Shown here: positions 1 through 64,000 of the stretch, piece after piece
How the letters are laid out: every line of letters begins with the position of its first letter
Numbering within the stretch: position 1 is the stretch's first letter
From: Macrostomum lignano
Taxonomy: Eukaryota
Assembly (NCBI GenBank): GCA_002269645.1
Contig: NIVC01003153.1
Location: forward strand, 52,346 to 116,345
Direction of reading: 5' to 3'
Length of the DNA stretch: 64,000 bases
Made by a program: the position numbers and the translations under genes
The notes under the pieces: generated by a model
What the model was told of the DNA's origin: nothing
The model's database searches: none
The model's input: only the letters and a program-made list of their open reading frames with translations

Positions 1-113
1 TGCAGGCTAAATGCCACCGTCAGGAGCAGCGGGTCGGCTTTTTCTGGCAGCTTCCAGCCTGTCGGCATCAGCTCAGGCGGCAGGTCGGCGCCCAGACCGC
101 GAACCTCGCACAC
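1..113 (-). CDS. UBR1: UBR1/2-like exon 11 (partial)
   Basis: CAG acceptor at 116-114; open frame VCEVRGLGADLPPELMPTGWKLPEKADPLLLTVAFSL runs off the window edge. Confidence 0.75.
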   Translation of the reverse strand, partial: MCEVRGLGADLPPELMPTGWKLPEKADPLLLTVAFSL

Positions 114-3100
114 CTGGGTATAACAAATTAATATTTGCAGAATACTTCTGAAGCCAGCGCTGAGGCGAGTCTGCCTGACCCCGATGAATACGGTAACAGC
201 AGAGTCGTTGCAGGTAACACACAGGTAAAAATAGGAAAGAAGTGACTCTAGACGACTTGAAACCAACGATATATCACGGTAATAATATAATTATTATTTA
301 CACCTGCCTCAATAGGGCCAGATGAGCAACCGACAGCTCAGCCGCAGCTATTGCGCGGCGCATCTGAAGGCTGTGTACGGCTGTTCAGTCCAAGGACTGG
401 GGGGGGGGGTCGCCACACACCCTCAATTACCCCAGCTAATGCTGGCACCCATTTTACAGCTGGGTGAACTGAAGCAATGCAGAGTTAAGTGTCTCTTGCT
501 CAAGGACACAAATTGTTCCAGTGGGAACGAGAATCGAACCCCCGACCTTTCAGTCGTGAGTCCGATGCTCTAACTACTAGGCTACAACCCCATAATCACG
601 GTATAAGTCGCCAAAGAGTCGCCTAACAGTCAATTTGAAACGTATTATTGTCCGCGACTTCAAAACGACTCTGAGGCCGTAGAGTCGTACCTGAGGCGTG
701 CTGGGGTCGCTGCAGAATCACCGACTTGCGTCTAAAGCGGATCTGCGTCACTTGATGAATTAGAATCGCATTCATTTCGCATCTAAAGCAACTCTATTTA
801 GGTAGAAAGTCAATCGCTCTTAGACTCTTCCGACGACTTTAAGGCGACTCTTTTACGATTCTGCAACTCACGTGAGCCGCTCGTGACTCTTAATTGCATT
901 TTCAACGCTTGAGTCACCAGGCATGTACACTCCCTGTGCCTTGGGTGGGGGCTGTCCCTCTCTCATATGAGTGTGAATCGCAAGCCCCACATAAATGTGG
1001 CCTCACAAGTCATATCGAACAAAACTCGCGCATACCTTGGCCAAATTGTTCAGCGCGTGCGCAGCTTCGGCGCCGGGCCAGGAGTTGTCGTCGTGATTTT
1101 TTCTAAAAGCCACAACTCTAGACTCGGCGGCGGCTTGCGGCGGCCATTTTGGCAGGCCGGCTGCGACCCCGTCCCGGATGCTTGACAGCCAGCTGTCGAA
1201 GCGGCCGCTGTCAGCGTTGGCATCGAACTGGTGCTGCTGCTGCTCAGCTGAACACGGCAGGCTGGGGGCAACAGGCAGGGCGCAGTTGCACAGCTGCTGG
1301 CACAGAGGGCACAGGTAGCGGCTGCGGCCGAGCTCGCCGCCCCGGTTCACGTGCACATTAGACGGCGAGTCCATGAAGTCCGAATAGCAGGACCGGTGCA
1401 TGGCGTGGCCGCACGACGAGAAATGCGAGCCTTCCAATAGTTCGGCCTCGACAAAGCAGCCGGACCAGTCGGTGTCGCGGGACCGGCCTCGGTCCTGGCT
1501 GAGCACGGTGGAGCGCTGCACCAGTCCGGCTAGAAGCATGGGGTCCCTGGAGTCGGGCCGGTTGGCCTCCTGGCACAGCAGGCAGGTCAGGCCCGGCTGC
1601 GGCTCGTGCGCCACCGTGCGATTGGGGCCTGCGAAGATTGGGGTGGGGGAGGATGGTTTTGATTAATTTGCTATCTGCGCTACTATAAGTAGGCGATGGC
1701 CTAGCAATTTTTAATTTAGGTAATTTCGACTAGTAAATGTGAAATACCAGTTGAGGAATGTGAACTGCCGGAAAAGGAATGTGAAATGTTGATAAAGGAA
1801 TGTGAAATGTCGCTAAAGGAGTGTGAAATGTTGATAAAGGAGTGTGAAATGTTTATAAAGGAATGTGAAATGTTGATAAAGGAGTGTGAAATGTTGATAA
1901 AGGAGTGTGAAATGTTGATAAAGGAGTGTGAAATGTTGATAAAGGAGTGTGAAATGTTGATAAAGGAGTGTGAAATGTAGGTTAATAAATGTGAGAGGTT
2001 GGTGAGAAATGTGAAATGCCAGTACAGGTGAAGTGTCATAAAGACCGAAGCCCCCAGGCCTCACCAATAAGCGGTCCGTCGGACCGTCGACCAGCAGAAG
2101 TCGACTCTGTCGAATTCTCCGACGCTGTCGCTCCGCCGCTTTTATCGTCGGCCTGTTCAACCAAGTCGCCGTACTCGGCCAGGAAGTTCTTCTGCATTCG
2201 CATCATCTTGGCCATCAGGCGGTCCCGCCGATCCTGAGCCAGCTTCTGCTGCTGACGCCGACGAACCTCGGCCTCGGCGGCGTCCCTGGCCGCGTCCAGG
2301 CCGCCCGAGCCGCCACCGCCGACTTCTCCAGCCTCGTTGCCGCCACTTTCGCCGCCTTCGCCCTGACCGCTGCACAGTCGGCGAAGCCTCGCCAAAGTGT
2401 AGCCGTGCAGCTGCCTGACTGAGTCCATCGCCAGGCGCGATTTCGGCACCGATTCCATCGCCGACATCAAGCTGGCCTCGCCGATGCCAGACAGCACGCA
2501 GTCGAGAAATCGTCGATCGCCCCGACGTTGGTCTTCGTCAAGGCCTACTAGCATCAGGTAGAGGACTCGTTCCAGCTGCACCTCCGACCAATGCCGCTTC
2601 GAGCTGGCGCCGGCGTCCTTGGTTGCCTGGACAACGGCACGCATCAGGCCGAGCATGACGTCGCAGTGCAGCAATTCAACAATCGGCTGGTAGGCTGCGG
2701 CAAAGGCCAGCAGCTGCGGCGGCCGAACAATTGGCAGGTCGGCGGCTGGCGTAGCTGCCCGCCGTTTGGTCATGCTGTGCAGCGCCTTGGAGGTGGCCGA
2801 CTTGGCCAGGCGCGGGTAGAACGGATTGAACCGGCTGTAGTGCTGCTCGCGCAGGTGGAACTCGCCTTTGTTTTGGCCCTGACAGTGCAGGTTAGAAATA
2901 ATGTACATTCATTCTGTGTGTTAACTAGCTGGCCGTATCTTCGGTACTTCAGTGGGTACCCCTCAGGTATTTCAGCGGGTACCCTTCAGGTGTTTAAGCG
3001 GTTACCCCTCAGGTATTTCAGCGGGTACCCCTCAGGTGTTTAAGCGGTTACCCCTCAGGTATTTCAGCGGGTACCCCTCAGGTGTTTAAGCGGTTACCCC

Positions 3101-6100
3101 TCAGGTATTTCAGCGGGTACCCCTCAGGTGTTTAAGCGGTTACCCCTCAGGTATTTCAGCGGGTACCCCTCAGGTGTTTAAGCGGTTACCCCTCAGGTAT
3201 TTCAGCGGGTACCCCTCAGGTGTTTAAGCGGTTACCCCTCAGGTATTTCAGCGGGTACCCCTCAGGTGTTTAAGCGGTTACCCCTCAGGTATTTAAGCCG
3301 GTGCCCTCAGATACTTCAGCCGGTACCCTCAGATACTTCAGCCGGTACCCTCAGATACTTCAGCCGGTACCCTCAGATACTTCAGCCGGTACCCTCAGAT
3401 ACTTCAGCCGGTACCCTCAAGCACTTCAGCCGGTGCCCTCAGACACTGATTACGAAAAAGCCCACACTTATCGAGTCAAAGGTTGACACTCAGTTACTTT
3501 AACTCGCTACTGACAGTAGCAACTACGGAAAGCATAAAACCCAGACGCACCTGGACCCCCCGGAACTCGGCCAGCTTGTCAATAACTCCGTCCAATTTAG
3601 CAAAGCACTCCAGCTGCCTATCAGCCGCTGGCAATTTCCGCACTAAATCGTTAGCCAATCGCAGCAGTTTAGAATGCGACTGCGGCTCCGCAACCAGATG
3701 CTGCAACAAATCTTCTTCAACCATTTCCATAAAGGCTACAGACTGGCCAACGCCCGGCACTCTACGTTCGCACACCACATTGATGAGGCAGCGCAGCATC
3801 TCTTCAACAATAGACCGTTCGGCCTCATTGTCGTAGCGCTCGGCGGCAGATTCACTAGAACTCGCGGCTCCCAGAGTCCAGCGTTGCAATTCGAAAGCGT
3901 CCAGCAAGCGCAGTATGAACTGGTCTGGCGGCACCGTGGCAGCGGCCAGTTGCACCAGGTGCAGGTCTCTGAGGGACATGCCGACAGCGGCTGACTGGTG
4001 GCTGCTGTACTGCAGGTTCACATTCATCAGGGCCAAGCCGTTGCGTTTCCACAGGCCGGCGGCGATCTGGGCTGACCAAGCCAGCTGCCTGGCGGATGTC
4101 AGCCAGGCGATCTCGAAGCCCGGCCGGTTGGCCAGCAGCTCCAGCTGACGGCGGCACTGCGGCGAAGCCTCGTGATTGGCCATGGTGCAGGCCAGCAGTG
4201 AGTCCAGGAATCTGAGTAGGGGTGATGGAGAAACTTGTGGCAGTGAGATTCTGAGATGGGAGATTTCCAACAGTTTTTGAGCAGTGAGATTCTGAGATGG
4301 GAGATTTCCAACAGTTTTTGAGCAGTGAGATTCTGAGATGGGAGATTTCCAACAGTTTTTGAGCAGTGAGATTCTGAGATGGGAGATTTCCAACAGTTTT
4401 TGAGCAGTGAGATTCTGAGATGGGAGATTTCCAACAGTTTTTCAGCAGTGAGATTCTGAGATGGGAGATTTCTAACAGTTTTTGAGCAGTGAGATTCTGA
4501 GATGGGAGATTTCCAACAGTTTTTGAGCAGTGAGATTCTGAGATGGGAGATTTCCAACAGTTTTTCAGCAGTGAGATTCTGAGATGGGAGATTTCCAACA
4601 GTTTTTCAGCAGTGAGATTCTGAGATGGGAGATTTCTAACAGTTTTTGAGCAGTGAGATTCTGAGATGGGAGATTTCCAGCAGTTTTTGAGCAGTGAGAT
4701 TCTGAGATGGGAGATTTCTAACAGTTTTTGAGCAGTGAGATTCTGAGATGGGAGATTTCTAACAGTTTTTGAGCAGTGAGATTCTGAGATGGGAGATTTC
4801 CAACAGTTTTTGAGCAGTGAGATTCTGAGATGGGAGATTTCTAACAGTTTTTGAGCAGTGAGATTCTGAGATATCAGATTTCCAACAGTTTTTGAGCAGT
4901 GAGATTCTGAGCTGGGACACTTCAAACAGTGAGATTTTAAAGTTTGAGACTTTGATTAAATAGAGATAAAGAAGATCGAAAGTGAGATTTCAAACAAAGA
5001 CTACAAAGAGTCTCACCTGACCAGCGGTTGAAAGTGCGAAATGAACACCCGGCCGGACATGAGAGGAGCCAGCGCTCTCCCGGACAGCACGTGTCCGGCC
5101 AGACGGACTCTCTGTCCGGAATCGGCCAAGAAATTGGCACTGAGAGGCGGTTTCTGTTCAATAGCGTCGAGCACCTTGCCCAGTATAGTTGAGAACACGC
5201 TCTCATCTCTAGACAGGAACTCAGCCAGCAGGTGGTTCTGGTACATTGAGGACAGGAAGAAGATAAACGGCATCTCCCATTCGAAGTCGAAGCCGATGTG
5301 GCCAACAATGTAGCGCCTGGCGCAGCAGGTGTCCTGGAACAGGCTGTACACCTGCAGGAAGCTTGGCAGAGCCTCGTTAATTGCCGCGAAAAAGTTCGGC
5401 TCCAGTTGTTCGAAGTCGTTATGCAGCAGGTATTCGATATCGCGCACCAGGTGCAAGCTGCGATTCCAGCGCGAGAACGGCATTCGGTCATCTTCGCTGA
5501 ACTTCAGTAACTGCCGGCCAGACTCTTGATGCTGCTGGACCGAGCGTTGCAGCACCGACTTGATGAGAATGTCCACCAGAATCTTCAGGGCCTTCTGCTC
5601 CGTGATCAGGTACATCGCCTGCGGTAATCATGTTCAGTAATTAACGGTAAAATTAAAACATAGTCCTATTTGTACGTGCTTGCGTTTGGGGGGTGGTTGT
5701 TTGCAACGTGCGGCTGCGCCCGTGTGTGTGCAACACCCAAACCCCACCTCAATCTTCGGCTTATAAAATATATCGATTGTCAGGCCTGAGCGCCAAGTCG
5801 GTTTTCTCACAATCTCAAACCTCGCTCGTTTTACACTGGTGGCAGCGATGGACTCAACTCACACAAGTGAAAATAATGCTGCTTTGCTACCGCCGAAATT
5901 CTCCGGCCAGTCAAACGTGCACAAATGGCTCAGTGTCTTCGAAGACTTTGTAGAGGACAAAGGCTGGGACGACGCACAATCTGCTTCGAAGCTGAAGCTC
6001 CTGCTGCATGGTAAAGCCCAGATATGCGTTTGGGATCTGCCGGAGGCTGATAGGAAAAGCTACAAAAAGATAAAAGAGGTGCTACAAAAGCAGCCAGCCA

Positions 6101-9100
6101 GCATCGCGCCATGGAAGAGTTCCAAGATCGACGGAGAAACAGCGCAGAGACCCTGCGAGAGCTTTCGTACTCCTTGAGGCTGCTGTACATGACAGCACGG
6201 CCTGATGACTCCTCGGCGCTGCGAGATCGTGAGGTGAAATTTCGAATAATTCAGCTGATGACTGCGGACATACGCGACACCCTGCTCAAGGACAGGGACC
6301 TGGACTCCTGCACGCTGGAGGAGCTGGTCGAGCGGGCCACGAGGCTGGAGCAAATCGCGAGCAAATGCAAACCAGGCAACTCGCCCGCAGTGGCGATGGT
6401 TGACGATCGACTGGCACGGCTGGAGCAGCAGCTGGAGACCCTGACGGCTGCGGTGACGAGGGGCGGCAGCGCGAGAGGACGCGGTGGCGGCAGGCCGAGA
6501 GATCAGCAGCAGCGGTCATCAGGCTGCTTTCGGTGCGGTAAGGAAGCACGCGAAGGCGTATTCAGCATGCCAGTGAAGTATGAGACAGACTAGGCCTACG
6601 AGCTAAGGTCTGCGATGCTTCACGCCTGCCCCCATCTTCAGCAGGTCAAGGCTGGTGGGAGGTCTGCACCCTCTATTTGCCTCTGGCAGCCGCAGACTCC
6701 CCCACGCTGTCTCGCAAGTCGACCCAGGGGTACTCGTCCCGCGTGTGTTCAAGGCAGACCCTAGGGCTGCTGGACAGACTGGGCTCCGGCGCTGGCGACC
6801 CTATCCAGTGGCTTCGGCCGAATTTGGGTATGCGGGTCTGGCTCACCAGCCTGCAGGCCGTGGTACTGCTTAACGTACCCTCTAATGCCTAAGGTGTTTG
6901 ACCGTGCCGATGGGCTGGAAGGCCGGGGAGTAGTCCGGTCGCTAGCGGTCCTTTTTTCAAACCGGCTGGCTTGAGGTGTCGGCCAGTCGGGTACTCAACT
7001 CGCATAACGAGTAGCCCTCCCCCGCTTTTCAGCTATGGCCACTAACGCCACCATCTCTAAAGAAACTGACCCGGTCGCCTCTGGCTCACCGGGATCAGCC
7101 GCTCCGGTAGCTACCACTGGTAGCACCAACGCCCAACCTGGTCCAACCGGGCCAGCTGACGCTGCCGCCGATCACCCTGGCCGCCAGTCTAGCCGACCGC
7201 GCACGGCCGAGTCTCGACGACAGCGGAACATCCGCCGCAACCGTAAGCGGCAGGAGAAGCGGGCTGCTGCTGCGTCTGAGGAGGGCGGGCAAGCCGCGGT
7301 GAGGCCTTCGGGAGCCACCGCAGCGGGGAGGCCCTCTGGGGAGTCCGGTGGCGCGGCTGGGCCGTCAGGAACCGCCGTGTCCTCGGGCTCTCAGGGGGGC
7401 AACCCTGCCGGCCTACCGCCTTCCAAAGACAAAGCGGCCCCGCTCAAGACCTCCGAGTCCTACGCGTCCAAGGTCAAGCAGCCGCTGCAACCCACCGTGA
7501 TGATCCTCGGCGGGGATTTCGACCTGACGCCCGAGCAGCTCGACGTCGCGTGGCGTACCATCGACGAGGGCTTGCTCAATCTAACCCTGGAGGGCGTCTT
7601 CGTGGACATCGTCAAGTCCACCAAGGCGAACGGGTGCATCCTACTGTGGTGCAAATCCGAGGAGAGCACCCAGCTCCTGCGGGATCAGCTGCCCAAGTTC
7701 GACTGGCACAGCGACCTGGGCCAGCTGACCTTCGCCTTGGAGAGCGAGCGGCCGAAGACCATCCGCCATCGGATTTGGGTCCCGGCCGACAGTGCAATCA
7801 AGTCCGGGGAGCAGCTGCGGCAGCTCCTGCTCAAGCGGCACCCGGATCTCGACGCCAGTGGTCTTGTGTACCACAGCACGGTCCGCAAGGGCACGACCGG
7901 GGCCACAGTCATCCTCGGCCTGACGGAGGGATGGGCCAAGCGGCTACCGCACGGCACAAACCTCCACCTTGGTCTCCATCAACTGACCATCCTCCGCTGT
8001 GAGGAGGGCAAGGTGGAGACCAAGAAAGACGGGAAGCGCGCCGCTCCCGGAGCTGGGGCTCATGCCCCGCCGGCCAAGCGGCAGCAGCAACCCGATCCCG
8101 AGCCTAACAAGGCTATTCGCGCTGCTGAGTCCGCCTCGCGCGGACGTAGACCCGCCCGCAGTAGCCGGCGGTCCGGTCTAATCCAGCGCGCACTTGACGA
8201 AGCTCAGTCTCTGAGACTTCACCTCGAGCAGACTCGTGCCGCTCGCAAAAACACTGAAAGCCAGCCGAGGGAACTGGACGACGGCACGGCTCAGCCTTCC
8301 AACTGGTGGGATTACCACCAGGAGGACGCTGCCGGCCGAGCTCAGACTCCCGACGGCGGGGCGCAAGGCGAAGGCAGCAGCCGTACCCCAGTCGCTGGGG
8401 AGGAGGGCGGTGTAGCGCGGCTAGGTGACTCACCTGCCGTGGGCGCCGTGTCCGCCTCCGCGGCGGCTGGGGAGGCGGCTGAGCCTGAGCCAATGGAAAT
8501 TGGCGACTCAACTCTCACCGATGAGGCTGAGAATGAGTTGCTTTTCTCCTCCCCTGGACAGTAGACATGACTGTCTCCCAGGGCATCCACTGCTTGCAGG
8601 TCAACCTGCAGCACAGCATTGCTGCTTCAGTCAACCTCTTGAAGCACACTGACCAATACGTGCCAGGGATTATCCTTATCCAGGAACCTTGGACGCTTAG
8701 GGGCAGCCCCCAACATGTCCCCACCGGCTACCAGTGTTTAACCGCTGGTACCCGGGAGGGAAACCTGGCACCAAGATCCTGCATCATGGTGTCCAGTTCT
8801 ATTAACGCATGGCTCAGATCAGACCTGTCCACCAGGGACATCTGTGTCATCCAGTCTGAAGACATACTCCCTGGGAGGACTACCCTCATCGCCTCGGTTT
8901 ACCTACCGGGCGACGGCGAGATGATCCCAGTAGAGCTTGTCACACTGGTCGAGCTCTGCTCCACCAGAAACTATGAGCTGCTCGTGGCAGGTGACATCAA
9001 TGCCCACCACACCCACTGGGGCAGTTCTGATATAAACCAGAGAGGTGAAGACTTCCTGGCTTATATTGCTACTACAACCCTTGAGTTCTGTAACTCGGGT

Positions 9101-12100
9101 AGTACCCCTACCTTCAATAACGGACGCCGATCGGAGGTGCTGGATGCCACCCTCGCCACGCCCAGGCTCTTCCGGAGCACTAGGGAGTGGCGGGTGCTTC
9201 CTGAGGCGTCCCTCTCCGATCACAAGTTCATCTCTTTCACGCTGGCCAGCGCCCGTAACGCAGGCCAGCTTTACTGGAAACGGAATGCTAGGAATACCGA
9301 CTGGACCGCCTTCAGGCTTGCCCTGGAGGAGACCTATCGTTGCACTAGCACTCCAGTCTCCATCAACACCTGCGAAGAAGCAGATGAATTTGCGGCCGCA
9401 CTTACGGACTCGCTCACTGCTGCCTTCGAAGCCTCATGCCCACTAAAGGCATATAAAGGCAAACAGTCGGCCCCATGGTGGAACCCGCAGCTTGGCGACC
9501 TCCGTCGCAGAACCAAAAGGCTTCACCGCAGGGCCCAAAAAACTAAAAACCCGGCCGACCAAACCGCCTACCTGAACTCTATCCACGAGTTCAAGAGGCA
9601 GGTTAGGAACGCCAAAACCAACAAGTGGCGCGAATACTGTGAGGAACTTGAGGGCTCCCGCCCCACCTCCAGAATCGTTAAAGCCCTCACCCTGGACAAA
9701 ATGTCCAAACTCTCCTCAGTCAAGAGAGCCGACGGCTCGCTCACTGAGAACCCAGGAGAAACACTGGAAGCGATGCTAACAGCGTTTTTCCCGAACGAGC
9801 CAGCTAGGCCCGACCCCCCTGACCACTCAGTGGGCGGTCACGTACTGGCTGACTCAATCATCACGGAGGACCGCGTTACTAAAGCTGTCTCCTCCTTCAA
9901 ACCCTTCAAATCCCCAGGACCGGACGGCGTTGTGCCAGCCTTCCTGCGGGAGGCGGTGAAATGCACCGGTTTCCTGCGGAACCTTTGCCGGCTTCTGAAA
10001 GCTTGCATTGTGCTCGGCTTTGTTCCGAAATCCTGGACCGAGGCCAAGGTGGTCTTTATCCCCAAGCCTGGCCGACCGGACTACCGGTCCATTAAATCCT
10101 TCAGACCAATTAGCCTCACCTCCTCATTGGTGAAGCTGTTAGAGAGACTGGTGCTCTGGCGCCTCCTCTCTGTGGAACTGAAGAACAAGCCGCTCAGTGA
10201 GAACCAGCATGCCTTTCGGGCAGGCAGGTCCACGGAGAGCGCGCTTCACGTTCTGGTTGACATGCTGGAGAAAGCCGTTCTTGGTAATGGCTACGCTCTC
10301 GCTGTCTTCCTCGACATTGTTGGAGCCTTTGATAATGTCCTCTTTGAGGCTTTTGACAGAGCTCTACGTGCTAGAGGAACCCACTCGCACCTCACCCGGT
10401 GGATCATGTATATGATCAGCCACCGTACTGCCACCGCACACCTGTTGGGCCACCAACGGACGGTAACCGTCTGCAAAGGCAGCCCCCAGGGCGGTGTCCT
10501 CTCTCCAGTTCTCTGGAACATGGTCATCGATGAGCTCCTCCAGGACAGCCATCTTGACCCCATCCTCAAGGTCGGTTACGCCGATGATGTCACTGCCGTG
10601 GCATCCGGACCGTCACCTGAAACCCTTAGAGATCTTTTGCAAAACTTCATTCGCTCTGCTGAACGTTGGGCGGACAGGTGCGGCCTCAGGCTCTCCGAGA
10701 CCAAAACTGTCGCGATCATGTTCACCAGCAGGGTAAACTGGCGTATTCGCCCACTAAAGCTTTACGGGGTGGAAATTCCATCCTGCAAGCAAACCAAGTG
10801 TCTCGGCGTTACGTGGACCACCGGCTGAGCTGGTCCACCCACGTCCAGGCCAAAACCAAAAAAGCCCTCGCGATTCTTGCGCAGCTGCGCAGAGCCGTCG
10901 GCACCACCTGGGGCCTCACCCCAAAGCGTCTCTGGTGGATCTATACCGCAATGGTCCGACCGGCCGTTACTTACGCCGGCCTGGTCTGGACCAGCGCCTT
11001 GCAGATTAAAACCTGCCACGAAGCCCTCAAAAAGGTGCAGGGACGTGCGTGCCGCATGATCCTGAATGCCCCGCTCTCTGCTCCTTTGACGGCCTCAACG
11101 CCTTTCTCTGCCTCCCGCCTCTGGACATCTTTGCCCGTCGCGAGGCTGCTAAAACCACCCGCCGGCTCATCGAGGCTGGTGTTAGCTTCAAGCCACAAAG
11201 AGCGATGGCGAAGCGCAAGCTCCTGCCGCACTCTGATCTGTGCCTTAAAGTTCTGGAGGAGAGTGGGAGTGCGGCTGTCCTTTCGGACGCTGAGCCGCGC
11301 TCCCTCAATCTCTACCAACGCTTCAAGGTCACGATCCCCTCCAGGGAGAACGCCAACGACAGCTGGGCCCCTCAGGAGGTTCACTGCTTCACTGACGGAT
11401 CCTCCAAAGACGGTTTATCCGGCTTTGGAGTCTGTATCCTTATCAACGGCCGCGTGATTGCTACTCACGCCCAACACACTGGCAGACTCTCCAGCGTCTT
11501 CCAGAATGAAGTCCTTGCCATCAGCTCCTGTGCAGCTGAGCTCCACTGCAGGGACTTCAAGGACAGAAGAATCTTCTTCCACTCTGACAGCCAGGCCGCT
11601 TTACAGGCCCTGTGTCACACCACTACGAACTCCCGAACAGTCCGCGACTGTATCGGGCAGCTCAACAAGCTGGCTCGGAGAAACACCGTCCGGCTCACGT
11701 GGATTCCAGGACACGCCGGTTTCAAAGGTAACGAGCTCGCTGACTCCCTCGCTAAGGCGGGCTGTTCCGGCTCGCCCCTTGGCCCCGTGCCCCTGGCCCC
11801 CATCCCCGCCACAGTCATTAATCGTCAGATTAACGACTGGGCGGACATCCTGCACTTGCGCAGATGGGATGGTATCTCCAACTGCCGCCAATCTCGTGCG
11901 GCAGTGCCCAATCCGTCCCTCAAGCTGCGGAGAATCCTTTTGAATCAAAATCGAAAAGATATCCGCGCTCTCACTATGACCTTCACAGGTCACGGTTGCT
12001 TTGCCAGGCACTGCTTCCTCCGATGTGTTCGCCGGAGTGAACTCTGCCCCTTCTGCAGCCTCGAGAATGAAGATGCCAAGCACTTCGTCTGCTACTGCCC

Positions 12101-15100
12101 GGCCTTCAACCGAGACCGGCTCAACCACCTCGGGCCCAACCCGTCCCTGGACGACGTTTGCCGGCCCGAGAACATCCCACGGCTCATCCGGTTCCTCCGG
12201 GCCACCAAGCGAGCCTCCGTCTTCCCCACCGAAGACAACGCTGTAGACAGGACCGGCAGACCTCCCTGACCGGCCCCGCGCCCTAGCCTATGCGGGTCTT
12301 TCAGGGATTAGCGGAATGGGCGACGCTCGCCTCCCCGCTGCGTCTTCGGACCGCCCTGCAGCTAAGTCAAGTAAGTCAAGCGGTAAGGAAGGCCACATCG
12401 CCCGCCGGTGCCCTGCTGGCGGATCTCAGGGCCAAGGTCGCTGCTTCAACTGCTCCGGCTGGGGCCACAGCGCGGCTGTCTGTCCGTCAAAGGCTCGGCC
12501 GTCGGGAAACTTCTGAGGGTTGGCAGCGAAGGGCCAGCTCCAACCCGTCAATCAAGTGCCCAATCTGCACTCTCAATCTTCGTGCGTGCGCTTCTGCAAG
12601 GCAAGGAGGTCAGTTTCTTGCTCGACACTGGCGCACAGACATCCTTGATCAGCCGCAGCCTCGCGCAAGTCTGCGGCCTTCAGATCGAGCCCGGTGGAAG
12701 CTGCTGCCCGACTTCGGTCGATGGTGGCCGCCTGAGTTGCATCGGGATTGCCCGAGCCACAATTCAAGTCGGCCAGTCAGTCAAGGTTGTCCATCAGCTC
12801 AACGTGGTGGAGAACATCAGTCTGGATCTCATCCTCGGCATGGACTTCATCACCCGAACCACCCGAGAGCTTCAGATCGACATCGTTGGTAGGACCGTAT
12901 GCCTCAACGGAGAGAAAGTCCCGTTCTTAAACAGCAGCTCAAGCGTCCGAATGGTGACCGGCACCCTCGTTGCTCGAGTGGAAAGCAACACAAGTGTTCC
13001 AGCACGAAGCGAAAAGCTGGTGTGGCTCCGCGTCAAGTCGGAAGACGAGCAAGGCATCTTCGAGCCCGACGCCAACTTTACCCAAGCGACTGGTTTGCTT
13101 GTCTCGAGAGTTTTGACCGTTTCAGCTGATCAGAAGATTCCAGTCCGGGTGTGCAATTTAGGCTCCGAGGAGGTGCTACTCTACGCCAACAAGGCCGTCG
13201 GCTCTTTTGAAGCTGCCGACCTGATCAACAACAGCGCTGGCACAGTCAAGCAGTTGGACTGCTGGGTTGTCAACCCTGACTTGGATGCGGCTGACAGGCA
13301 GAGACTACTGGCACTACTCAAGGCGAACGGTGACCTGTTCAGCACTCACGAGTACGACCTTGGCTCCACCGCGCTGCTGAAACATCGTATCGAGCTGCAG
13401 CCCGGCACGCAGCCCTACAAGCAGCGCCAGCGACCGATTCCGCTGCCGGTTCGTGACCAGGTCGACCAGAAAATTGGCCAGATGCTGGAGCACGACATCA
13501 TTGAGCCGTCCAACTCGCCCTGGGCCAGCAATCTTATCGTCGTCCGGAAAAAGAGCGGCGACATCCGCCTATGCACCGACTGGCGTCAGTTGAACGCTGT
13601 GACCATCAAGGACGCCTACCCCCTGCCGCACCTGCAACAATCGATGGATGCTCTGGCGGGCTGCTCTTGGTTTACCACCATCGATTGCAAGCAGGGGTTC
13701 AACCAGGTCGTGGTCGACGAGGCAGACCGCTACAAGACTGCTTTCTATTCCACACGAGGCCTTATGCAGTTCAAGAAGATGGGCTTCGGTATGTGCAACT
13801 CTCCTGCGACCTTCCAGAGGCTAATGGAGCTCGTTATGTCCGGCCTGACCTGGGAGGAGGTGCTAGTCTACGTGGACGACTTGATCGTGTTCAGTCGGAG
13901 CTTCGAAGAGCATCTGGCCAGCCTGCGCAAAGTTTTCGACCGGCTGCGAGCTGCGGGACTGAAGCTCAACAAGGACAAGTCGGTGTTCGCTCACAGGAGC
14001 GTGAAGTACCTGGGCCACATCGTCAGCCGGGAAGGAATTCGGCCGGATCCGGACAAAGTGGAGGCCCTGGCCAAGATTCAGTCACCAAGCTCTGCCGAGG
14101 AGGTGCGACGATTCATCGGCATGTTGTGCTTCTATCGCAGATTCATCAGGGACTTCAGCAAGACAGCGGCACCACTGCATGCCGCAACACAGAAGACGGG
14201 CTTCACCTGGACAGACGAGTGCGAGACGGCCTTCCAGACGCTCAAGGAGCAACTTGGGCGAGCACCTGTGCTTCGCCTGCCGGACTTCCGCCGACCATTT
14301 GTCCTGAGCTGCGACGCCAGCGCCTTCGCAGTGGGTGCGGTTCTCTGCCAGCGTTACGGAGACGCGGAGCTTCCAGTGGCATTTGCCTCCAGGACCCTCA
14401 ACAAGGCGGAACGAAATTACTCGGCCACTGACAGGGAACTGCTCGCCTTGGTTTGGAGTCTCAAGCACTTCAGAGCCTACCTGTGCAACGTGAGAGACTT
14501 CACTGTGTTTACCGATCACCAGCCGCTCAAGGGCCTGCTGCAGACCAAGGAGCCAGAGGGTCGGCTGGCACGTTGGCTCGACACCATCCAGCAGTTCAAT
14601 TTCGCGCTCTGCTATCGGCCAGGGCGGGAGAACGTGGTGCCAGACGTGCTCAGTCGGACGGCTGTCACTCAACTGGCAAATCGCGATGACTTCCTGGCAG
14701 AGCAGCTCCGAGACAGCCTTCTGCAGAATGTCTTCAAGGCGATCAGTGACGGCTTCGTCCACCTGTCCAAAGGCTGTCGGCAGCGAGTCGAAGAATTCCT
14801 AGCAAATGGCGACATCCAGATCGGGCAACACGGTGAGCTGGTCCGGCAGGGCAAACCGGTGGTGCCCAGTCACCTGCGTGCGCAGTTCCTGGCTGACGCG
14901 CACGACGCCGCCTGCAGCGGTCACCTCGGCACAGACCGAACGCTGGACAAGCTCGCCGACCGCTGCTGGTGGCCGGGCATGCACAACGACGTCAAGAACT
15001 GGGTCGCCAGCTGCGCCGCTTGTCTTCGGCGGAAGAACAGCAGTCGGCCGCAGCGAGCACCACTGCAAGCGACTCCACTGCCGTCGAGGCCATGGGAGAT

Positions 15101-16630
15101 GGTCCAGATCGATATCAAGGGTCCGCTGCTAAGGACACCACGAGGCAACAGTTACGTGCTGAGCATTGCATCTGTGACTGCTTCTCAAAGTGGATGGAGA
15201 CCTGCGCTCTACCAAGCATCGAGGCTGAGCGGGTGGCCGACGCTCTGGTCAGGCAGGTAGCGCTTCGGCACGGCGTCCCAGACGCAATCCACAGCGACCA
15301 AGGGCGTCAATTCGAAAGCCATCTGTTCCAGTCCCTGTGCCAGCGGCTCGGCATGCAGAAAAGCCGCACTTCGCCTTTCCATCCTAGCGGCAACGGCCTG
15401 GTTGAGCGCGGAAACCGAACCCTTGGTGACATGCTAGCGACGGTTGTGGCAGAGGATCAGGACGACTGGGACCTCCAACTTGCCTTCGTCACGCGGGCCT
15501 TCAACAGCTCGGTGCACTCGACCACGGGCCTGTCGCCGTACCAGACGCTGCACGGATGGCCACCAAGGCTGCCAATCGACTCCAAGCTGCCCAAAGCATC
15601 GGATGGCTTCACTGATGCGCTGGACTTTGCAGAGGCGACTCAGAGGCGCCTGCTGGACAGCCGGGCGCGTGTCCATCAGCAGCTGCAGGCGTCGCAGACC
15701 GAGCGCAACGAGCGGTACAACATGGAGACTCGGTTCCGGCCGTACAAAGAGGGCGACTTGGTGATGCTGAGCTGCAAGGTGGTGAAACCTGGCAGATCAA
15801 AAAGCCTCAGTAACCGCTGGACCGGGCCGTACATCATCCTGAAGAGGCTCGGCGAGGTCAACTACCGAGTGCGGCCGGCCTCGGGTCCCGGCGTGCGGAT
15901 GCGACGCAGGCAGGTGGTGCACCACGACCGGCTCAAACCATTTGTGGAACGGCGCAACTCCTTACGGCCCGGCGACGACCTGCAGGCTACCGCAGACGAG
16001 ACTGCTGACGGACTGGTGGACCCTCAGCTCCAGGCGCCTGATGCCTGGGTGCAGCTGTTCGACGGTAACGGCGGACCGGATGAGACAGCGACCGAGACCA
16101 ATCAGCAAGAGGCTCAGCTGCCGAGACGGTCGGCCAGAGAGCAAAGACCTCCTGATTTTTATCGCCCAATGTGAATGCTTGATTTTCTGTGAACTTTTGC
16201 CATAGACATTGTGTTGCGTCTTTTAAACCCGGGGGGAAGTGGTGTGAGCATTCTATGCACCTAAATATTCTAATGTTGTTCGTAGTCCTATTTGTACGTG
16301 CTTGCGTTTGGGGGGGTGGTTGTTTGCAACGTGCGGCTGCGCCCGTGTGTGTGCAACACCCAAACCCCACCTCAATCTTCGGCTTATAAAATATATCGAT
16401 TGTCAGGCCTGAGCGCCAAGTCGGTTTTCTCACAATCTCAAACCTCGCTCGTTTTACAGAATGGAGACTAACTGACTAACTAACTAACTGACTGACTAAC
16501 TGACTGACTGACTGACTAACTGACTGACTAACTAACTGACTGACTAACTGACTGACTAACTGACTAACTGACTGACTAACTAACTGACTAACTGACTGAC
16601 TGACTAACTAACTGACTAACTGACTAACTG

Positions 16631-16685
<55 letters not shown>

Positions 16686-19600
16686 GACTAACTGACTGAC
16701 TGACTAACTAACTGACTAACTGACTAACTAACTGACTGACTGACTAACTGACTAACAACTGACTAACTAACTAACTAACTTACTGACTGAATGACTAACT
16801 AATTAACTGACTGACTGACTAACTGACTGACTGACTAACTGACTAACTGACTAACTGACTAACTGACTGACTGACTGACTGACTAACTAACTAACTGACT
16901 AACTAACTGACTAACTGACTAACTGACTGACTAACTGACTAACTAACTGACTAACTGGTTACCCCAATCGGGACAATAAAATGGGGGCAGAGAAGCTACA
17001 GGGCCGCAGAGTTTGCTCTGGTAGATAGGTAGATAGATATAAAAGGACCAGTAGGCATTCGGGAGGGAGGATTATCAGGCGATCCAGAACAGCATCCCAT
17101 GCACTCTACTAACAGTAAGTGTGCATAACAACCAGAAATGCGTTACCAAGGATGGCGAAGTGAAGAGCTGCACAGACAGCTGAGCAATAGAGTCCTCCTG
17201 ATGATGCATGTCCACGCAGAATCTCTCAAATATTTGCTCCTGATTCACAGCGTACAGAGCGGCAATCTGGCGCTTGTAGTTGGCCTTCATCAGCAGCGAC
17301 TTGATCAGCATCTCGATAAAGGATTTGCGAGCTGCTTTCCACAGGTGATCGGTGTGCACCAGCAGGTAGTACACCAGAGGCTGCCCTGGTGCCCATTCGG
17401 TGCCGGGAAAGTTATCAACGGGGGCCAGAAGGCTTTGGCAGAACAGCTCGTGCAGACCGTCTGGAAAATGTGCAGGCCTTGCGTGAAATACCAGCATGTA
17501 CAATGCACTGACCAGAATCATGTACAATGCACTGACCAGAATCATGTACAATGCACTGACCAGAATCATGTACACTGCACTGACCAGAATCATGTACACT
17601 GCACTGACCAGAATCATGTACAATGCACTGACCAGAATCATGTACAATGCACTGACCAGAATCATGTACAATGCACTGACCAGAATCATGTACAATGCAC
17701 TGACCAGAATCATGTACAATGCACTGACCAGAATCATGTACAATCAACTGACCAGAATCATGTACAATGCACTGACCAGAATCATGTACAATGCACTGAC
17801 CAGAATCATGTACAATGCACTGACCAGAATCATGTACAATCAACTGACCAGAATCATGTACAATGCACTGACCAGAATCATGTACAATGCACTGACCAGA
17901 ATCATGTACAATGCACTGACCAGAATCATGTACAATCCACTGACCAGAATCATGTACAATGCACTGACCAGAATCATGTACAATGCACTGACCAGAATCA
18001 TGTACAATCAACTGACCAGAATCATGTACAATGCACTGACCAGAATCATGTACAATCCACTGACCAGAATCATGTACAATGCACTGACCAGAATCATGTA
18101 CAATGCACTGACCAGAATCATGTACAATCCACTGACCAGAATCATGTACAATGCACTGACCAGAATCATGTACAATGCACTGACCAGAATCATGTACAAT
18201 CAACTGACCAGAATCATGTACAATGCACTGACCAGAATCATGTACAATGCACTGACCAGAATCATGTACAATGCACTGACCAGAATCATGTACAATCAAC
18301 TGACCAGAATCATGTACAATCAACTGACCAGAATCATGTACAATCCACTGACCAGAATCATGTACAATTCACTGATCCCAAATCATGTACAATGCACTGA
18401 CCAGAATCATGTACAATGCACTGACCAGAATCATGTACAATCAACTGACCAGAATCATGTACAATCCACTGACCAGAATCATGTACAATTCACTGATCCC
18501 AAATCATGTACAATCCACTGACCAGAATCATGTACAATGCACTGACCAGAATCATGTACAATGCACTGACCAGAATCATGTACAATCAACTGACCAGAAT
18601 CATGTACAATGCACTGACCAAAATCATGTACACTGCACTGACCAGAATCATGTACAATGCACTGACCAGAATCATGTACAATGCACTGACCGGAATCATG
18701 TACAATGCACTGACCAGAATCATGTACAATGCACTGACCAGAATCATGTACAATCAACTGACCAGAATCATGTACAATCAACTGACCAGAATCATGTACA
18801 ATCCACTGACCAGAATCATGTACAATTCACTGATCCCAAATCATGTACAATCCTCTGACCAGAATCATGTACAATCCACTGACCAGAATCATGTACAATT
18901 CACTGATCCCAAAACATGTACAATGCACTGATCCCAAATCATGTACAATGCACTGACCAAAATCATGTACAATGCACTGACCAAAATTATGTACAATGCA
19001 CTGATCCCAAATCATGTACAAACTCACCAGACTGCTTAATAAGCTGGCCCAGCCAGCTCAGCAGGTACAAGCACATTGATTGATAAGCGAACGACACTGA
19101 GCGGACAGGGTAGCAACCGAGCTCGAAGCCGCTGGACTCCCTGATGGTGCCGCGAATCTCTGAGCACAGCTTCTTGGCTGAGGCCCAGTCGGACAAGCTT
19201 ACAACGCTTCGACCGTCGTTATCAACCACAGTGGCAAAGTGATTGGCATCGTGCTCATCGACGCCCAGGCACTGGGTCAGCGTGTTGATTACCTGGTTGC
19301 GATGCAAGTTTTATTTATGGATAGCTATGGATAGCATAAGGCCTGAGTTGTTTTGTCTGTTGTTACATAGACATGTAAATTCCGGATGCCATTTATTTCA
19401 AAGACCCCTAAATTTCTGATGCCATTTGTCACATTGACCCCTAAATTTCTGATGCCATTTGTCACATTGACCCCTAAATTTCTGATGCCATTTGTCACAT
19501 TGACCCCTAAATTTCTGATGCCATTTGTCACATTGACCCCTAAATTTCTGATGCCATTTGTCACATTGACCCCTAAATTTCTGATGCCATTTGTCACATT

Positions 19601-22600
19601 GACCCCTAAATTTCTGATGCCATTTGTCACATTGACCCCTAAATTTCTGATGCCATTTGTCACATTGACCCTTATGTTTCTGATGATATTTCGCCTGAAT
19701 CGAACTCTCTCTTACCTGCGGATAGCTGTGAACTTCATCATTGTACAGCACAGAGGCGTATTGCCCGCCAGCCTCAGCGTCAGACTCGGAGGTATCCGTG
19801 CGCTCGCCGTGTGGCAGCCAGCGGCGCAGCAGATTAAGATCCACCTCATCCAAGCGGTCTACGTTGCTTGGCAACCGGATACGATACTCCAGCAGGGTCA
19901 GGTGCAGGGCTAGCTGCAGTACCTGCAATATTCAATGCGTAAGATTACATTGATTGGTAGAAGTACTGCTAATCATCATTAAGGAGTTATCAATTCCTAG
20001 ATTCACGATTCAGATCCAAACAAAAGAAGCACTTAATTATTTTCTCAATACTCTTAGATCAAATCGTTATTACAACTAAACTCCCATTTTTTTAAATCCC
20101 AAACTAAATTAGAAAAATTACAAACTATATGAGCGTACTATCTTCCACTTCGGATCACCAATCCAATCCTTTAGGATCCCCAATCCCATTCTTTAGGATC
20201 CCCAATCCCATTCTTTAGGATCCCCAATCCAATCCTTTAGGATCCCCAATCCCATTCTTTAGGATCCCTAATCCCATTCTTTAGGATCCCCAATCCAATC
20301 CTTTAGCATCCCCAATCCCATTCTTTAGGATCCCCAATCCCATTCTTTAGGATCCCCAATCCAATCCTTTAGGATCCCCAATCCCATTCTTTAGGATCCC
20401 CAATCCCATTCTTTAGGATCCCCAATCCAATCCTTTAGGATCCCCAATCCAATCCTTTAGGATCCCCAATCCCATCCTTTAGGATCCCCAATCCAATCCT
20501 TTAGGATCCCCAATCCAATCCTTTAGGATTCCCAATCCCATCCTTTAGGATCTTTAATCCCATCCTTTAGGATCCCCAATCCAATCCTTTAGGATCTTTA
20601 ATCCCATCCTTTAGGATCCCCAATCCAATCCTTTAGGATCCCCAATCCCATCCTTTAGGATTCCTAATCCAATCATTTAGGATCCCCAATCCCATCCTTT
20701 AGGATCCCGAATCCAATCCTTAAGGATCCCCAATCCCATCCTTTAGGATCCCCAATCCCATTCTTTAGGATTCTTAATCCAATCCTTTAGGATCTTTAAT
20801 CCCATTCTTTAGGATCCCCAATCCAATCCTTTAGGATCCCCAATCCCATCCTTTAGGATCCCCAATCCAATCCTTTAGGATCCCCAATCCTATCTTTTAG
20901 GATCCCAAATCCCATCCTTTAGGATTCCTAATCCTATCTTTTAGGATCCCAAATCCCATCCTTTAGGATCCCCATTCCGATCATAAGATCCCCAATCCCA
21001 CAACAAAATCCCCATTTCCATCATAAAATCTCCAATCCCACAACAAAATGCACAATCCCACAACAAAATCCCCATTTTCATCATAAAATCCCCAATCCCA
21101 CCACAAAATACCCAATCCCACAACAAAATCCCCAATCCCATCAAGTGTCAGCGAGCGGACAGACCTGATTGCAGATTGCGCGAAAGCGATCTGCCATGCC
21201 AGCCGGCAGTTTTTCGACGGGGGACACGGGGGCGCCCGACTGACTGCCGGCTTGCCGCTCGTGCAGGGAGCACCGGTGATAGCGCTTGAACGCTTCGGGA
21301 TCGCCGCAATCGCAGTAGCCGCCGTTGCCCGAGGACAGGTGCATCTGCGGTTTGTTTAATGAGGTATTGAGGTGTTAAATTTAAGCCTAGTGACGTGGGC
21401 CTGCCATGGCACCCATATTTTAGAGCATGGCAACTATATTGTATACAATCGTTCCCATATTTATAACATGTGACAATCACATACCCTGGTATTTTACAGT
21501 TTGGCAACCATACGTCTTGTATAGCATGGCAATTATCTCGTGTCACATAGCAGCCAATATTGCACGCTATGGCAAGACAAGCTTATTGAAGGAAGCTAGG
21601 TATAGTTTCAAAATTAACAGGCGGATTCTGTACAATAAATATCACCCCAAAATACAGTATGGTTGCCAAGGTACACAATATGGTTTCCAAGGTACACAAT
21701 ATGGTTTCCAAGGTACACAATATGGTTGCCAAGGTACACAATATGGTAGCCATGGGACACAATGTGGTTGTCAAGGGACACAATATTGTTGCCATGGGAC
21801 ACAATATGGTTGTCAAGGGACACAATATGGTTGCCATGGGACACAATATGGTTGTCAAGGGACACAATATTGTTGCCATGGGACACAATATGGTTGTCAA
21901 GGGACACAATATTGTTGCCATGGGACACAATATGGTTGTCAAGGGACACAATATTGTTGCCATGAGACACAATATGGTTGTCAAGGGACACAATATTGTT
22001 GTCATGGGACACAATATTGTTGCCAAGGGACACAATATGGTTGTCAAGGGACACAATATGGTTGTCAAGGGACACAATATTGTTGTCATGGGACACAATA
22101 TGGTTGTCAAGGGACACAATATGGTTGCCATGGGACACAATATGGTTGTCAAGGGACACAATATGGTTGCCATGGGACACAATATGGTTGTCAAGGGACA
22201 CAATATTGTTGTCATGGGACACAATATGGTTGCCATGGGACACAATATGGTTGTCAAGTGACACAATATTGTTGCCATGGGACACAATATGGTTGTCAAG
22301 GGACACAATATTGTTGCCATGGTACACAATATGGTTGTCAAGGGACACAATATGGTTGCCATGGGACACAATATGGTTGTGTCACACAGTAAACCACAGT
22401 ATGGTTGTGTCAAGGGACACAATATTGTTGCCATGGGACACAATATGGTTGTCAAGCGACACAATATGGTTGCCATGGGACACAATATGGTTGTCAAGGG
22501 ACACAATATGGTTGCCATGGGACACAATATGGTTGTCAAGGGACACAATATTGTTGTCATGGGACACAATATGGTTGCCATGGGACACAATATGGTTGTC

Positions 22601-23410
22601 AAGTGACACAATATTGTTGCCATGGGACACAATATGGTTGTCAAGGGACACAATATTGTTGCCATGGTACACAATATGGTTGTCAAGGGACACAATATGG
22701 TTGCCATGGGACACAATATGGTTGTGTCACACAGTAAACCACAGTATGGTTGTGTCAAGGGACACAATATTGTTGTCATGGGACACAATATGGTTGTCAT
22801 GGGACACAATATGGTTGTCAAGTGACACAATATTGTTGCCATGGGACACAATATGGTTGTCAAGGGACACAATATGGTTGCCATGGGACACAATATGGTT
22901 GTTAAGGGACACACATCGGCAGTGAAAATTTCTAAACAACTTTCTGAATTTGCGGCAACTCACCTTATAATTATGGTTCTTGTGCTCCGAGTGCACAAAG
23001 CAATTGTTGCACATGACAGATGTTGGATCGGCCGTGCAATCACTGTAATGATTTATGCATAAACAAACTGTGGTCAAACATTAGCACGAAACGAAGCACA
23101 CTGGTTTTAAAACTCACTGGCAAGTGAAAACTGGCTCATTATTCTTTAAAATGTAGCCACAGATTCCAGGATTTTTATCCTGCGTCAGCTTCTCAAATTC
23201 CACGTCAGGCGTGGCGCTGGCGGTAATGAACTGCTCCAACGGAGAGAGGATCTGATTTCGAGCCAATACATCGAGAAATAGCAAATCTGGTCGTACTTTC
23301 GGCGCAAACACTTTTGGCCCGCTGTTAAAGAACAGTTGCTTAAGGCCTTCGCCTAGCTGGCCCGCTTGATAGTATGATTGTAGATTGCAATCCTGAAAGT
23401 TGCTGGACAT
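1..23410 (-). CDS. UBR1: E3 ubiquitin-protein ligase UBR1/UBR2-like (N-recognin), 11 exons in window, 3' end outside window
   Basis: Exons (minus): 23410-23118, 23042-22964, 21344-21165, 19922-19716, 19292-19028, 17460-17147, 5618-5017, 4211-3551, 2878-2065, 1628-1036, 113-1. All are GT..AG with matching phases (2,0,0,0,1,0,2,0,1,0). UBR box CGYILKNNEPVFTCHDCTADPTSVMCNNCFVHSEHKNHNYKMHLSSGNGGYCDCGDPEAF; ClpS-like VLYNDEVHSYPQV; AGLWKRNG; RING-H2 TCLLCQE..SSCGHAMH..YLCPLC. Confidence 0.95.
282..594 (-). mobile_element. tRNA-derived CORE-SINE in UBR intron 10
   Basis: A box TAGCCTAGTAGTTAGAGC (584-567), B box GGTTCGATTC (540-531). 510-448 resembles the MIR/CORE domain (TGTGTCCTTGAGCAAGAGACACTTAAC..CAGTT..CTGTAAAATGGG). 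AT-rich tail; 9-bp TSD ATCACGGTA at 273-281 and 595-603. Confidence 0.8.
1036..1628 (-). CDS. UBR1: UBR1/2-like exon 10 (RING-H2)
   Basis: GPNRT..TCLLCQE..SSCGHAMHRSC..YLCPLCQQLCN; CAG acceptor 1631-1629, donor GTATGC. Confidence 0.9.
1741..1978. repeat. 21-bp minisatellite (GAAATGTTGATAAAGGAGTGT) in UBR intron 9
   Basis: Tandem units visible directly. Confidence 0.9.
2065..2878 (-). CDS. UBR1: UBR1/2-like exon 9
   Basis: KGEFHLRE..FNPFYPRL..RRRQQQKLAQDRRDRLMAKMMRMQKNFL (conserved basic helix); donor GTGAGG. Confidence 0.9.
2945..3442. repeat. 23-bp dimeric (46-bp) minisatellite grading into a 22-bp unit, UBR intron 8
   Basis: GGGTACCCCTCAGGTGTTTAAGC alternates with GGTTACCCCTCAGGTATTTCAGC, then CGGTACCCTCAGATACTTCAGC. 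Confidence 0.9.
3551..4211 (-). CDS. UBR1: UBR1/2-like exon 8
   Basis: AQIAAGLWKRNG..MSLRDLHLVQ..EEMLRCLINVVCERRVPGVG..PQSHSKL..KLAEFR. Confidence 0.9.
4240..4911. repeat. 41-bp minisatellite, ~16 copies, UBR intron 7
   Basis: GCAGTGAGATTCTGAGATGGGAGATTTCCAACAGTTTTTGA at 41-bp period. Confidence 0.95.
5017..5618 (-). CDS. UBR1: UBR1/2-like exon 7
   Basis: AMYLITEQ..DIEYLL..ARRYIVGHIGFDFEWEMPF..VFISHFQPLV; donor GTGAGA. Confidence 0.9.
5661..5835 (+). repeat. 5' LTR (lacks the first 43 bp present in the 3' LTR)
   Basis: Matches 16283-16458; ends ..TTTTACA. Confidence 0.9.
5837..5851 (+). promoter_or_regulatory. Primer binding site, tRNA-Leu type
   Basis: TGGTGGCAGCGATGG 1 nt after the LTR; complementary to the eukaryotic tRNA-Leu 3' end (..CCACCGCUGCCACCA) with one mismatch. 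Confidence 0.75.
5848..6546 (+). CDS. gag: Gypsy gag, 5' part (frameshift near 6090; cut in the first zinc knuckle)
   Basis: PPKFSGQSNVHKWLSVFE..LKLLLHGKAQ, then in another frame TLEELVERATRLEQ..GCFRCGKE. Confidence 0.85.
6546..6783 (+). ncRNA. HDV-like self-cleaving ribozyme at the 5' end of the non-LTR element (predicted)
   Basis: P1 GCACGC 6546-51 / GCGTGT 6741-46 (G.U first pair); P2 CCCAG 6723-27 / CTGGG 6779-83; P3 GGG 6728-30 / CCC 6738-40; L3 TACTCGT; P1.1 AC/GT (6747-48); P4 hairpin 6749-74; J4/2 CAGA with catalytic-position C6775. Confidence 0.8.
7035..8564 (+). CDS. Non-LTR ORF1 protein (LOA-like; central domain reminiscent of DUF4780)
   Basis: 509-aa ORF ending 2 nt before the ORF2 ATG; low-complexity basic N-terminus; central globular domain (..GCILLWCKSEES..RIWVP..). 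Confidence 0.8.
   Translation: MATNATISKETDPVASGSPGSAAPVATTGSTNAQPGPTGPADAAADHPGRQSSRPRTAESRRQRNIRRNRKRQEKRAAAASEEGGQAAVRPSGATAAGRPSGESGGAAGPSGTAVSSGSQGGNPAGLPPSKDKAAPLKTSESYASKVKQPLQPTVMILGGDFDLTPEQLDVAWRTIDEGLLNLTLEGVFVDIVKSTKANGCILLWCKSEESTQLLRDQLPKFDWHSDLGQLTFALESERPKTIRHRIWVPADSAIKSGEQLRQLLLKRHPDLDASGLVYHSTVRKGTTGATVILGLTEGWAKRLPHGTNLHLGLHQLTILRCEEGKVETKKDGKRAAPGAGAHAPPAKRQQQPDPEPNKAIRAAESASRGRRPARSSRRSGLIQRALDEAQSLRLHLEQTRAARKNTESQPRELDDGTAQPSNWWDYHQEDAAGRAQTPDGGAQGEGSSRTPVAGEEGGVARLGDSPAVGAVSASAAAGEAAEPEPMEIGDSTLTDEAENELLFSSPGQ
8567..12269 (+). CDS. pol: Non-LTR ORF2: AP endonuclease-reverse transcriptase-RNase H (frameshifts near 10812 and 11090)
   Basis: LQVNLQHS, LIQEPW, GDINAHH, SDH (APE); KSPGPDG, FRPISLTS, GSPQGGVLSPVLW, GYADD (RT); FTDGS, NEVLAI, HSDSQAAL, WIPGHAGFKGNELAD (RNase H); CPFC..HFVCYC. 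Confidence 0.92.
12380..12516 (+). CDS. gag: Gypsy gag, 3' part (rest of knuckle 1 and knuckle 2)
   Basis: GKEGHIARRC completes CFRCGKEGHIARRC; second knuckle CFNCSGWGHSAAVC; TGA 12514-16. Confidence 0.9.
12504..12546 (+). promoter_or_regulatory. -1 programmed ribosomal frameshift signal (gag-pol)
   Basis: G GGA AAC heptamer in the gag frame at 12504-10, 6-nt spacer, stem GGGTTGG 12517-23 / CCAACCC 12540-46; pol is in the -1 frame. Confidence 0.8.
12505..16174 (+). CDS. pol: Gypsy pol: protease, RT, RNase H, integrase (frameshift near 15168)
   Basis: FLLDTGA; LVYVDD; SCDASAFAVG; H..GH..C..C; QIDIKGP; HSDQGRQFES; GNGLVERGN; WTGPYIIL. Confidence 0.95.
16240..16458 (+). repeat. 3' LTR (219 bp, TG...CA)
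   Basis: Follows the purine tract GGGGGGAAG; matches the 5' LTR from 16283. Confidence 0.9.
16466..16956. repeat. (ACTA/ACTG)n microsatellite
   Basis: Direct. Confidence 0.95.
17147..17460 (-). CDS. UBR1: UBR1/2-like exon 6
   Basis: (S)DGLHELFCQ..DHLWKAAR..LSVQLFTSPSL. Confidence 0.9.
17496..19020. repeat. 24-bp minisatellite (ATGTACAATGCACTGACCAGAATC), UBR intron 5
   Basis: Direct; periodic 25-bp variant units toward the right end. Confidence 0.95.
19028..19292 (-). CDS. UBR1: UBR1/2-like exon 5 (ClpS-like domain)
   Basis: VINTLTQCLG..ANHFATVVDNDGRSVV. Confidence 0.9.
19385..19672. repeat. 33-bp minisatellite, UBR intron 4
   Basis: CTAAATTTCTGATGCCATTTGTCACATTGACCC period 33. Confidence 0.95.
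19716..19922 (-). CDS. UBR1: UBR1/2-like exon 4
   Basis: ..YASVLYNDEVHSYPQ; donor GTAAGA. Confidence 0.9.
20155..21140. repeat. 22-bp minisatellite (TTAGGATCCCCAATCCCATTCT) followed by a related ~40-bp repeat, UBR intron 3
   Basis: Direct. Confidence 0.9.
21165..21344 (-). CDS. UBR1: UBR1/2-like exon 3 (UBR box C-terminal half)
   Basis: MHLSSGNGGYCDCGDPEAFKRYHRCSLH. Confidence 0.92.
21657..22912. repeat. 21-bp minisatellite (GGGACACAATATGGTTGTCAA/GCCAT), UBR intron 2
   Basis: Direct; identical interruption at 22381 and 22726. Confidence 0.95.
22964..23042 (-). CDS. UBR1: UBR1/2-like exon 2 (UBR box)
   Basis: DCTADPTSVMCNNCFVHSEHKNHNYK; donor GTGAGT. Confidence 0.92.
23118..23410 (-). CDS. 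UBR1: UBR1/2-like exon 1 (first coding exon; ATG at 23410 assumed)
   Basis: MSSNFQ..NPGICGYILKNNEPVFTC; donor GTGAGT 23117-12. Confidence 0.8.
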
Positions 23411-23447
23411 AGTCAATCCTTGATAGCAGGGACCCCAGTGAGTGTCG

Positions 23448-23882
23448 GATCCCAGTGATGGACCAGACTGAGGGTGCTGGATGGATCCCAGTGATGGACC
23501 AGACTGAGGGTGCTGAATGGATCCCAATGATGGACCAGACTGAGGGTGCTGAATGGATCCCAGTGATGGACCAGACTGATGGTGCTGAATGGATCCCAGT
23601 GATGGACCAGACTGAGGGTGCTGAATGGATCCCAGTGATGGACCAGACTGAGGGTGCTGAATGGATCCCAGTGATGGACCAGACTGAGGGTGCTGAATGG
23701 ATCCCAGTGATGGACCAGACTGAGGGTGCTGAATGGATCCCAGTGATGGACCAGACTGAGGGTGCTGAATGGATCCCAGTGATGGACCAGACTGAGGGTG
23801 CTGAATGGATCCCAATGATGGACCAGACTGAGGGTGCTGAATGGATCCCAGTGATGGACCAGACTAAGCATTGGATCCCAGT
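23448..23882. repeat. 36-bp minisatellite, ~12 copies, just upstream of the UBR ATG
   Basis: GGATCCCAGTGATGGACCAGACTGAGGGTGCTGAAT. Confidence 0.95.
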
Positions 23883-26186
23883 GAAATAATACATAGTTTA
23901 ATGACTTTCAATTAAAGTGAACATAAAACAGTTGTAGAGAATTCTATTAATATATCATTCTTAGAAATACATTAAATTGATAACAAAATATATTTATTAT
24001 TAATATTTCTAATAAATAAATTTAAAAGACTAATGAGTACTTAGATTGACAATCTAGTAAATTGCCATGCTGTAGGACTATTGACTAACTACATAATAGC
24101 TTGCAGAAAATTGGGGTATTCAATGACTCAATCTACAAGATCTTGACTAAAGACTTTAACCTATAAGGTCCATACAAAGTAGGTTGCAATTTTTCTTACT
24201 AATGACTAATAGAATTTCTAGGTTGCCATGTGTACCTCCAACTTGTAGCAATATTAGTAGGAAGTTAAACTAAAGTGGCAAAATTATATATGGAGATAGT
24301 TTGGTTCTATTTGATCCTAGAAGGCTATCAGATCTATTGAGCAACCAAAAATCATGTATATGATATATTTTAACTACCATAGCCTACTATTTAACTAGCC
24401 AGTGCAAGCAAAACAGTCAATGGTAATATTTTGTTTATATCTATTGATACTAAAAAAGTCTTAACAATTAAGCTTTGAAAATATCTGGGGGATGCTTGCT
24501 ATCTGTAGGATGCTTGCTATTTAGGTGATGCTTCAATAATATTTGGGGGATACTTGCTATTTGCAGATATATACTATCTGGGGTTATGCTTAGTATCTAG
24601 GTGGATACTTACTACAAGCATTAGGAGGTGCTTGCTATATGTGGTTGCTTACTTTTGGAAGGGGTACTTGCTATCTGGGGGGATGCTTGCTGTCTTGGAA
24701 ATATTTTCTAGTTAGGTGAAATGTCAGCTATCTTTGTGAAAGCTGTATTTTGTTGTCTGTTTGTTAATTCTAGAAAAAAATAGATCATTTACATGTATTG
24801 CTTTCATTTATATGATTGTAAACTGAAGCTGAGAGGGGGGGGGGGTAGCATGCAGGGAATAGAGTGTCAATGTGACTACATATCTTTGACACCCCTTCAA
24901 CTTCAATATATATCATTTAAATGAAAGCAATATATGTAAATGATTGTGAACCAAAGCTAGCATATATATTTATTAAGATAGTGATCAATTTCAGATAATG
25001 CTTGTAGAATACCAAAACCCCTGTTATATACACACTAGCTTTGGTTCACAATCATTTGCATGTATTGCTTCGCCTTCTATTTAAATGATTGCAAACCAAA
25101 GTAGATATATAAGCTCAGTTTAACAATTTTATGTTTATTTCAAGCATACAATGATCACTTAAAAAATACATGGATTGTAAACCAAAATGTGGGTGGAAAA
25201 ATGATTGTAAACCAAAGGAATGCCAAAATGTTTGCCATTTAGAGACTAATATTAATAATAGGACCTATATGTTTTAAATAAAAAAGATAGACCTACCAAA
25301 GAATAGGCTTAAAATTTACAAAGTTTTATATTTTTTATTTCTATCATCTAAGGTTATTAGAAAATATTTAGGCCTAATACTTTTCATATAACCCTTGTAA
25401 TTATATATTTTATCATTTTAAGATAAGGTAAGCCAAGGATATTTATTAGAAAATATAAAACTTTTCATTAAGGGTTTAAAGATACCCTAGAATCATCATT
25501 TGGTTTTTAGATAAAATCATTAATAACTTTTTTCTACTTGTGCAATAAACTAAAGCGACCATTAATTGGAAAGAAAAAATGTTTTGAACAACTTTGGGGC
25601 AGTTTTATTTCATTACATTACATATAAAACTTTTTTTGCTTTCTATGCGAGAATGTCAAAAAATGACACTTTCATATTTGGTTGATGATATCTTACCCTA
25701 ACTTTAATAATTATAAGTGATTATAAAAGACCATAATGATAAGGGTTATATGAAAAGTTAATATTTTTCTAATAACCTTAAAAATGATAAAATAGAGCAA
25801 AAAATAATGTCTATACTCCCAGTACTAGAACCAGTACCAAAAAATAAAATACAAAATACAAGTAAAAAACGAAAAATAACCTAGAAAAATGTCTAAAATA
25901 GTAAAAAATCAACTCTAGCAATTATTACAAGTGTTACCACAACGTTCAACATTTTTCGTTTCAGCGAATTACATTATAGCATAACTTAATGCCTATTAAA
26001 ATGCCTATTTAAAAACTAAAAGTAAAACACGGAAATTGAACATTCTAGCTAAAAAAACCTTAAAACAAATATATATATAACTAAAAAACCTATCAACAAT
26101 TGTTGGTGATGCCATAGATACAATATAAATATACCAAAAAACTGTACATGTAATATGTTCAATTCTTGTAAATTTTTACACAAAAA

Positions 26187-26970
26187 TTACTTTAGTGTAC
26201 TTCAACAGGAACCATTGTGAGTACGAAGCTAAAAATCTGAGATCTGGAAGGAAACATTATCAATCTAGAAGCCTACAAGACGCCAAGGCTCCATCTGTTC
26301 CCTACTCAAACTTACAGACTCCCAAGTCCCCCTTGCTCTGTACACTCAGCTGCATAAAGTACTTTAGTGTACTTCGGCAGGAACCATTGTGAGTACGAAG
26401 CTGAAAACTGAGATCTGGAAGGAAACATTATCAATCTAGAAGCCTACAAGACGCCAAGGCTCCATCTGTTCCCTACTCGAACTTACAGACTCCCAAGTCC
26501 CCCCTGCTCAGTACATTAATATGCATAAAGTACTTTAGTGTACTTCGGCAGGAACCATTGTGAGTACGAAGCTGAAAACTGAGATCTGGAAGGAAACATT
26601 ATCAATCTAGAAGCCTACAAGACGCCAAGGCTCCATCTGTTCCCTACTCGAACTTACAGACTCCCAAGTCCCCCCTGCTCAGTACATTAATATGCATAAG
26701 TACTTTAGTGTACTTCGACAGGAACCATTGTGAGTACGAAGCTGAAAACTGAGATCTGGAAGGAAACATTATCAATCTAGAAGCCTACAAGACGCCAAGG
26801 CTCTATCTGTTCCCTACTCGAACTTACAGACTCCCAAGTCCCCCCTGCTCAGTACATTAATATGCAGAAAGTACTTTAGTGTACTTCGGCAGGAACCATT
26901 GTGAGTACGAAGCTGAAAACTGAGATCTGGAAGGAAACATTATCAATCTAAAAGCCTACAAGACGCCAAG
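26187..26970. repeat. ~171-bp tandem repeat, ~4.6 copies
   Basis: TACTTTAGTGTAC recurs at 26188, 26360, 26531, 26701, 26872. Confidence 0.92.
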
Positions 26971-27306
26971 CGCAAGCTCTGCTTCACTTCTGTTGATGAG
27001 GCCGTTAATTTGATGCAGCCGGGCTGGTTCATGGCGAAGGTTGACATCACGTCCGTCTACGGTGCTGTGCCCATTTCTCCGCAGTGCTACCAAGCCACCG
27101 GGATTCACTGGGTCTTCGGTGACTGGCGCTCGGCTCACTTAGTGAACACGCGGCTACCATTCGGCAGTTGTACCTCTGTCATAATCTTCCACCGTCTCAC
27201 TCAAGCAGTTCGGCGTATGATATGCCGCAAAGGCTTCCTGGCCACCATTGTCTTCATAGATGATTTTCTTGTTATGGCGAGGACAGAAGCTGAGTGCAAC
27301 CGAGCC
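26971..27306 (+). pseudogene. Reverse transcriptase fragment of a DIRS/Ngaro-type (tyrosine recombinase) retrotransposon
   Basis: FTSVDEAVNLMQPGWFMAKVDITSVYGAVPI..TRLPFGS..IFHRLTQAVRRM..VFIDDFLV..EC; degenerate motifs, no flanking domains. Confidence 0.75.
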
Positions 27307-28873
27307 TCTGCCTCTGTGCTGGGTGGGGGTGTGGGTGCGGTGTGTTGTGTGCGTGGTGTGGGGTGGTGGGGGTTGGGGTCGCGTTGGCCCTTTTATTCGC
27401 GTACTCTGTCCCTCAGCGTTGGCATGCTTATACTATAGTATAGACATAAAAAATATAGGGCCTAAGCCAAGCCAACCAGAGCCAGAGTTTAATACAATTA
27501 AACTAGACTGGAGTTACAGGATTTAAAGAATTTGTAAAATAATACAAACAAAATTGAATTCTATAAAATATAGCTTTGTATTTGTAAAGATAATGTAAAT
27601 AACTCGTTTCTACTTGGTTTGGACCCGTCACCAGACAGACAGACCTACAATCAAATAAAACACAATAAACTTCTTTATTTAGGCACATAGCAATATGCGT
27701 CATGATTGCGACTTCAGTCAATGATATTAAGACTTAAGAGCTACAAATAAAGTTTCAGAATAAACGAGTCGAATGAACTCAAGGGTCCATCCATCATTGT
27801 GTCCGAAATGTAACATTTGAGAATATTCATTTTTGTGGGTAAAAGAAGAACAACTGATGGCAGCAATGTTGAGCACACTGCCTTAAGTAAAAGTTAAAAA
27901 CATTTTGAAATCCTTGTAAAAGCATGATTAAAAGAGCCGTAAAACGAGTAAATTTGTTTTTTCTGATATATTCTTTGTTTTGACTTAACATAAACGTTAA
28001 ATCTGAGAGTTCTAATTCAATTTCTAAGTTTTTCTACGAAACACAAACATAACATGAAAATAATTGCTTTTTCATTCCATTCATTCCATTCCATTCCATT
28101 CAGTTCCATTTCATTCCATTCAGTGTGTGTGTGTATATGTTTCTTTTGAGCAAGAGTCAACTTAAAACAATTTTACGTTAAGTTACAAGCTACAAACCTT
28201 AATTGTACTTTTTTTTTCAATCTCGACAGCTTGTAGTGTCTTTGATCCTCAATTACAGATTAACACTTTAATTGTAGCTCGGTACCTACCATAAACGAAG
28301 CTTGATAGTTTTTAAACGTCTCTTGGCACAGAACATTTGTACTTATATTTTTTAAAATTTTATACGTCGCTCGTAGCTTAGCTTAGATTAATATGCAGTT
28401 CTCTCCAAATTATTTCTTACTCTATTTTAAAAAATCAGTTTTTTAATGAAAGAAAAACCTAACGATCCATTTGTAGCATTTTATTCGCCAGTAAAAAAAT
28501 CTAGTACGTATGAAAATTTTAATTTTTGAAAAGTAAGGTCTCAAAGCACCTAAAAAATTAACTGGTCACATAAGTAAGTCAAAATAGTTCTAATTTACTA
28601 TAGCTGACTTTTTAAGTTTCTAAAAGAGTTAAATTTTATTTTTTTTTAATGTTAGTGATTTTAACATAAGGTGCGTCCTTATATTTTTTTAAAAAAGATG
28701 CTTTAAAAATTTGTTTTATTTATTACTTTTATAACACAAATTACAAGAGGTTTTTGAGGCAAAAAATATAGGAATCATTACTTCACAAAGCTACATATTT
28801 CAATGTGTAAAAGTGTTCATAAGAACCGTAAATAAAAAATCAATCAAAGCCATTCCAGCAAACTGTGAACAAA

Positions 28874-29653
28874 ATGTCGTCAGAAGAAGCCAATGTCGGA
28901 GGCGCAGCCGAAAGCGCCGAAGCCGAACAGAGCGGCTACGAGTCGGTGCTCTGCGTGAAGCCCGATGTGAAAGTTTTCCGCCTACCGCCTCGCCAGTCGA
29001 ATCGGGCCGTACGCGCGGCCGACTGGCAGCTGGAGTCGCCCGATTGGTCCGGCCGGCTGCGCGTGGTGGCCAACGGCAGCCAGCTGTGGGTGCGGCTGGA
29101 GGACAAGACTAGCGGAGTCCTGTTCGCCCGCTGTCCGGTGGACGCGCATCCCGGCCTGGCCATCGAGCCCGTGGCCGACTCCAGTCGCTATTTCGTTCTG
29201 CGCATCCGCGATGACTCCGGCCGGAGCGCCTTCGTTGGCATCGGATTCGACGATCGGAGCGACGCCTTCGACTTCAACGTGGCCGTGCAGGATCACTTCA
29301 AGTGGCTGCGGCAGGAGGAGGAGGCGCGCCAGGCCGCCAAGGAGATGGAGGCCGGGCCGAAGCTGGACCTCGGCTTCAAGGAGGGCCAGACCATCAAGAT
29401 CAACATCAACACTCGCCGGACTGCCGACTCGTCGACGGCCAGCGGTGGCGCCAGTGAAGCTTTGACCAAGTCGCCGAGGCGGGAAAGACAGGTGGGGGTG
29501 GCTGGTGGGGCTGGCGGCCTCGGACTGCTGCCTCCGCCGCCCAGCAGCGGGCGGAACACCCATTCCAGGGGCGGAAGCGGGGGCGGAAGCGGGGGCGGAA
29601 GCGAAGGCGGCGCTGGGAGCAACCTGCCCGATTTGCTGGACAGCCTGGGCTGA
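28874..29653 (+). CDS. NECAP1: Adaptin ear-binding coat-associated protein (NECAP1/2-like), single exon
   Basis: PHear domain [60 protein letters not shown]; [16 protein letters not shown]; GLLPPPP. Confidence 0.92.
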
Positions 29654-29842
29654 TCAGCCGTGCATCGCAAACTTCTTGCCACTTGCAATTTTTCATGAAA
29701 TTCCCAACTATTTCTTGTAGAATGCAGGTAAGCCCTGCAGAAGTGTATCCATAGATATTCACTTGTGGATTTCAGCTGAATTTAAGCCTTTTTCCGCTCA
29801 TCAGCCTCTCTCTCAGTGTTTGTCTAAGTGTTTGTATTTTGT

Positions 29843-30326
<484 letters not shown>

Positions 30327-31156
30327 GATGCTTTTTAGGGCCCCGTTTTGAACTGGTACAAACGGTCCAACAGAAAATCAAATTTTGGCACGTTCCCTCA
30401 AATTTCATTGCAAGATTTGTCTCCTAATTATGCTGTCATGTTTATTGACTTGCAGTTATTCCCATTCTCATAATTAACCAGCTTTAAGAAATGGCGATTC
30501 TACCTCTACTTCCGCACTATGACCATATATCTTCGTTTAAATTCAATTCGCTTTGTTTCTAGTCGCTCGGTCTCCACACAAAATTAGCTTTTAGAATGTT
30601 TTTAACTCTACTTTCAGTAGTTTTAGTGAAAGTAGAGCGATTTCTGTTCTATTTTAAATTTGTATTCAATTTACGACACGTATCAAAAGAAACTTTATTA
30701 TCATAGAAAATTTTTACTTTTGTAAAATATTTTAGCTACGGGTATGTCAGTCGATATTATTCCGCCAGTACATTTCAGCAAAATTTGATTGCAGTCAGTC
30801 TTGTAGTCCGTTTATCAATTTTTTTAGCAATTATGCACACGCGTACTTAGCATTAATTTTTGTTTTGCATCTACATTCACAAATCATTTTTAGCTCGAAT
30901 TATGTTATCATTCACAAAGTGAAAACACTTTTACGCATAATAATTCATAAAATACATCAAGACGGCTGCGTATGCTTTTACCCATCTCGCAATTGTTTTT
31001 AATGAAGAAACTCTTTCTCTTGTCATGACTTTCTTCATTCATTCGAAACTGCAGAATCATAAATAAGCAGACTGTCAGAGATTTAATTTAGACTGCTGAG
31101 AAAAGTAGACTAAATGACGAATAAAGCCTTATATCATAAAGACTCTAAAACAGAAA

Positions 31157-31183
31157 GACAGACAGACAGACAGACAGACACTA

Positions 31184-31230
<47 letters not shown>

Positions 31231-31272
31231 TAGACAGGCAGGCGTTCAAGCAAGCAGGCAGGCAGGCAGGCA
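31157..31272. repeat. (GACA)n/(GGCA)n microsatellite
   Basis: Direct. Confidence 0.9.
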
Positions 31273-32857
31273 GGCATGAAACGTTATCAAAAACAACCCA
31301 AGTAAACGCACTTTTCTGGAGTGGAGAATGAGAGCAACTCAACAGCCATGCCACTCAGGCTTGCTTATATCCCCACTAATTAACTCGTCCCCCGTAGCTT
31401 TGGATCCTAAACTGTTTAGTAGAGTAAATTCTGTTCTCTTAACTATAGGAGGGGATAGTGAAGCTAAAAAATAACTGCAACAGAATTTGAGGCTTGCTTG
31501 CCTGAGATGGGGGTAGCATTGCAAGTCACGTGCCTGTAACACAACCTGCACAGGGGGATGAATGAACAGTATGAAGGGAGGAACGGGGAGAGATGCAATT
31601 GCAGATGTTTAATTTATCTAGCAGTTGGGCACCTGGAGAGTGACTTATCCGCTGCTATGATAAAAAAAATTAATTGCTGTGTTGACAGCCCCCCTTCCTG
31701 ATGCAGTGTTATTGTATCAAACTAAGCAATAGGGATAAGAAAGGATAAGAACTTTAAAAAAATTATGTTACGTTATTATGTTACGATAATGAGTCAATCA
31801 CATTTTGTATTTCTCTGCGGCACGTATGCGGGTATGCACGTATTGCCTTAGTTAAAGCCAAGACATTTAGACTTTGGTAAAAGTGACTTCAATTAGGCAG
31901 CCCATAGAGAAAGCTTCTGCCGGCAAGGCAACATGTCTATGGTAAACTCAAGGACCACTAGAAGTTGCCGTTTTGCCTGAAAGCGAACTTAAATACAAAT
32001 GAAGTTGTGATAGTGTACATGTTTTTAGTTGACTCTAACTTTTCATTTTTTCATTAATTACTTTGATTGTTGGAGTCCATGACGGGCTGGTGTGCCAAGA
32101 TTTCGGAAATATTGCCTTTATGATTCTGAGCTTCTGAGCTATATCCAGTTATATTATTCATCCATGGCTACAGAGGACTAAATTGGATGTCCGCAAGATT
32201 GAATCAACTAAAAGTTTTTTACCATGCCAAATTTGGGATTAGTTGTCTTTAGGGCGTGGGGCTTGGGAGAGAGAGAGAGAATATTCTCATCCGTGCTTGT
32301 CCAGCGTTACCTCACCTGGCCGTATTGCAGGAGTTTGACGTCATTGAATTTTATAGGGAAAAAGTTACAATGGCAAGTTAGATGCGCTGCTGCTGCATCG
32401 TCAAGTTTGGATGTTTATCTAGTGCTTATTTATATATTTTATTTCGTTAGGATGATTTTGGCCAAAAAAACCCGACAACGGAGCTTAGTTGTTTATGCAT
32501 CATCGGATATCGGATGAAATGAGGCAATGAGAAATATGACAGTTGCTTACGAGTAGAGTCTGTGTCTCAAGTACCAGGATCAGGTAAGCCGATTTATGGG
32601 GAAATTATTAATTATTTTCAACAGTCCATAGTGTTGTGCCACTTGCTTAAGATATCAAAGTAACAAATATTTAACTAAGAAAAGTAAAAGACAGCAACTG
32701 TTTACCAATGTTAGTACTCATATTTATAAATAAAAGGAAACTTGGGTGCACTTTGAGTCAGCTTCAGATAGAATAGTGTTCTTTTATCGATGTTTATCGG
32801 TCGGACATTGTTGGCGTCAGATTTATCTTCATCATGACGCTGACGCTGCTCAGCAAT

Positions 32858-33825
32858 TCAGCCACGAGAATAATAGTCTCCAGTCGTGCTGTTTAGGCTG
32901 GTCGATGGATAGGCAAACCTGAGCAGGAGGCACTGCTGCTCATTATGAATCACAGCCTGGCAATCAACATTGATCTCGCATTCGGCCAAGCAAAGAATGT
33001 CGTTTCTAGCAGTGACGGTCCAGTAAGTCGTATTGGCGGTGACTACTGTCTTAGCCGGTCTGTCGATCTTCGTGAACGTTTTGTTATCTGCAGAGTATTT
33101 GGCATTCTAGCATTTAGTGATTTATTCAGCTGTCAACAGTAGGAATGCCAAGCCATTTTCCGCCCGTCGAACTACCAAGGGGCGGGGGAGAATTCCCACC
33201 CCCAGACATTTTTTTAATTTTGTGTACCTGCATGCGTTGCTCCGTTCCGGCGTCAGGAGGGAGGAGAATCTCCCCTCTTGCTAGCTCTACTGTTAATGAA
33301 TTAGCATTTGATCTAGTTTGGCATTGTCGGCACAGGTGCGCTTAATGCGTTCAAAATTTACTGCAAATCTTGGTTGCTAAGGGCAATATGAATAGCTACC
33401 AGCTCGTATTATTGAAACTACTGCTCACAAGGATACTCGATAGCGTAGATGGAGTTTCTGTAGGGGCCTCCGCACTTCTGGGCCGAGTTGCCCGAGCACA
33501 CTCTGTTGCAGTCCGAGTCAGCGCTCGCTCCATTACGTCCGTAAGAGTTGTCGCAGAAACAATAAGCGCTTAGACCGACGCCAAAGTAGCGATAACCGCC
33601 GATTGAGCAGATGCCGCTACAGAGCTCGTGCGTCATATCGGTGTTGCTGACTACTCCAGAATCGGTAGTGCTGTAATCGCCAATGCTGGTTATTGTTGAT
33701 AGGCCCCTTAAGTCTCTGCTAGCACCTGCGTAGTCAATGTAGCAGCCTACGTAGCTGAGTCGAACAATTCTGCCAGTCGCGCAGGCGAGTAGAGCGCTCA
33801 AGATCACGCTGCAGAATGGCGTCAT
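32858..33825 (-). CDS. Secreted WSC-domain + PAN/apple-like protein, 2 exons (33825-33429, 33087-32858), ~208 aa
   Basis: Signal peptide MTPFCSVILSALLACATG; WSC YVGCY..MTHELCSGIC..GYRYFGV..CFCDN..CNRVCSGN..CGGPYRNSIY; phase-1 GTGAGC..CTGCAG intron; exon 2 ..ILCLAECEINVDCQAVIHNEQQCLL.. Confidence 0.82.
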
Positions 33826-34534
33826 TTTTGCCTTGGCCAAAGACGGAACTGAGTGCTGAAAACTGCCGCTTTGCTGCTTTGCTTCAACCCGCGCTTATTT
33901 TATTTTGTTATGACAACTGGGAACTGCTGTAAACTACTCCGCATTTTTTGTCTCATTGGATGGCTATAGATTATCGGACGGTAGTTGATATTACGCGCCC
34001 GCGCAAAGGAAATAGAGAAATGTCTATGGCTGTTTACTTTCTACTGACAAGTAGCAAAGGGAGAGCATAAATGGCAGAGCTCATTGTGATTGCTGTGAGT
34101 CTTATCAATATTAGCAGACAGACTATGCTAGCTGGCCACTATAAGAGACAGAGCAGCTCTGATTCAGGGCAAGGCCACATTCATTAGGAAACGGGGTAAG
34201 GGCCAACTCCCAAGGCTCAGAGAGTGTACATGCTTGATGAATAGAAAGTCAGGGCCGCTGTACACCCTGTGTGAGCGTGTGCCTGCGTACAGTATTGGCG
34301 CGCTTGCATGTGCTCAGAAGTCAGCGGGATGGGCTGAACTGCCTCAGCGCTGGTTGCCCGACGATTTCGCTGAATTGGAGAAGACGACGACTCAGTTGCT
34401 AAGGACGCCAGTCTCGTTGCTAACGAAGCAGCAACTGAAGTGGATTGTGAAAAATGGCCGTCAAGGAGAAGCAGCGGTTGCTAAGTGGCTGTCAAACAGG
34501 GTTGAACTGGGCGATGCTTGATCGACAGCTTTCT

Positions 34535-34585
34535 TGATTAATTAATCGATTGATTGATTGACTGATTGATTTATTGATTGTTTGG

Positions 34586-34618
<33 letters not shown>

Positions 34619-34649
34619 CGATCAATTGATCGATTTATTGATTGTTTGG

Positions 34650-34687
<38 letters not shown>

Positions 34688-34688
34688 A

Positions 34689-34743
<55 letters not shown>

Positions 34744-34744
34744 A

Positions 34745-34778
<34 letters not shown>

Positions 34779-34821
34779 TGATTGATTGACTGATTGATTA
34801 ATTGATTGTTTGATTGATTGG

Positions 34822-34886
<65 letters not shown>

Positions 34887-34940
34887 CTATTGATCGATTG
34901 ATTGATTGATTGGTTGATTGATTGATAAATTGATTGATAA

Positions 34941-34982
<42 letters not shown>

Positions 34983-35163
34983 CGATTGATTGATTGATTG
35001 GTTGATTGATTGATAAATTGATTGATAAATTGATTGATAAATTGATTGATCGATTGATCGATTGATTGATTGATTGGTTGATTGATTGATTGGTTGATTG
35101 ATTGATTGACTGATTAATTAATTGATGCATTGATTGATTGACTGATTGATTGATTGATTGACA
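34535..35163. repeat. (GATT)n microsatellite
   Basis: Direct. Confidence 0.95.
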
Positions 35164-35248
35164 GTAGAGACAGCTGATTAGTGAATGGTGGCCTTTTGTT
35201 TTATGCGCTCGAAGTTAAATGAATGAGCTGACTGGATTGCCAATTAGA

Positions 35249-35303
<55 letters not shown>

Positions 35304-35404
35304 CACACACACACACACACAGACAGACAGACAGACAGACAGAAAGACAGACAGACAGACAGGCAGGCAGGCAGACAGACAGGCAGGCAGGCAGGCAGGC
35401 AGGC

Positions 35405-35485
<81 letters not shown>

Positions 35486-35500
35486 CACACACACACACAC

Positions 35501-35557
<57 letters not shown>

Positions 35558-35611
35558 AAGACAGACAGACAGACAGGCAGGCAGGCAGACAGACAGACAG
35601 ACAGACAGACA

Positions 35612-35683
<72 letters not shown>

Positions 35684-35686
35684 CAC

Positions 35687-35755
<69 letters not shown>

Positions 35756-35798
35756 AAGACAGAGACAGACAGACAGACAGACAGACAGAGAGACAGAA

Positions 35799-35830
<32 letters not shown>

Positions 35831-35831
35831 C

Positions 35832-35879
<48 letters not shown>

Positions 35880-35882
35880 GGC

Positions 35883-35921
<39 letters not shown>

Positions 35922-35950
35922 AAGACAGACAGACAGACAGGCAGGCAGGC

Positions 35951-35987
<37 letters not shown>

Positions 35988-36070
35988 CACAGACACATAC
36001 ACACAGACAGACACACAGACAGACACACAGACACATACACACAGACAGACACACAGACAGACAGACAGAC
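35249..36070. repeat. (GACA)n/(GGCA)n/(CA)n microsatellite
   Basis: Direct. Confidence 0.95.
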
Positions 36071-36071
36071 T

Positions 36072-36456
36072 TTGGTGCGAGTGAATCAGGTGAGAGTGAA
36101 TCGGGTGAGAGTGAATAGGGTGAGAGTGAATCGGGTGCGAGCGAATAGGCTGAGAGTGAATCGGGTGAGAGTGAATCGGGTGCGAGCGAATAGGCTGAGA
36201 GTGAATCGGGTGAGAGTGAATAGGGTGAGAGTGAATCGGGTGAGAGTGAATAGGCTGAGAGTGAATCGGGTGCGAGTGAATCGGGTGCGAGCGAATAGGC
36301 TGAGAGTGAATTGGGTGAGAGTGAATAGGCTGAGAGTGAATCGGGTGCGAGTGAATCTATAGGCTGAGAGTGAATCGGGTGAGAGTGAATCCATAGGCTG
36401 AGAGTGAATCGGGTGAGAGTGAATAGGCTGAGAGTGAATCGGGTGAGAGTGAATCG
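36072..36456. repeat. 15-bp minisatellite (GGGTGAGAGTGAATC variants)
   Basis: Direct. Confidence 0.9.
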
Positions 36457-37155
36457 GAGTAGAGTACAAATATGTGTGAAATGTGTGGCTGGTGAGTATT
36501 TCTAATCATATAGTTATTAGTAAATATAAAGAGGTGCCTACTTCAAAGCAGCCAATCCGTCCCCAACATCTCGTCAAAGTTTCTCGTCCCCAGGAGTAAA
36601 CAAAAATATGAAGTGCACGCATTTGATTGATGCAGCATCAAAGAGGTCAAATAACTACAGAAGCCGGTGAGCAATCCAGCCAAAGAAGACCGATCAGAGA
36701 GCTCTCGGAGACTGAGAGAAATCAGTTTGTAGAGATGCAATCGATGGGAGCTCGAGTTGGAGCAACTAGCGGGAAAATCGATTCACTCACTTGTCTCGTA
36801 CAAGCAGGTCTGCTGGTGAACTGCATGCTAAAGCAGATGATAGGTGAAATTACACTGTAATGGATCCCGCTAGGGTCTGTCTTTTTTGCTTTCATCCGCC
36901 AGCTACTAGAAGAGGCGCTTTCCCAATGCCGCTCTCACGCCTCGCTGATCCCTTTGCCCTACCCCAGTTTCCTTTCCCCCCTTTTTTCGATTCTCCATCG
37001 ACTCACCTTTATCTGCCGCCTCCTGCCCGTCCTCTCTGCTGCTCCTGCTCCGCCTCACTTCCTGCTTTGATTTGAGTTCGCAGCTTTCCTGCCTGCTTTC
37101 TGTGTCTAATTCTTGAATTCTAAAACTGCTACCCCATGATGCTCTGCTCGAGTTC

Positions 37156-37474
37156 ATCTCAACTCCCTGCATCTCAACTCCCTGCATCTCAACTCCCTGC
37201 ATCTCAACTCCCTGCATCTCAACTCCCTGCATCTCAACTCCCTGCATCTCAACTCCCTGCATCTCAACTCCCTGCATCTCAACTCCCTGCATCTCAACTC
37301 CCTGCATCTCAACTCCCTGCATCTCAACTCCCTGCATCTCAACTCCCTGCATCTCAACTCCCTGCATCTCAACTCCCTGCATCTCAACTCCCTGCATCTC
37401 AACTCCCTGCATCTCAACTCCCTGCATCTCAACTCCCTGCATCTCAACTCCCTGCATCTCAACTCCCTGCATCT
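37156..37474. repeat. Perfect 15-bp minisatellite ATCTCAACTCCCTGC x21
   Basis: Direct. Confidence 0.95.
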
Positions 37475-37855
37475 ATGATCCCTTCCCTTTCTACCCAGCC
37501 TATCAAACACCTCAAATCCCCCTCACTCTCTGCCACTCCAAAATATTCTCCCCAAAATTTTTCCAACTCTCGTGTGATTTCCGGAACGGAAATCCCATCT
37601 TTCTGCGTTAGCCGTCCCTGGGCCGTCCCTATTTTTCATTAATTTCCTTTTACCCACTCCCCTCAGCCCTTAGCCCTTGCTTGGCAATCAGGACTGCCTT
37701 TGACTCCCACAGCACATACTATTAGCGTTGCGCTCTGGCAGCGCCGGATTACATCATCAGCCATCAGCCTCTCCCCATCGGCCGAGGTGCCGCGAAATGC
37801 AATATTCACCAACCCCATGCATCTCTTCTCTTTCTTCCACTTCGCAGTTCTATAG

Positions 37856-38137
37856 CCAATGCCCGATACAGAAGGGCCAAAGGGGTCAGCTGACCTTCCC
37901 TGAGAAAACCATGGGGGTCATAAGCAGAACTACCCAATGCCGGATACAGGAGGGTCAAAGGGGTCAGCTGACTTTCCCTGAGAAAACCATGGGGGTCATA
38001 AGCAGAACTACCCAATGCCGGATACAGGAGGGTCAAAGGGGTCAGCTGACTTTCCCTGAGAAAACCATGGGGGTCATAAGCAGAACTACCCAATGCCGGA
38101 TACAGGAGGGTCAAAGGGGTCAGCTGACTTTCCCCTA
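37856..38137. repeat. 78-bp tandem repeat, ~3.6 copies
   Basis: CCCAATGCCGGATACAGG at 37933, 38011, 38089. Confidence 0.9.
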
Positions 38138-38803
38138 AGAAAATCATGGGGGACCAATGGGGGAATGAAGGACCAATCCTGAGCATTTATATTTAGTCAA
38201 TACTCAGGGGAGAATATTCCCTTCACAGCTAGTAGGACTCAATGAGTCATTTTTAGGACCTCAGAGGCTGGGTAGGGGGTTGATGAAGCAGAAGTGATGG
38301 CAGGCTTGGGGGTGGGCAGAGCAGAGCTTGTTGCTCCCCAGGGACTCAAAATCTGGGTTGTCGATTTGGCGCCGCGGCTGTCCATCTTCTTTTACGAGCC
38401 CAGTAGCTGTCGGTGGTGCCTCAGTCAAGAGCTGCCATAGTTACTTGCAGTCTGAGAGCTCATTGGCTCAAAGGTTTAGGGGGGACCCTCTCTGAGTCAA
38501 CTCCCAGAGCTAACTAGGTAGAGCATTTCCTGACTAATCAGACATCTTATTGATTTTAGAAAACGAATTGTAGAAACATTACTGATAAAAAATCAAATCA
38601 TTTTTGTGTGCAGGACACTAGTTTTATTAATCAGACTGTCCGTCTAAGTTATCGATTTTACTGTGATATTTGATCAATGTTTTTCATAGGTTGAGTTGAT
38701 TGACCAAAAACAGTGCAAGTTTAATATGCTGAGTTTCTGGGGGGGAGGTTGCCTGAAGAAATAGACAAGTCTGATGATGCTGGGAAGCTGCGGCATACCA
38801 GGG

Positions 38804-38917
38804 GGCGCCAAGGTTCGGGTTGTGGCGCCAGGTTCGGGTTGTGGCGCAAGGTTCGGGTTGTGGCGCCAAGGTTCGGGTTGTGGCGCCAAGGTTCGGGTTG
38901 TGGCGCCAAGGTTCGGG
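38804..38917. repeat. 20-bp repeat GGCGCCAAGGTTCGGGTTGT
   Basis: Direct. Confidence 0.85.
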
Positions 38918-39128
38918 ACGCCGGGTCGCCGGAGTTTAGGAGTTTAGGGGGGTTTGGGTCGTGGGGGATTGGAGGCGCCGGGGTTTGGGGCGCCGGAGAT
39001 TGGGGCGCTGGGGTTCTCAATGCCACAGAGTTAAAAAAAAGCACAAATTAAAATTTCACAAACAACCCCGCTAATCAGACAGATAAAATCCGTTAAAAAG
39101 GCATAACAAGTGACGCAGCCCCGTCATC

Positions 39129-40282
39129 TCAGATGATCTCCGTCTGCTCCCAGTCGTCGGGTACAATCGGTTGGAGCTGCTCTCGCTGTCTCCGCGCCGG
39201 CGCCTGTCGAAGAATCGACCGAGTCAGGAAGCGCCGGAATCCGGCGTCGGACAGGCAGAGGGCGCAGAAGTTGACGGTGGCGGCGCTGAGCGGCACCAGC
39301 GCGTACTCGGTGGCGTACTGAGCCACCGTGAGCCGGCCGATGCGGGCCCAGTGCGAGCGAAACGCCGGATCGGCTTCGTCGTACAGACCGTTGGCCAGGC
39401 GGACCTTCAGCCTGTCGGCGTGGGCGGTCATGAACAGGGTGTACACCACGGGAGCTGGCGCGGTCAGCACCAGGTAGGCGAAGGCGAGGCCCAACTGGCC
39501 GAAAGCCCGGCTCAGCTGACTGCCGGCCAATGACATCGAGTCGGTCGTGTCGGAATCGGCCTCCTGATGCTGCTGAGGATGGCGCAGCTGCTGCTGCTGG
39601 AGCTCCTCGGCCTGGCACTGGTGCAGGCTCTGGTAGGCGCCTTTCTTGAACAGCAGCCAGCAGGTGGCGAGGCTCAGCAGGCAGACCAGGCTGTAGGGCA
39701 GCAAACTTCTTACCAGGGCGTTGAGCAACGGCTTCACCTGAGTGACGTAGGCCAGGTTGGCAGCGAAGTTGTGCAGCCGTACGTAGTGCACGCACTGCCT
39801 GCCGACTGTTGACTTGGCGGGGGCCGCCGCCTCGTCACCGATGATGAGCATGCAGTTGAAGATGCAGGCAAAGCAGAACGCGCACAGGGCCATGATTGAC
39901 AGCTTGCGTCTGGGCAGCTCTTTGTGTGCCTGCTGCCCCTGCGCCTGCTGCTGTGGGTCCGGGTGTCGGCGGAACAACGAGTACACGGCCAGGAAGCGCT
40001 CGACGCTAAGGATCACTACGATGAAAGCTGACGACTCCACGGCTAGGTTGAGCAGGTAGGCTTGGAATTTGCACCACAGATCGGACCCGGGTCCCGGCTT
40101 CAAGTCCTGGTCGTGCTCCATGTAGCGATCGGTGAACAGCACCAGACAGGAGGTCGCCAGGATCAGACTGTCGAAGCACGCTAGCAGGCCGATGAGCAGG
40201 TTGCGGCCCACCTGGCGGGCCGGGCGGCTGCGTGCGAAATGAGCGATGATCAGGCCGTTGAGGGCCAGCCCAAGCACGACAA
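39129..40282 (-). CDS. GPCR 7TM exon
   Basis: Seven hydrophobic segments, ERF motif, extracellular Cys pair. Confidence 0.9.
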
Positions 40283-43200
40283 CTGCCGGCAGCGCGACCT
40301 TCGGGTTCGGGCAGGTGGGGATTGGCGACATGGTCTATCCGTCATTTCATGGTCTATCCGTCTCATCTCATGGTCTATCCGTCTCATCTCATGGTCTATC
40401 CGTCTCATCTCATGGTCTATCCGTCATCTCATGGTCCATCCGTCATCTCATGGTCTATCCGTCATCTCATGGTCTATCCGTCATCTCATGGTCTATCCGT
40501 CTCATCTCATGGTCTATCCGTCATCTCATGGTCTATCCGTCTCATCTCATGGTCTATCCGTCTCATCTCATGGTCTATCCGTCATCTCATGGTCCATCCG
40601 TCTCATCTCATGGTCTATCCGTCTCATCTCATGGTCTATCCGTCTCATCTCATGGTCTATCCGTCTCATCTCATGGTCTATCCGTCATCTCATGGTCCAT
40701 CCGTCTCATCTCATGGTCTATCCGTCTCATCTCATGGTCTATCCGTCTCATCTCATGGTCTATCCGTCTCATCTCATGGTCTATCCGTCTCATCTCATGG
40801 TCTATCCGTCATCTCATGGTCCATCCGTCATCTCATGGTCTATCCGTCATCTCATGGTCTATCCGTCATCTCATGGTCTATCCGTCTCATCTCATGGTCT
40901 ATCCGTCTCATCTCATGGTCTATCCGTCTCATCTCATGGTCTATCCGTCATCTCATGGTCTATCTCATGGTCCATCCGTCATATCATGGTCTATCCGTCT
41001 CATCTCATGGTCTATCCGTCATCTCATGGTCTATCCGTCATCTCATGGTCTATCCGTCTCATCTCATGGTCTATCCGTCTCATCTCATGGTCTATCCGTC
41101 ATCTCATGGTCTATCCGTCATCTCATTGTCTATCCGTCTCATCTCATGGTCTATCCGTCATCTCATGGTCTATCCGTCTCATCTCATGGTCTATCCGTCT
41201 CATCTCATGGTCTACCCGTCTCATCTCATGGTCTATCCGTCATCTCATGGTCTACCCGTCTCATCTCATGGTCTATCCGTCATCTCATGGTCTATCCGTC
41301 ATCTCATTGTCTATCCGTCTCATCTCATGGTCTATCCGTCATCTCATGGTCTATCCGTCTCATCTCATGGTCTATCCGTCTCATCTCATGGTCTACCCGT
41401 CTCATCTCATGGTCTATCCGTCATCTCATGGTCTACCCGTCTCATCTCATGGTCTATCCGTCATCTCATGGTCTATCAGCCGTCCTATAGTCAGGGCTAT
41501 AAATGAGCGCACCCACAGGAGATTGGCAAACCTTAGAAACGGCCTTGGCTCTCAGAATGGCAGGTACCCTATTCGAATACTGCTGAAACGCTGAGTACTC
41601 CCTCCAGATTTCCAGCCTCAAGCTGCGCCACAGAGTGTCGAGCTCCGAGAAGGCGGTGGCTCTCTTCGAGCGAACCGTTTTGCACGAGTCCAGCAGCTGC
41701 TGCAGCTCTGCCATCTCCCGTGGTTCAAGGTGCAACTCCACGCTCTTGTCGACATCCTCGCGAATCACTCGACAGTAGAAGTCGTTCAGTACGGCCGTCT
41801 GGAACTCCGTCAGGTGAGCAATTCTGGCTTTCGCCTGCTTTTGCAGACTGCGCAGGTACAGCAGCACGTGACCCAGCACCTGCCTACTGACCCAGGCCGC
41901 TGCTTCCGTCACGTTTGATTGGGAAAAATTCCCAACTGGAATTGGGGGGAGGCGAGGCTCTGGCGTGTCATTCAGAATGCATTCGGGTATTTCATTATCT
42001 AAAACTTTAAGCAAAGATCTATTTATACACCATTACAGATCTGTAGATACACCATTACGATCTATAGATACACCATTACAGATCTGTAGATACACCATTA
42101 CAGATCTGTAGATACACCATTACAGATCTGTAGATACACCATTGCAGATCTATAGATACACCATTACAGATCTATAGATACACCATTACAGATCTATAGA
42201 TACACCATTACAGATCTATAGATACACCATTACAGATCTATAGATACACCATTGCAGATCTATAGATACACCATTACAGATCTATAGATACACCATTACA
42301 GATCTATAGATATACCATTACAGATCTATAGATATGCCTATATAGATCCATATTGATGCCATTGCTGATCTATTGAGATTCTATTACAGATCTATATTGA
42401 TGCCATTGCTGATCTATTGAGATTCTATTACAGATCTATAGGCATGCCATTGCTGATCTATAGATATGCAATTACAGATTAGTTCACAAGCCATAAAAAA
42501 TCTACTGAAGTTCGACCGATGATCCACAGGCATTAAAAAACAGAACCTCTCAAACTCCAGCGCGCTCACCGGAAGTTCGGCATTCCAACGGCGTCCCAGT
42601 TCCGGTCTTGGCCGCCATTCTGGGCATCCGATCCCAAGCCAACTTAGAAAGTTCCGTATAGTTGGTTACTATGGCAACCAAACTGTCCGGATTTGGCCGG
42701 CTCGGCCAGGCGTGCAGAATGGCGTCAATTTGGCCCACGGTGGCCGCCACAATCCGTCTTGCGGAGTCCAGCAGCCTCCGAGCTGCATCGGCCAACTCGC
42801 GCCAAGTTCCGCTGCTGCACCCGGCGCCAGCCAATCCGGTTAGCAACCGGTATCTACCACCGGTAGTTGACAGGTAACCTGGATATCCGGTAGCCTGTTG
42901 GCCGGCAGAATCTCGCTTGGCCATGAATTCAAGAAACTCGTCCACCACCGGTTGAAGCTGAGAATGGCGGTGCAGCAGCTCGGCCCGGAGCCGCGGTCGG
43001 ACGGTCAGGTGTCGATAGACCCGGTGGTAGAGCTCCAGGTCCTCCAGGTAGGCCACCAGGTTGTCCAGGGCCTCCTCCCAGTTCCAGCGGCTGTAGTAGG
43101 ACGAACCGTCGTACTGGAAGGTGCCACCGAACCTGGCCACGAGGCGCCAGTTGTTGGCGAAGAACTGCAGAAATCCGCTGTACTTCACCGAGGCGAAGGC

Positions 43201-43368
43201 CCACTCGTGGCGTCGGTATTGAAAATTCAGCGCGACAACTTGGTAGGCTTCTAGGAGAATGCTCTGGTTGCTGCTTGGCGTTGCTGACGGCGGGGCAGCA
43301 GTGCCGTTGCCCGGCTGACACAGAGCTCCCGGCAGCATCAGCAGGGCTAATAACAGCGGTCCAGGCAT
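39129..43368 (-). CDS. Class A (rhodopsin-like, peptide/FMRFamide-receptor-like) GPCR with signal peptide and long N-terminal ectodomain, 3 exons (43368-42570, 41998-41513, 40282-39129), ~812 aa
   Basis: Both introns phase 1 (GTGAGC..TTTTAG; GTGCGC..GGCAG). Splicing builds TM1 SPVVVVLGLALNGLII; TM2 LLACFDSL; LWCKFQAYL; TM3 SVERFLAV; TM7 VNFCALCLSDAGFR. Confidence 0.75.
40328..41477. repeat. 19/21-bp minisatellite ((CT)CATCTCATGGTCTATCCGT), GPCR intron 2
   Basis: Direct; two interleaved length variants. Confidence 0.95.
41513..41998 (-). CDS. GPCR ectodomain exon 2 (predicted)
   Basis: Open 161-codon frame between repeat-filled introns, phase-compatible splice sites. Confidence 0.7.
42030..42480. 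repeat. 22-bp minisatellite (TACAGATCTATAGATACACCAT), degenerating rightwards, GPCR intron 1
   Basis: Direct. Confidence 0.9.
42570..43368 (-). CDS. GPCR exon 1 with signal peptide (predicted)
   Basis: MPGPLLLALLMLPGALC signal peptide; N-glycosylation sequons; donor GTGAGC 42569-64. Confidence 0.72.
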
Positions 43369-44215
43369 GCTGAGCAGTCAGCTGTCAAAGTCCGCTAAGT
43401 AAGATGGCGGAGGCTGAGCCCAGCACTCAGCTCCGTTTGCTTTTATCTTGTCCTCTTTTCTGAGGAGGGCCAACTCACCTCCCAGCCGCTCAGCGAATCC
43501 TCACAATCCCCATCCCATCCTGCATGGCAGTTCGTCCCTCAGCCGCCATGGATTACTAACCCCAGGTGTCCGGTGAGGAAGTTTCCTCATTTTGCTAGAA
43601 GCGAAATAAATAATTCAGAAAGTTGAAAGTCAATAAACTGAGCACCCGAGAGTCCAGATATTTCACCTTTCCTGTTGAACTAAGTCGCCAATAGTCTGCC
43701 CGATGCACCTTCAAAACTATTGCGGAGTGTTCACTATTTTTAGATCCGTTTTCAACCTCTCCAGACTCTCCAGCACTCCATGGCTCGCGAGTCGCTTCCT
43801 CATCTTCCCCCAATCGTCCCCTCTCAGATGGCCCCCTAATGTGAGCAGTTCCTCCGACCGTCTCCGCAGCTTCTTTTCAGGCTGCTGCTTTTGCTTTTGC
43901 TCTTCCCTTCAGTTTCTTTTTCTGTTTGCAGCCAGCAGCCGCCCAGCCAGCCCAGGAGGCGCCGCCCTCCAGCCTCTGAGACTGCATCACAAGAGGAGAA
44001 GCCAAATTCAGGGCTGGGTGTGGAATCTTCAGCTTGGTTGCCTGATGATGGCCCGGATGAGGGAGCGGGGGATGCTGGGGCGTCTTTTAATTGCCGTTCT
44101 TATTTATTTGCCTGTCCGCTTTCTTCAGACCGGCTTTCTGGCCGGATTTGGGCGTTGTTTGGAAATTTCTGACTGCTGAATACTGGAGTAAGGCTGGCTG
44201 GGACAGAAATAAATT

Positions 44216-44950
44216 AAGACAGACACTAAGACAGGCACTAGGACAGACACTAGGACAGGCACTAGGACAGACACTAGGACAGATACTAAGACAGGCACTA
44301 GGACAGGCACTAGGACAGGCACTAGGACAGGCACTAGGACAGGCACGAAGACAGGCACTAGGACAGACACTAGAACAGGCACTAAGACAGACACTAGGAC
44401 AGGCACGAAGACAGGCACTAGGACAGACACTAGAACAGGCACCAAGACAGACACTAGGACAGGCACCAAGACAGACACTAAGACAGGCACCAAGACAGGC
44501 ACTAGGACAGACACTAGAACAGGCACCAAGACAGACACTAGGACAGGCACCAAGACAGACACTAAGACAGGCACGAAGACAGACACTAGGACAGACACTA
44601 AGACAGGCACGAAGACAGGCACTAGGACAGACACTAGAACAGGCACCAAGACAGACACTAGGACAGACACTAGGACAGGCACCAAGACAGACACTAAGAC
44701 AGACACTAAGACAGACACTAAGACAGACACTAAGACAGACACTAAGACAGACACTAAGACAGACACTAAGACAGACACTAAGACAGACACTAAGACAGAC
44801 ACTAAGACAGACACTAAGACAGACACTAAGACAGACAGACACTAAGACAGGCACTAGGACAGACACTAGAACAGGCACCAAGACAGACACTAGGACAGGC
44901 ACTAGGACAGACACTAAGACAGACACTAAGACAGACACTAAGACAGACAC
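44216..44950. repeat. 12-bp minisatellite (ACAGACACTAAG/ACAGGCACTAGG)
   Basis: Direct. Confidence 0.92.
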
Positions 44951-45656
44951 ATTGGAGACAACTGGAATGCAATAAAGATCATACCAAGTGCTTGATTCAG
45001 CCATTCAGTCATTAATTCAAGAAGATGTACTTTTCAGAAATCACAAGTCGCACTGCGCCGCCATCAGGAATGCCAGGCTCAGCGGGAGTGCAAGCCTCGC
45101 CCTCAGCCAAGTCGCCAAGCTGATTTATCCAATGTCCGATTACAAAAAAGGCGGATCAGAACGTAGGAGGGCATTGGGGAATCGGGGAGGGGAGAATTAT
45201 CCCCATTCGCACAAGGGCCACGCCCTGAGCGCGGATTTGCTTTGCTCTGCCCCCGCTCATCCTGCATCCGGAGATGCGAACGGTTCTTGTCCAGTTGACA
45301 GCCTGTGCTGCAGTGCTTCCCCGCTAGTGCGGCGGGATCTGCCCCAGGATTCCTTTCTCTGCCGTTTCTTGTCTACTAGTGGAAGCCAGTAAAATAATCT
45401 GACCCAGTTTCCAGTGCCAGTTACCAGTAAAGACAGCCAAGATTGAAATTCTCCCAGCCATGAATTCGCCGCGTGAAAAATGCAATCCTTCACTGTGGGG
45501 TGCAATTAATCCTTTGCGATCATTCGCCTTCGAACACCTGCCTTCCAGCCGCTGTGCCTCTGCGCTCCGTGCCGCTCTGCCTTTTTGCATCCATACTTGC
45601 CATCTGCAGCCGCTTCTGCTTCATCCAATTACTAATTCTTTAATTAACTTCCCGTT

Positions 45657-46024
45657 TCCCTACTCCCTGTGCCCTACTCCCTTACTCCCCACTACCTACT
45701 CCCCTCTCCCAACTCCCCTCCCCCTACTCCCCTCTTCCTACTCCCTACTCCCTACTCCCTACTTTCTACTCCCTACTCCTTACTCCCCACTCCCTACTCC
45801 CCACTCCCTATTCCCCTCTCCATACTCCCCTCCCCCTACTCCCCTCTCCCTACTCCCCTCCCCCTACTCCCTTCTCCCTACTCCTCTCTTCCTACTCCTT
45901 ACTTTCTACTCCCTACTCCTTACTCCCTACTCCCTACTCCTTACTCCCTACTCCTTACTCCCTACTCCCTACTCCCTACTCCCCACACCCTACTCCTTAA
46001 TCCCTACTCTCTACTCCCTATTCC
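45657..46024. repeat. (CTACTCC)n-like pyrimidine-rich repeat
   Basis: Direct. Confidence 0.85.
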
Positions 46025-46475
46025 CAAATATCTATACTGCCTACTTTTGTACAACTTTTACAACTTTTGAAGTTGTTTGAGAGCGGCAGCACAAGCCATC
46101 AGTCAGGACTGCGGTACCACGCAATCTTTTAAGCCCTTTAAAAGCAATTATACAGACAGACGGCAACACAACAGCTTCCATCCGCGTCAGTCTTTTAGAA
46201 ACTCTTGAGTTAAATTCCTCCCCAACTCCGCTTCATTGATTATTTAACAATGAGTTTTTTTACCGTAGCCTCAAGCTCACTGCCTTCACACCTCAGCGGA
46301 CCAATAAACAAATGAGGTGCAGTTGCTGTTGGCTGGCTGTCAGCTGAGTTCTGAGACTGTCGCTGACTCAGTTCTAACTTTTGGGGGGACAAAGAGAAAG
46401 GGGAGATGCAATGAGGCGACTCCAGCGACCCTTCGAGTGACCTTTCCAGCTCAGAAAACTTAGAGCAATTTAGAT

Positions 46476-47581
46476 TGTCAGGTGTGCCATTTGTCAGTGT
46501 CAGGTGTGCCCTTTGTCAGTGTCAGGTGTGTCATTTGTCAGTGTCAGGTGTGCCAGTTGTCAGTGTCAGGTGTGCCCTTTGTCAATGTCAGGTGTGCCAT
46601 TTGTCAGTGTCAGGTGTGCCATTTGTCAGTGTCATGTGTGCCAGTTGTCAGTGTCAGGTGTGCCATTTGTCAGTGTCAGGTGTGCCAGTTGTCAGTGTCA
46701 GGTGTGCCATTTGTCAGTGTCAGGTGTGCCATTTGTCAGTGTCAGGTGTGCCATTTGTCAGTGTCAGGTGTGCCCTTTGTCAGTGTCAGGTGTGCCATTT
46801 GTCAGTGTCAGGTGTGCCCTTTGTCAGTGTCAGGTGTGCCATTTGTCAGTGTCAGGTGTGCCCTTTGTCAGTGTCAGGTGTGCCATTTGTCAGTGTCAGG
46901 TGTGCCCTTTGTCAGTGTCAGGTGTGCCATTTGTCAGTGTCAGGTGTGCCATTTGTCAGTGTCAGGTGTGCCCTTTGTCAGTGTCAGGTGTGCCATTTGT
47001 CAGTGTCAGGTGTGCCCTTTGTCAGTGTCAGGTGTGCCATTTGTCAGTGTCAGGTGTGCCATTTGTCAGTGTCAGGTGTGCCAGTTGTCAGTGTCAGGTG
47101 TGCCATTTGTCAGTGTCAGGTGTGCCATTTGTCAGTGTCAGGTGTGCCAGTTGTCAGTGTCAGGTGTGCCAGTTGTCAGTGTCAGGTGTGCCATTTGTCA
47201 GTGTCAGGTGTGCCATTTGTCAGTGTCAGGTGTGCCCTTTGTCAGTGTCAGGTGTGCCATTTGTCAGTGTCAGGTGTGCCCTTTGTCAGTGTCAGGTGTG
47301 CCATTTGTCAGTGTCAGGTGTGCCAGTTGTCAGTGTCAGGTGTGCCCTTTGTCAGTGTCAGGTGTGCCATTTGTCAGTGTCAGGTGTGCCAGTTGTCAGT
47401 GTCAGGTGTGCCATTTGTCAGTGTCAGGTGTGCCAGTTGTCAGTGTCAGGTGTGCCAGTTGTCAGTGTCAGGTGTGCCATTTGTCAGTGTCAGGTGTGCC
47501 ATTTGTCAGTGTCAGGTGTGCCAGTTGTCAGTGTCAGGTGTGCCAGTTGTCAGTGTCAGGTGTGCCCTTTGTCAGTGTCAG
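46476..47581. repeat. 22-bp minisatellite (TGTCAGTGTCAGGTGTGCCATT), ~50 copies
   Basis: Direct. Confidence 0.95.
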
Positions 47582-48099
47582 ATGGCGCTTCTGAAACATT
47601 TTTGGAGTGTCAGGAATGCCACTGCGAGTTGTCAGGTTTGCCCCCTCCCAATTAAAAAGCCAGAGCTGAGTTGTGCTCAAGCCTGAGTGCTCAGAATTAA
47701 CCAGCCGGGGAGCTCAGCTGCAACTTGATACCCTCTGAGTTGCAATTCAGCACAGAAGAGGTGTTGGATTTTCTGTTGCTTGCAACCTCAAAGCTTCAGA
47801 CAGCACAAAGGAACTGACACTGCCTACAAAAGGGGATTGGCGTCCCAATTTTCCTTGTTTGCTTGATGGGGTCACAGTTGGGTGCCAAGCATTGATGCAG
47901 TGAGTCAGTCCGGCTCTCGGCTGGATCACACCTGCACCTCATCCCGTGTCCCAATTGTTAACAGCTGGGAGATCGTTTTCCTGGGATGAATTTTTAGGGG
48001 ATGCAATTTGTGTCAGAAATGTCTACCTTTCAGTGTCTCAGGGCTCTAGGAAAATTATTTCTGATTTCCGATTCAAAGCAGCTATACTCTTAGAATGTT

Positions 48100-48647
48100 T
48101 TCCGATTCGAAGCAATTACAGAATGATTCTAGGAAAATGATTTCCAATTCGAAGCAATTACAGAATGATTCTAGGAAAATGATTTCCGATTCGAAGCAAT
48201 TACAGAATGATTCTAGGAAAATGATTTCCGATTCAAAGCAATTACAGAATGATTCTAGGAAAATGATTTCCGATTCGAAGCAATTACAGAATGATTCTAT
48301 GAAAATGATTTCCAATTCGAAGCAATTACAGAATGATTCTAGGAAAATGATTTCCGATTCGAAGCAATTACAGAATGACTCTAGGAAAATGATTTCCGAT
48401 TCAAAGCAATTACAGAATGATTCTAGGAAAATGATTTCCGATTCGAAGCAATTACAGAATGATTCTATGAAAATGATTTCCAATTCGAAGCAATTACAGA
48501 ATGATTCTAGGAAAATGATTTCCGATTCGAAGCAACTACAGAATGACTCTAGGAAAATGATTTCCGATTCAAAGCAATTACAGAATGATTCTAGGAAAAT
48601 GAGTTCCGATTCAAAGCAACTACAGAATGATTCTAGGAAAATGATTT
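48100..48647. repeat. 42-bp minisatellite, ~13 copies
   Basis: TTCCGATTCGAAGCAATTACAGAATGATTCTAGGAAAATGAT. Confidence 0.93.
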
Positions 48648-49371
48648 TAGTAACATATGTAATGCTAATACAGCCATATGCATATTCAGAACACTCAAGC
48701 ATAGGCCATAATAACAAGGCTGCTTTTCCGGAGGGGGTGGCCGGGTTCTCAAGCATAGACTTTCTCAAAGGCGTTAATCCGCGCCCCGAAGAGCCTCAGG
48801 CTCCACGGATAATTGCCCACCCCCGAGTCGGCACCTGCTAGCAGACACGTCAGCCGTATTAATTATCCTCAGCCGCTTACTTCCGCTGCAAACGGCGGCT
48901 TACCTTATATTTACGCAACTGGCGTTCAGCTAATTACTGGTGTGCAGCCTGGAGCAGCGGATTATGCTTATCGACACTCGCCACCACCCCCCCTCTCGAA
49001 GCACCTCCCGCAGCCGGCTCACAGCTCTAGAATAGGCGTGTCGGCCCCGACGCGGGTGTCCACTTATAGTTGCGTAAATAATTAAGCAAATTGCATTAGG
49101 CCTTGAGCTCAGCGTATTGAGTAGCTCAGGGGGGGGGGGAGCGTTAAAGTGACCCCGCGGGCGTCTGCATGTGTTTGCGAAAAAATTGTCTAAAGAAACG
49201 TCTGCCTGCTATTGCCGTTTGCAGGCTCTGGCATGGAGTACTAGAAGTAGCATCTGGACTGGAAGCTGACCCGAATGAGCCATTGAGTAGTTGTGACGGC
49301 TCGAAGTACCTCCTGAGTTCGATTCCGAGCGTGGCCACGCTCAGAAGTAAGCAGAATGGGCATGGCTGATG

Positions 49372-50110
<739 letters not shown>

Positions 50111-50589
50111 TTCTGTAGTCTAGCTGTATAAGTTTCGATCTCCATGACTCCAACAGGCCGATCCCATTTCCCTGCAGCTGGGCTAACAGATTGCAAGAAT
50201 TTCTTCCCCTCGAATTACGTAACGCGCCTCAGAAATCAACGAAGTGGAAATTTTTTTCGTCGCCCGAAGTCTGTCGGTAAACTCGGCGGGGGGTCTGTGC
50301 GAAAAAAGAAATTGTTCTTGCTTCGAGTTAATTCAAAACTGGACTAGGAGCGCCGGGCGACAGCAAGTGAGTGAGTGACATTTCGTGTATTCACTGAGCA
50401 GCTGCCCCGGAATCATGAAGCGCTGCGGTTTTATCGCTGGCTGAGTGAGAAATGCATCATTTCTCAGCCTGCTTTGTTTCTCTTGAGCTCATTCTGCGTC
50501 ACTGAGGCTCTCCATCCTGTCTGCCTCTCTCTTTATCTCCTCATTTGCCAACTCCCTCAACTGCCTGCCCACTGACTCTGAGCTCTGCT

Positions 50590-51572
50590 CGTCTCTTGCG
50601 ATTCTCGTCCTCCCTCCCTCTCATGCTCATCTCCTCTCTCTTCTCGCTCTACTCTTTCCTCTCTTCCTCTCTCTCCCTCTCTTCCTCTCTCCCTCTCTCC
50701 CTCTCTCTCCCTCTCTCCTCTCTCCCTCTCTCCCTCTCTCCCTCTCTTCCTCTCTCCCTCTCTCTCCCTCTCTCTCTCTCCCTCTCCCTCTCCCCCTCCC
50801 CCTCCCCCTCTCCCCCTCTCCCCCTCTCCCCCTCTCTCCCTCTCTCTCTCCCCTCTCTCCCTCTCTCCCTCTCTCTCTCTCCCTCTCTCCCTCTCTCCTC
50901 TCTTCCTCTCCCCCTCTCCCCCTCTCCCCCTCTCCCCCTCTCCCCCTCTCTCCCTCTCTCTCTCTCTCCCTCTCTCCCTCTCTCCCTCTCTCTCTCTCTC
51001 CCTCTCTCCCTCTCTCCCTCTCTTCCTCTCTCCCTCCCTCTCCCTCTCTCTCCTCTCTCTCCCTCTCTCCCTCACTCCCTCTCCCCCTCTCCCCCTCTCC
51101 CCCTCTCTCCCTCTCTCTCTCTCCCTCTCTCCCTCTCTCCCTCTCTCCCTCTCTTCCTCTCTCCCTCCCTCTCCCTCCCTCTCCCTCTCTCTCCCTCTCT
51201 CCCTCACTCCCTCTCCCCCTCTCCCCTCTCTCCCCCTCTCTCCCTCTCTCTCTCTCTCCCTCTCTCCCTCTCTCCCTCTCTCCCTCTCTCCCTCCCTCTC
51301 CTTCCCTCTCCCTCTCTCTCCCTCTCTCTCTCCCTCTCTCTCCCTCTCTCTCTCTCCCTCTCCCCCTCTCTCCCTCTCTCTCTCTCCCTCTCTCCCTCTC
51401 TCCCTCTCTCCCTCTCTTCCTCTCTCCCTCCCTCTCCCTCCCTCTCCCTCTCTCTCCCTCTCTCCCCCTCTCCCTCTCTCTCCCTCTCTTCCTCTCTCTC
51501 GCTCTCTCCCTCTTTCCCTCCCCCTCTCTCCCTCTTCCCCTCTCTCCCTCTCTCCCTCTCTCCCTTCCTCAA
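50590..51572. repeat. CT-rich low-complexity (polypyrimidine) tract
   Basis: Direct. Confidence 0.92.
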
Positions 51573-53367
51573 TCTCACCGTTCTCTTTTCCCTCTTAGCT
51601 TCACCAGGTTCCTTGGAACACCTCGAAGGAAAAAGTGCCTACCAAAACTGAACGCACAGCGAATATTTCTTAATCCTGAGTTCAGCCAACTCCTCAAAGC
51701 TTCAGACGATTCAGCCTCTCCTTAGCAAAGTACATTCCGTCATTTCAAATATTCTTACTTTTTTCTCAATCTATTCTGCGATACGCCTCAATTGTCCGGC
51801 CCACAACTGTCAGTCTGTCTGTCTGTCCAGCACATTCTAAATTCAGTCTTCCAAGAACTGCCCCACGGCTACAAACTGCTTGTCAGAAACTCTTCAGTTC
51901 CGCCTTATCTCAGTTTGAAATCCTGGCCCATGAGCTGGCAACACCCATGGTTGGCCCACTGTGATTGATCTCGCTGTGACTTGGCGTGACCAAGGATGCC
52001 TCTAGTTTGAAATCTGGACTGGCAGCGGAACCTTTCTCGGACTTGGTTTTCAGGGACTACTAAAACTTTTTGGAATGGAAGCTGAGCCTTTGATTGTTCA
52101 GGGACGCCTAAAACCACTCTGGATTGGAAGCTGAGCTACTATTTAATAAGGACTCCCAAAACTTCTCTGGACTGTAAATGAGAATAGAAAATTAGTTTAC
52201 TTAGAAAAATGCAGAAATCAAGTTTGAGTCTGCATCTGCAGTCTATATTGGATCATACCGGTATTTTAATTAAAATTCCAAAAAGTTCTAGAAAGATAGC
52301 TTTATTGGCTCCAGTCCAGACATTCTAATCAAGTCGTCCATGACGCGGAAAATAATGGGTGGGGATTTTTCACACAGTTCCCCGGCATTTGTCCATCAGC
52401 TCGTGAAGGGGGCGGCGCGGGGCGCGGCAAGCAATCGGAATTGATGGATTGCATTGTGGAGTGCCTCGACCGCTTATATTATTAAGCACTCCCTGAACTC
52501 TGCCTCTGCAGCTCCCGTACCCACCAGAGGTGACCCCCAGATCCCACATTCCCCAGCCAAGTTTCAATAATATGGGCCAATGGCATTTTTATTCATAGGC
52601 AACCCCATTGAGAGCAATGACTGGCGGATATTGGCATCACCAGATAGTTATTGACTTTCGCTAAAGTTGCTGGGGTACTTCTCAGTCACTCTTCATCTGG
52701 GAGCTGAGTCTGAATAATGCTCTGATCACTTTTTTATGTCAGCTCAGCTTTCAGTATCTATTGATTATCGGTCATTTCAGGGTGCAGTTCAGGGTTCAGT
52801 TCAGGGTGAGTAGTATACGTTTTTTTGACACAAAGCCGATTTCCTTATGGCGAAATACATAGTAAGTACAGGCCCAAAAAAATGGCAGAGTCCGAAATTT
52901 CATGTGCACGCAGTCTGAAATTCCATGTGCACGCAGTCTGAAATTCCAAGTGCACGCTAAATATCTTTTACGCAACGTGATTATTCAGACGAATTGCATA
53001 TCCACCTGTCCAAAATACAAGTAACCGATTCTAGCAATGGTGACACAAACACACTTCAAAGGATTCCATTCAAGACAAATTTACTCCAAAGCTATTCACA
53101 CATTTCAAGTGTTTTTGAAATATTGAAAACTTGTGAATATTATCACCCTTTTGAAGAAAGATAGTAAATGATCTATTCTTGAGTGCCTATAGAATTTTTG
53201 CACCAACTTGAGCAGATGGTTTACAGATACTATGTCAACAACTGCGTCAACATGCTTCTTCTTTATACTATATATATATACGAACACACTGACACAGAAA
53301 ATATTAAATAACTTAAACCAAGTTTACATTATACTACTTGTTCAACTATACTTACATCTTAAGTGAA

Positions 53368-54229
53368 ATGAAGCGATCACGTCAGCAGGAATTGGCCGAG
53401 CGCTATGTTAAACAAGGTAAGATAATCACCTACTCTAGTTCAGTTTTCTTTTTTAGATTGACTGTTCGCTATAGTTTAGTTTCTAGATTGATTGTTAGTT
53501 CGGTTTCTGTTTAGACCGATCCTCTGTTTGTTCAGTCTCTAGATTGATTTTCTGCTAGTTCGGTTTCTGTTTAGACTAATACTCTGCTAGTTCAGAATTT
53601 CTAGATTGATTGTCTGCTAGTTCGGTTTCTGTTTAGACTGATTCTCTGCTAGTTCAGTTTCTATATACATTGTATACATGCACCTATACCAAATTTCCCT
53701 CATCTTATCCATTATTATAGCATTCAAGAATGGTTTCTTCACGCGGCCACCACCAGATCAGTGCAAACGCATTTGCCACGACACCACCACATCCAATTCT
53801 GCTGCAAGAGCATCATATTCTACATCTCTCGCCAGAGTAACCTCGATTCATGTCGAGAGACAGACAACTGAGCTAGATCGCATTTACACAAGAACTGATG
53901 TTATTCAGTCAATTAGGCAGCAATCGAACCCACGACCAACTGACCAACTGCAGTATGCACCACCACCACCATCACCAACCAGCTACAATGACCCAACAAA
54001 GCAAACTTGCAGTAAGCCTACAAGTACCAAACCAACGACAGCAACTGAAACACCATCATCATCAATTGCTATTTCTACCCAAGTTCAACCGCTGCTAAAC
54101 TCGCCAATTATTGTACAGAAGGACATCAAGTCTGTAAAAGTCTCTCAAATGAGCACAGGCTTCTACCAAGTAGAATTACCAAAGACCTGTAATACAACTC
54201 AAGTATTTGAATATTGGGACCTATCTTAA
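53368..54229 (+). CDS. Maverick uncharacterized protein, 2 exons (53368-53416, 53721-54229)
   Basis: MKRSRQQELAERYVKQ, then a phase-1 GTAAGA donor; TTATAG acceptor gives an in-frame AFKNGFF..; S/T/P-rich body. Confidence 0.55.
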
Positions 54230-54482
54230 AAAGACATTTTTTCTAACTCTTCATAAAATTTTGCCAGCAATGTGTCCAAGTAATTGCTCTTTTAGTATAT
54301 ATCAAACAAGTCTGTAATCAATAATATAATCTCTATAAATTCATTATTCTAAAAAATTCTTTCAATTTTATTCGCCATTTATTGAAATTATTTAATTCAA
54401 TATAAAGTCAATATCTTGTACAGTCATCATTAAACAAAAATTATTAATCCATGCAAATAATTTTTTTTTCATACGTTTCTTT

Positions 54483-55170
54483 AGCCATGGTCTGGCTTTT
54501 GCCTCAACAGTATGATTTAGCTGTGGTCCAGCTTTTGCCTCAACAGTATGATTTAGCTGTGGTCCAGCTTTTGCCTCAACAGTTTTTAGCCGTGGTCCGG
54601 CTTTTTTGCCTCAGCAGTATGATTTAGCTGTGGTCTAGCTTAAAACTGCATCAACAGTGATTTAGCTATAGTCCAGGCTTAACTACCTCAACGATGATTT
54701 AGCTATAGTCAAGGCTTAACTGTCTCAACAGTAATTTTAGCTGTTGTCCAGACTTAACTGCCTCAACAGTGATTTTAGCTGTGGTCCAGGCAACTGTCTC
54801 AACAGGGATTTAGCTGTAGTCCGATTAGCTTAACTGTCCAGTTATTTAGCTGTGAGCCAAGCAGCAGCACCCGTCTCAACAGTGAGAATTAGCTATGGTC
54901 AGCTTTACCTCAACTGTGATTTGGCTGCTGTGGTCTAGCATAACTGACTCAACAGTAATTTTAGCTGTAGTCGTCCAGCTTAACCACCCGTCCAGTTTTA
55001 TAACCATGGTCCAGCTTAACCACCGTCTCAACGTACAGCGATTTAGTCGTGGTCCAGCTTAACCGTCTCAACGTACAGTGATTTAGCCATGGGTCTAGTA
55101 GCAATTAACCGTATCAATAGTGATTTAGCCGTGGTCCAGCTTAACTGTCTCAACACAGTAATTTAGCTTA
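54483..55170. repeat. Degenerate ~30-bp tandem repeat (CCTCAACAGTGATTTAGCTGTGGTCCAGCTT) within the Maverick left arm
   Basis: ~20 variable copies. Confidence 0.8.
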
Positions 55171-55878
55171 GTCCAAACAGCATTTGTGTGTCAACTGCAC
55201 TGACTGCATGCGGTTATAGCAGCGGCAGTCATTATAGTCCCAACAAGCTGCGCGTCGCAGCATGATAGTGTAACTCTATATAGCTTCTGCTCAATATAGG
55301 ACTGCAAAAGCTGAGTTACAACTATACCTTTTTCTGTTTGAAAAGTAACACTCTATATATAGGTTACTCAAGCAATCTCTTGTCACCGTGCGAGCTAAAA
55401 AATTCCAACATGCAAGCAAAACTTTCAATAAATTAATTTCATAGCACCGCGTGCAGCTTATTTTTACTCTAAAATCCAAGATTGCTAATTTTTCAAGTCG
55501 CAAAATATTTTAATTACATTCTACTTGAGAACAAAACCAATCTAATGAAGCAGCAACCAGCAGTCTTCTTATTAAACGCTTGCCATCGTGTTACTCTTGC
55601 AAATTTATAACTAGTGTGCCTAAGATTCATTAATTTTATTGTATAAAATATCAACCTACATTTGCGTAAAATTAGACCTAATCATGCAACCCACCCTAGA
55701 AACTTATGCCACCTTTGGCACGCAACAATGTCTTAATCAGCACGCAACAATTAAATTTGTTTACTAGTTCACAAACAGCATGCAAAGCTTGCTATAAATA
55801 CAAGACCCGAAATGGTCAATTTTTCATGAGCTCAATCATTACAGCAAAAGAAATACTATATTCAATTGCTTGTAAGAC

Positions 55879-57077
55879 ATGGCAGCTTGCATCAAGACGG
55901 AGTCAATTGTACGCTCCGACTCGAGTCCGATTTTTTACGTTGGAGAGCAGTCTACAACCACGACTGGTTCGTCCTGCCAGTTTCGATCTATTGCGTGGAA
56001 ACCATCAATCGAGTGTACAAAATGGTACCCAATTATATTGCAAACCAAGGCTCCAATGGAGCTTTTTCGTGGAATCGCAGAAAGGCCAGAGCTCGATCAT
56101 CCGTCTTGCAGACACGACTCTCGCGACGCAGTAAGTGTCCAATTTCATCCAGACAGCTGCGATAAGGAACTCTTCCACTCTCTCCGGTGAGCACCATATT
56201 AAATTTATACAATTAATTTTAGGAAACTATATTCATAATTTATATAATGTTTTGCAGTCAAGTCGAAAAAGGTCTATCGGTCAAGTTGAACGAGATTCAA
56301 GATGCTCGACCCTTGGCACGACTAACAAAACCAGCTCATCAGCATGCTAACGACGTCCTCGAGTTTGTGCCTCAACAATGGCTGGCTATAAAGCCTGCTT
56401 ACCCTTGTGCCACAATCAGGATCAGCAACGATCATCCACACGGGAAGGAGGTGTCCATTTCCGATTTCAAAGGTGTCAGCGGTACCTACCAAATGACAGT
56501 GCAAGCAACGAGCTTGTATTGTCCAAAAGGCTGCCTCGTCTGGCGCATTACATTCGCTGTGCGCTCTCTGACACTCATAGAATCTTCCGACAACATGTTG
56601 CAGCGCCTCGACATGTTCAAGGGAGTGCTTGCACACCTACCCGCGACCAAGTCAGCAATTAGAAGCAGGAGTCCGTCCCCAACATCTACCTGTGAGCAAG
56701 AAGAAGCAAATGAACAAAGCCTGCAGAATTCAAGCCAGGTGACACCTGCCAAGTCACCTGCAAAGCGTCGGTCTACCACCACCGTATCGAAGAAGTCGAC
56801 TACATCGAATGCAGCGCCAGCCTCTATTGAACCGCCGCCTAAAAAGCAAGTTCGAAAACGCAGCGGTGCAAAACAGCAAAACAATTCTGCCGAAGCTGGT
56901 GCAGATGGCACAGACTGGGTGGAGGCTCCACCAGCAAAGATCTTGGTGAGTACACCTGCCTCTGGAACCAGGGTAGCGTCCAAGGAGACAGCATTTTTAA
57001 AGCGTGCTGCTGCGGACGCTACTACAGCTAGCGTGTCTTCATCGGACGACTCGTACAGCAGCTCTGATGATGAGTAA
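55879..57077 (+). CDS. Maverick uncharacterized protein, possibly OB-fold ssDNA-binding; 2 exons (55879-56186, 56258-57077)
   Basis: 71-bp phase-2 intron GTGAGC..TTTTGCAG joins ORFs 55879 and 56247; K/S/T-rich linker and acidic tail SSSDDSYSSSDDE. Confidence 0.6.
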
Positions 57078-57287
57078 CAAAATTTTTGACTAATTTTATC
57101 CAAGTTTTAACTAACTTATTCCACTATATTTATCAAATTTTTGGCTAGGGAAATATTATTTTTTAGGGAAAAGCTCAAAACATTTTTTGCTACTCCTTGT
57201 ACGCTAACCAGGTTTTGTAATTTAATATTAGAATTTACGATAGTATAGTCATGTTTAACTTTTCTTATTATTTATTTTCCGTTTTAG

Positions 57288-57845
57288 CGACTTGTCCTAT
57301 TAATAGTTACTGCGAGTCTGAAGCTGCACCCGTTTGAAAAATTTGATTTAAAGCAGACCAAACAGAAGCTACAGACCAGAAACCGGTTTTGCAAACTATT
57401 CCTAAGCCGACCAACAATGCTAAAGACAATTTATTCAAATGCTAAAATCCAACTTTATCCAGCAGGAAAACTAACTATATATGGCTGTAAATCAAATTCT
57501 CAGATAGTCTCAGTTTTACGATTTATCAACGACACTATTAATTGTGTAGATTTTGATTCAGTAAAAATTCAGAGCAGTACCTATGTCGGCTTTATTGGTC
57601 ATCTTTGGCCAAAATTCGGTTTCTCTAGTCTAAAAAGATATGCAGGCTACTATTCGAATTATCTGGTTGGATACGATGCAGAAAATTTCCCACAAGCAGT
57701 TTCTGTTAGATCAGCATCAAAACCAAGGCTTTTTTGTAACATATTTTTTTCGAAAAAGTTTGTTATTATGGGCGTTCAAAACACTCATGAATTGAATAAT
57801 ATTCTTAACCATGTCAAGGATTTTTTAATCTCTGTTAATAACTAA
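57288..57845 (+). CDS. TATA-box-binding-protein (TBP)-like protein, divergent; frame opens right after an AG acceptor, first ATG at 57417
   Basis: RLVLLIVTASL..KFDLKQ (cf. QNIVSTVNL..LDLKT); KIQLYPAGKLTIYGCKS (cf. ALIFSSGKMVCTGAKS); VKIQSSTYVG (cf. FKIQNMVGS); YDAENFPQ..KPRLFCNIFFSKKFVIMGV (cf. YEPELFPG..KPRIVLLIFVSGKVVLTGA). Confidence 0.8.
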   Translation, partial: RLVLLIVTASLKLHPFEKFDLKQTKQKLQTRNRFCKLFLSRPTMLKTIYSNAKIQLYPAGKLTIYGCKSNSQIVSVLRFINDTINCVDFDSVKIQSSTYVGFIGHLWPKFGFSSLKRYAGYYSNYLVGYDAENFPQAVSVRSASKPRLFCNIFFSKKFVIMGVQNTHELNNILNHVKDFLISVNN

Positions 57846-58068
57846 ACTTAACAAGTAAACAATTGCTGTCAAATCGCAGTTGCGATGCATTCTTTTACAA
57901 ACATTTTGTCTTTTTTTATTTATTTACCAATTGTTTTCTCTAATAGTAAACGTGTCAGCTATACCTATAACTAACCAAATCATCATTTTTCTTACAGCCG
58001 CAAATGACAAACCGGATCATCTATTAATATTATGCTCGATACGCTCGTTGTCGAGCTAGGTGCACACA

Positions 58069-58782
58069 ATGCCGCGTGCACAATGCCAAATCTGCAGAAA
58101 AAAGTTCAGTAATCAAGCCGAGCTGCATGCTCACTCGCATGGTGCTTGTTTTTCACCGCAACGATTACTGACCGGATCGCTGCAAAACCTGATCGAAAAC
58201 CCACCAGATGGGTGGTCCATCGCTTTGCGCGAGTCAGCTCATCGTGGTCGGGTAAATTTTGTCGAATTTACTCCCACTCTTGAACAACAAGGCAACAGCT
58301 CTGGCGAGTTACTTCCTGGCGAGTTGATTGCGTCTTTAAGAGAACCAATATTTAAAATATTGGAAAAAATTGGCTCACCCAGTTTATTAATAAGAGTCTG
58401 CTTTCACTTGAAAGTGACACTATTTCGACCGAAAACAGCAGCAGACGACAACGATGGCTCGAGCAGCGAAGAGATCATTTCGGTCTATTTTAATACCAAC
58501 ATTGCGACAATATCATTTGATGAGACGATTACAAACAGTGACATGCTGTTATCTCCCGAGGCCTACAATGACTGGTTCGCACGCGTTATTAATCAGTTGT
58601 TAATAAAAATTGACAATTTTCAATCTCGAGGTAGTAATTGGCAATATAGAGCAATCGAGCAGCTAGACTTGATGCTCTGCGTTTATCGCAAAAGCCATGC
58701 AAGCACACTGTCAACAAATACGTCCCACGGTGGTGTGGGGGCGGGCGGCGGCAGTGGTGGTGGTGGCGGCGGTGGTGGTGGT

Positions 58783-58814
<32 letters not shown>

Positions 58815-58950
58815 GCGCGGGGAGTCCGGTCCAGTCCGGTCCGGTCCAGTCCGGTCCGGTCTGGTTAAGCAGCAATCGTTTAAAGTTCCAGTCTCAATCG
58901 GTCGCAAAGCTGGAGCAGTACTGCTTCTAAAGCCGCACAGAGCAGTTTAA
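58069..58950 (+). CDS. C2H2 zinc finger + N-terminal region of Maverick protein-primed PolB (catalytic core absent)
   Basis: CQICRKKFSNQAELHAH; KIDNFQSRGSNWQYRAIEQLDLMLCVYR (cf. EFxERGSGWxLxxIxxLxxNINKY preceding pPolB); in-frame poly-Gly; stops ~490 bp before dUTPase. Confidence 0.65.
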
Positions 58951-59437
58951 AGCATCAAGACTATTTAAGAGTCTTACACAAGCGACAACTTGTGTTTTCG
59001 CGCATACAGTCCATTCGTTCTCGAAAACAGAAAGTTTTTTTTGATGCAACAAAGAAAACTTGCACTAAGCTTCTTCGATACGAAGCGATCCTGGACAAGT
59101 TCAATTAATTCGCTACCCTTTGGACACTGGCACTTGGCTAATTAATTAACAATATGCTCTGATCTCTTTTGTTGTACAAAGTAATAGCATGCTATAGAAG
59201 ACTGTAACCCATCATTAATTTTTTCATTGATCATTATTTACAATAAATAAATGATACCGGCATTCGTTTAAATTATAATTTTAGCACTTTTTTGTGTTTA
59301 ATTATTTGAAAAAGTATATTTTTTATAGTTAGATTCTCAAGACTAAGCTTGTGTTTGTAGTAGACGTAAATGTAGTGCTATCGTTCATGTTTCAAGAAAA
59401 AAAACTTTTTTTTAAACTTTCAGCTACAAGAATCGAC

Positions 59438-59920
59438 ATGAATCCCGAGCAGCAGCAGCAACAACAACTAACTGATCGTAAGCTTTTAGTTGAACGTCTA
59501 TACGATTCGGCAACGATTCCGACCCGAAAAACTGTCGGGTCGATCGGGTATGATCTTTGCGCTGGCGTCGATGGTACCATTCCGGCCTACGAGTCCCGGA
59601 GTGTGCGAACCGGACTCAAAATTCGCTTACCGCCTGGTACCTATGGCAGGATAGCGGGACGTTCCAGCATGGCTCTGCACAGCTTATTTGTTGGCGGTGG
59701 CGTAATCGACCCCGACTATACTGGTGAAATCTGTATAGTCTTGTTTAATTACAGTCCGGAAGACTTTGAGTACTATGCCGGGCTCAGTATTGCACAACTG
59801 GTTCTGGAGCAGGCCGTGCTTGCTTCAGTCTATGTGACTGAAGCAGACAATTCGATTCGGATGATTGAGCCGCCGACCAAGCGGCGCGGCTTTGGCGGCT
59901 TTGGCAGCACTGGCCAATAA
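59438..59920 (+). CDS. dut: Trimeric dUTPase
   Basis: All five motifs: GYDL, GRSS, GGVIDPDYTGEI, IAQLV, RGFGGFGSTG. Confidence 0.95.
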   Translation: MNPEQQQQQQLTDRKLLVERLYDSATIPTRKTVGSIGYDLCAGVDGTIPAYESRSVRTGLKIRLPPGTYGRIAGRSSMALHSLFVGGGVIDPDYTGEICIVLFNYSPEDFEYYAGLSIAQLVLEQAVLASVYVTEADNSIRMIEPPTKRRGFGGFGSTGQ

Positions 59921-60011
59921 GTATAATAATAATAATAAACTGATTTTTTTCTTTGGTGATTGGTGCACTATGCGAGAGCTTTGTAAATACTATAAGCAAT
60001 TTTAAAAATTT

Positions 60012-60455
60012 ATGCCTAAAATATATGTTGTAAAAATGTCTCCAGCGAAAGATCGAGGTTTTAAAAAGAAAAAGAAGAGCATTCGTAAAAAGAAGAAATC
60101 TATTAGAAAGATTAATAAAAAGCAACAAGGTTATGGTGTCGTAAATTGGTTAATTAATCATTTACCATTTGAAGCACATTTACCCGGCGGATATCAGTTT
60201 TGTGGTCCAGGTACGCAACTGCAAGCTAGGCTAGCAAAAGGACAACGAGGAATTAATCGGCTTGACAATTTGTGCATGCTTCACGACGTGGCCTATGATA
60301 AAAATTCTGACGTGCAAGAGAGGTTAAAAGCTGATAAGCTATTAGAATCTGGTGCACGAGAGATTGCCCACGATCCGTCTACTGGTTGGAAAGAAAAACT
60401 AGCTGCGAAGTTGGTTACCAAGGTTATGCAAGTTAAGCAACGCTTTGGTGCTTGA
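60012..60455 (+). CDS. Parvovirus VP1u-type phospholipase A2 protein (PLA2X) with basic N-terminus
   Basis: HLPGGYQFCGPGT..GINRLDNLCMLHDVAY..R..ADK. Confidence 0.88.
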   Translation: MPKIYVVKMSPAKDRGFKKKKKSIRKKKKSIRKINKKQQGYGVVNWLINHLPFEAHLPGGYQFCGPGTQLQARLAKGQRGINRLDNLCMLHDVAYDKNSDVQERLKADKLLESGAREIAHDPSTGWKEKLAAKLVTKVMQVKQRFGA

Positions 60456-60457
60456 AA

Positions 60458-61147
60458 ATGCAGCAGCCATACAATATGCAACTAGCTCACGATTCTACAT
60501 TTATTATTGCTGGACCTTCAAACTCGGGTAAAACTGAATGGACGTTGCGTTTGTTGACTGAACGAAAAGAATTATTTGATAAAAAACCGTGCCGTCTTGT
60601 TTGGTGCCATGGATCAAGTTTGAAACCAGACGATCAACAACGAATTAGAACATGCTGGCAAAAAAGCGGTCTTGACCCTATTGTTTTTGTACCCGAATTC
60701 ACACCACAGATGATTAATCGTTTTTTACCACACGATTTGGTTGTTGTTGACGACTTGCAAAGCGAGATTGCTAAGTTGCCAGAATTTACTAGTATGTTTA
60801 CAAAGCATGCGCATCATATCCCTTTGACTTGTCTGTACCTTTGTCAAGGTCTTTTTAACAAGTCTGATCCAGAAGCACGCATGCGAAGTTTATCAGCTAG
60901 TTATATTTGTCTAACTCGTAGTGTGCGCGATCGAACCACAGTTGAACATCTCGGTCGACAAATGTATCCGCGTAATAGTAGGTTTCTAGTGAATGTGTAT
61001 GAAGACGCAACAAATAACAAACCTTTTTCATATTTATTCATTGACCTGCGGCAAGTGACACCAGATTTTTTACGATTGAGAACAGGAATATTTTCTGGTG
61101 ATGAACAAGTTGTCTATACTCGTGAATGTGATGCAAAGTTTGTGTAA
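60458..61147 (+). CDS. FtsK/A32-like DNA packaging ATPase
   Basis: Walker A IIAGPSNSGKT, Walker B VVVDDL, FTKHAHH, KPFSYLFIDL..RLRTGIF. Confidence 0.92.
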   Translation: MQQPYNMQLAHDSTFIIAGPSNSGKTEWTLRLLTERKELFDKKPCRLVWCHGSSLKPDDQQRIRTCWQKSGLDPIVFVPEFTPQMINRFLPHDLVVVDDLQSEIAKLPEFTSMFTKHAHHIPLTCLYLCQGLFNKSDPEARMRSLSASYICLTRSVRDRTTVEHLGRQMYPRNSRFLVNVYEDATNNKPFSYLFIDLRQVTPDFLRLRTGIFSGDEQVVYTRECDAKFV

Positions 61148-61204
61148 TATTATTATAAGCAAATTATAAACTGTTGTCAATATTAGTTTGTGTTTTATTT
61201 CAAA

Positions 61205-62194
61205 ATGAGTTTTTACGTTTTTTTGCCGTCAAACGATATCAGTTACGAAACCAACTCGCCTAATGAATTTCGAGTGCGACTAACTGAACCAATAAATTTA
61301 TTGAACGGATTCTTCGAGGTTGCACTAGTTGAATTACTGTGCCATGGAGCAATTACGACGCCAAATGCTCATCGTGAGCGTCGATTTGAAGTTCCATATT
61401 TTGCGGACATTGACTCAATAATACGATTAAAGAAAAACTATTGGGGTCGTGTTTGGGCAGAGGCAGACTTGGATGCTTACGTTTCCTGGCAACCGTCTGG
61501 TACAGATGAAAAATTTGCCTGGCTTTTACGAAATTCAGGCGAAAAAACTATTGGATTAGAACTACCAGTTACATTTATGGACGCTTTCAAATTTGACTCT
61601 TGGAAGAAACTTTCTGGACTTGTCTCGGAAAAATTATCAAAACCTGCCGCTGGTAGTGTACAACCACCGGATGGTTCATACTTGGATTTGATAAAAAGTC
61701 TCGACAATACTCTAGCGCTAGTACCTGAGAACTATTATGTTTTTTATTGTGTTCTATCGCCTGGTGAAGCTATACGACTTGTTTCGCATGGAGACTATCT
61801 TCGAAAAACGGAAGGAGAAGTGTACATCAAAGTACACCAATATTGGTTGAGAAATCGTGTTTGGCGCATTAACAAAACCTACTTGGATGCTGTGCTACCT
61901 TCTCCGATGCCTAGTAAAACGGTTTACATGTACTGTTACACAGATATAATCGAGTATCAAGCAGTGGGAAGTACATCAGTACCGTTGCTTCGAGTTGTGG
62001 AACTCCAACAAAAGAAAAACGGAGAACTTATACGCGATAGCAGTGCATTGCAAACACCCTACTACTTGAAAACAAATCGACAACAAATTCACGAGATTTC
62101 GATTCGACTATCGGACCAGCGCGGAAAACCGTTTAATTTTGATCCGGGAGCACACGTTGTTGTCGTACTGCATTTTAAACATAGGTCGGACTAA
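61205..62194 (+). CDS. Minor capsid protein (penton, single jelly-roll)
   Basis: N-terminal FYVFLPSN..NSPNEFRVRL..FEVALVEL; C-terminal YCYTDIIEYQAVG..PLLRVV..EISIRLSDQRG..VVVLHFK. Confidence 0.85.
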   Translation: MSFYVFLPSNDISYETNSPNEFRVRLTEPINLLNGFFEVALVELLCHGAITTPNAHRERRFEVPYFADIDSIIRLKKNYWGRVWAEADLDAYVSWQPSGTDEKFAWLLRNSGEKTIGLELPVTFMDAFKFDSWKKLSGLVSEKLSKPAAGSVQPPDGSYLDLIKSLDNTLALVPENYYVFYCVLSPGEAIRLVSHGDYLRKTEGEVYIKVHQYWLRNRVWRINKTYLDAVLPSPMPSKTVYMYCYTDIIEYQAVGSTSVPLLRVVELQQKKNGELIRDSSALQTPYYLKTNRQQIHEISIRLSDQRGKPFNFDPGAHVVVVLHFKHRSD

Positions 62195-62250
62195 TTTATA
62201 AGCAAAGATTAATTGTGTAATAGAAAATTTTGTGAATTTGTTTTGTAAGA

Positions 62251-62655
62251 ATGAGCGAACTAACAGAAAAAGGAAAACAAAATGCTCGCTCATTGTGTCA
62301 GTGTGCTTTTTTACTACAAATTGTTTATCGGCTAAAGCATCCAAAGCAGAGAAAAAGTTTTTTACAAACACTTTCAGAGTCGGAGATACGATGTCTAGTA
62401 GACTTTCTGTTTAATATTATTAGTGGACGTATTAAAATTAGTAACTGTAACAAAAGACGACTTGAGAAGCATCGCAGATATATACGCCAGCTTTTGGAAC
62501 AGAAGACTCCAATTACTGCAAAAAGGAAAATACTTGTCCAACACGGAGGATTTTTACCTTTTTTGGCTCCAATTATTGCCGCTCTACCTGCTATAAGCAC
62601 TGCGCTTGGGATAACGTCTGGAGTAGTTGGTACCGCCGCGGAGCAGCGAATTTAA
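62251..62655 (+). CDS. Conserved Maverick/adintovirus small basic core-like protein with GGFL and C-terminal amphipathic helix
   Basis: EIRCLVDFLFNIISGRIKI..KRKILVQHGGFLPFLAPIIAAL. Confidence 0.75.
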   Translation: MSELTEKGKQNARSLCQCAFLLQIVYRLKHPKQRKSFLQTLSESEIRCLVDFLFNIISGRIKISNCNKRRLEKHRRYIRQLLEQKTPITAKRKILVQHGGFLPFLAPIIAALPAISTALGITSGVVGTAAEQRI

Positions 62656-62688
62656 TACGATCAATTCAACGAAAGTAGTAGGAATATA

Positions 62689-63378
62689 ATGCGAACTAAC
62701 GAGAGTAGTAGTTTTCAACGAATGTATCTAGTACCTGAATCTGTGTATCAATCTGCATGTCAAGGTGCAGAGCAAGGATCGTCACCAACTGCTGAGACAC
62801 CTCGAAAAACTGAAGTTTTAGACGCACCGCAAGATGCTCTGGCAAAAAATATGGTGGAAATGAGAGACCAAATGGATAACTTGGACAAGGAAATGGAAAA
62901 GGAGCCAAATTACACAGCTCAATTGAAACGAAGCAGATTGGAAGACAAACTTTTAAAATTGCGCAAAGTCTATCGCACTGGAGACGAGGACAATCTGTCA
63001 CTTGTTCGCAAAGGGACTACTGTAAGAAGTTCATATGCCAGCGAATCAAGGGAAATTCCTAAAGTTTTTTTACCACGTTTCGAAGCTCTCGCTCAAAACC
63101 TATTTTCGGACATGGACAAGAATGCAGAACCAATGCTGGCTAATTTGACTGATGCCGAGATACAAGATCTCATGGAATATGTTGTTCGAGACAGACCGCT
63201 TAAGCGACACGAGACTCAACCGCCTAGTGGACTAAAAACATTTTTAGACTTTCTTCGAAAACGTGGAATCGCAGCAAACCAAATCGGGCGTCATGTACGA
63301 AACGAGCTAATGTCTGCTCCAAAAACTGTTGCAAAGGAGGATCTTAGTCTGTTTGAAAATTATCAAACACTGAATTAA
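62689..63378 (+). CDS. Conserved Maverick uncharacterized protein upstream of integrase
   Basis: RMYLVPE N-terminus; DLMEYVVR..PSGLKTFLDFLRKRGIAANQIG C-terminus; position typical of Mavericks. Confidence 0.65.
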   Translation: MRTNESSSFQRMYLVPESVYQSACQGAEQGSSPTAETPRKTEVLDAPQDALAKNMVEMRDQMDNLDKEMEKEPNYTAQLKRSRLEDKLLKLRKVYRTGDEDNLSLVRKGTTVRSSYASESREIPKVFLPRFEALAQNLFSDMDKNAEPMLANLTDAEIQDLMEYVVRDRPLKRHETQPPSGLKTFLDFLRKRGIAANQIGRHVRNELMSAPKTVAKEDLSLFENYQTLN

Positions 63379-63490
63379 GTTGTTTTAAAATTACAGATTA
63401 CGTTTTAACAAAATTGATTCGAGCACTATAAGCTTTTTAAAAAGGTTAATTTTTTGTTTATGAAAAATATATAGTTTAATAAGACAAACC

Positions 63491-63679
63491 ATGTCATCTA
63501 TCTTCCAAAAACTTTTGATTCGTCTCTGTGAGTTTTTTTGCATAAAATCTGAATGTGTGCCGTTTCTGGGAAAGGAGCACAACGAGGATACTGACGGAGA
63601 TTCGATCGAGGCTTCGTTCTTTTGTTGCAACTGTCAAACGACTAGCATCAATCTAACTGATGATGAAGCGAGTGCGTAA
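63491..63679 (+). CDS. Small Cys-rich hypothetical protein
   Basis: 62-aa ORF filling the gap between the upstream gene and the integrase, overlapping the integrase start. Confidence 0.35.
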   Translation: MSSIFQKLLIRLCEFFCIKSECVPFLGKEHNEDTDGDSIEASFFCCNCQTTSINLTDDEASA

Positions 63680-64000
63680 GGAAATTGAAGAATTTTTGAC
63701 GGATGCTTTTTTTAACTTGAACAGGCCTACTTCATTTAGTGGTAACAAGACTATACTTGTTCGTGAAGTACGTAAAAAGTTTCCACAGATTACGAACAAA
63801 GTTGCAAAGCGCGAAGTTGATAATTGGGTGCGATCAAACAAATGAGCATCATTTATTTCGAAAAACACGACGAAACTTTCCAACTCCAAAAATTAGTGTC
63901 ACCAGTTGCAAAGTTTCAGTTTCAAATCGATTTGGCAGATTTACTCATACAAGACGGAAAATCGAGGTTATCGTTACATACTTGTTCTTATCGACTGTTT
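63660..64000 (+). pseudogene. Maverick retroviral-like (rve) integrase, 5' part with ~3 frameshifts (decay or assembly errors)
   Basis: Successive frames give PTSFSG..VDNWVRS / EHHLFRKTRRNFP / FQFQIDLADL / NRGYRYILVLIDCF. Confidence 0.85.

What the first reader, a model, noticed from the sequence alone, without database searches (positions are those of the whole stretch)
6546..6783. HDV-like self-cleaving ribozyme whose predicted cleavage site is exactly the LINE 5' end
Seen: every element of the nested double pseudoknot can be placed. P1 is GCACGC/GCGTGT with a G.U first pair; J1/2 is ~170 nt; P2 is CCCAG/CTGGG; P3 is GGG/CCC; L3 is UACUCGU. P1.1 is an A-U/C-G pair instead of the usual CC/GG. 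P4 is a hairpin and J4/2 is C-A-G-A. P1 starts at G6546, right at the TSD boundary, and that coincidence is independent support. Known: HDV-like ribozymes process the 5' ends of R2, RTE, L1Tc and LOA-type elements. Inference: this is a variant ribozyme (6-bp P1, AC/GU P1.1) in a non-insect I-group element, able to cut its RNA out of Gypsy read-through transcripts.
Basis: partly seen in the sequence, partly recalled or inferred. Interest (0 to 1): 0.85.

Follow-up and report, generated by a model that had tools for sequence, protein, structure and literature searches.

The report
HDV-like ribozyme at LINE start
The first 238 bases of a LINE retrotransposon, inserted inside a Gypsy element, fold like the known HDV-type self-cutting RNA, and two distant relatives keep the same fold through matched mutations, so it is probably a new example of a known way for such elements to trim their own RNA start.

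Summary
P1 is 6546-51/6741-46, P2 6723-27/6779-83, P3 6728-30/6738-40 and L3 6731-37. P1.1 is 6732-33/6747-48, P4 6753-71, and J4/2 is C6775-A-G-A. The LINE runs 6546-12379 with a perfect 12-bp TSD, so P1 starts at the element's first base.

Chance is unlikely: 1 of 30,000 shuffles of the 5'UTR gave a match anchored at base 1.

Two relatives were found (ORF2 60% and ORF1 47% identical). They keep the fold: 43 of 44 cells pair, and six pairs changed on both sides (two each in P1, P2, P1.1). Slid controls gave 0-1. One relative's contig begins at the homologous G.

This is best read as an HDV-like 5'-processing ribozyme, as in R2, Baggins, RTE and L1Tc elements. The 6-bp P1, non-GC P1.1 and 171-nt J1/2 all have published precedents, so it is a new member, not a new variant.

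Caveats:
- Cleavage is untested.
- Only three sequences are available.
- There is no Rfam hit.
- Only the C of J4/2 is conserved.
- The P1 3' strand also has internal partners, which allows an alternative fold.
- Host and LINE clade are not established.

The parts
5661..5835 (+). Gypsy 5' LTR (partner 16283-16458, 99.4% identical). It is a possible source of read-through transcripts into the LINE.
6535..6546 (+). Upstream copy of the target-site duplication GCGGTAAGGAAG. Its last G is also P1 base 1.
6546..12379 (+). LINE element: 5'UTR 6546-7034, ORF1 7035-8564, and ORF2 (APE-RT-RNase H) 8567-12269 with two frameshifts. The 3' end is a TAAGTCAAG-type repeat with no poly(A).
6546..6551 (+). 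P1 5' strand GCACGC. The predicted cleavage site is between A6545 and G6546.
6552..6722 (+). J1/2, 171 nt, a structured peripheral domain. It contains a conserved hairpin at 6573-6623. It also holds hexamers 6556-6561 (GCGTAT) and 6710-6715 (TCTCGC), which can pair with each other or with the P1 strands. The conserved linker AAGTCGA lies at 6716-6722.
6723..6727 (+). P2 5' strand CCCAG
6728..6740 (+). P3 hairpin: GGG, L3 TACTCGT (6731-6737), CCC. Positions U1, C5, G6 and U7 of L3 are invariant in the three sequences.
   Evidence: PMC3774820
6741..6746 (+). P1 3' strand GCGTGT
6747..6748 (+). P1.1 3' strand GT, pairing with C6733 and A6732 of L3
6749..6774 (+). J1/4 (TCAA), P4 hairpin 6753-6771 (8 pairs, one mismatch), then GGA
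6775..6778 (+). J4/2 CAGA. C6775 is the candidate catalytic cytosine and is invariant in the three sequences.
6779..6783 (+). P2 3' strand CTGGG
6784..7034 (+). Rest of the 5'UTR: conserved and structured. 16 of 66 predicted pairs have compensatory changes. Role unknown; it may help translate an uncapped RNA.
12380..12391 (+). Downstream copy of the target-site duplication

Best explanation
Bases 6546-6783 encode an HDV-like (nested double-pseudoknot) self-cleaving ribozyme that sets the 5' end of this LINE family's RNA.

Inferred mechanism:
1. Transcription starts upstream, here most plausibly at the Gypsy 5' LTR (5661-5835), and runs into the LINE.
2. The 171-nt J1/2 domain folds on itself and brings the terminal hexamer GCACGC to GCGTGT next to the P3/L3 core.
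3. P2 and the two-pair P1.1 close the double pseudoknot.
4. C6775 in J4/2, together with a divalent metal ion held near the L3 U/G pair, cuts between A6545 and G6546.
5. The LINE RNA then starts with a 5'-OH at its own first base, free of Gypsy sequence. Full-length reverse transcription copies the whole ribozyme into the next insertion.

Shown: the sequence anatomy, the exact element boundary, conservation and covariation in relatives, and energetic plausibility.

Inferred: transcription from upstream, catalysis, the catalytic role of C6775, and any role of the structured UTR in translation.
For: 1. All helices and joining strands are present at the stated coordinates.
2. The LINE boundary is fixed by a perfect 12-bp TSD and a restored gag frame.
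3. Only 1 of 30,000 shuffles of the UTR gave a match anchored at base 1.
4. Two relatives (L002, ORF2 60% identical; L001, ORF1 47% identical) keep the fold. Over 17 pairs, 97.7% of cells pair. Six pairs changed on both sides: P1 A-U to C-G and C-G to U-A; P2 C-G to U-A and G-C to A-U; both P1.1 pairs. P2 also gained a paired A-U insertion. Slid controls gave 0-1 such pairs, and 3 of 500 shuffles reached the observed values.
5. The descriptor tuned on the window gives one full match in L002, with P1 at contig base 1. It gives none in the 5' regions of five more distant LINEs.
6. In both sequences that include the 5' end, the best complement of the P1 3' strand within about 170 nt upstream is the terminal hexamer.
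7. Unpaired core positions match published conserved features. L3 keeps U...C-G-U, and the literature reports a conserved C and G and a G/U reverse wobble (PMC3774820, PMC13635239). A C sits four bases before the P2 3' strand in all three sequences. The window has an A three bases after that C, as in C57/A60 of the C. briggsae ribozyme (PMC13635239).
8. The forced ribozyme fold lies within about 2 kcal/mol of the unconstrained minimum in both the window and L002. In L002 a 9-bp helix closes J1/2 with 4- and 7-nt linkers. This is the 'pinch' layout that activates large HDV-like ribozymes (PMC4908430).
9. There is precedent: R2, R4, Dong, Baggins, RTE and L1Tc carry such ribozymes at their 5' ends. 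Baggins and RTE are transcribed from upstream LTR elements or introns (PMC3774820, PMC6765202).
Against: - There are no cleavage data.
- Only three sequences exist, and only two of them cover P1, so the covariation statistics are thin.
- No Rfam HDV-like family matches, even at E<=10 on the isolated core.
- J4/2 is CAGA, CGTG and CTGC in the three sequences. Only the C is conserved, and the relatives lack the A seen in characterised ribozymes.
- The compensatory changes of the terminal hexamer are equally matched by a local partner (6556-6561). This would form a 5' hairpin that competes with P1.
- The P1 3' strand also has internal partners at 6702-6707 (5 of 6 pairs) and 6710-6715 (4 of 6 here, 6 of 6 in L001).
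- The window copy lacks the strong J1/2 closing helix seen in L002.
- Its ORF2 is frameshifted twice, so this copy may be decaying.
- L002's 5' end is a contig end, not a mapped RNA or TSD-defined end.
Confidence: 0.7

Rival explanations
1. The 5'UTR is a conserved, structured but non-catalytic RNA, for example an internal promoter region, a protein-binding pseudoknot or an IRES-like leader. The 5' end is set by transcription initiation at base 1. The HDV-like fold is either a dead relic or a look-alike.
For: - The whole 490-nt UTR is conserved and structured, not only the ribozyme part.
- The terminal hexamer can form a covarying 5' hairpin with 6556-6561.
- J4/2 is not conserved beyond the C.
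- No Rfam family matches.
- In L1Tc the same bases serve as both promoter and ribozyme (PMC3383444), so other roles for this region are plausible.
Against: - This does not explain why P2, P1.1 and the long-range P1 all covary in the exact HDV topology.
- It does not explain why the best partner of the P1 3' strand sits at base 1 in two diverged elements.
- It does not explain why the L3 and J4/2 positions that stay fixed are the ones reported as conserved in HDV-like ribozymes.
Confidence: 0.15
2. The working ribozyme is a compact one. Its P1 is the proximal hexamer just 5' of the conserved AAGYCGM linker (window 6710-6715, L001 76-81, L002 157-162). It would cut inside the UTR at 6709/6710, and the terminal complementarity would be secondary.
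For: - The proximal hexamer pairs with the P1 3' strand in 6 of 6 positions in L001 (with G at +1), 5 of 6 in L002 and 4 of 6 in the window. L001 and L002 differ by two compensatory changes here.
- A 7-nt J1/2 is the usual size for this ribozyme family (PMC4908430).
Against: - Cutting there would remove the first 164 nt at every generation. Yet that stretch is kept and conserved in the window, L002 and (in part) L001.
- In the window the proximal helix has two U-U mismatches, while the terminal one is complete.
- In L002 the proximal hexamer is better used as the 3' strand of the 9-bp helix that closes J1/2.
- Internal duplicates of P1 are an expected by-product of 5' extension in the R2 model (PMC3774820).
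Confidence: 0.08
3. It is a chance match of a loose structural descriptor in GC-rich sequence.
For: - Core-only matches occur at the chance rate: 3 observed against 3.3 expected per window.
- A full match somewhere in a shuffled window has an expectation of 0.15.
- The descriptor was built after seeing the site.
Against: - The anchored chance is about 3e-5.
- The match is replicated independently in L002 at contig base 1.
- Six pairs have compensatory changes, against 0-1 in slid controls.
Confidence: 0.03

Closest known systems
R2 (and R4/Dong) 5' HDV-like ribozymes, especially the silkmoth R2 ribozymes
   Same: - The double-pseudoknot ribozyme sits at the very 5' end of a non-LTR element and frees it from a co-transcript.
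- P1 is 6-7 bp, P2 at least 5 bp, and P4 is variable.
- Few bases are fixed beyond the catalytic C and a few L3 positions.
- J1/2 loops reach 216-498 nt, and P1 and its 3' strand can be up to 700 nt apart.
- Internal duplicates of P1 arise by 5' extension (PMC3774820).
   Different: - R2 is site-specific in 28S rDNA, has a single ORF with a restriction-like endonuclease, and is transcribed with rRNA. It often cuts upstream inside the 28S sequence.
- Here the element has two ORFs with APE, RT and RNase H, inserted in a Gypsy gag, and the predicted cut is at element base 1.
- There is no detectable sequence similarity to curated models.
Baggins (LOA-type) and RTE ribozymes such as drz-Agam-2-1
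   Same: - These are APE-type LINEs without a known promoter of their own. They are transcribed from introns or upstream LTR elements and cut at their 5' end (PMC6765202).
- Large structured J1/2 domains with short linkers 'pinch' P1 and P2 together and speed cleavage (PMC4908430). L002 shows this layout: a 9-bp closing helix with 4- and 7-nt linkers.
   Different: - The J1/2 here is a 171-nt multi-hairpin domain.
- P2 is only 5-6 bp, against 12 bp in Agam-2.
- The window copy lacks a strong closing helix.
- The host is probably not an insect.
L1TcRz (Pr77) of the Trypanosoma cruzi L1Tc/ingi clade
   Same: An HDV-like ribozyme sits at base 1 of a dispersed LINE and acts co-transcriptionally. 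The same stretch may also serve in transcription or translation (PMC3185411, PMC3383444).
   Different: L1TcRz is compact (77 nt) and doubles as a promoter. Here the fold spans 238 nt, and no promoter function has been examined.
Cellular and phage HDV-like ribozymes with non-GC P1.1 (C. briggsae, Ackermannviridae)
   Same: The P1.1 helix is built from U:A plus C:U or U:U pairs, yet these ribozymes are fast. An A lies three bases after the catalytic C and contacts P3 (PMC13635239). The window has C-G/A-U, L002 has U-A/C-G and L001 has C-G/U.U.
   Different: Those ribozymes are compact, are not at LINE 5' ends, and have been shown to be active.
Twister-variant ribozymes of Schistosoma mansoni non-LTR elements
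   Same: They are reported to function in non-LTR retrotransposition in a flatworm (PMC8501958).
   Different: They belong to a different ribozyme fold (twister, not a double pseudoknot).

Membership tests
HDV-like self-cleaving ribozymes | Nested double-pseudoknot order: P1, J1/2, P2, P3, L3, P3', P1', P1.1, P4, J4/2, P2' | tested here: met
   All elements are placed in that order at 6546-6783. The same order holds in L001 and L002.
HDV-like self-cleaving ribozymes | P1 of 6-7 bp whose first base is the base 3' of the cut | tested here: met
   G6546.U6746 plus 5 Watson-Crick pairs. L002 has 6 of 6 Watson-Crick pairs with G at +1. The size range is from PMC4908430 and PMC3774820.
HDV-like self-cleaving ribozymes | 3-bp P3 closing an L3 of about 7 nt, with a conserved U and G (reverse wobble) and a conserved C | tested here: met
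   GGG/CCC closes UACUCGU. U1, C5, G6 and U7 are invariant in the three sequences. The conserved features are from PMC3774820 and PMC13635239.
HDV-like self-cleaving ribozymes | P1.1 of 1-2 pairs between L3 and the bases following the P1 3' strand | tested here: met
   C-G/A-U in the window, U-A/C-G in L002 (both pairs compensatory) and C-G/U.U in L001.
HDV-like self-cleaving ribozymes | Catalytic cytosine in J4/2 | tested here: inconclusive
   A C lies four bases before the P2 3' strand in all three sequences (C6775). The rest of J4/2 is not conserved (CAGA, CGTG, CTGC), and its catalytic role cannot be tested here.
HDV-like self-cleaving ribozymes | Helices supported by covariation | tested here: met
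   Six of 17 pairs changed on both sides and 97.7% of cells pair. Slid controls gave 0-1. With only three sequences the support is modest.
HDV-like self-cleaving ribozymes | Site-specific, divalent-ion-dependent self-cleavage giving 5'-OH and 2',3'-cyclic phosphate ends | not testable with these tools
   Needs a bench assay.
Curated Rfam HDV-like families (covariance models) | Score at or above the gathering threshold, or at least a weak match | tested here: not met
   No HDV-like family appears at gathering threshold over the whole window. None appears at E<=10 on 6000-7500, on 6690-6800 or on L001 1-300. The Rfam families are narrow and cannot bridge a 171-nt J1/2.
LINE 5'-end processing ribozymes (R2, Baggins, RTE, L1Tc type) | The cleavage site coincides with the element's 5' end | tested here: met
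   The TSD and restored gag frame put the boundary at 6546/6547. The L002 contig starts at the homologous G.
LINE 5'-end processing ribozymes (R2, Baggins, RTE, L1Tc type) | The element is transcribed as part of a longer upstream transcript | not testable with these tools
   The context is permissive: the Gypsy 5' LTR lies 711 nt upstream on the same strand. No transcript data are available.
   APE, RT and RNase H are present. ORF1 has no Pfam domain, and a relative has only a weak DUF4780 hit. No phylogeny against reference clades was possible.

The most novel reading that the evidence does not exclude
The family carries a built-in conformational switch made of four mutually complementary hexamers: 6546-51, 6556-61, 6710-15 and 6741-46 in the window, and 1-6, 11-16, 157-162 and 189-194 in L002.

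- One pairing set gives the active ribozyme: the terminal P1 plus a helix closing the 171-nt J1/2.
- The other set gives a 5' hairpin plus a compact pseudo-P1.

The switch would time or gate cleavage during transcription, or choose between a full-length and a 164-nt-shorter RNA. A LINE ribozyme would then be regulated by its own leader.
Probability: 0.2. Interest if true: 0.55.

Novelty: new member of a known kind. Interest (0 to 1): 0.4.

Why it matters
- It would add a small, RNase H-bearing LINE family to the elements that trim their own 5' end with an HDV-like ribozyme. The only named relatives of this family are flatworm proteins.
- It gives a clear natural example of a LINE nested in an LTR element in the right orientation for read-through plus self-release.
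- The family offers a large, conserved J1/2 domain and a set of competing pairings. These could be used to study how peripheral domains and alternative folds control this ribozyme class.
- It does not change the picture of how such elements work.

Tried and rejected
- **Rfam scans.** I ran gathering threshold on the whole window and E<=10 on 6000-7500, 6690-6800 and L001 1-300. Only chance miRNA/lncRNA hits appeared.
- **Second copy in the window.** None was found.
- **More family copies.**
  - A full-length ORF1 search gave one hit.
  - An ORF1 core alignment search gave nothing.
  - The single metagenome scan, using the J1/2 motif CTAAGGTCTNCGATG, returned 119 loci. None was homologous by BLAST.
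  - Core-pattern and ORF1-based scans of prokaryote genomes and viral contigs gave nothing.
  - The contig of the 56% ORF2 relative had no DNA available.
  - L003 lacks the 5' region.
- **More distant ORF2 relatives.** Five loci at 32-37% ORF2 identity (L123-L127) have unrelated 5' regions and no descriptor match.
- **Alignment for pair counting.** MAFFT mis-registered P4 and the P2 3' strand on the core. I therefore counted pairs on an alignment with J1/2 and the P4 hairpin removed, and in a coordinate-based table.
- **Literature.** The original papers of Webb 2009 and Ruminski 2011 were not held. Their content is cited only through papers that I could read.
- **ORF1 representatives.** I did not look up DNA for the ORF1 representatives found, because the look-up tool does not admit them.
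Full report
**What is in the sequence**

The window around the finding is a nested pair of retroelements.

- A Gypsy-type LTR element has LTRs at 5661-5835 and 16283-16458, 99.4% identical.
- Its gag starts at 6111. Its protease-RT-RNase H-integrase region lies at 12408-16174.
- A 5.8-kb LINE is inserted in the first gag zinc knuckle, on the same strand.
- The LINE is flanked by a perfect 12-bp duplication, GCGGTAAGGAAG, at 6535-6546 and 12380-12391.
- Joining the flanks restores a gag frame with two CCHC knuckles.
- The LINE has a 489-nt 5'UTR and an ORF1 (7035-8564) with no Pfam domain.
- Its ORF2 carries APE, RT and RNase H. ORF2 is broken by two frameshifts near 10813 and 11067-11151 when compared with an intact relative.
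- The 3' end is a TAAGTCAAG-type repeat rather than poly(A).

**Check of the observation**

- P1 is GCACGC 6546-51 with GCGTGT 6741-46, G.U first.
- J1/2 is 171 nt.
- P2 is CCCAG 6723-27 with CTGGG 6779-83.
- P3 is GGG/CCC around L3 UACUCGU.
- P1.1 is C6733-G6747 and A6732-U6748.
- P4 is a hairpin at 6753-71: 8 pairs, one mismatch.
- J4/2 is C6775-A-G-A.

G6546 is the last base of the TSD and also the first base of P1, so the boundary is ambiguous by one base.

A descriptor of this looseness is not rare. Shuffled windows give about 3.3 cores and 0.15 full matches, against 3 cores and 1 full match observed. A match anchored at the element's first base is rare: 1 in 30,000 dinucleotide shuffles of the UTR. 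The descriptor was tuned on this site, so I allow a factor of 10-100.

**Relatives**

The window holds no second copy. Protein searches led to two related elements.

- L001 is a JGI metagenome contig with ORF1 47% identical. It starts about 90 nt inside the UTR, so its terminal P1 strand is missing.
- L002 is a Logan contig with ORF2 60% identical. It is a full-length element, and the contig begins exactly at the base homologous to G6546.

The 5'UTRs align at about 70-75% identity, although ORF1 is only 39-47% identical. This points to constraint on the RNA or DNA of the leader.

No further family members could be obtained. The ORF1 family is small: 27 clusters among 1.84 billion representatives. 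The only named relatives of ORF2 are Macrostomum lignano fragments at 55-66% identity. The host may be a flatworm, but this was not tested.

**Comparative test of the fold**

I counted pairs on an alignment with J1/2 and the P4 hairpin removed so that it stays in register.

- 17 pairs of P1, P2, P3 and P1.1 were counted, and 97.7% of cells form standard pairs.
- Six pairs changed on both sides:
  - P1 positions 3 and 4: A-U to C-G, and C-G to U-A.
  - P2 positions 2 and 5: C-G to U-A, and G-C to A-U.
  - Both P1.1 pairs: C-G/A-U to U-A/C-G.
- P2 also gained a paired A-U insertion in both relatives.
- Sliding the 3' partners by 1-3 columns gives 0-1 such pairs and 21-51% pairing.
- P4 is a hairpin in all three sequences, with G.U, G-C and U-A at its outermost pair.
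- The unpaired positions that stay fixed are U1, C5, G6 and U7 of L3, the AA of J1/4, and the C four bases before the P2 3' strand.

These fixed positions fit published features: a conserved C and G in L3, a G/U reverse wobble that holds the metal ion, and the catalytic C (PMC3774820, PMC13635239).

The descriptor tuned on the window finds one full match in L002, with P1 at contig base 1. It finds none upstream of ORF1 in five more distant LINEs. In both sequences that include the 5' end, the terminal hexamer is the best complement of the P1 3' strand within about 170 nt upstream.

**Energetics and the J1/2 domain**

I forced P1 and P3 and kept the pseudoknot strands free. The window then folds at -85.5 kcal/mol, plus about -6.7 for P2, against an unconstrained -94.3. 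L002 folds at -122.3, plus about -6.5, against -130.8. The ribozyme fold is therefore competitive in both.

J1/2 contains a hairpin conserved between the window (6573-6623) and L002, with compensatory changes. In L002 a 9-bp helix (11-19 with 154-162) closes J1/2, leaving 4- and 7-nt linkers. This is the 'pinch' layout shown to activate large HDV-like ribozymes (PMC4908430). In the window only three pairs of that helix remain.

**Complications**

1. The terminal hexamer has a second covarying partner 4 nt downstream (6556-6561; L002 11-16). The two compensatory changes in P1 are therefore not unique evidence for P1.
2. The P1 3' strand has internal partners: 6702-07 (5 of 6 pairs) and 6710-15 (4 of 6 here, 5 of 6 in L002, 6 of 6 in L001).
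   - Together the four hexamers allow two pairing sets. One is P1 plus the J1/2 closing helix. The other is a 5' hairpin plus a compact pseudo-P1.
   - A compact ribozyme cutting at 6709/6710 would discard the conserved first 164 nt at each generation, so I rank it as a minor rival or an alternative conformer.
   - Internal P1 duplicates are also expected from the 5'-extension model proposed for R2 (PMC3774820).
3. J4/2 is CAGA here but CGTG and CTGC in the relatives. Only the window has the A three bases after the C that contacts P3 in a solved structure (PMC13635239).
4. No Rfam HDV-like model matches, even on the core alone.
5. Nothing here shows cleavage.

**Most likely mechanism**

Transcripts starting upstream, here most plausibly at the Gypsy 5' LTR 711 nt away on the same strand, run into the LINE. 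The leader folds into the double pseudoknot, and C6775 with a bound metal ion cuts between A6545 and G6546. The LINE RNA then begins at its own first base with a 5'-OH.

The rest of the UTR (6784-7034) is also conserved and structured: 16 of 66 predicted pairs have compensatory changes. It may help translate the uncapped RNA, as proposed for R2 and L1Tc (PMC6765202). This is inference only.

**Comparison with what is known**

HDV-like ribozymes at LINE 5' ends are established for R2, R4, Dong, Baggins, RTE and L1Tc (PMC3774820, PMC6765202, PMC3185411).

- P1 of 6-7 bp is normal (PMC4908430, PMC3774820).
- P1.1 with U:A and non-canonical pairs occurs in fast ribozymes (PMC13635239).
- J1/2 reaches 216-498 nt, and P1 and its 3' strand can be more than 700 nt apart (PMC3774820).

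In flatworms, an R2 ribozyme is predicted for a planarian R2 element (PMC3774820), and twister variants have been linked to Schistosoma LINEs (PMC8501958). This site is therefore a new member of a known kind, in a small LINE family whose host and clade are still to be fixed.

**Verdict**

The fold and its position are backed by independent comparative evidence. The 'variant' and 'I-group, non-insect' labels are not.
- Confidence that this family's leader is an HDV-like 5'-processing ribozyme is about 0.7.
- Interest is moderate (0.4).
- The most novel reading still open is a leader-encoded switch between two pairing sets (probability about 0.2).

Noticed in passing
window 6784-7034 (and L001 153-523, L002 238-601): The rest of the LINE 5'UTR is conserved and structured. 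RNAalifold predicts 66 pairs, 16 of them with compensatory changes. A 26-nt block, GGGGAGTAGTCCGGTCGCTAGCGGTC, is identical in the window and L001. Compared with the window, L001 and L002 carry extra sequence totalling roughly 110 nt, mainly at two places (about window 6810-6830 and after about 6950).
   Followed up: partly
window 6546-6551, 6556-6561, 6710-6715, 6741-6746 (L002 1-6, 11-16, 157-162, 189-194): Four mutually complementary hexamers allow two alternative pairing sets. One is P1 plus a J1/2 closing helix. The other is a 5' hairpin plus a compact pseudo-P1. All four covary between the window and L002.
   Followed up: partly
window 5661-5835 and 16283-16458; gag 6111 onward; pol 12408-16174: The host Gypsy element has short 176-bp LTRs that are 99.4% identical, and a PBS-like TGGTGGCAGCG right after the 5' LTR. 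Its gag has two CCHC knuckles, and the first is split by the LINE. Both insertions look recent.
   Followed up: partly
window about 10813 and 11067-11151: The LINE ORF2 changes frame twice relative to the intact 1232-aa ORF2 of L002. This copy is not autonomous, unless the shifts are assembly errors.
   Followed up: partly
window 12290-12379; L002 about 5880-5963: The LINE 3'UTR is also conserved between the window and L002: ..TTAGCGGAATGGGCG.., and the end ..CCCTGCAGCTAAGTCAA. It ends in a short TAAGTCAAG-type repeat instead of poly(A).
   Followed up: no
window 1694-2029, 2851-3375, 4117-5072, 16382-16900, 17351-18800, 19294-19755, 20017-21100, 21538-22900, 23375-23940: There are many long minisatellite arrays with periods of 8-41 nt. 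They flank and follow the Gypsy element, including directly after its 3' LTR.
   Followed up: no
window 7035-8564 (ORF1): ORF1 belongs to a very small family: 27 clusters at E<=0.001 among 1.84 billion representatives. Several are embedded in 2000-3900-aa fused gene models. It has no Pfam domain, and a relative has only a weak DUF4780 hit.
   Followed up: partly
window 4940-5025, 32556-32640 (+); minus-strand scan coordinates 20573-20670 (not converted to plus-strand coordinates): Other 'core-only' matches to the HDV-like descriptor occur without a P1 partner. Their number matches the chance expectation.
   Followed up: yes

What the first reader, a model, noticed from the sequence alone, without database searches (positions are those of the whole stretch)
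39129..43368. Peptide-type class A GPCR with a ~430-aa unrecognised ectodomain
Seen: three ORFs that look unrelated in the ORF track join through two phase-1 introns (each filled by a minisatellite) into one 812-aa frame, and the second junction builds a normal TM1. The ectodomain has a signal peptide and predicted helical, Cys-poor sequence with no LRR, LDLa, GAIN or Venus-flytrap motifs that I can recognise. Known: long ectodomains in class A are mostly LRR/LDLa types. Inference: a novel receptor architecture, perhaps capturing a large ligand.
Basis: partly seen in the sequence, partly recalled or inferred. Interest (0 to 1): 0.7.

Follow-up and report, generated by a model that had tools for sequence, protein, structure and literature searches.

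The report
Flatworm orphan receptor, possible ectodomain fusion
In what is almost certainly Macrostomum lignano DNA, a flatworm-specific (PROF1-like) orphan G-protein-coupled receptor ORF lies just downstream of two exons for an unknown secreted helical protein; they can be spliced into one 812-aa receptor on paper, but nothing available here shows that they are, and several features suggest the receptor block has a separate history.

Summary
The sequence facts hold. Three minus-strand ORFs (43368-42570, 41998-41513, 40282-39129) are separated only by two minisatellites and can be joined GT-AG into 812 aa, with a signal-peptide-like start, six N-glycosylation sequons and seven hydrophobic segments. 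The join itself is not special: nine in-frame donor/acceptor pairs exist for intron 2, and none has the species' GT[G/A]AG donor.

The organism is Macrostomum lignano or a close relative. The only database relative of the ectodomain is a chimeric M. lignano model covering residues 1-163.

The 7TM passes Pfam 7tm_1 (36 bits). It scores higher against a profile of flatworm PROF1 group II receptors (42.8 bits; amine receptors score 16-29) and carries PROF1 motifs in TM6 and TM7. PROF1 genes are reported intronless with short N-termini.

The 7TM ORF has its own ATG. Its GC3 is 0.85, against 0.66-0.74 upstream. It is bracketed on both sides by minisatellite-unit sequence.

The ectodomain has no Pfam, PDB or other homologue, and AlphaFold2 gave unusable confidence.

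My estimates: two separate products 0.45, fused receptor 0.35, inserted or non-functional copy 0.20. Transcript data would settle it.

The parts
43370..43478 (-). Candidate 5'UTR intron: donor GAG|GTGAGT at 43479|43478, acceptor ctgctcag|C one base before the ATG
   Evidence: GT[AG]AG scan and sequence. The junction in the chimeric M. lignano model P0001 falls exactly at this acceptor. Inference only.
42570..43368 (-). Exon 1: ATG, signal-peptide-like MPGPLLLALLMLPGALC, then the N-terminal helical part of the secreted/ecto sequence (residues 1-266). Residues 164-266 are doubtful as coding; an alternative donor CAG|GTTACC sits at 42879|42878.
   Evidence: Coding LLR is 0.32 for residues 1-163 but -0.01 for 164-266. 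Residues 1-163 are 98-99% identical to UniRef100_A0A1I8FML4 of M. lignano.
41999..42569 (-). Intron 1 (phase 1), GTGAGC...TTTTAG, holding a 22-bp x 21 minisatellite (42015-42479)
   Evidence: The donor matches the M. lignano consensus GT[G/A]AG.
41513..41998 (-). Exon 2: residues 267-428, two long predicted helices. The ORF runs on to a stop at 41466 inside the first repeat unit.
   Evidence: Coding LLR is 0.25 in frame only. Predicted helices 293-352 and 359-408 have pLDDT 58-78.
40329..41477 (-). Minisatellite (unit GACGGATAGACCATGAGAT(GA), about 56 copies) filling the whole space between exon 2 and ORF 3. It is either intron 2 or an intercistronic spacer.
   Evidence: Each unit carries ATG, TGA and TAG. 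No AATAAA or ATTAAA occurs in it.
39129..40331 (-). ORF 3: uninterrupted 400-codon 7TM reading frame (PROF1-like rhodopsin-family receptor). The ATG at 40331 has A at -3.
   Evidence: Pfam 7tm_1, 36 bits. PROF1 group II HMM, 42.8 bits over TM1-TM6, with controls. Motifs LACFD, ERF, YLVLTAP and NFCAL..FR. GC3 is 0.85.
39121..39131 (-). TGAGATGACGG: an 11-mer of the minisatellite unit lying on the stop codon of ORF 3. It is the only copy outside the array.
   Evidence: expected 0.06 per window. (no other unit-like sequence in the window).
38623..38725 (-). First canonical poly(A) signals downstream of ORF 3 (ATTAAA ending at 38725, AATAAA at 38628)
   Evidence: The minus strand has no AATAAA/ATTAAA between 44091 and 38725.

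Best explanation
The locus holds two coding units with separate histories, lying in one block that has no poly(A) signal.

Unit A (exons 1-2, possibly with exon 1 ending already at 42879) encodes a signal-peptide-led, N-glycosylated, all-helical protein. It has no detectable relatives outside Macrostomum.

Unit B is an intronless 400-codon ORF for a divergent rhodopsin-family receptor. Its closest detected relatives are the flatworm-specific PROF1 (group II) orphan receptors. Like them, it is most likely translated from its own ATG (40331), with a very short extracellular N-terminus.

Inferred, not shown: because the spacer is nothing but a minisatellite, the two are probably co-transcribed. 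They would then be separated by spliced-leader trans-splicing, as in M. lignano operons.

The receptor would work as an ordinary class A type 7TM. It has N1.50, D2.50, the Cys3.25-ECL2 pair, ERF, P5.50 and P6.50. The toggle Trp and NPxxY are replaced in the PROF1 manner. Its ligand is unknown.
For: - Organism: the only hit of the ectodomain is an M. lignano protein.
- Family similarity: the HMM of 14 PROF1 group II sequences gives 42.8 bits across TM1-TM6. Flatworm amine receptors score 16-29 and 500 block-shuffles score at most 7.8.
- Motifs: TM6 Y...T.P and TM7 NF..L, with FR at +11/+12, match PROF1 Table 3.
- Family architecture: PROF1 genes are reported as exclusively intronless. Their group II N-termini have 15-39 aa before the conserved Pro; ORF 3 has 14.
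- ATG 40331 has A at -3.
- GC3 is 0.85 in ORF 3 against 0.66-0.74 in exons 1-2.
- No intron 2 donor matches GT[G/A]AG.
- The start and stop contexts of ORF 3 both lie in minisatellite-unit sequence, marking it as a discrete block.
- In M. lignano, 30% of genes are trans-spliced and 15% are in operons. Repeats inflate intercistronic distances, whose repeat-adjusted mode is about 100 bp.
Against: - No unique intergenic sequence exists. The stop of unit A and the ATG of unit B both lie in the same array.
- No AATAAA or ATTAAA occurs between 44091 and 38725, so unit A has no visible 3' end of its own. The argument is weak, because the NECAP gene's first AATAAA is also about 1.5 kb past its stop.
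- About 56 upstream ATG-TGA mini-ORFs and 56 identical TAG|ACC acceptor-like sites precede ATG 40331.
- None of the candidate acceptors fits the trans-splice motif YTNCAG.
- The standalone N-terminus lacks the family's [FY]R[AG][YF]xxP motif and scores worst of all variants against it.
- A signal-peptide-bearing, anchorless protein directly upstream, on the same strand and joinable in frame, is what a fusion predicts.
- Similarity to PROF1 groups I and III is nil (7-12 bits).
Confidence: 0.45

Rival explanations
1. One gene. Exons 1, 2 and 3 are cis-spliced into a receptor of about 710-830 aa in which a cleavable signal peptide exports an orphan all-helical ectodomain fused to a PROF1-like 7TM. 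The exact junction is open. The ectodomain, ending in a long helical hairpin just before TM1, would capture a ligand or act as a tethered modulator. Given the composition break, this would probably be a young chimera, made when the 7TM block landed downstream of exon 2.
For: - The three ORFs are on the same strand, consecutive, and have nothing but minisatellites between them.
- Minisatellite-filled introns are the rule in this window, as shown by the UBR2-like gene, which is colinear with human UBR2.
- Intron 1 is textbook (GTGAG).
- The topology is coherent: signal peptide, all six sequons and no membrane anchor upstream, then seven TM segments.
- There is no poly(A) signal between the parts.
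- The stop of ORF 2 and the ATG of ORF 3 are both supplied by repeat units, as expected for ORFs that merely run on into an intron.
- Exon 2 ends with AILRAKA, reminiscent of the PROF1 pre-TM1 motif IFRAY, though with the wrong spacing.
Against: - PROF1 genes are reported intronless with short N-termini.
- All intron 2 donors are non-consensus.
- Sequence upstream of the acceptor has exon-like composition.
- GC3 jumps from 0.66 to 0.85 at the junction.
- No protein containing exon 2 sequence exists among 1.84 billion representatives. The only annotated model touching the locus joins exon 1 to a different gene.
- Residues 164-266 may not be coding.
- AlphaFold2 gave no confident model or domain contact (pLDDT 40-42).
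Confidence: 0.35
2. ORF 3 is a recently inserted, promoterless copy or fragment of a PROF1-like gene whose parent lies elsewhere in the highly duplicated M. lignano genome. It landed inside a pre-existing minisatellite downstream of exon 2. It is intact only because it is young, and it is not a functional part of either reading (dead on arrival, or expressed only incidentally). Alternatively, exons 1-2 are themselves a decaying duplicate.
For: - ORF 3 is bracketed by array sequence...GATAGACCATG|ORF|TGAGATGACGG. The 11-mer occurs nowhere else outside the array.
- Both its ATG and its TGA are supplied by unit-like sequence.
- The family pre-TM1 motif is missing.
- Its composition differs from its neighbours.
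- A 98-99% identical copy of exon 1 exists in a different genomic context: fused to ATG27 exons that are absent from this window.
- Part of exon 1 lacks a coding signal.
Against: - ORF 3 is 400 codons without a stop and has the strongest coding periodicity in the locus (LLR 0.38-0.41).
- All key class A positions are intact.
- There is no poly(A) tail, terminal inverted repeat or other insertion hallmark.
- The proposed parent copy could not be looked for.
Confidence: 0.2

Closest known systems
[quoted passage not shown] S. mansoni SMP041880 and S. mediterranea SMDC907.1A (Zamanian et al. 2011, PMC3261222)
   Same: - The 7TM lies in one uninterrupted ORF.
- LA..D in TM2.
- W6.48 is replaced (Y...T.P).
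- NP..Y is replaced by NF..L, with FR 11-12 residues later.
- A Pro lies 10 residues before N1.50.
- The profile score of 42.8 bits is above that of generic class A controls.
   Different: - The relationship is very distant. Scores against group I and III profiles are at background (7-12 bits).
- ERF replaces DR[L/V].
- The group II hallmarks DDFLGRGL (ECL1) and [FY]R[AG][YF]xxP (pre-TM1) are absent.
- Q-rich inserts sit in ICL2 and ICL3.
- The composition is GC-rich.
- No PROF1 member is known with a long ectodomain.
Class A receptors with large ectodomains: LGR/glycoprotein-hormone and relaxin-family (RXFP1/2) receptors
   Same: If the fusion is real: a signal peptide, then an ectodomain of several hundred residues, then a rhodopsin-type 7TM.
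   Different: - No LRR or LDLa domains (Pfam).
- The ectodomain is predicted all-helical with 6 Cys.
- The 7TM belongs to a different, flatworm-specific branch.
M. lignano spliced-leader operons (Ustyantsev & Berezikov 2021, PMC8629364)
   Same: - Same-strand neighbours whose spacer is essentially all repeat.
- The repeat-adjusted distance is within the operon mode.
- An AG lies directly before ACCATG of the downstream ORF.
   Different: - None of the candidate acceptors fits YTNCAG.
- No poly(A) signal is visible for the upstream unit.
- No spliced-leader or T-fill read data were available to me.
Adhesion GPCRs / Methuselah-type receptors
   Same: A long N-terminal extracellular region before a 7TM (only if the fusion is real).
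   Different: - The 7TM matches 7tm_1, not class B.
- No GAIN/GPS or other adhesion domains.

Membership tests
Rhodopsin-family (class A) GPCR, Pfam PF00001 7tm_1 | Profile match above the curated gathering score | tested here: met
   36 bits against a cutoff of 30.5, E 7e-09. The match covers only TM1-TM5.
Rhodopsin-family (class A) GPCR, Pfam PF00001 7tm_1 | Seven hydrophobic helices with N1.50, D2.50, Cys3.25 plus an ECL2 Cys, and E/DRY | tested here: met
   Seven segments at residues 427-773 of the 812-aa model. LALNG, LACFD, WCKF with GRQC, and ERF (Y replaced by F) read from the sequence.
Rhodopsin-family (class A) GPCR, Pfam PF00001 7tm_1 | W4.50, CWxP (TM6) and NPxxY (TM7) | tested here: not met
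   There is no Trp in TM4. TM6 reads LTAP and TM7 reads NFCAL. These are the same departures that PROF1 shows.
Peptide-receptor branch of class A | Significant similarity to deorphanised peptide receptors | tested here: inconclusive
   The best PDB matches are the apelin, NPY1, BB3 and galanin receptors, but at E 1e-3 to 0.3 and over TM1-TM3 only. Zamanian's SVM called all PROF1 members peptide-responsive, but that is a prediction.
PROF1 (Zamanian 2011) | Family motifs in TM2, TM3/IL2, TM6 and TM7 (Table 3) | tested here: met
   TM2 LA..D, TM6 Y...T.P and TM7 NF..L all fall within the PROF1 patterns. TM3 is ERF where PROF1 has D[R/K/S]x, so that motif is only partly matched.
PROF1 (Zamanian 2011) | Profile similarity to family members above that of other rhodopsins | tested here: inconclusive
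   Group II HMM: 42.8 bits, against 16-29 for amine receptors, 35-87 for PROF1-I and 49-62 for PROF1-III. Group I and III HMMs give only 7-12 bits. Shuffle control: maximum 7.8 bits. No phylogeny was made.
PROF1 (Zamanian 2011) | Intronless gene with a short extracellular N-terminus | tested here: inconclusive
   The 7TM is one ORF, and from ATG 40331 the N-terminus has 14 aa before the conserved Pro, against 15-39 in the family. Whether upstream exons are spliced on is the open question.
LGR / relaxin-receptor type class A | LRR and/or LDLa domains in the ectodomain | tested here: not met
   No Pfam family at E<=1 in residues 1-428.
Adhesion GPCR | GAIN/GPS domain and a class B 7TM | tested here: not met
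   No such Pfam hits; the 7TM hits 7tm_1.
M. lignano spliced-leader operon | Downstream gene trans-spliced to the leader; upstream gene polyadenylated within about 1 kb (repeat-adjusted) | not testable with these tools
   This needs spliced-leader and T-fill read tracks. Only the geometry (a repeat-only spacer) could be checked. No leader-like sequence is in the window.

The most novel reading that the evidence does not exclude
A flatworm-specific PROF1-type orphan receptor has acquired, by exon capture, a roughly 325-430-aa orphan all-helical glycosylated ectodomain. That would be a class A architecture with no LRR/LDLa precedent and would be caught at a young stage. The non-fused version is nearly as interesting: a secreted orphan protein and an orphan GPCR co-transcribed as an operon, which would nominate the first candidate ligand or co-receptor for any PROF1 receptor.
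Probability: 0.35. Interest if true: 0.55.

Novelty: new member of a known kind. Interest (0 to 1): 0.33.

Why it matters
PROF1 receptors are among the largest flatworm-specific GPCR groups. They are discussed as anthelmintic targets and are all orphans. A Macrostomum relative physically or transcriptionally coupled to a secreted protein would give a testable ligand or partner hypothesis in the one flatworm with stable transgenesis.

The locus also shows how minisatellite-rich introns, operons and a spliced leader ending in ATG make gene models in this genome ambiguous. The gene appears to be missing or mis-merged in public protein sets.

If the two units are simply neighbours, the finding is an ordinary unannotated lineage-specific GPCR.

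Tried and rejected
- **Word-indexed homology searches.** Three searches (the full 812 aa, the 400-aa ORF, and a trimmed 7TM at E<=10) returned nothing. They did not even return the 98-99% identical fragment P0001, so their silence is uninformative.
- **Exhaustive representative search.** The 7TM therefore never had an exhaustive search.
- **Exact-product look-ups.** ORF 3, ORF 1 and the neighbouring NECAP ORF are not on record. No transcripts or second genomic copies could be fetched.
- **AlphaFold2 without an alignment.** The full length gave pLDDT 40.5 and the ectodomain alone gave 42.1. This is too poor for Foldseek, so no fold search was run.
- **Paralogues and internal repeats.** No paralogue was found in the window, and there is no internal repeat between the exon 1 and exon 2 domains.
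- **Exact look-up of the nine junction variants.** This was considered and dropped. Any protein containing exon 2 would already have been found.
- **Retrocopy of a trans-spliced mRNA.** There is no spliced-leader remnant and no poly(A) tail, so this is rejected as the simple explanation.
- **Bacterial promoter/terminator scan.** It is irrelevant for a eukaryote and was at background.
- **LGR, adhesion or Venus-flytrap type ectodomains.** Rejected on Pfam.
Full report
**What is in the sequence.** On the minus strand, three ORFs follow each other: 43368-42550, 42014-41466 and 40331-39129.

Intron 1 starts GTGAGC and ends TTTTAG. It holds a 22-bp x 21 minisatellite (42015-42479). The space between exon 2 and ORF 3 is almost entirely a 21/40-bp minisatellite of about 56 units (40329-41477).

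The product starts with a signal-peptide-like MPGPLLLALLMLPGALC. All six NxS/T sequons lie in the first 295 residues, and there are seven hydrophobic segments at 427-773. A crude codon-usage log-likelihood, trained on conserved genes of the same window, is positive only in the proposed frame for all three exons. The description is therefore accurate.

**How much of that exceeds chance.** The ORFs and their coding signal are real. The in-frame join is not distinctive.
- For intron 2 there are nine in-frame GT..AG combinations, giving 799-828 aa.
- None of the donors (GTGCGC, GTTTGC, GTACCT, GTGGGT, GTTTCT) fits the GT[G/A]AG motif that the M. lignano splicing paper found as the top cis-donor motif, in 122,399 of 187,627 splice-site regions.
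That resembles ORF 3 itself. It does not resemble the AT/T-rich unique parts of intron 1.
- Within exon 1, residues 164-266 (42879-42571) show no codon periodicity (LLR -0.01; GC1-3 of 0.54/0.61/0.62). A stop-free stretch of that length has p of about 0.02 by shuffling.
- A CAG|GTTACC site at 42879|42878 is phase-compatible with exon 2.

The ectodomain may therefore be about 325 aa rather than 428.

Minisatellite-filled introns are not special here. A UBR2-like gene on the same strand (about 1-24 kb) is colinear with human UBR2 (PDB 9wbv, E 1.7e-35). Its introns hold several minisatellites plus a LINE and a Ty3/gypsy element.

**Organism and existing annotation.** An exhaustive HMMER search of residues 1-428 against 1.84 billion representative proteins found one real hit. 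P0001 (E 1e-101) is UniRef100_A0A1I8FML4, 'Autophagy-related protein 27', from Macrostomum lignano.

Its last 163 residues are 98-99% identical to exon 1 residues 1-163. Its first 182 residues (an ATG27/M6PR-like part) are not encoded anywhere in the window. That model is therefore a merged or chimeric prediction from another copy of the locus.

Its junction falls on the AG one base before our ATG. In the window that AG pairs with a perfect GAG|GTGAGT donor at 43479|43478, which suggests a 109-nt 5'UTR intron. No protein anywhere in that library contains exon 2 sequence. The other hit (P0002, E 3.7e-05, nine matched stretches) is a 2046-aa, highly repetitive sequence that I judge to be a repeat artefact, not a relative.

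**The 7TM part.** Pfam 7tm_1 is passed (36 bits against 30.5), but only over TM1-TM5. The best PDB matches are peptide receptors (apelin, NPY1, BB3), at E of 1e-3 or worse and over TM1-TM3 only. 'Peptide-type' is therefore not established.

The sequence keeps N1.50, D2.50, Cys3.25 plus an ECL2 Cys, ERF, P5.50 and P6.50. It lacks W4.50, has T in place of W6.48 (YLVLTAP), and has NFCAL in place of NPxxY. These departures are the ones tabulated for the flatworm-specific PROF1 family: TM6 [F/Y/V]...[S/A/T].P and TM7 N[F/I]..[M/L] (Zamanian et al. 2011).

I took the published PROF1 sequences and a control set of S. mansoni amine receptors, and built profiles locally.
- The group II profile (14 sequences) scores ORF 3 at 42.8 bits from TM1 through TM6.
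- On the same profile, amine receptors score 16-29, PROF1 group I 35-87 and group III 49-62.
- The reversed sequence scores -1.1. Five hundred block-shuffles score -4.3 +/- 6.9, with a maximum of 7.8.
- Group I, group III and amine profiles give ORF 3 only 7-15 bits.

I conclude that ORF 3 is a distant, Macrostomum-lineage relative of PROF1 group II. It is not a clean member. The group's DDFLGRGL and [FY]R[AG][YF]xxP signatures are missing.

[quoted passage not shown] In full-length group II members, only 15-39 residues precede the conserved Pro that lies ten residues before N1.50. Read from ATG 40331 (A at -3), ORF 3 has 14 such residues. A standalone receptor is therefore the family-typical architecture.

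Further points for a separate unit:
- GC3 is 0.83-0.86 in ORF 3 against 0.62-0.74 in exons 1-2.
- The donor problem and the exon-like composition upstream of the acceptor, described above.
- ORF 3 is bracketed by array sequence...GACGGATAGACC ATG [ORF] TGAGATGACGG GGCTG.... The 11-mer TGAGATGACGG occurs 23 times in the array and once more in the 64 kb, exactly on the stop codon (expected 0.06 per window). The unit occurs nowhere else with up to three mismatches.

Either the 7TM block was inserted into a pre-existing array, or the unit is a collapsed head-to-tail junction of once-repeated ORF 3 copies. Both readings make ORF 3 a discrete block.

M. lignano biology also offers a ready way to express it separately. 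Thirty percent of genes are trans-spliced to a leader that ends in ATG, and 15% sit in operons. Repeats inflate intercistronic spacers, whose repeat-adjusted mode is about 100 bp.

**What speaks for the fusion.**
- There is no unique intergenic sequence at all. The stop of ORF 2 and the ATG of ORF 3 are both supplied by repeat units. That is what happens when exons simply run on into an intron.
- There is no AATAAA or ATTAAA on this strand between 44091 and 38725, so unit A has no visible 3' end before ORF 3. The control is weak, because NECAP's first AATAAA is also about 1.5 kb past its stop.
- Fifty-six ATG-TGA mini-ORFs and identical TAG|ACC sites precede ATG 40331.
- No candidate acceptor fits the trans-splice motif YTNCAG.
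- The topology is coherent: a signal peptide and a glycosylated, anchorless domain, followed by a 7TM that needs its N-terminus outside.
The best score is matched by 21% of random 9-mers.
- Exon 2 ends in AILRAKA, reminiscent of IFRAY but at the wrong spacing.

**The ectodomain.** It has no Pfam family (E<=1), no PDB relative and no internal repeat. AlphaFold2 without an alignment gave pLDDT 40.5 (full length) and 42.1 (ectodomain alone). It predicts an all-helical chain with two very long helices (about 293-352 and 359-408), the only stretch with pLDDT of 58-78. Cys342 and Cys372 would face each other in such a hairpin, but that is inference. The models are too poor for a fold search, so none was run.

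**Weighing.** A secreted-protein gene ending about 1.1 kb upstream on the same strand and joinable in frame is rare by coincidence. I estimate well under 1% of GPCR genes. However, this genome has hundreds of class A genes (259-704 in free-living flatworms), and the locus was selected for looking like this, so the coincidence is not excluded.

The family architecture, the in-frame ATG, the non-consensus donor, the composition break and the bracketing by array sequence then pull the other way. My estimates are:
- two separate products (probably co-transcribed): 0.45;
- fused receptor: 0.35;
- recently inserted or non-functional copy, or another arrangement: 0.20.

The step 'ORF 3 is a PROF1-like class A 7TM' is shown. 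The step 'exons 1-2 encode an exported orphan helical protein' is well supported for residues 1-163 and 267-428. How the two are expressed is inferred.

**Novelty.** As it stands, this is an unannotated, lineage-specific member of a known kind of receptor next to an orphan gene. If the fusion, or an operon pairing a secreted protein with its receptor, is confirmed, it would be a new variant and a useful handle on an entirely orphan receptor family. Short- or long-read transcript data for M. lignano exist publicly and would decide this. I could not reach them with the tools here.

Noticed in passing
window 39121-39131 (-) and 40329-41477: The 11-mer TGAGATGACGG of the intron 2 minisatellite unit recurs once outside the array, exactly on the stop codon of the 7TM ORF. 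The ORF is therefore flanked on both sides by unit sequence. The last 26 nt up to and including that 11-mer match 1.3 units at 19/26. This suggests either insertion of the 7TM block into an array or an array derived from head-to-tail ORF junctions.
   Followed up: partly
window 42571-42879 (-): The second part of 'exon 1' (residues 164-266) is stop-free but shows no codon periodicity. The M. lignano database fragment P0001 ends exactly at residue 163, where CAG|GTTACC could splice in frame to exon 2.
   Followed up: partly
window 43370-43479 (-): A perfect GAG|GTGAGT donor lies 109 nt upstream of an AG that sits one base before the ATG, suggesting a 5'UTR intron. In UniRef100_A0A1I8FML4 the same acceptor is joined to ATG27-like exons that are absent from this window, so a second copy of exon 1 exists in another genomic context, or that model is chimeric.
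   Followed up: partly
window about 1000-23900 (-): A UBR1/UBR2-like E3 ligase gene. Its exons are colinear with human UBR2 (PDB 9wbv, E 1.7e-35). Its introns carry several long minisatellites (for example 3855-4925, 17415-18858 and 21427-22925) and about 10 kb of retroelements.
   Followed up: partly
window 7035-16174 (+): Two retroelements lie inside the UBR2-like intron, antisense to it. One is a LINE with an APE endonuclease and RT (8567-10828). The other is a Ty3/gypsy-type pol with protease, RT, RNase H and integrase (12408-16174).
   Followed up: partly
window 28865-29653 (+): A single-exon NECAP-like ORF (Pfam DUF1681, E 1e-58), followed by a CT-rich minisatellite. Its first AATAAA lies about 1.5 kb downstream.
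   Followed up: partly
window 56247-63378 (+): A run of same-strand, apparently intronless ORFs in lower-GC DNA (0.38-0.45). It includes a dUTPase (59351-59920, E 2e-29), a Walker-A-containing ORF (60452-61147) and three ORFs with no family. This could be an integrated virus-like or Maverick-like element. It was searched gene by gene only, not assembled or characterised.
   Followed up: partly
window-wide, e.g. 40239-41594 (+), 44087-45004 (-), 46475-47686 (+), 50545-51651 (+): Dozens of minisatellites generate long spurious ORFs in several frames on both strands. ORF lists in this genome are dominated by such artefacts.
   Followed up: no

What the first reader, a model, noticed from the sequence alone, without database searches (positions are those of the whole stretch)
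57288..57845. A Maverick/Polinton-like virus encoding a divergent TATA-binding protein
Seen: a ~185-aa frame reproduces both TBP repeats. Three of the four DNA-kinking aromatic positions appear retained (LY in repeat 1; ENF and IFF in repeat 2), while the first appears lost. Its AT-rich composition matches the element, not the GC-rich host exons. Known: TBP homologs occur in giant DNA viruses, but TBP is not part of the standard Maverick gene set, and the element shows no RNA polymerase here. Inference: a captured TBP that redirects host Pol II/III to viral promoters or acts as a decoy for TBP partners. I am not aware of this being described, but cannot search to confirm.
Basis: partly seen in the sequence, partly recalled or inferred. 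Interest (0 to 1): 0.9.

Follow-up and report, generated by a model that had tools for sequence, protein, structure and literature searches.

The report
Flatworm Maverick's own spliced TATA-binding protein
A virus-like jumping element in a flatworm genome carries its own remodelled TATA-binding protein gene, which has no start codon and likely gets one by splicing, and which likely switches on the element's capsid and integration genes through a variant TATA word found in front of them.

Summary
Confirmed. The frame is a two-repeat TBP fold (Pfam, predicted model pLDDT 95, Foldseek). It lies inside a TIR-bounded Maverick of a Macrostomum flatworm, in 22 identical copies and in subfamilies only 40-46% identical, under purifying selection. 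All four Maverick lineages examined in this genome carry a TBP-like gene.

It is not a recent capture: a clade with host TBP is rejected (p-AU 0.001), and relatives sit in Mavericks in metagenomes.

The DNA-binding face is conserved but more polar, as in herpesvirus TBP mimics, and the acidic TFIIB stirrup is kept. TATAAG precedes 21 of 27 late genes (background 6%). Best reading: a late-promoter factor for host polymerase II; binding is untested.

New here: the TBP frame has no start codon and begins at an in-frame splice acceptor in six subfamilies, with a matching upstream donor. RNA contigs show the operon's first intron spliced (3 of 4 runs) and the host spliced leader on the polymerase gene (1 contig). 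No joint at the TBP acceptor was seen (0 of 4).

This scan had already noted Maverick TBPs in other genomes; one paper's figure legend lists a TBP in a non-animal relative.

The parts
52809..52905 (+). Left terminal inverted repeat of the Maverick, beginning AGTAGT; inner end approximate
   Evidence: matches the right ends of sister copies; inverted arms of 83-98 nt in C593, C753, C424
55793..55798 (+). Canonical TATAAA 86 nt before the first gene of the early block; candidate host-read promoter (inferred)
   Evidence: a TATAAA 102 nt before the same gene in subfamily B1
55879..56186 (+). Exon 1 of the upstream gene (gX), ATG at 55879; no family match
   Evidence: conserved in 5 subfamilies; donor conserved; no Pfam match
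56187..56257 (+). Intron 1, 71 nt, GT..AG, spliced in RNA contigs
   Evidence: table 5: joint in 3 of 4 runs; donor and acceptor conserved in the other subfamilies
56258..57077 (+). Exon 2 of gX: about 125-residue conserved domain (single-stranded-DNA-binding-like, a weak lead only), low-complexity linker, acidic tail, stop
   Evidence: Atlas hits 0.85-0.89 to DUF2738 and Pox_I3 clusters; model pLDDT 43, fold search empty
56946..57287 (+). Predicted intron 2: phase-0 donor GTGAGT inside exon 2 to the acceptor TTTTAG; would fuse gX to TBP. Not seen spliced.
   Evidence: donor GTRAGY at the same codon in 6 of 6 subfamilies; no joint in 4 runs
57288..57845 (+). TBP-like exon, 185 codons, no own start codon, begins at an in-frame acceptor
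57991..57998 (+). Spliced-leader acceptor upstream of the DNA polymerase gene; first exon base 57998
   Evidence: table 7 (one contig, run X7); leader matches the published one; 30 of 58 genomic matches are leader genes with a GTAAG donor, none continues into this element
58069..58950 (+). N-terminal part of the protein-primed DNA polymerase; about 3.2 kb is deleted in this copy
   Evidence: the full-span relative matches PF03175 and PF02945
59387..59920 (+). dUTPase
   Evidence: PF00692, E 2e-29
59991..59996 (+). TATAAG, candidate late promoter, before the PLA2-like gene
60012..60455 (+). Parvovirus-type phospholipase A2-like virion gene
   Evidence: PF08398, E 3e-9
60458..61147 (+). Packaging ATPase (label from Walker A motif and position; recalled, no specific Pfam match)
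61154..61159 (+). TATAAG before the minor capsid gene
61205..62194 (+). Minor capsid protein (label recalled from N-terminal motif and position; no Pfam match)
62197..62202 (+). TATAAG before the pX gene
62251..62655 (+). Adenovirus pX-like core protein
   Evidence: PF05829, E 1.5e-6
62592..62597 (+). TATAAG before the 229-codon conserved gene at 62689-63378
63427..63432 (+). TATAAG about 230 nt before the integrase start; integrase, major capsid and protease are read from sister copies because the contig ends at 64000

Best explanation
The element encodes a diverged TATA-binding protein that likely binds the element's own TATAAG promoter word and likely recruits host TFIIB and RNA polymerase II to switch on the capsid, packaging and integrase genes after the early genes. 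Shown: the TBP fold, its place inside the Maverick, purifying selection, a conserved but polar DNA-binding face, the kept acidic stirrup, TATAAG before most late genes and almost never in the early block, and splicing of the early transcript. Inferred: the early block (gX, TBP, nucleoside kinase in most subfamilies, DNA polymerase) is one host-transcribed polycistron. The TBP exon gets its start either by cis-splicing from the donor at 56946, giving a gX-TBP fusion (my odds about 0.6), or from the AUG that ends the flatworm spliced leader (about 0.3); both are in frame and can coexist. Untested: DNA binding, TFIIB binding, timing, and the joint at the TBP acceptor itself.
For: Fold. Selection: dN/dS 0.15 between subfamilies B1 and B2, 0.13-0.47 in five close pairs with few differences; synonymous sites saturated between A and the others. 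DNA face: positions equal to yeast L114, V122, V161, L205 are Q, T, T, N in 7 of 7 rows, three aromatics and backbone basics kept. KSHV ORF24, a proven late-promoter TBP mimic, has polar residues at three of these positions (PMC12529657 Table 1 passage). Stirrup D130 and E132 kept in 7 of 7. Promoter word: TATAAG within 250 nt before 21 of 27 late genes in four subfamily copies, background 5.9%; in copy C1136 all 8 sense sites lie in the late block. Splicing: in-frame acceptor in 6 of 6 subfamilies; phase-0 donor at the same codon in 6 of 6, about 3e-5 if independent; intron 1 spliced in 3 of 4 runs and a spliced leader at 57998.
Against: No joint and no leader at 57288 in 4 of 4 runs. Three runs have contigs that cross the acceptor unspliced and all four cross the donor unspliced; these may be DNA or precursor from over 20 defective copies. 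No fused protein was found among 451-2000-residue candidates, a weak test. TATAAG is close enough to TATAAA that host TBP may read it. No TBP-less Maverick was available as a control: all four lineages examined have one. The word is not enriched in other TBP-bearing Mavericks: 5 of 29 genes in metagenomic loci (background 8%), 0 of 3, 0 of 2 and 0 of 4 in the other three lineages here. One subfamily C early gene also has TATAAG. Both Asn and one Phe are lost. The six subfamilies are related, so the donor probability is overstated.
Confidence: 0.6

Rival explanations
1. Host TBP reads the TATAAG late promoters. The viral TBP binds DNA for another purpose: it represses host TATA promoters, controls the early promoter, or, fused to a single-stranded-DNA-binding-like domain, couples replication at the termini to transcription.
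For: TATAAG differs from TATAAA at one base. Other TBP-bearing Mavericks lack the enrichment. The gene sits among replication genes, is fused to the nucleoside kinase in subfamily E, and is predicted to fuse to gX.
Against: The base-reading residues changed and were then held invariant across saturated synonymous divergence, in the one lineage that has a strand-specific, late-only variant word. The early promoter uses canonical TATAAA in A and B1.
Confidence: 0.22
2. It is a decoy that does not bind DNA and instead soaks up host TBP partners (TFIIB, TAF1, Mot1, NC2, Brf1).
For: One kinking Phe and both base-contacting Asn are lost, as in TRF2. The acidic stirrup is kept.
Against: The invariant columns of the clade are mostly on the concave DNA face (M44, Y57, T63, T98, F134, R141, R147, N151, F153, K157). 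The basic helix-2 surface used by TFIIA, TAF1 and Brf1 (recalled) is lost: one basic residue against five in host TBP.
Confidence: 0.13
3. It is a decaying passenger or chance frame with no function.
For: No start codon. This copy is a polymerase-deleted derivative, and its 22 identical copies say nothing about selection. No spliced TBP transcript was seen.
Against: The frame is open in six subfamilies at 40-46% identity with dN well below dS, has conserved splice signals, folds at pLDDT 95, and has relatives in unrelated Mavericks.
Confidence: 0.03

Closest known systems
Cellular TATA-binding protein (Pfam PF00352) and TRF2/TBPL1; host copies L051 and L057
   Same: Two-repeat saddle, three of four kinking aromatics, P191 equivalent, backbone basics, acidic TFIIB stirrup.
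   Different: About 20% identity; F99 position is Pro; both Asn lost; polar residues at four hydrophobic base-reading sites; basic helix-2 patch lost; clade with host TBP rejected; does not group with TRF2.
Beta- and gammaherpesvirus TBP mimics (KSHV ORF24; PMC12529657, passages read)
   Same: Works like it by inference: viral TBP fold, polar DNA face, variant TATA word on late promoters (TATT there, TATAAG here), host polymerase II.
   Different: ORF24 keeps all four Phe, lacks the TFIIB acids, is a large protein that binds polymerase directly and needs five partner proteins. Here the TFIIB acids are kept and no partner set is evident. Not a homologous family; convergence is the likelier reading.
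Mavericks/Polintons/adintoviruses (PMC8097293 and PMC8502044, passages and one section read)
   Same: AGTAGT termini with TIRs, protein-primed polymerase, rve integrase, protease, ATPase, two capsid genes, PLA2-like and pX-like genes.
   Different: TBP is not among the eight vertebrate core genes, and intact vertebrate elements are reported intronless. This lineage has conserved introns, receives a spliced leader, and has a late-only promoter word. Starrett et al. name a TBP-like gene only in a figure legend on elements of non-animal hosts (figure not seen).
TBPs of nucleocytoviruses and mirusviruses
   Same: Virus-encoded TBP fold; Foldseek matches in BFVD at E 1e-9 to 1e-5.
   Different: Those are large viruses, many with their own RNA polymerase (recalled). 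The two large-virus-type TBPs in my tree (L107, L129) branch apart from the Maverick clade.
Flatworm spliced-leader AUG used as start codon (PMC9851317, PMC12582326, PMC8629364, passages read)
   Same: The leader ends in AUG and can supply the start; cis- and trans-splicing can share an acceptor; operon gaps are about 100 nt.
   Different: Described for host genes. My searches found no report for a DNA virus or Maverick.

Membership tests
TBP family (PF00352) | Profile match over the curated cut-off, two repeats | tested here: met
   31 bits against 22.9, two stretches
TBP family (PF00352) | Two-repeat saddle fold | tested here: met
Canonical TATA-binding TBP | Four intercalating Phe (F99, F116, F190, F207) | tested here: not met
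   P42, Y57, F134, F153; numbering from PMC12529657 Table 1, first position by manual register
Canonical TATA-binding TBP | Two central Asn (N69, N159) | tested here: not met
   L or Q, and S or T, in 7 of 7 rows
Canonical TATA-binding TBP | Acidic C-terminal stirrup for TFIIB | tested here: met
   D130 and E132 in 7 of 7 rows; binding itself not tested
Canonical TATA-binding TBP | Binds and bends TATA DNA | not testable with these tools
   needs a gel shift or a structure with DNA
TRF2/TBPL1 | Groups with TRF2 and has lost most kinking aromatics | tested here: not met
   separate from host TRF2; keeps three aromatics
Herpesvirus late-promoter TBP mimic (works-like claim) | Variant TATA word before late genes | tested here: met
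   TATAAG before 21 of 27 late genes
Herpesvirus late-promoter TBP mimic (works-like claim) | Polar DNA-binding face | tested here: met
Herpesvirus late-promoter TBP mimic (membership) | Polymerase-binding N-terminal domain, lack of TFIIB acids, five partner activators | tested here: not met
   stirrup acids kept; no such genes in the frame lists
Maverick/Polinton | TIRs with AGTAGT termini | tested here: met
Maverick/Polinton | 6-bp target site duplication | tested here: inconclusive
   no copy read had both flanks: contig ends, N runs or nested inserts
Maverick/Polinton | Protein-primed DNA polymerase B | tested here: met
   PF03175 in the full-span relative C84; truncated in the window's copy
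Maverick/Polinton | rve integrase and adenovirus-type protease | tested here: met
   PF00665 with chromodomain; PF00770 weak in this lineage (E 0.04), over the cut-off in lineage 2
Maverick/Polinton | Packaging ATPase, major and minor capsid proteins | tested here: inconclusive
   no Pfam match; labels rest on motifs, position and similarity to genes beside integrase and polymerase in other elements
Maverick/Polinton | Intronless genes (reported for vertebrate elements, PMC8097293) | tested here: not met
   71-nt GT..AG intron spliced in 3 of 4 runs
Spliced-leader trans-spliced operon | Leader joined to a downstream gene at an AG acceptor | tested here: met
   one contig, polymerase acceptor
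Spliced-leader trans-spliced operon | Leader AUG serves as the start of the TBP frame | tested here: inconclusive
   in frame in 6 of 6 subfamilies, but no leader seen at 57288

The most novel reading that the evidence does not exclude
These 15-18 kb animal Mavericks run a herpesvirus-like two-stage programme with a single gene: an early polycistron, cut up by the host spliceosome and spliced leader, makes a private TBP that reads TATAAG late promoters. One acceptor yields two proteins, a fusion to a single-stranded-DNA-binding-like domain by cis-splicing that ties late transcription to replicating genomes, and a free TBP whose start codon is borrowed from the host's spliced leader. It would be a DNA virus whose core genes cannot be translated without the host leader's AUG.
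Probability: 0.3. Interest if true: 0.88.

Novelty: new variant of a known kind. Interest (0 to 1): 0.72.

Why it matters
How Mavericks time and switch on their virion genes without an RNA polymerase is an open question, and no particle has been seen for animal Mavericks (PMC8097293 abstract). A TBP plus a six-letter late-promoter word makes this testable with one protein and one oligonucleotide, in a flatworm that is a transgenic laboratory model. It would be a second, likely independent route to the herpesvirus strategy of a viral TBP mimic, and a natural altered-specificity TBP. The conserved introns and the spliced leader show these elements are adapted to nuclear RNA processing in this host. 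ATG-based gene calling misses this gene, which may be why it is absent from the protein databases searched.

Tried and rejected
Single-sequence homolog search found nothing; a profile was needed. A search of 451-2000-residue proteins for a gX-TBP fusion found none; 354-451 was not covered and the test is weak. Exact look-ups of the window's frames found none in the collection.

IMG/VR scans gave no Maverick relative; one search gave one large-virus contig. Alignment A3 was too divergent for a locus scan.

No run was on record as RNA. The joints show that RNA is present in three of the four runs laid, but uncovered parts and depths were not used as evidence.

Identity of gX is unresolved: no match in Pfam, PHROGs or PDB, model pLDDT 43 and no fold match, DUF2738 search blank with a silent control. 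Only Atlas leads under 0.9 remain.

A start at the ATG 37 nt upstream was rejected: it is out of frame and absent in copy C84. A start at codon 44 was rejected: it would remove strand 1 and helix 1. A genomic leader-bearing retrocopy as source of the leader joint is not supported: none of 58 exact matches continues into this element.

No complex prediction was run: host TFIIB is split by introns and a pass would mostly reflect solved structures. The group called RPxM also holds TBPs without that motif, so I report it as metagenomic TBP-bearing Mavericks.

Full report
Observation. The frame at 57288-57845 is open for 185 codons and matches Pfam TBP over its cut-off in two stretches. Its best PDB sequence matches are archaeal and microsporidian TBP. 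AlphaFold2 on a 15-row alignment that included host TBP and TRF2 gave mean pLDDT 95.4 with two repeats. The Foldseek PDB matches listed at ranks 1-44 are TBP chains or TBP complexes, and viral matches are TBP-like proteins of large DNA viruses.

The element. It begins AGTAGT at 52809 and runs to the contig end. Sister copies C593, C753 and C424 are about 14.7-15 kb with inverted arms of 83-98 nt and hold the gene inside. Genes in order: gX, TBP, polymerase, dUTPase, PLA2-like, ATPase, minor capsid, pX, a conserved frame, integrase, a short frame, major capsid, protease (the capsid and ATPase labels are recalled from motif and position). The genome search scored 97 candidates and gave 83 matches: 22 identical full-length including this one, 4 at 99%, and subfamilies at 40-46%. 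Twenty-one of the 22 identical copies have the short TBP-to-ATPase spacing of the polymerase deletion and the 22nd aligns through it; three copies have the full span. The host is a Macrostomum flatworm by its spliced leader and hit names. It has its own TBP and TRF2 in three copies each.

Distribution and origin. All four Maverick lineages I examined in this genome carry a TBP-like gene. A metagenome scan gave 26 loci; 16 of 26 carry Maverick marker genes, 9 have no marker in contigs of 1.0-3.4 kb, and 1 is a different kind of contig. In trees the window's lineage forms one clade (95-100) that nests with moderate support (80-91; 96-99 with fewer rows) among these Maverick-linked TBPs, apart from lineages 2 and 3. 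A clade of the lineage plus host TBP is rejected, p-AU 0.001. Branches are long, ten chimeric, duplicated or short database rows were dropped before tree building, and the root and number of captures are not resolved. Pairwise dN/dS is 0.15 for B1 against B2 and 0.13-0.47 in five close pairs with 5-16 differences; synonymous sites are saturated between A and the others.

Anatomy of the protein. With yeast numbers (most from PMC12529657 Table 1; R98, K120, E186, R196, K201, V203, L205 and K211 recalled), the lineage keeps F190, P191, F207 and an aromatic at F116, has Pro at F99 (manual register), and has lost both Asn. L114, V122, V161 and L205 are Q, T, T and N in 7 of 7 rows, and backbone basics and the stirrup acids are kept. 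Invariant columns lie mostly on the DNA face. Helix 2 has one basic residue against five in host TBP. KSHV ORF24 shows a similar polar shift and reads a TATT late promoter, but lacks the TFIIB acids.

Promoter word. Earlier notes of this scan suggested looking for a TATA-like word. TATAAG was the top six-mer before 26 late-block genes (12 within 100 nt, 1.1 expected). With genes located by similarity it lay within 250 nt of 21 of 27 late genes in four subfamily copies, against a 5.9% background. In copy C1136 all 8 sense sites are in the late block; the window has five. The early gene has TATAAA in A and B1, but TATAAG in C. The word is not enriched in metagenomic TBP-bearing Mavericks (5 of 29) or in the other lineages here (0 of 9). 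No TBP-less control was found.

Splicing. The TBP frame has no ATG before codon 44 and starts right behind a pyrimidine tract and YAG, in frame, in subfamilies A, B1, B2, C, D and E. In all six the upstream gene has GTRAGY at the same codon in phase 0; codon usage gives about 3e-5 if the six were independent, which they are not. Contigs of four runs were laid on 55200-58700 (4 of 24 listed, none on record as RNA). A 71-nt GT..AG intron in gX is skipped in 3 of 4 runs, and its signals are conserved. One contig in run X7 carries 23 foreign letters before the acceptor at 57997. They match the published leader, which ends in ATG. All 58 exact genomic matches are followed by G, 30 by the GTAAG donor, and none continues into this element. 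That contig shares 18 of 18 listed differences with the full-span copy C84 and 0-1 with four deleted copies. In subfamily A the leader's AUG is out of frame with the polymerase, which has its own ATG; in B1 the polymerase frame starts at an in-frame acceptor with no ATG for 114 codons. Against: no joint or leader was seen at 57288, and contigs cross both the donor and the acceptor unspliced; 25 pieces were not shown.

Mechanism. I commit, at 0.6, to a late-promoter factor: host polymerase II transcribes the early block, splicing gives the TBP exon its start (cis fusion to gX about 0.6, leader AUG about 0.3), and the protein reads TATAAG and brings in TFIIB. Binding and timing are inferred. Rivals are host-read promoters with another DNA role for the viral protein (0.22), a decoy (0.13) and decay (0.03). 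gX may be a single-stranded-DNA-binding protein, on Atlas leads under 0.9 and an acidic tail only; folding and searches failed.

Prior knowledge. Ten full-text searches found no paper on a TBP in animal Mavericks, on TATAAG in Polintons, or on spliced leaders on Maverick transcripts; most subscription journals are not in the library. PMC8502044 (passages, section 3.4, one supplement file searched with no hit) and its preprint (passages) list TBP in a figure legend on elements mostly of non-animal hosts; I could not see the figure or non-text supplements. PMC8097293 (passages) reports eight intronless core genes in vertebrates. PMC10748475, 10.64898/2026.10.13.758929 and 10.64898/2026.06.19.733378 have no TBP or TATA in the main text (word searches). 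PMC10675990 has TBP in mirusvirus-derived elements and PMC11957031 has introners in dinoflagellate Maverick-like elements, both passages. Leader biology is from passages of PMC8629364, PMC9851317 and PMC12582326; PMC6880638 had nothing on it. This scan holds 9 earlier findings of Maverick TBPs in at least 2 other genomes, 8 shown, and none on splicing or on this genome.

Verdict. Real, functional by selection, widespread in Mavericks, and a new variant of the viral TBP-mimic strategy. The splice-dependent start and the leader on the polymerase gene are the parts not noted before. Interest 0.72.

Noticed in passing
G000 lineage 2, e.g. L071:1192-1779, L095:4019-4582: A second, more numerous Maverick lineage has a separate TBP-like gene with its own ATG, overlapping the end of an exonuclease-like frame (label recalled) in another reading frame; dN/dS 0.18-0.38; no TATAAG link seen.
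   Followed up: partly
L134-L135 (G000:C291) and L100: A third lineage, about 13 kb with TIRs near 1 kb, has a TBP-like gene related to lineage 2, with relatives in ENA, Logan and JGI data.
   Followed up: partly
L137:1321-10000 and L138 (G000:C175): A 10.5-kb TIR-bounded element with integrase, capsid, protease and ATPase but no polymerase keeps a very divergent TBP-like gene; TATAAA precedes two of four late genes.
   Followed up: partly
L023:5440-6846, L021:6516-7800: In subfamily E the TBP frame reads straight into a deoxynucleoside kinase; in B1 and B2 it runs about 170 codons over the kinase in another frame; subfamily A has lost the kinase.
   Followed up: partly
window 58950-59000: All 22 identical copies share one deletion of about 3.2 kb in the polymerase gene: a recent burst of a non-autonomous derivative.
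   Followed up: yes
L108, L110, L112, L124, L125, L131: In metagenomic Mavericks the gene just upstream of TBP often looks like PC4 (recalled), a single-stranded-DNA-binding coactivator, in the place that gX holds here.
   Followed up: no
L044-L045 (G000:C2932:66727-75423): A different polymerase-bearing element with inverted repeats near 950 nt and a PC4-like frame is inserted in the capsid gene of a sister copy.
   Followed up: no
L101-L106 and other loci: 28 of 58 genomic matches to the leader lack the donor and look like leader-bearing retrocopies or repeats.
   Followed up: partly
window 54480-55170: Imperfect tandem repeat of about 33-36 nt in the left arm; length varies among copies.
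   Followed up: no
window 53678-54229: A 183-codon frame with a hydrophobic N-terminus and a Thr/Pro-rich body in the left arm; no Pfam match; could be secreted.
   Followed up: no
window 7035-12269 and 12290-16174: A non-LTR retrotransposon with two frames lies inside or beside a Gypsy-like LTR element (labels recalled from motifs).
   Followed up: no
window 1003-23900 and 28874-29653, minus and plus strands: Host exons that look like an N-end-rule ubiquitin ligase, and a NECAP-like gene (labels recalled), among long minisatellite introns.
   Followed up: no
L138:9700-10000 and L139:1-7000 (G000:C175): Next to the 10.5-kb element is another virus-like gene block with capsid-like and ATPase frames unlike the four lineages studied.
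   Followed up: no
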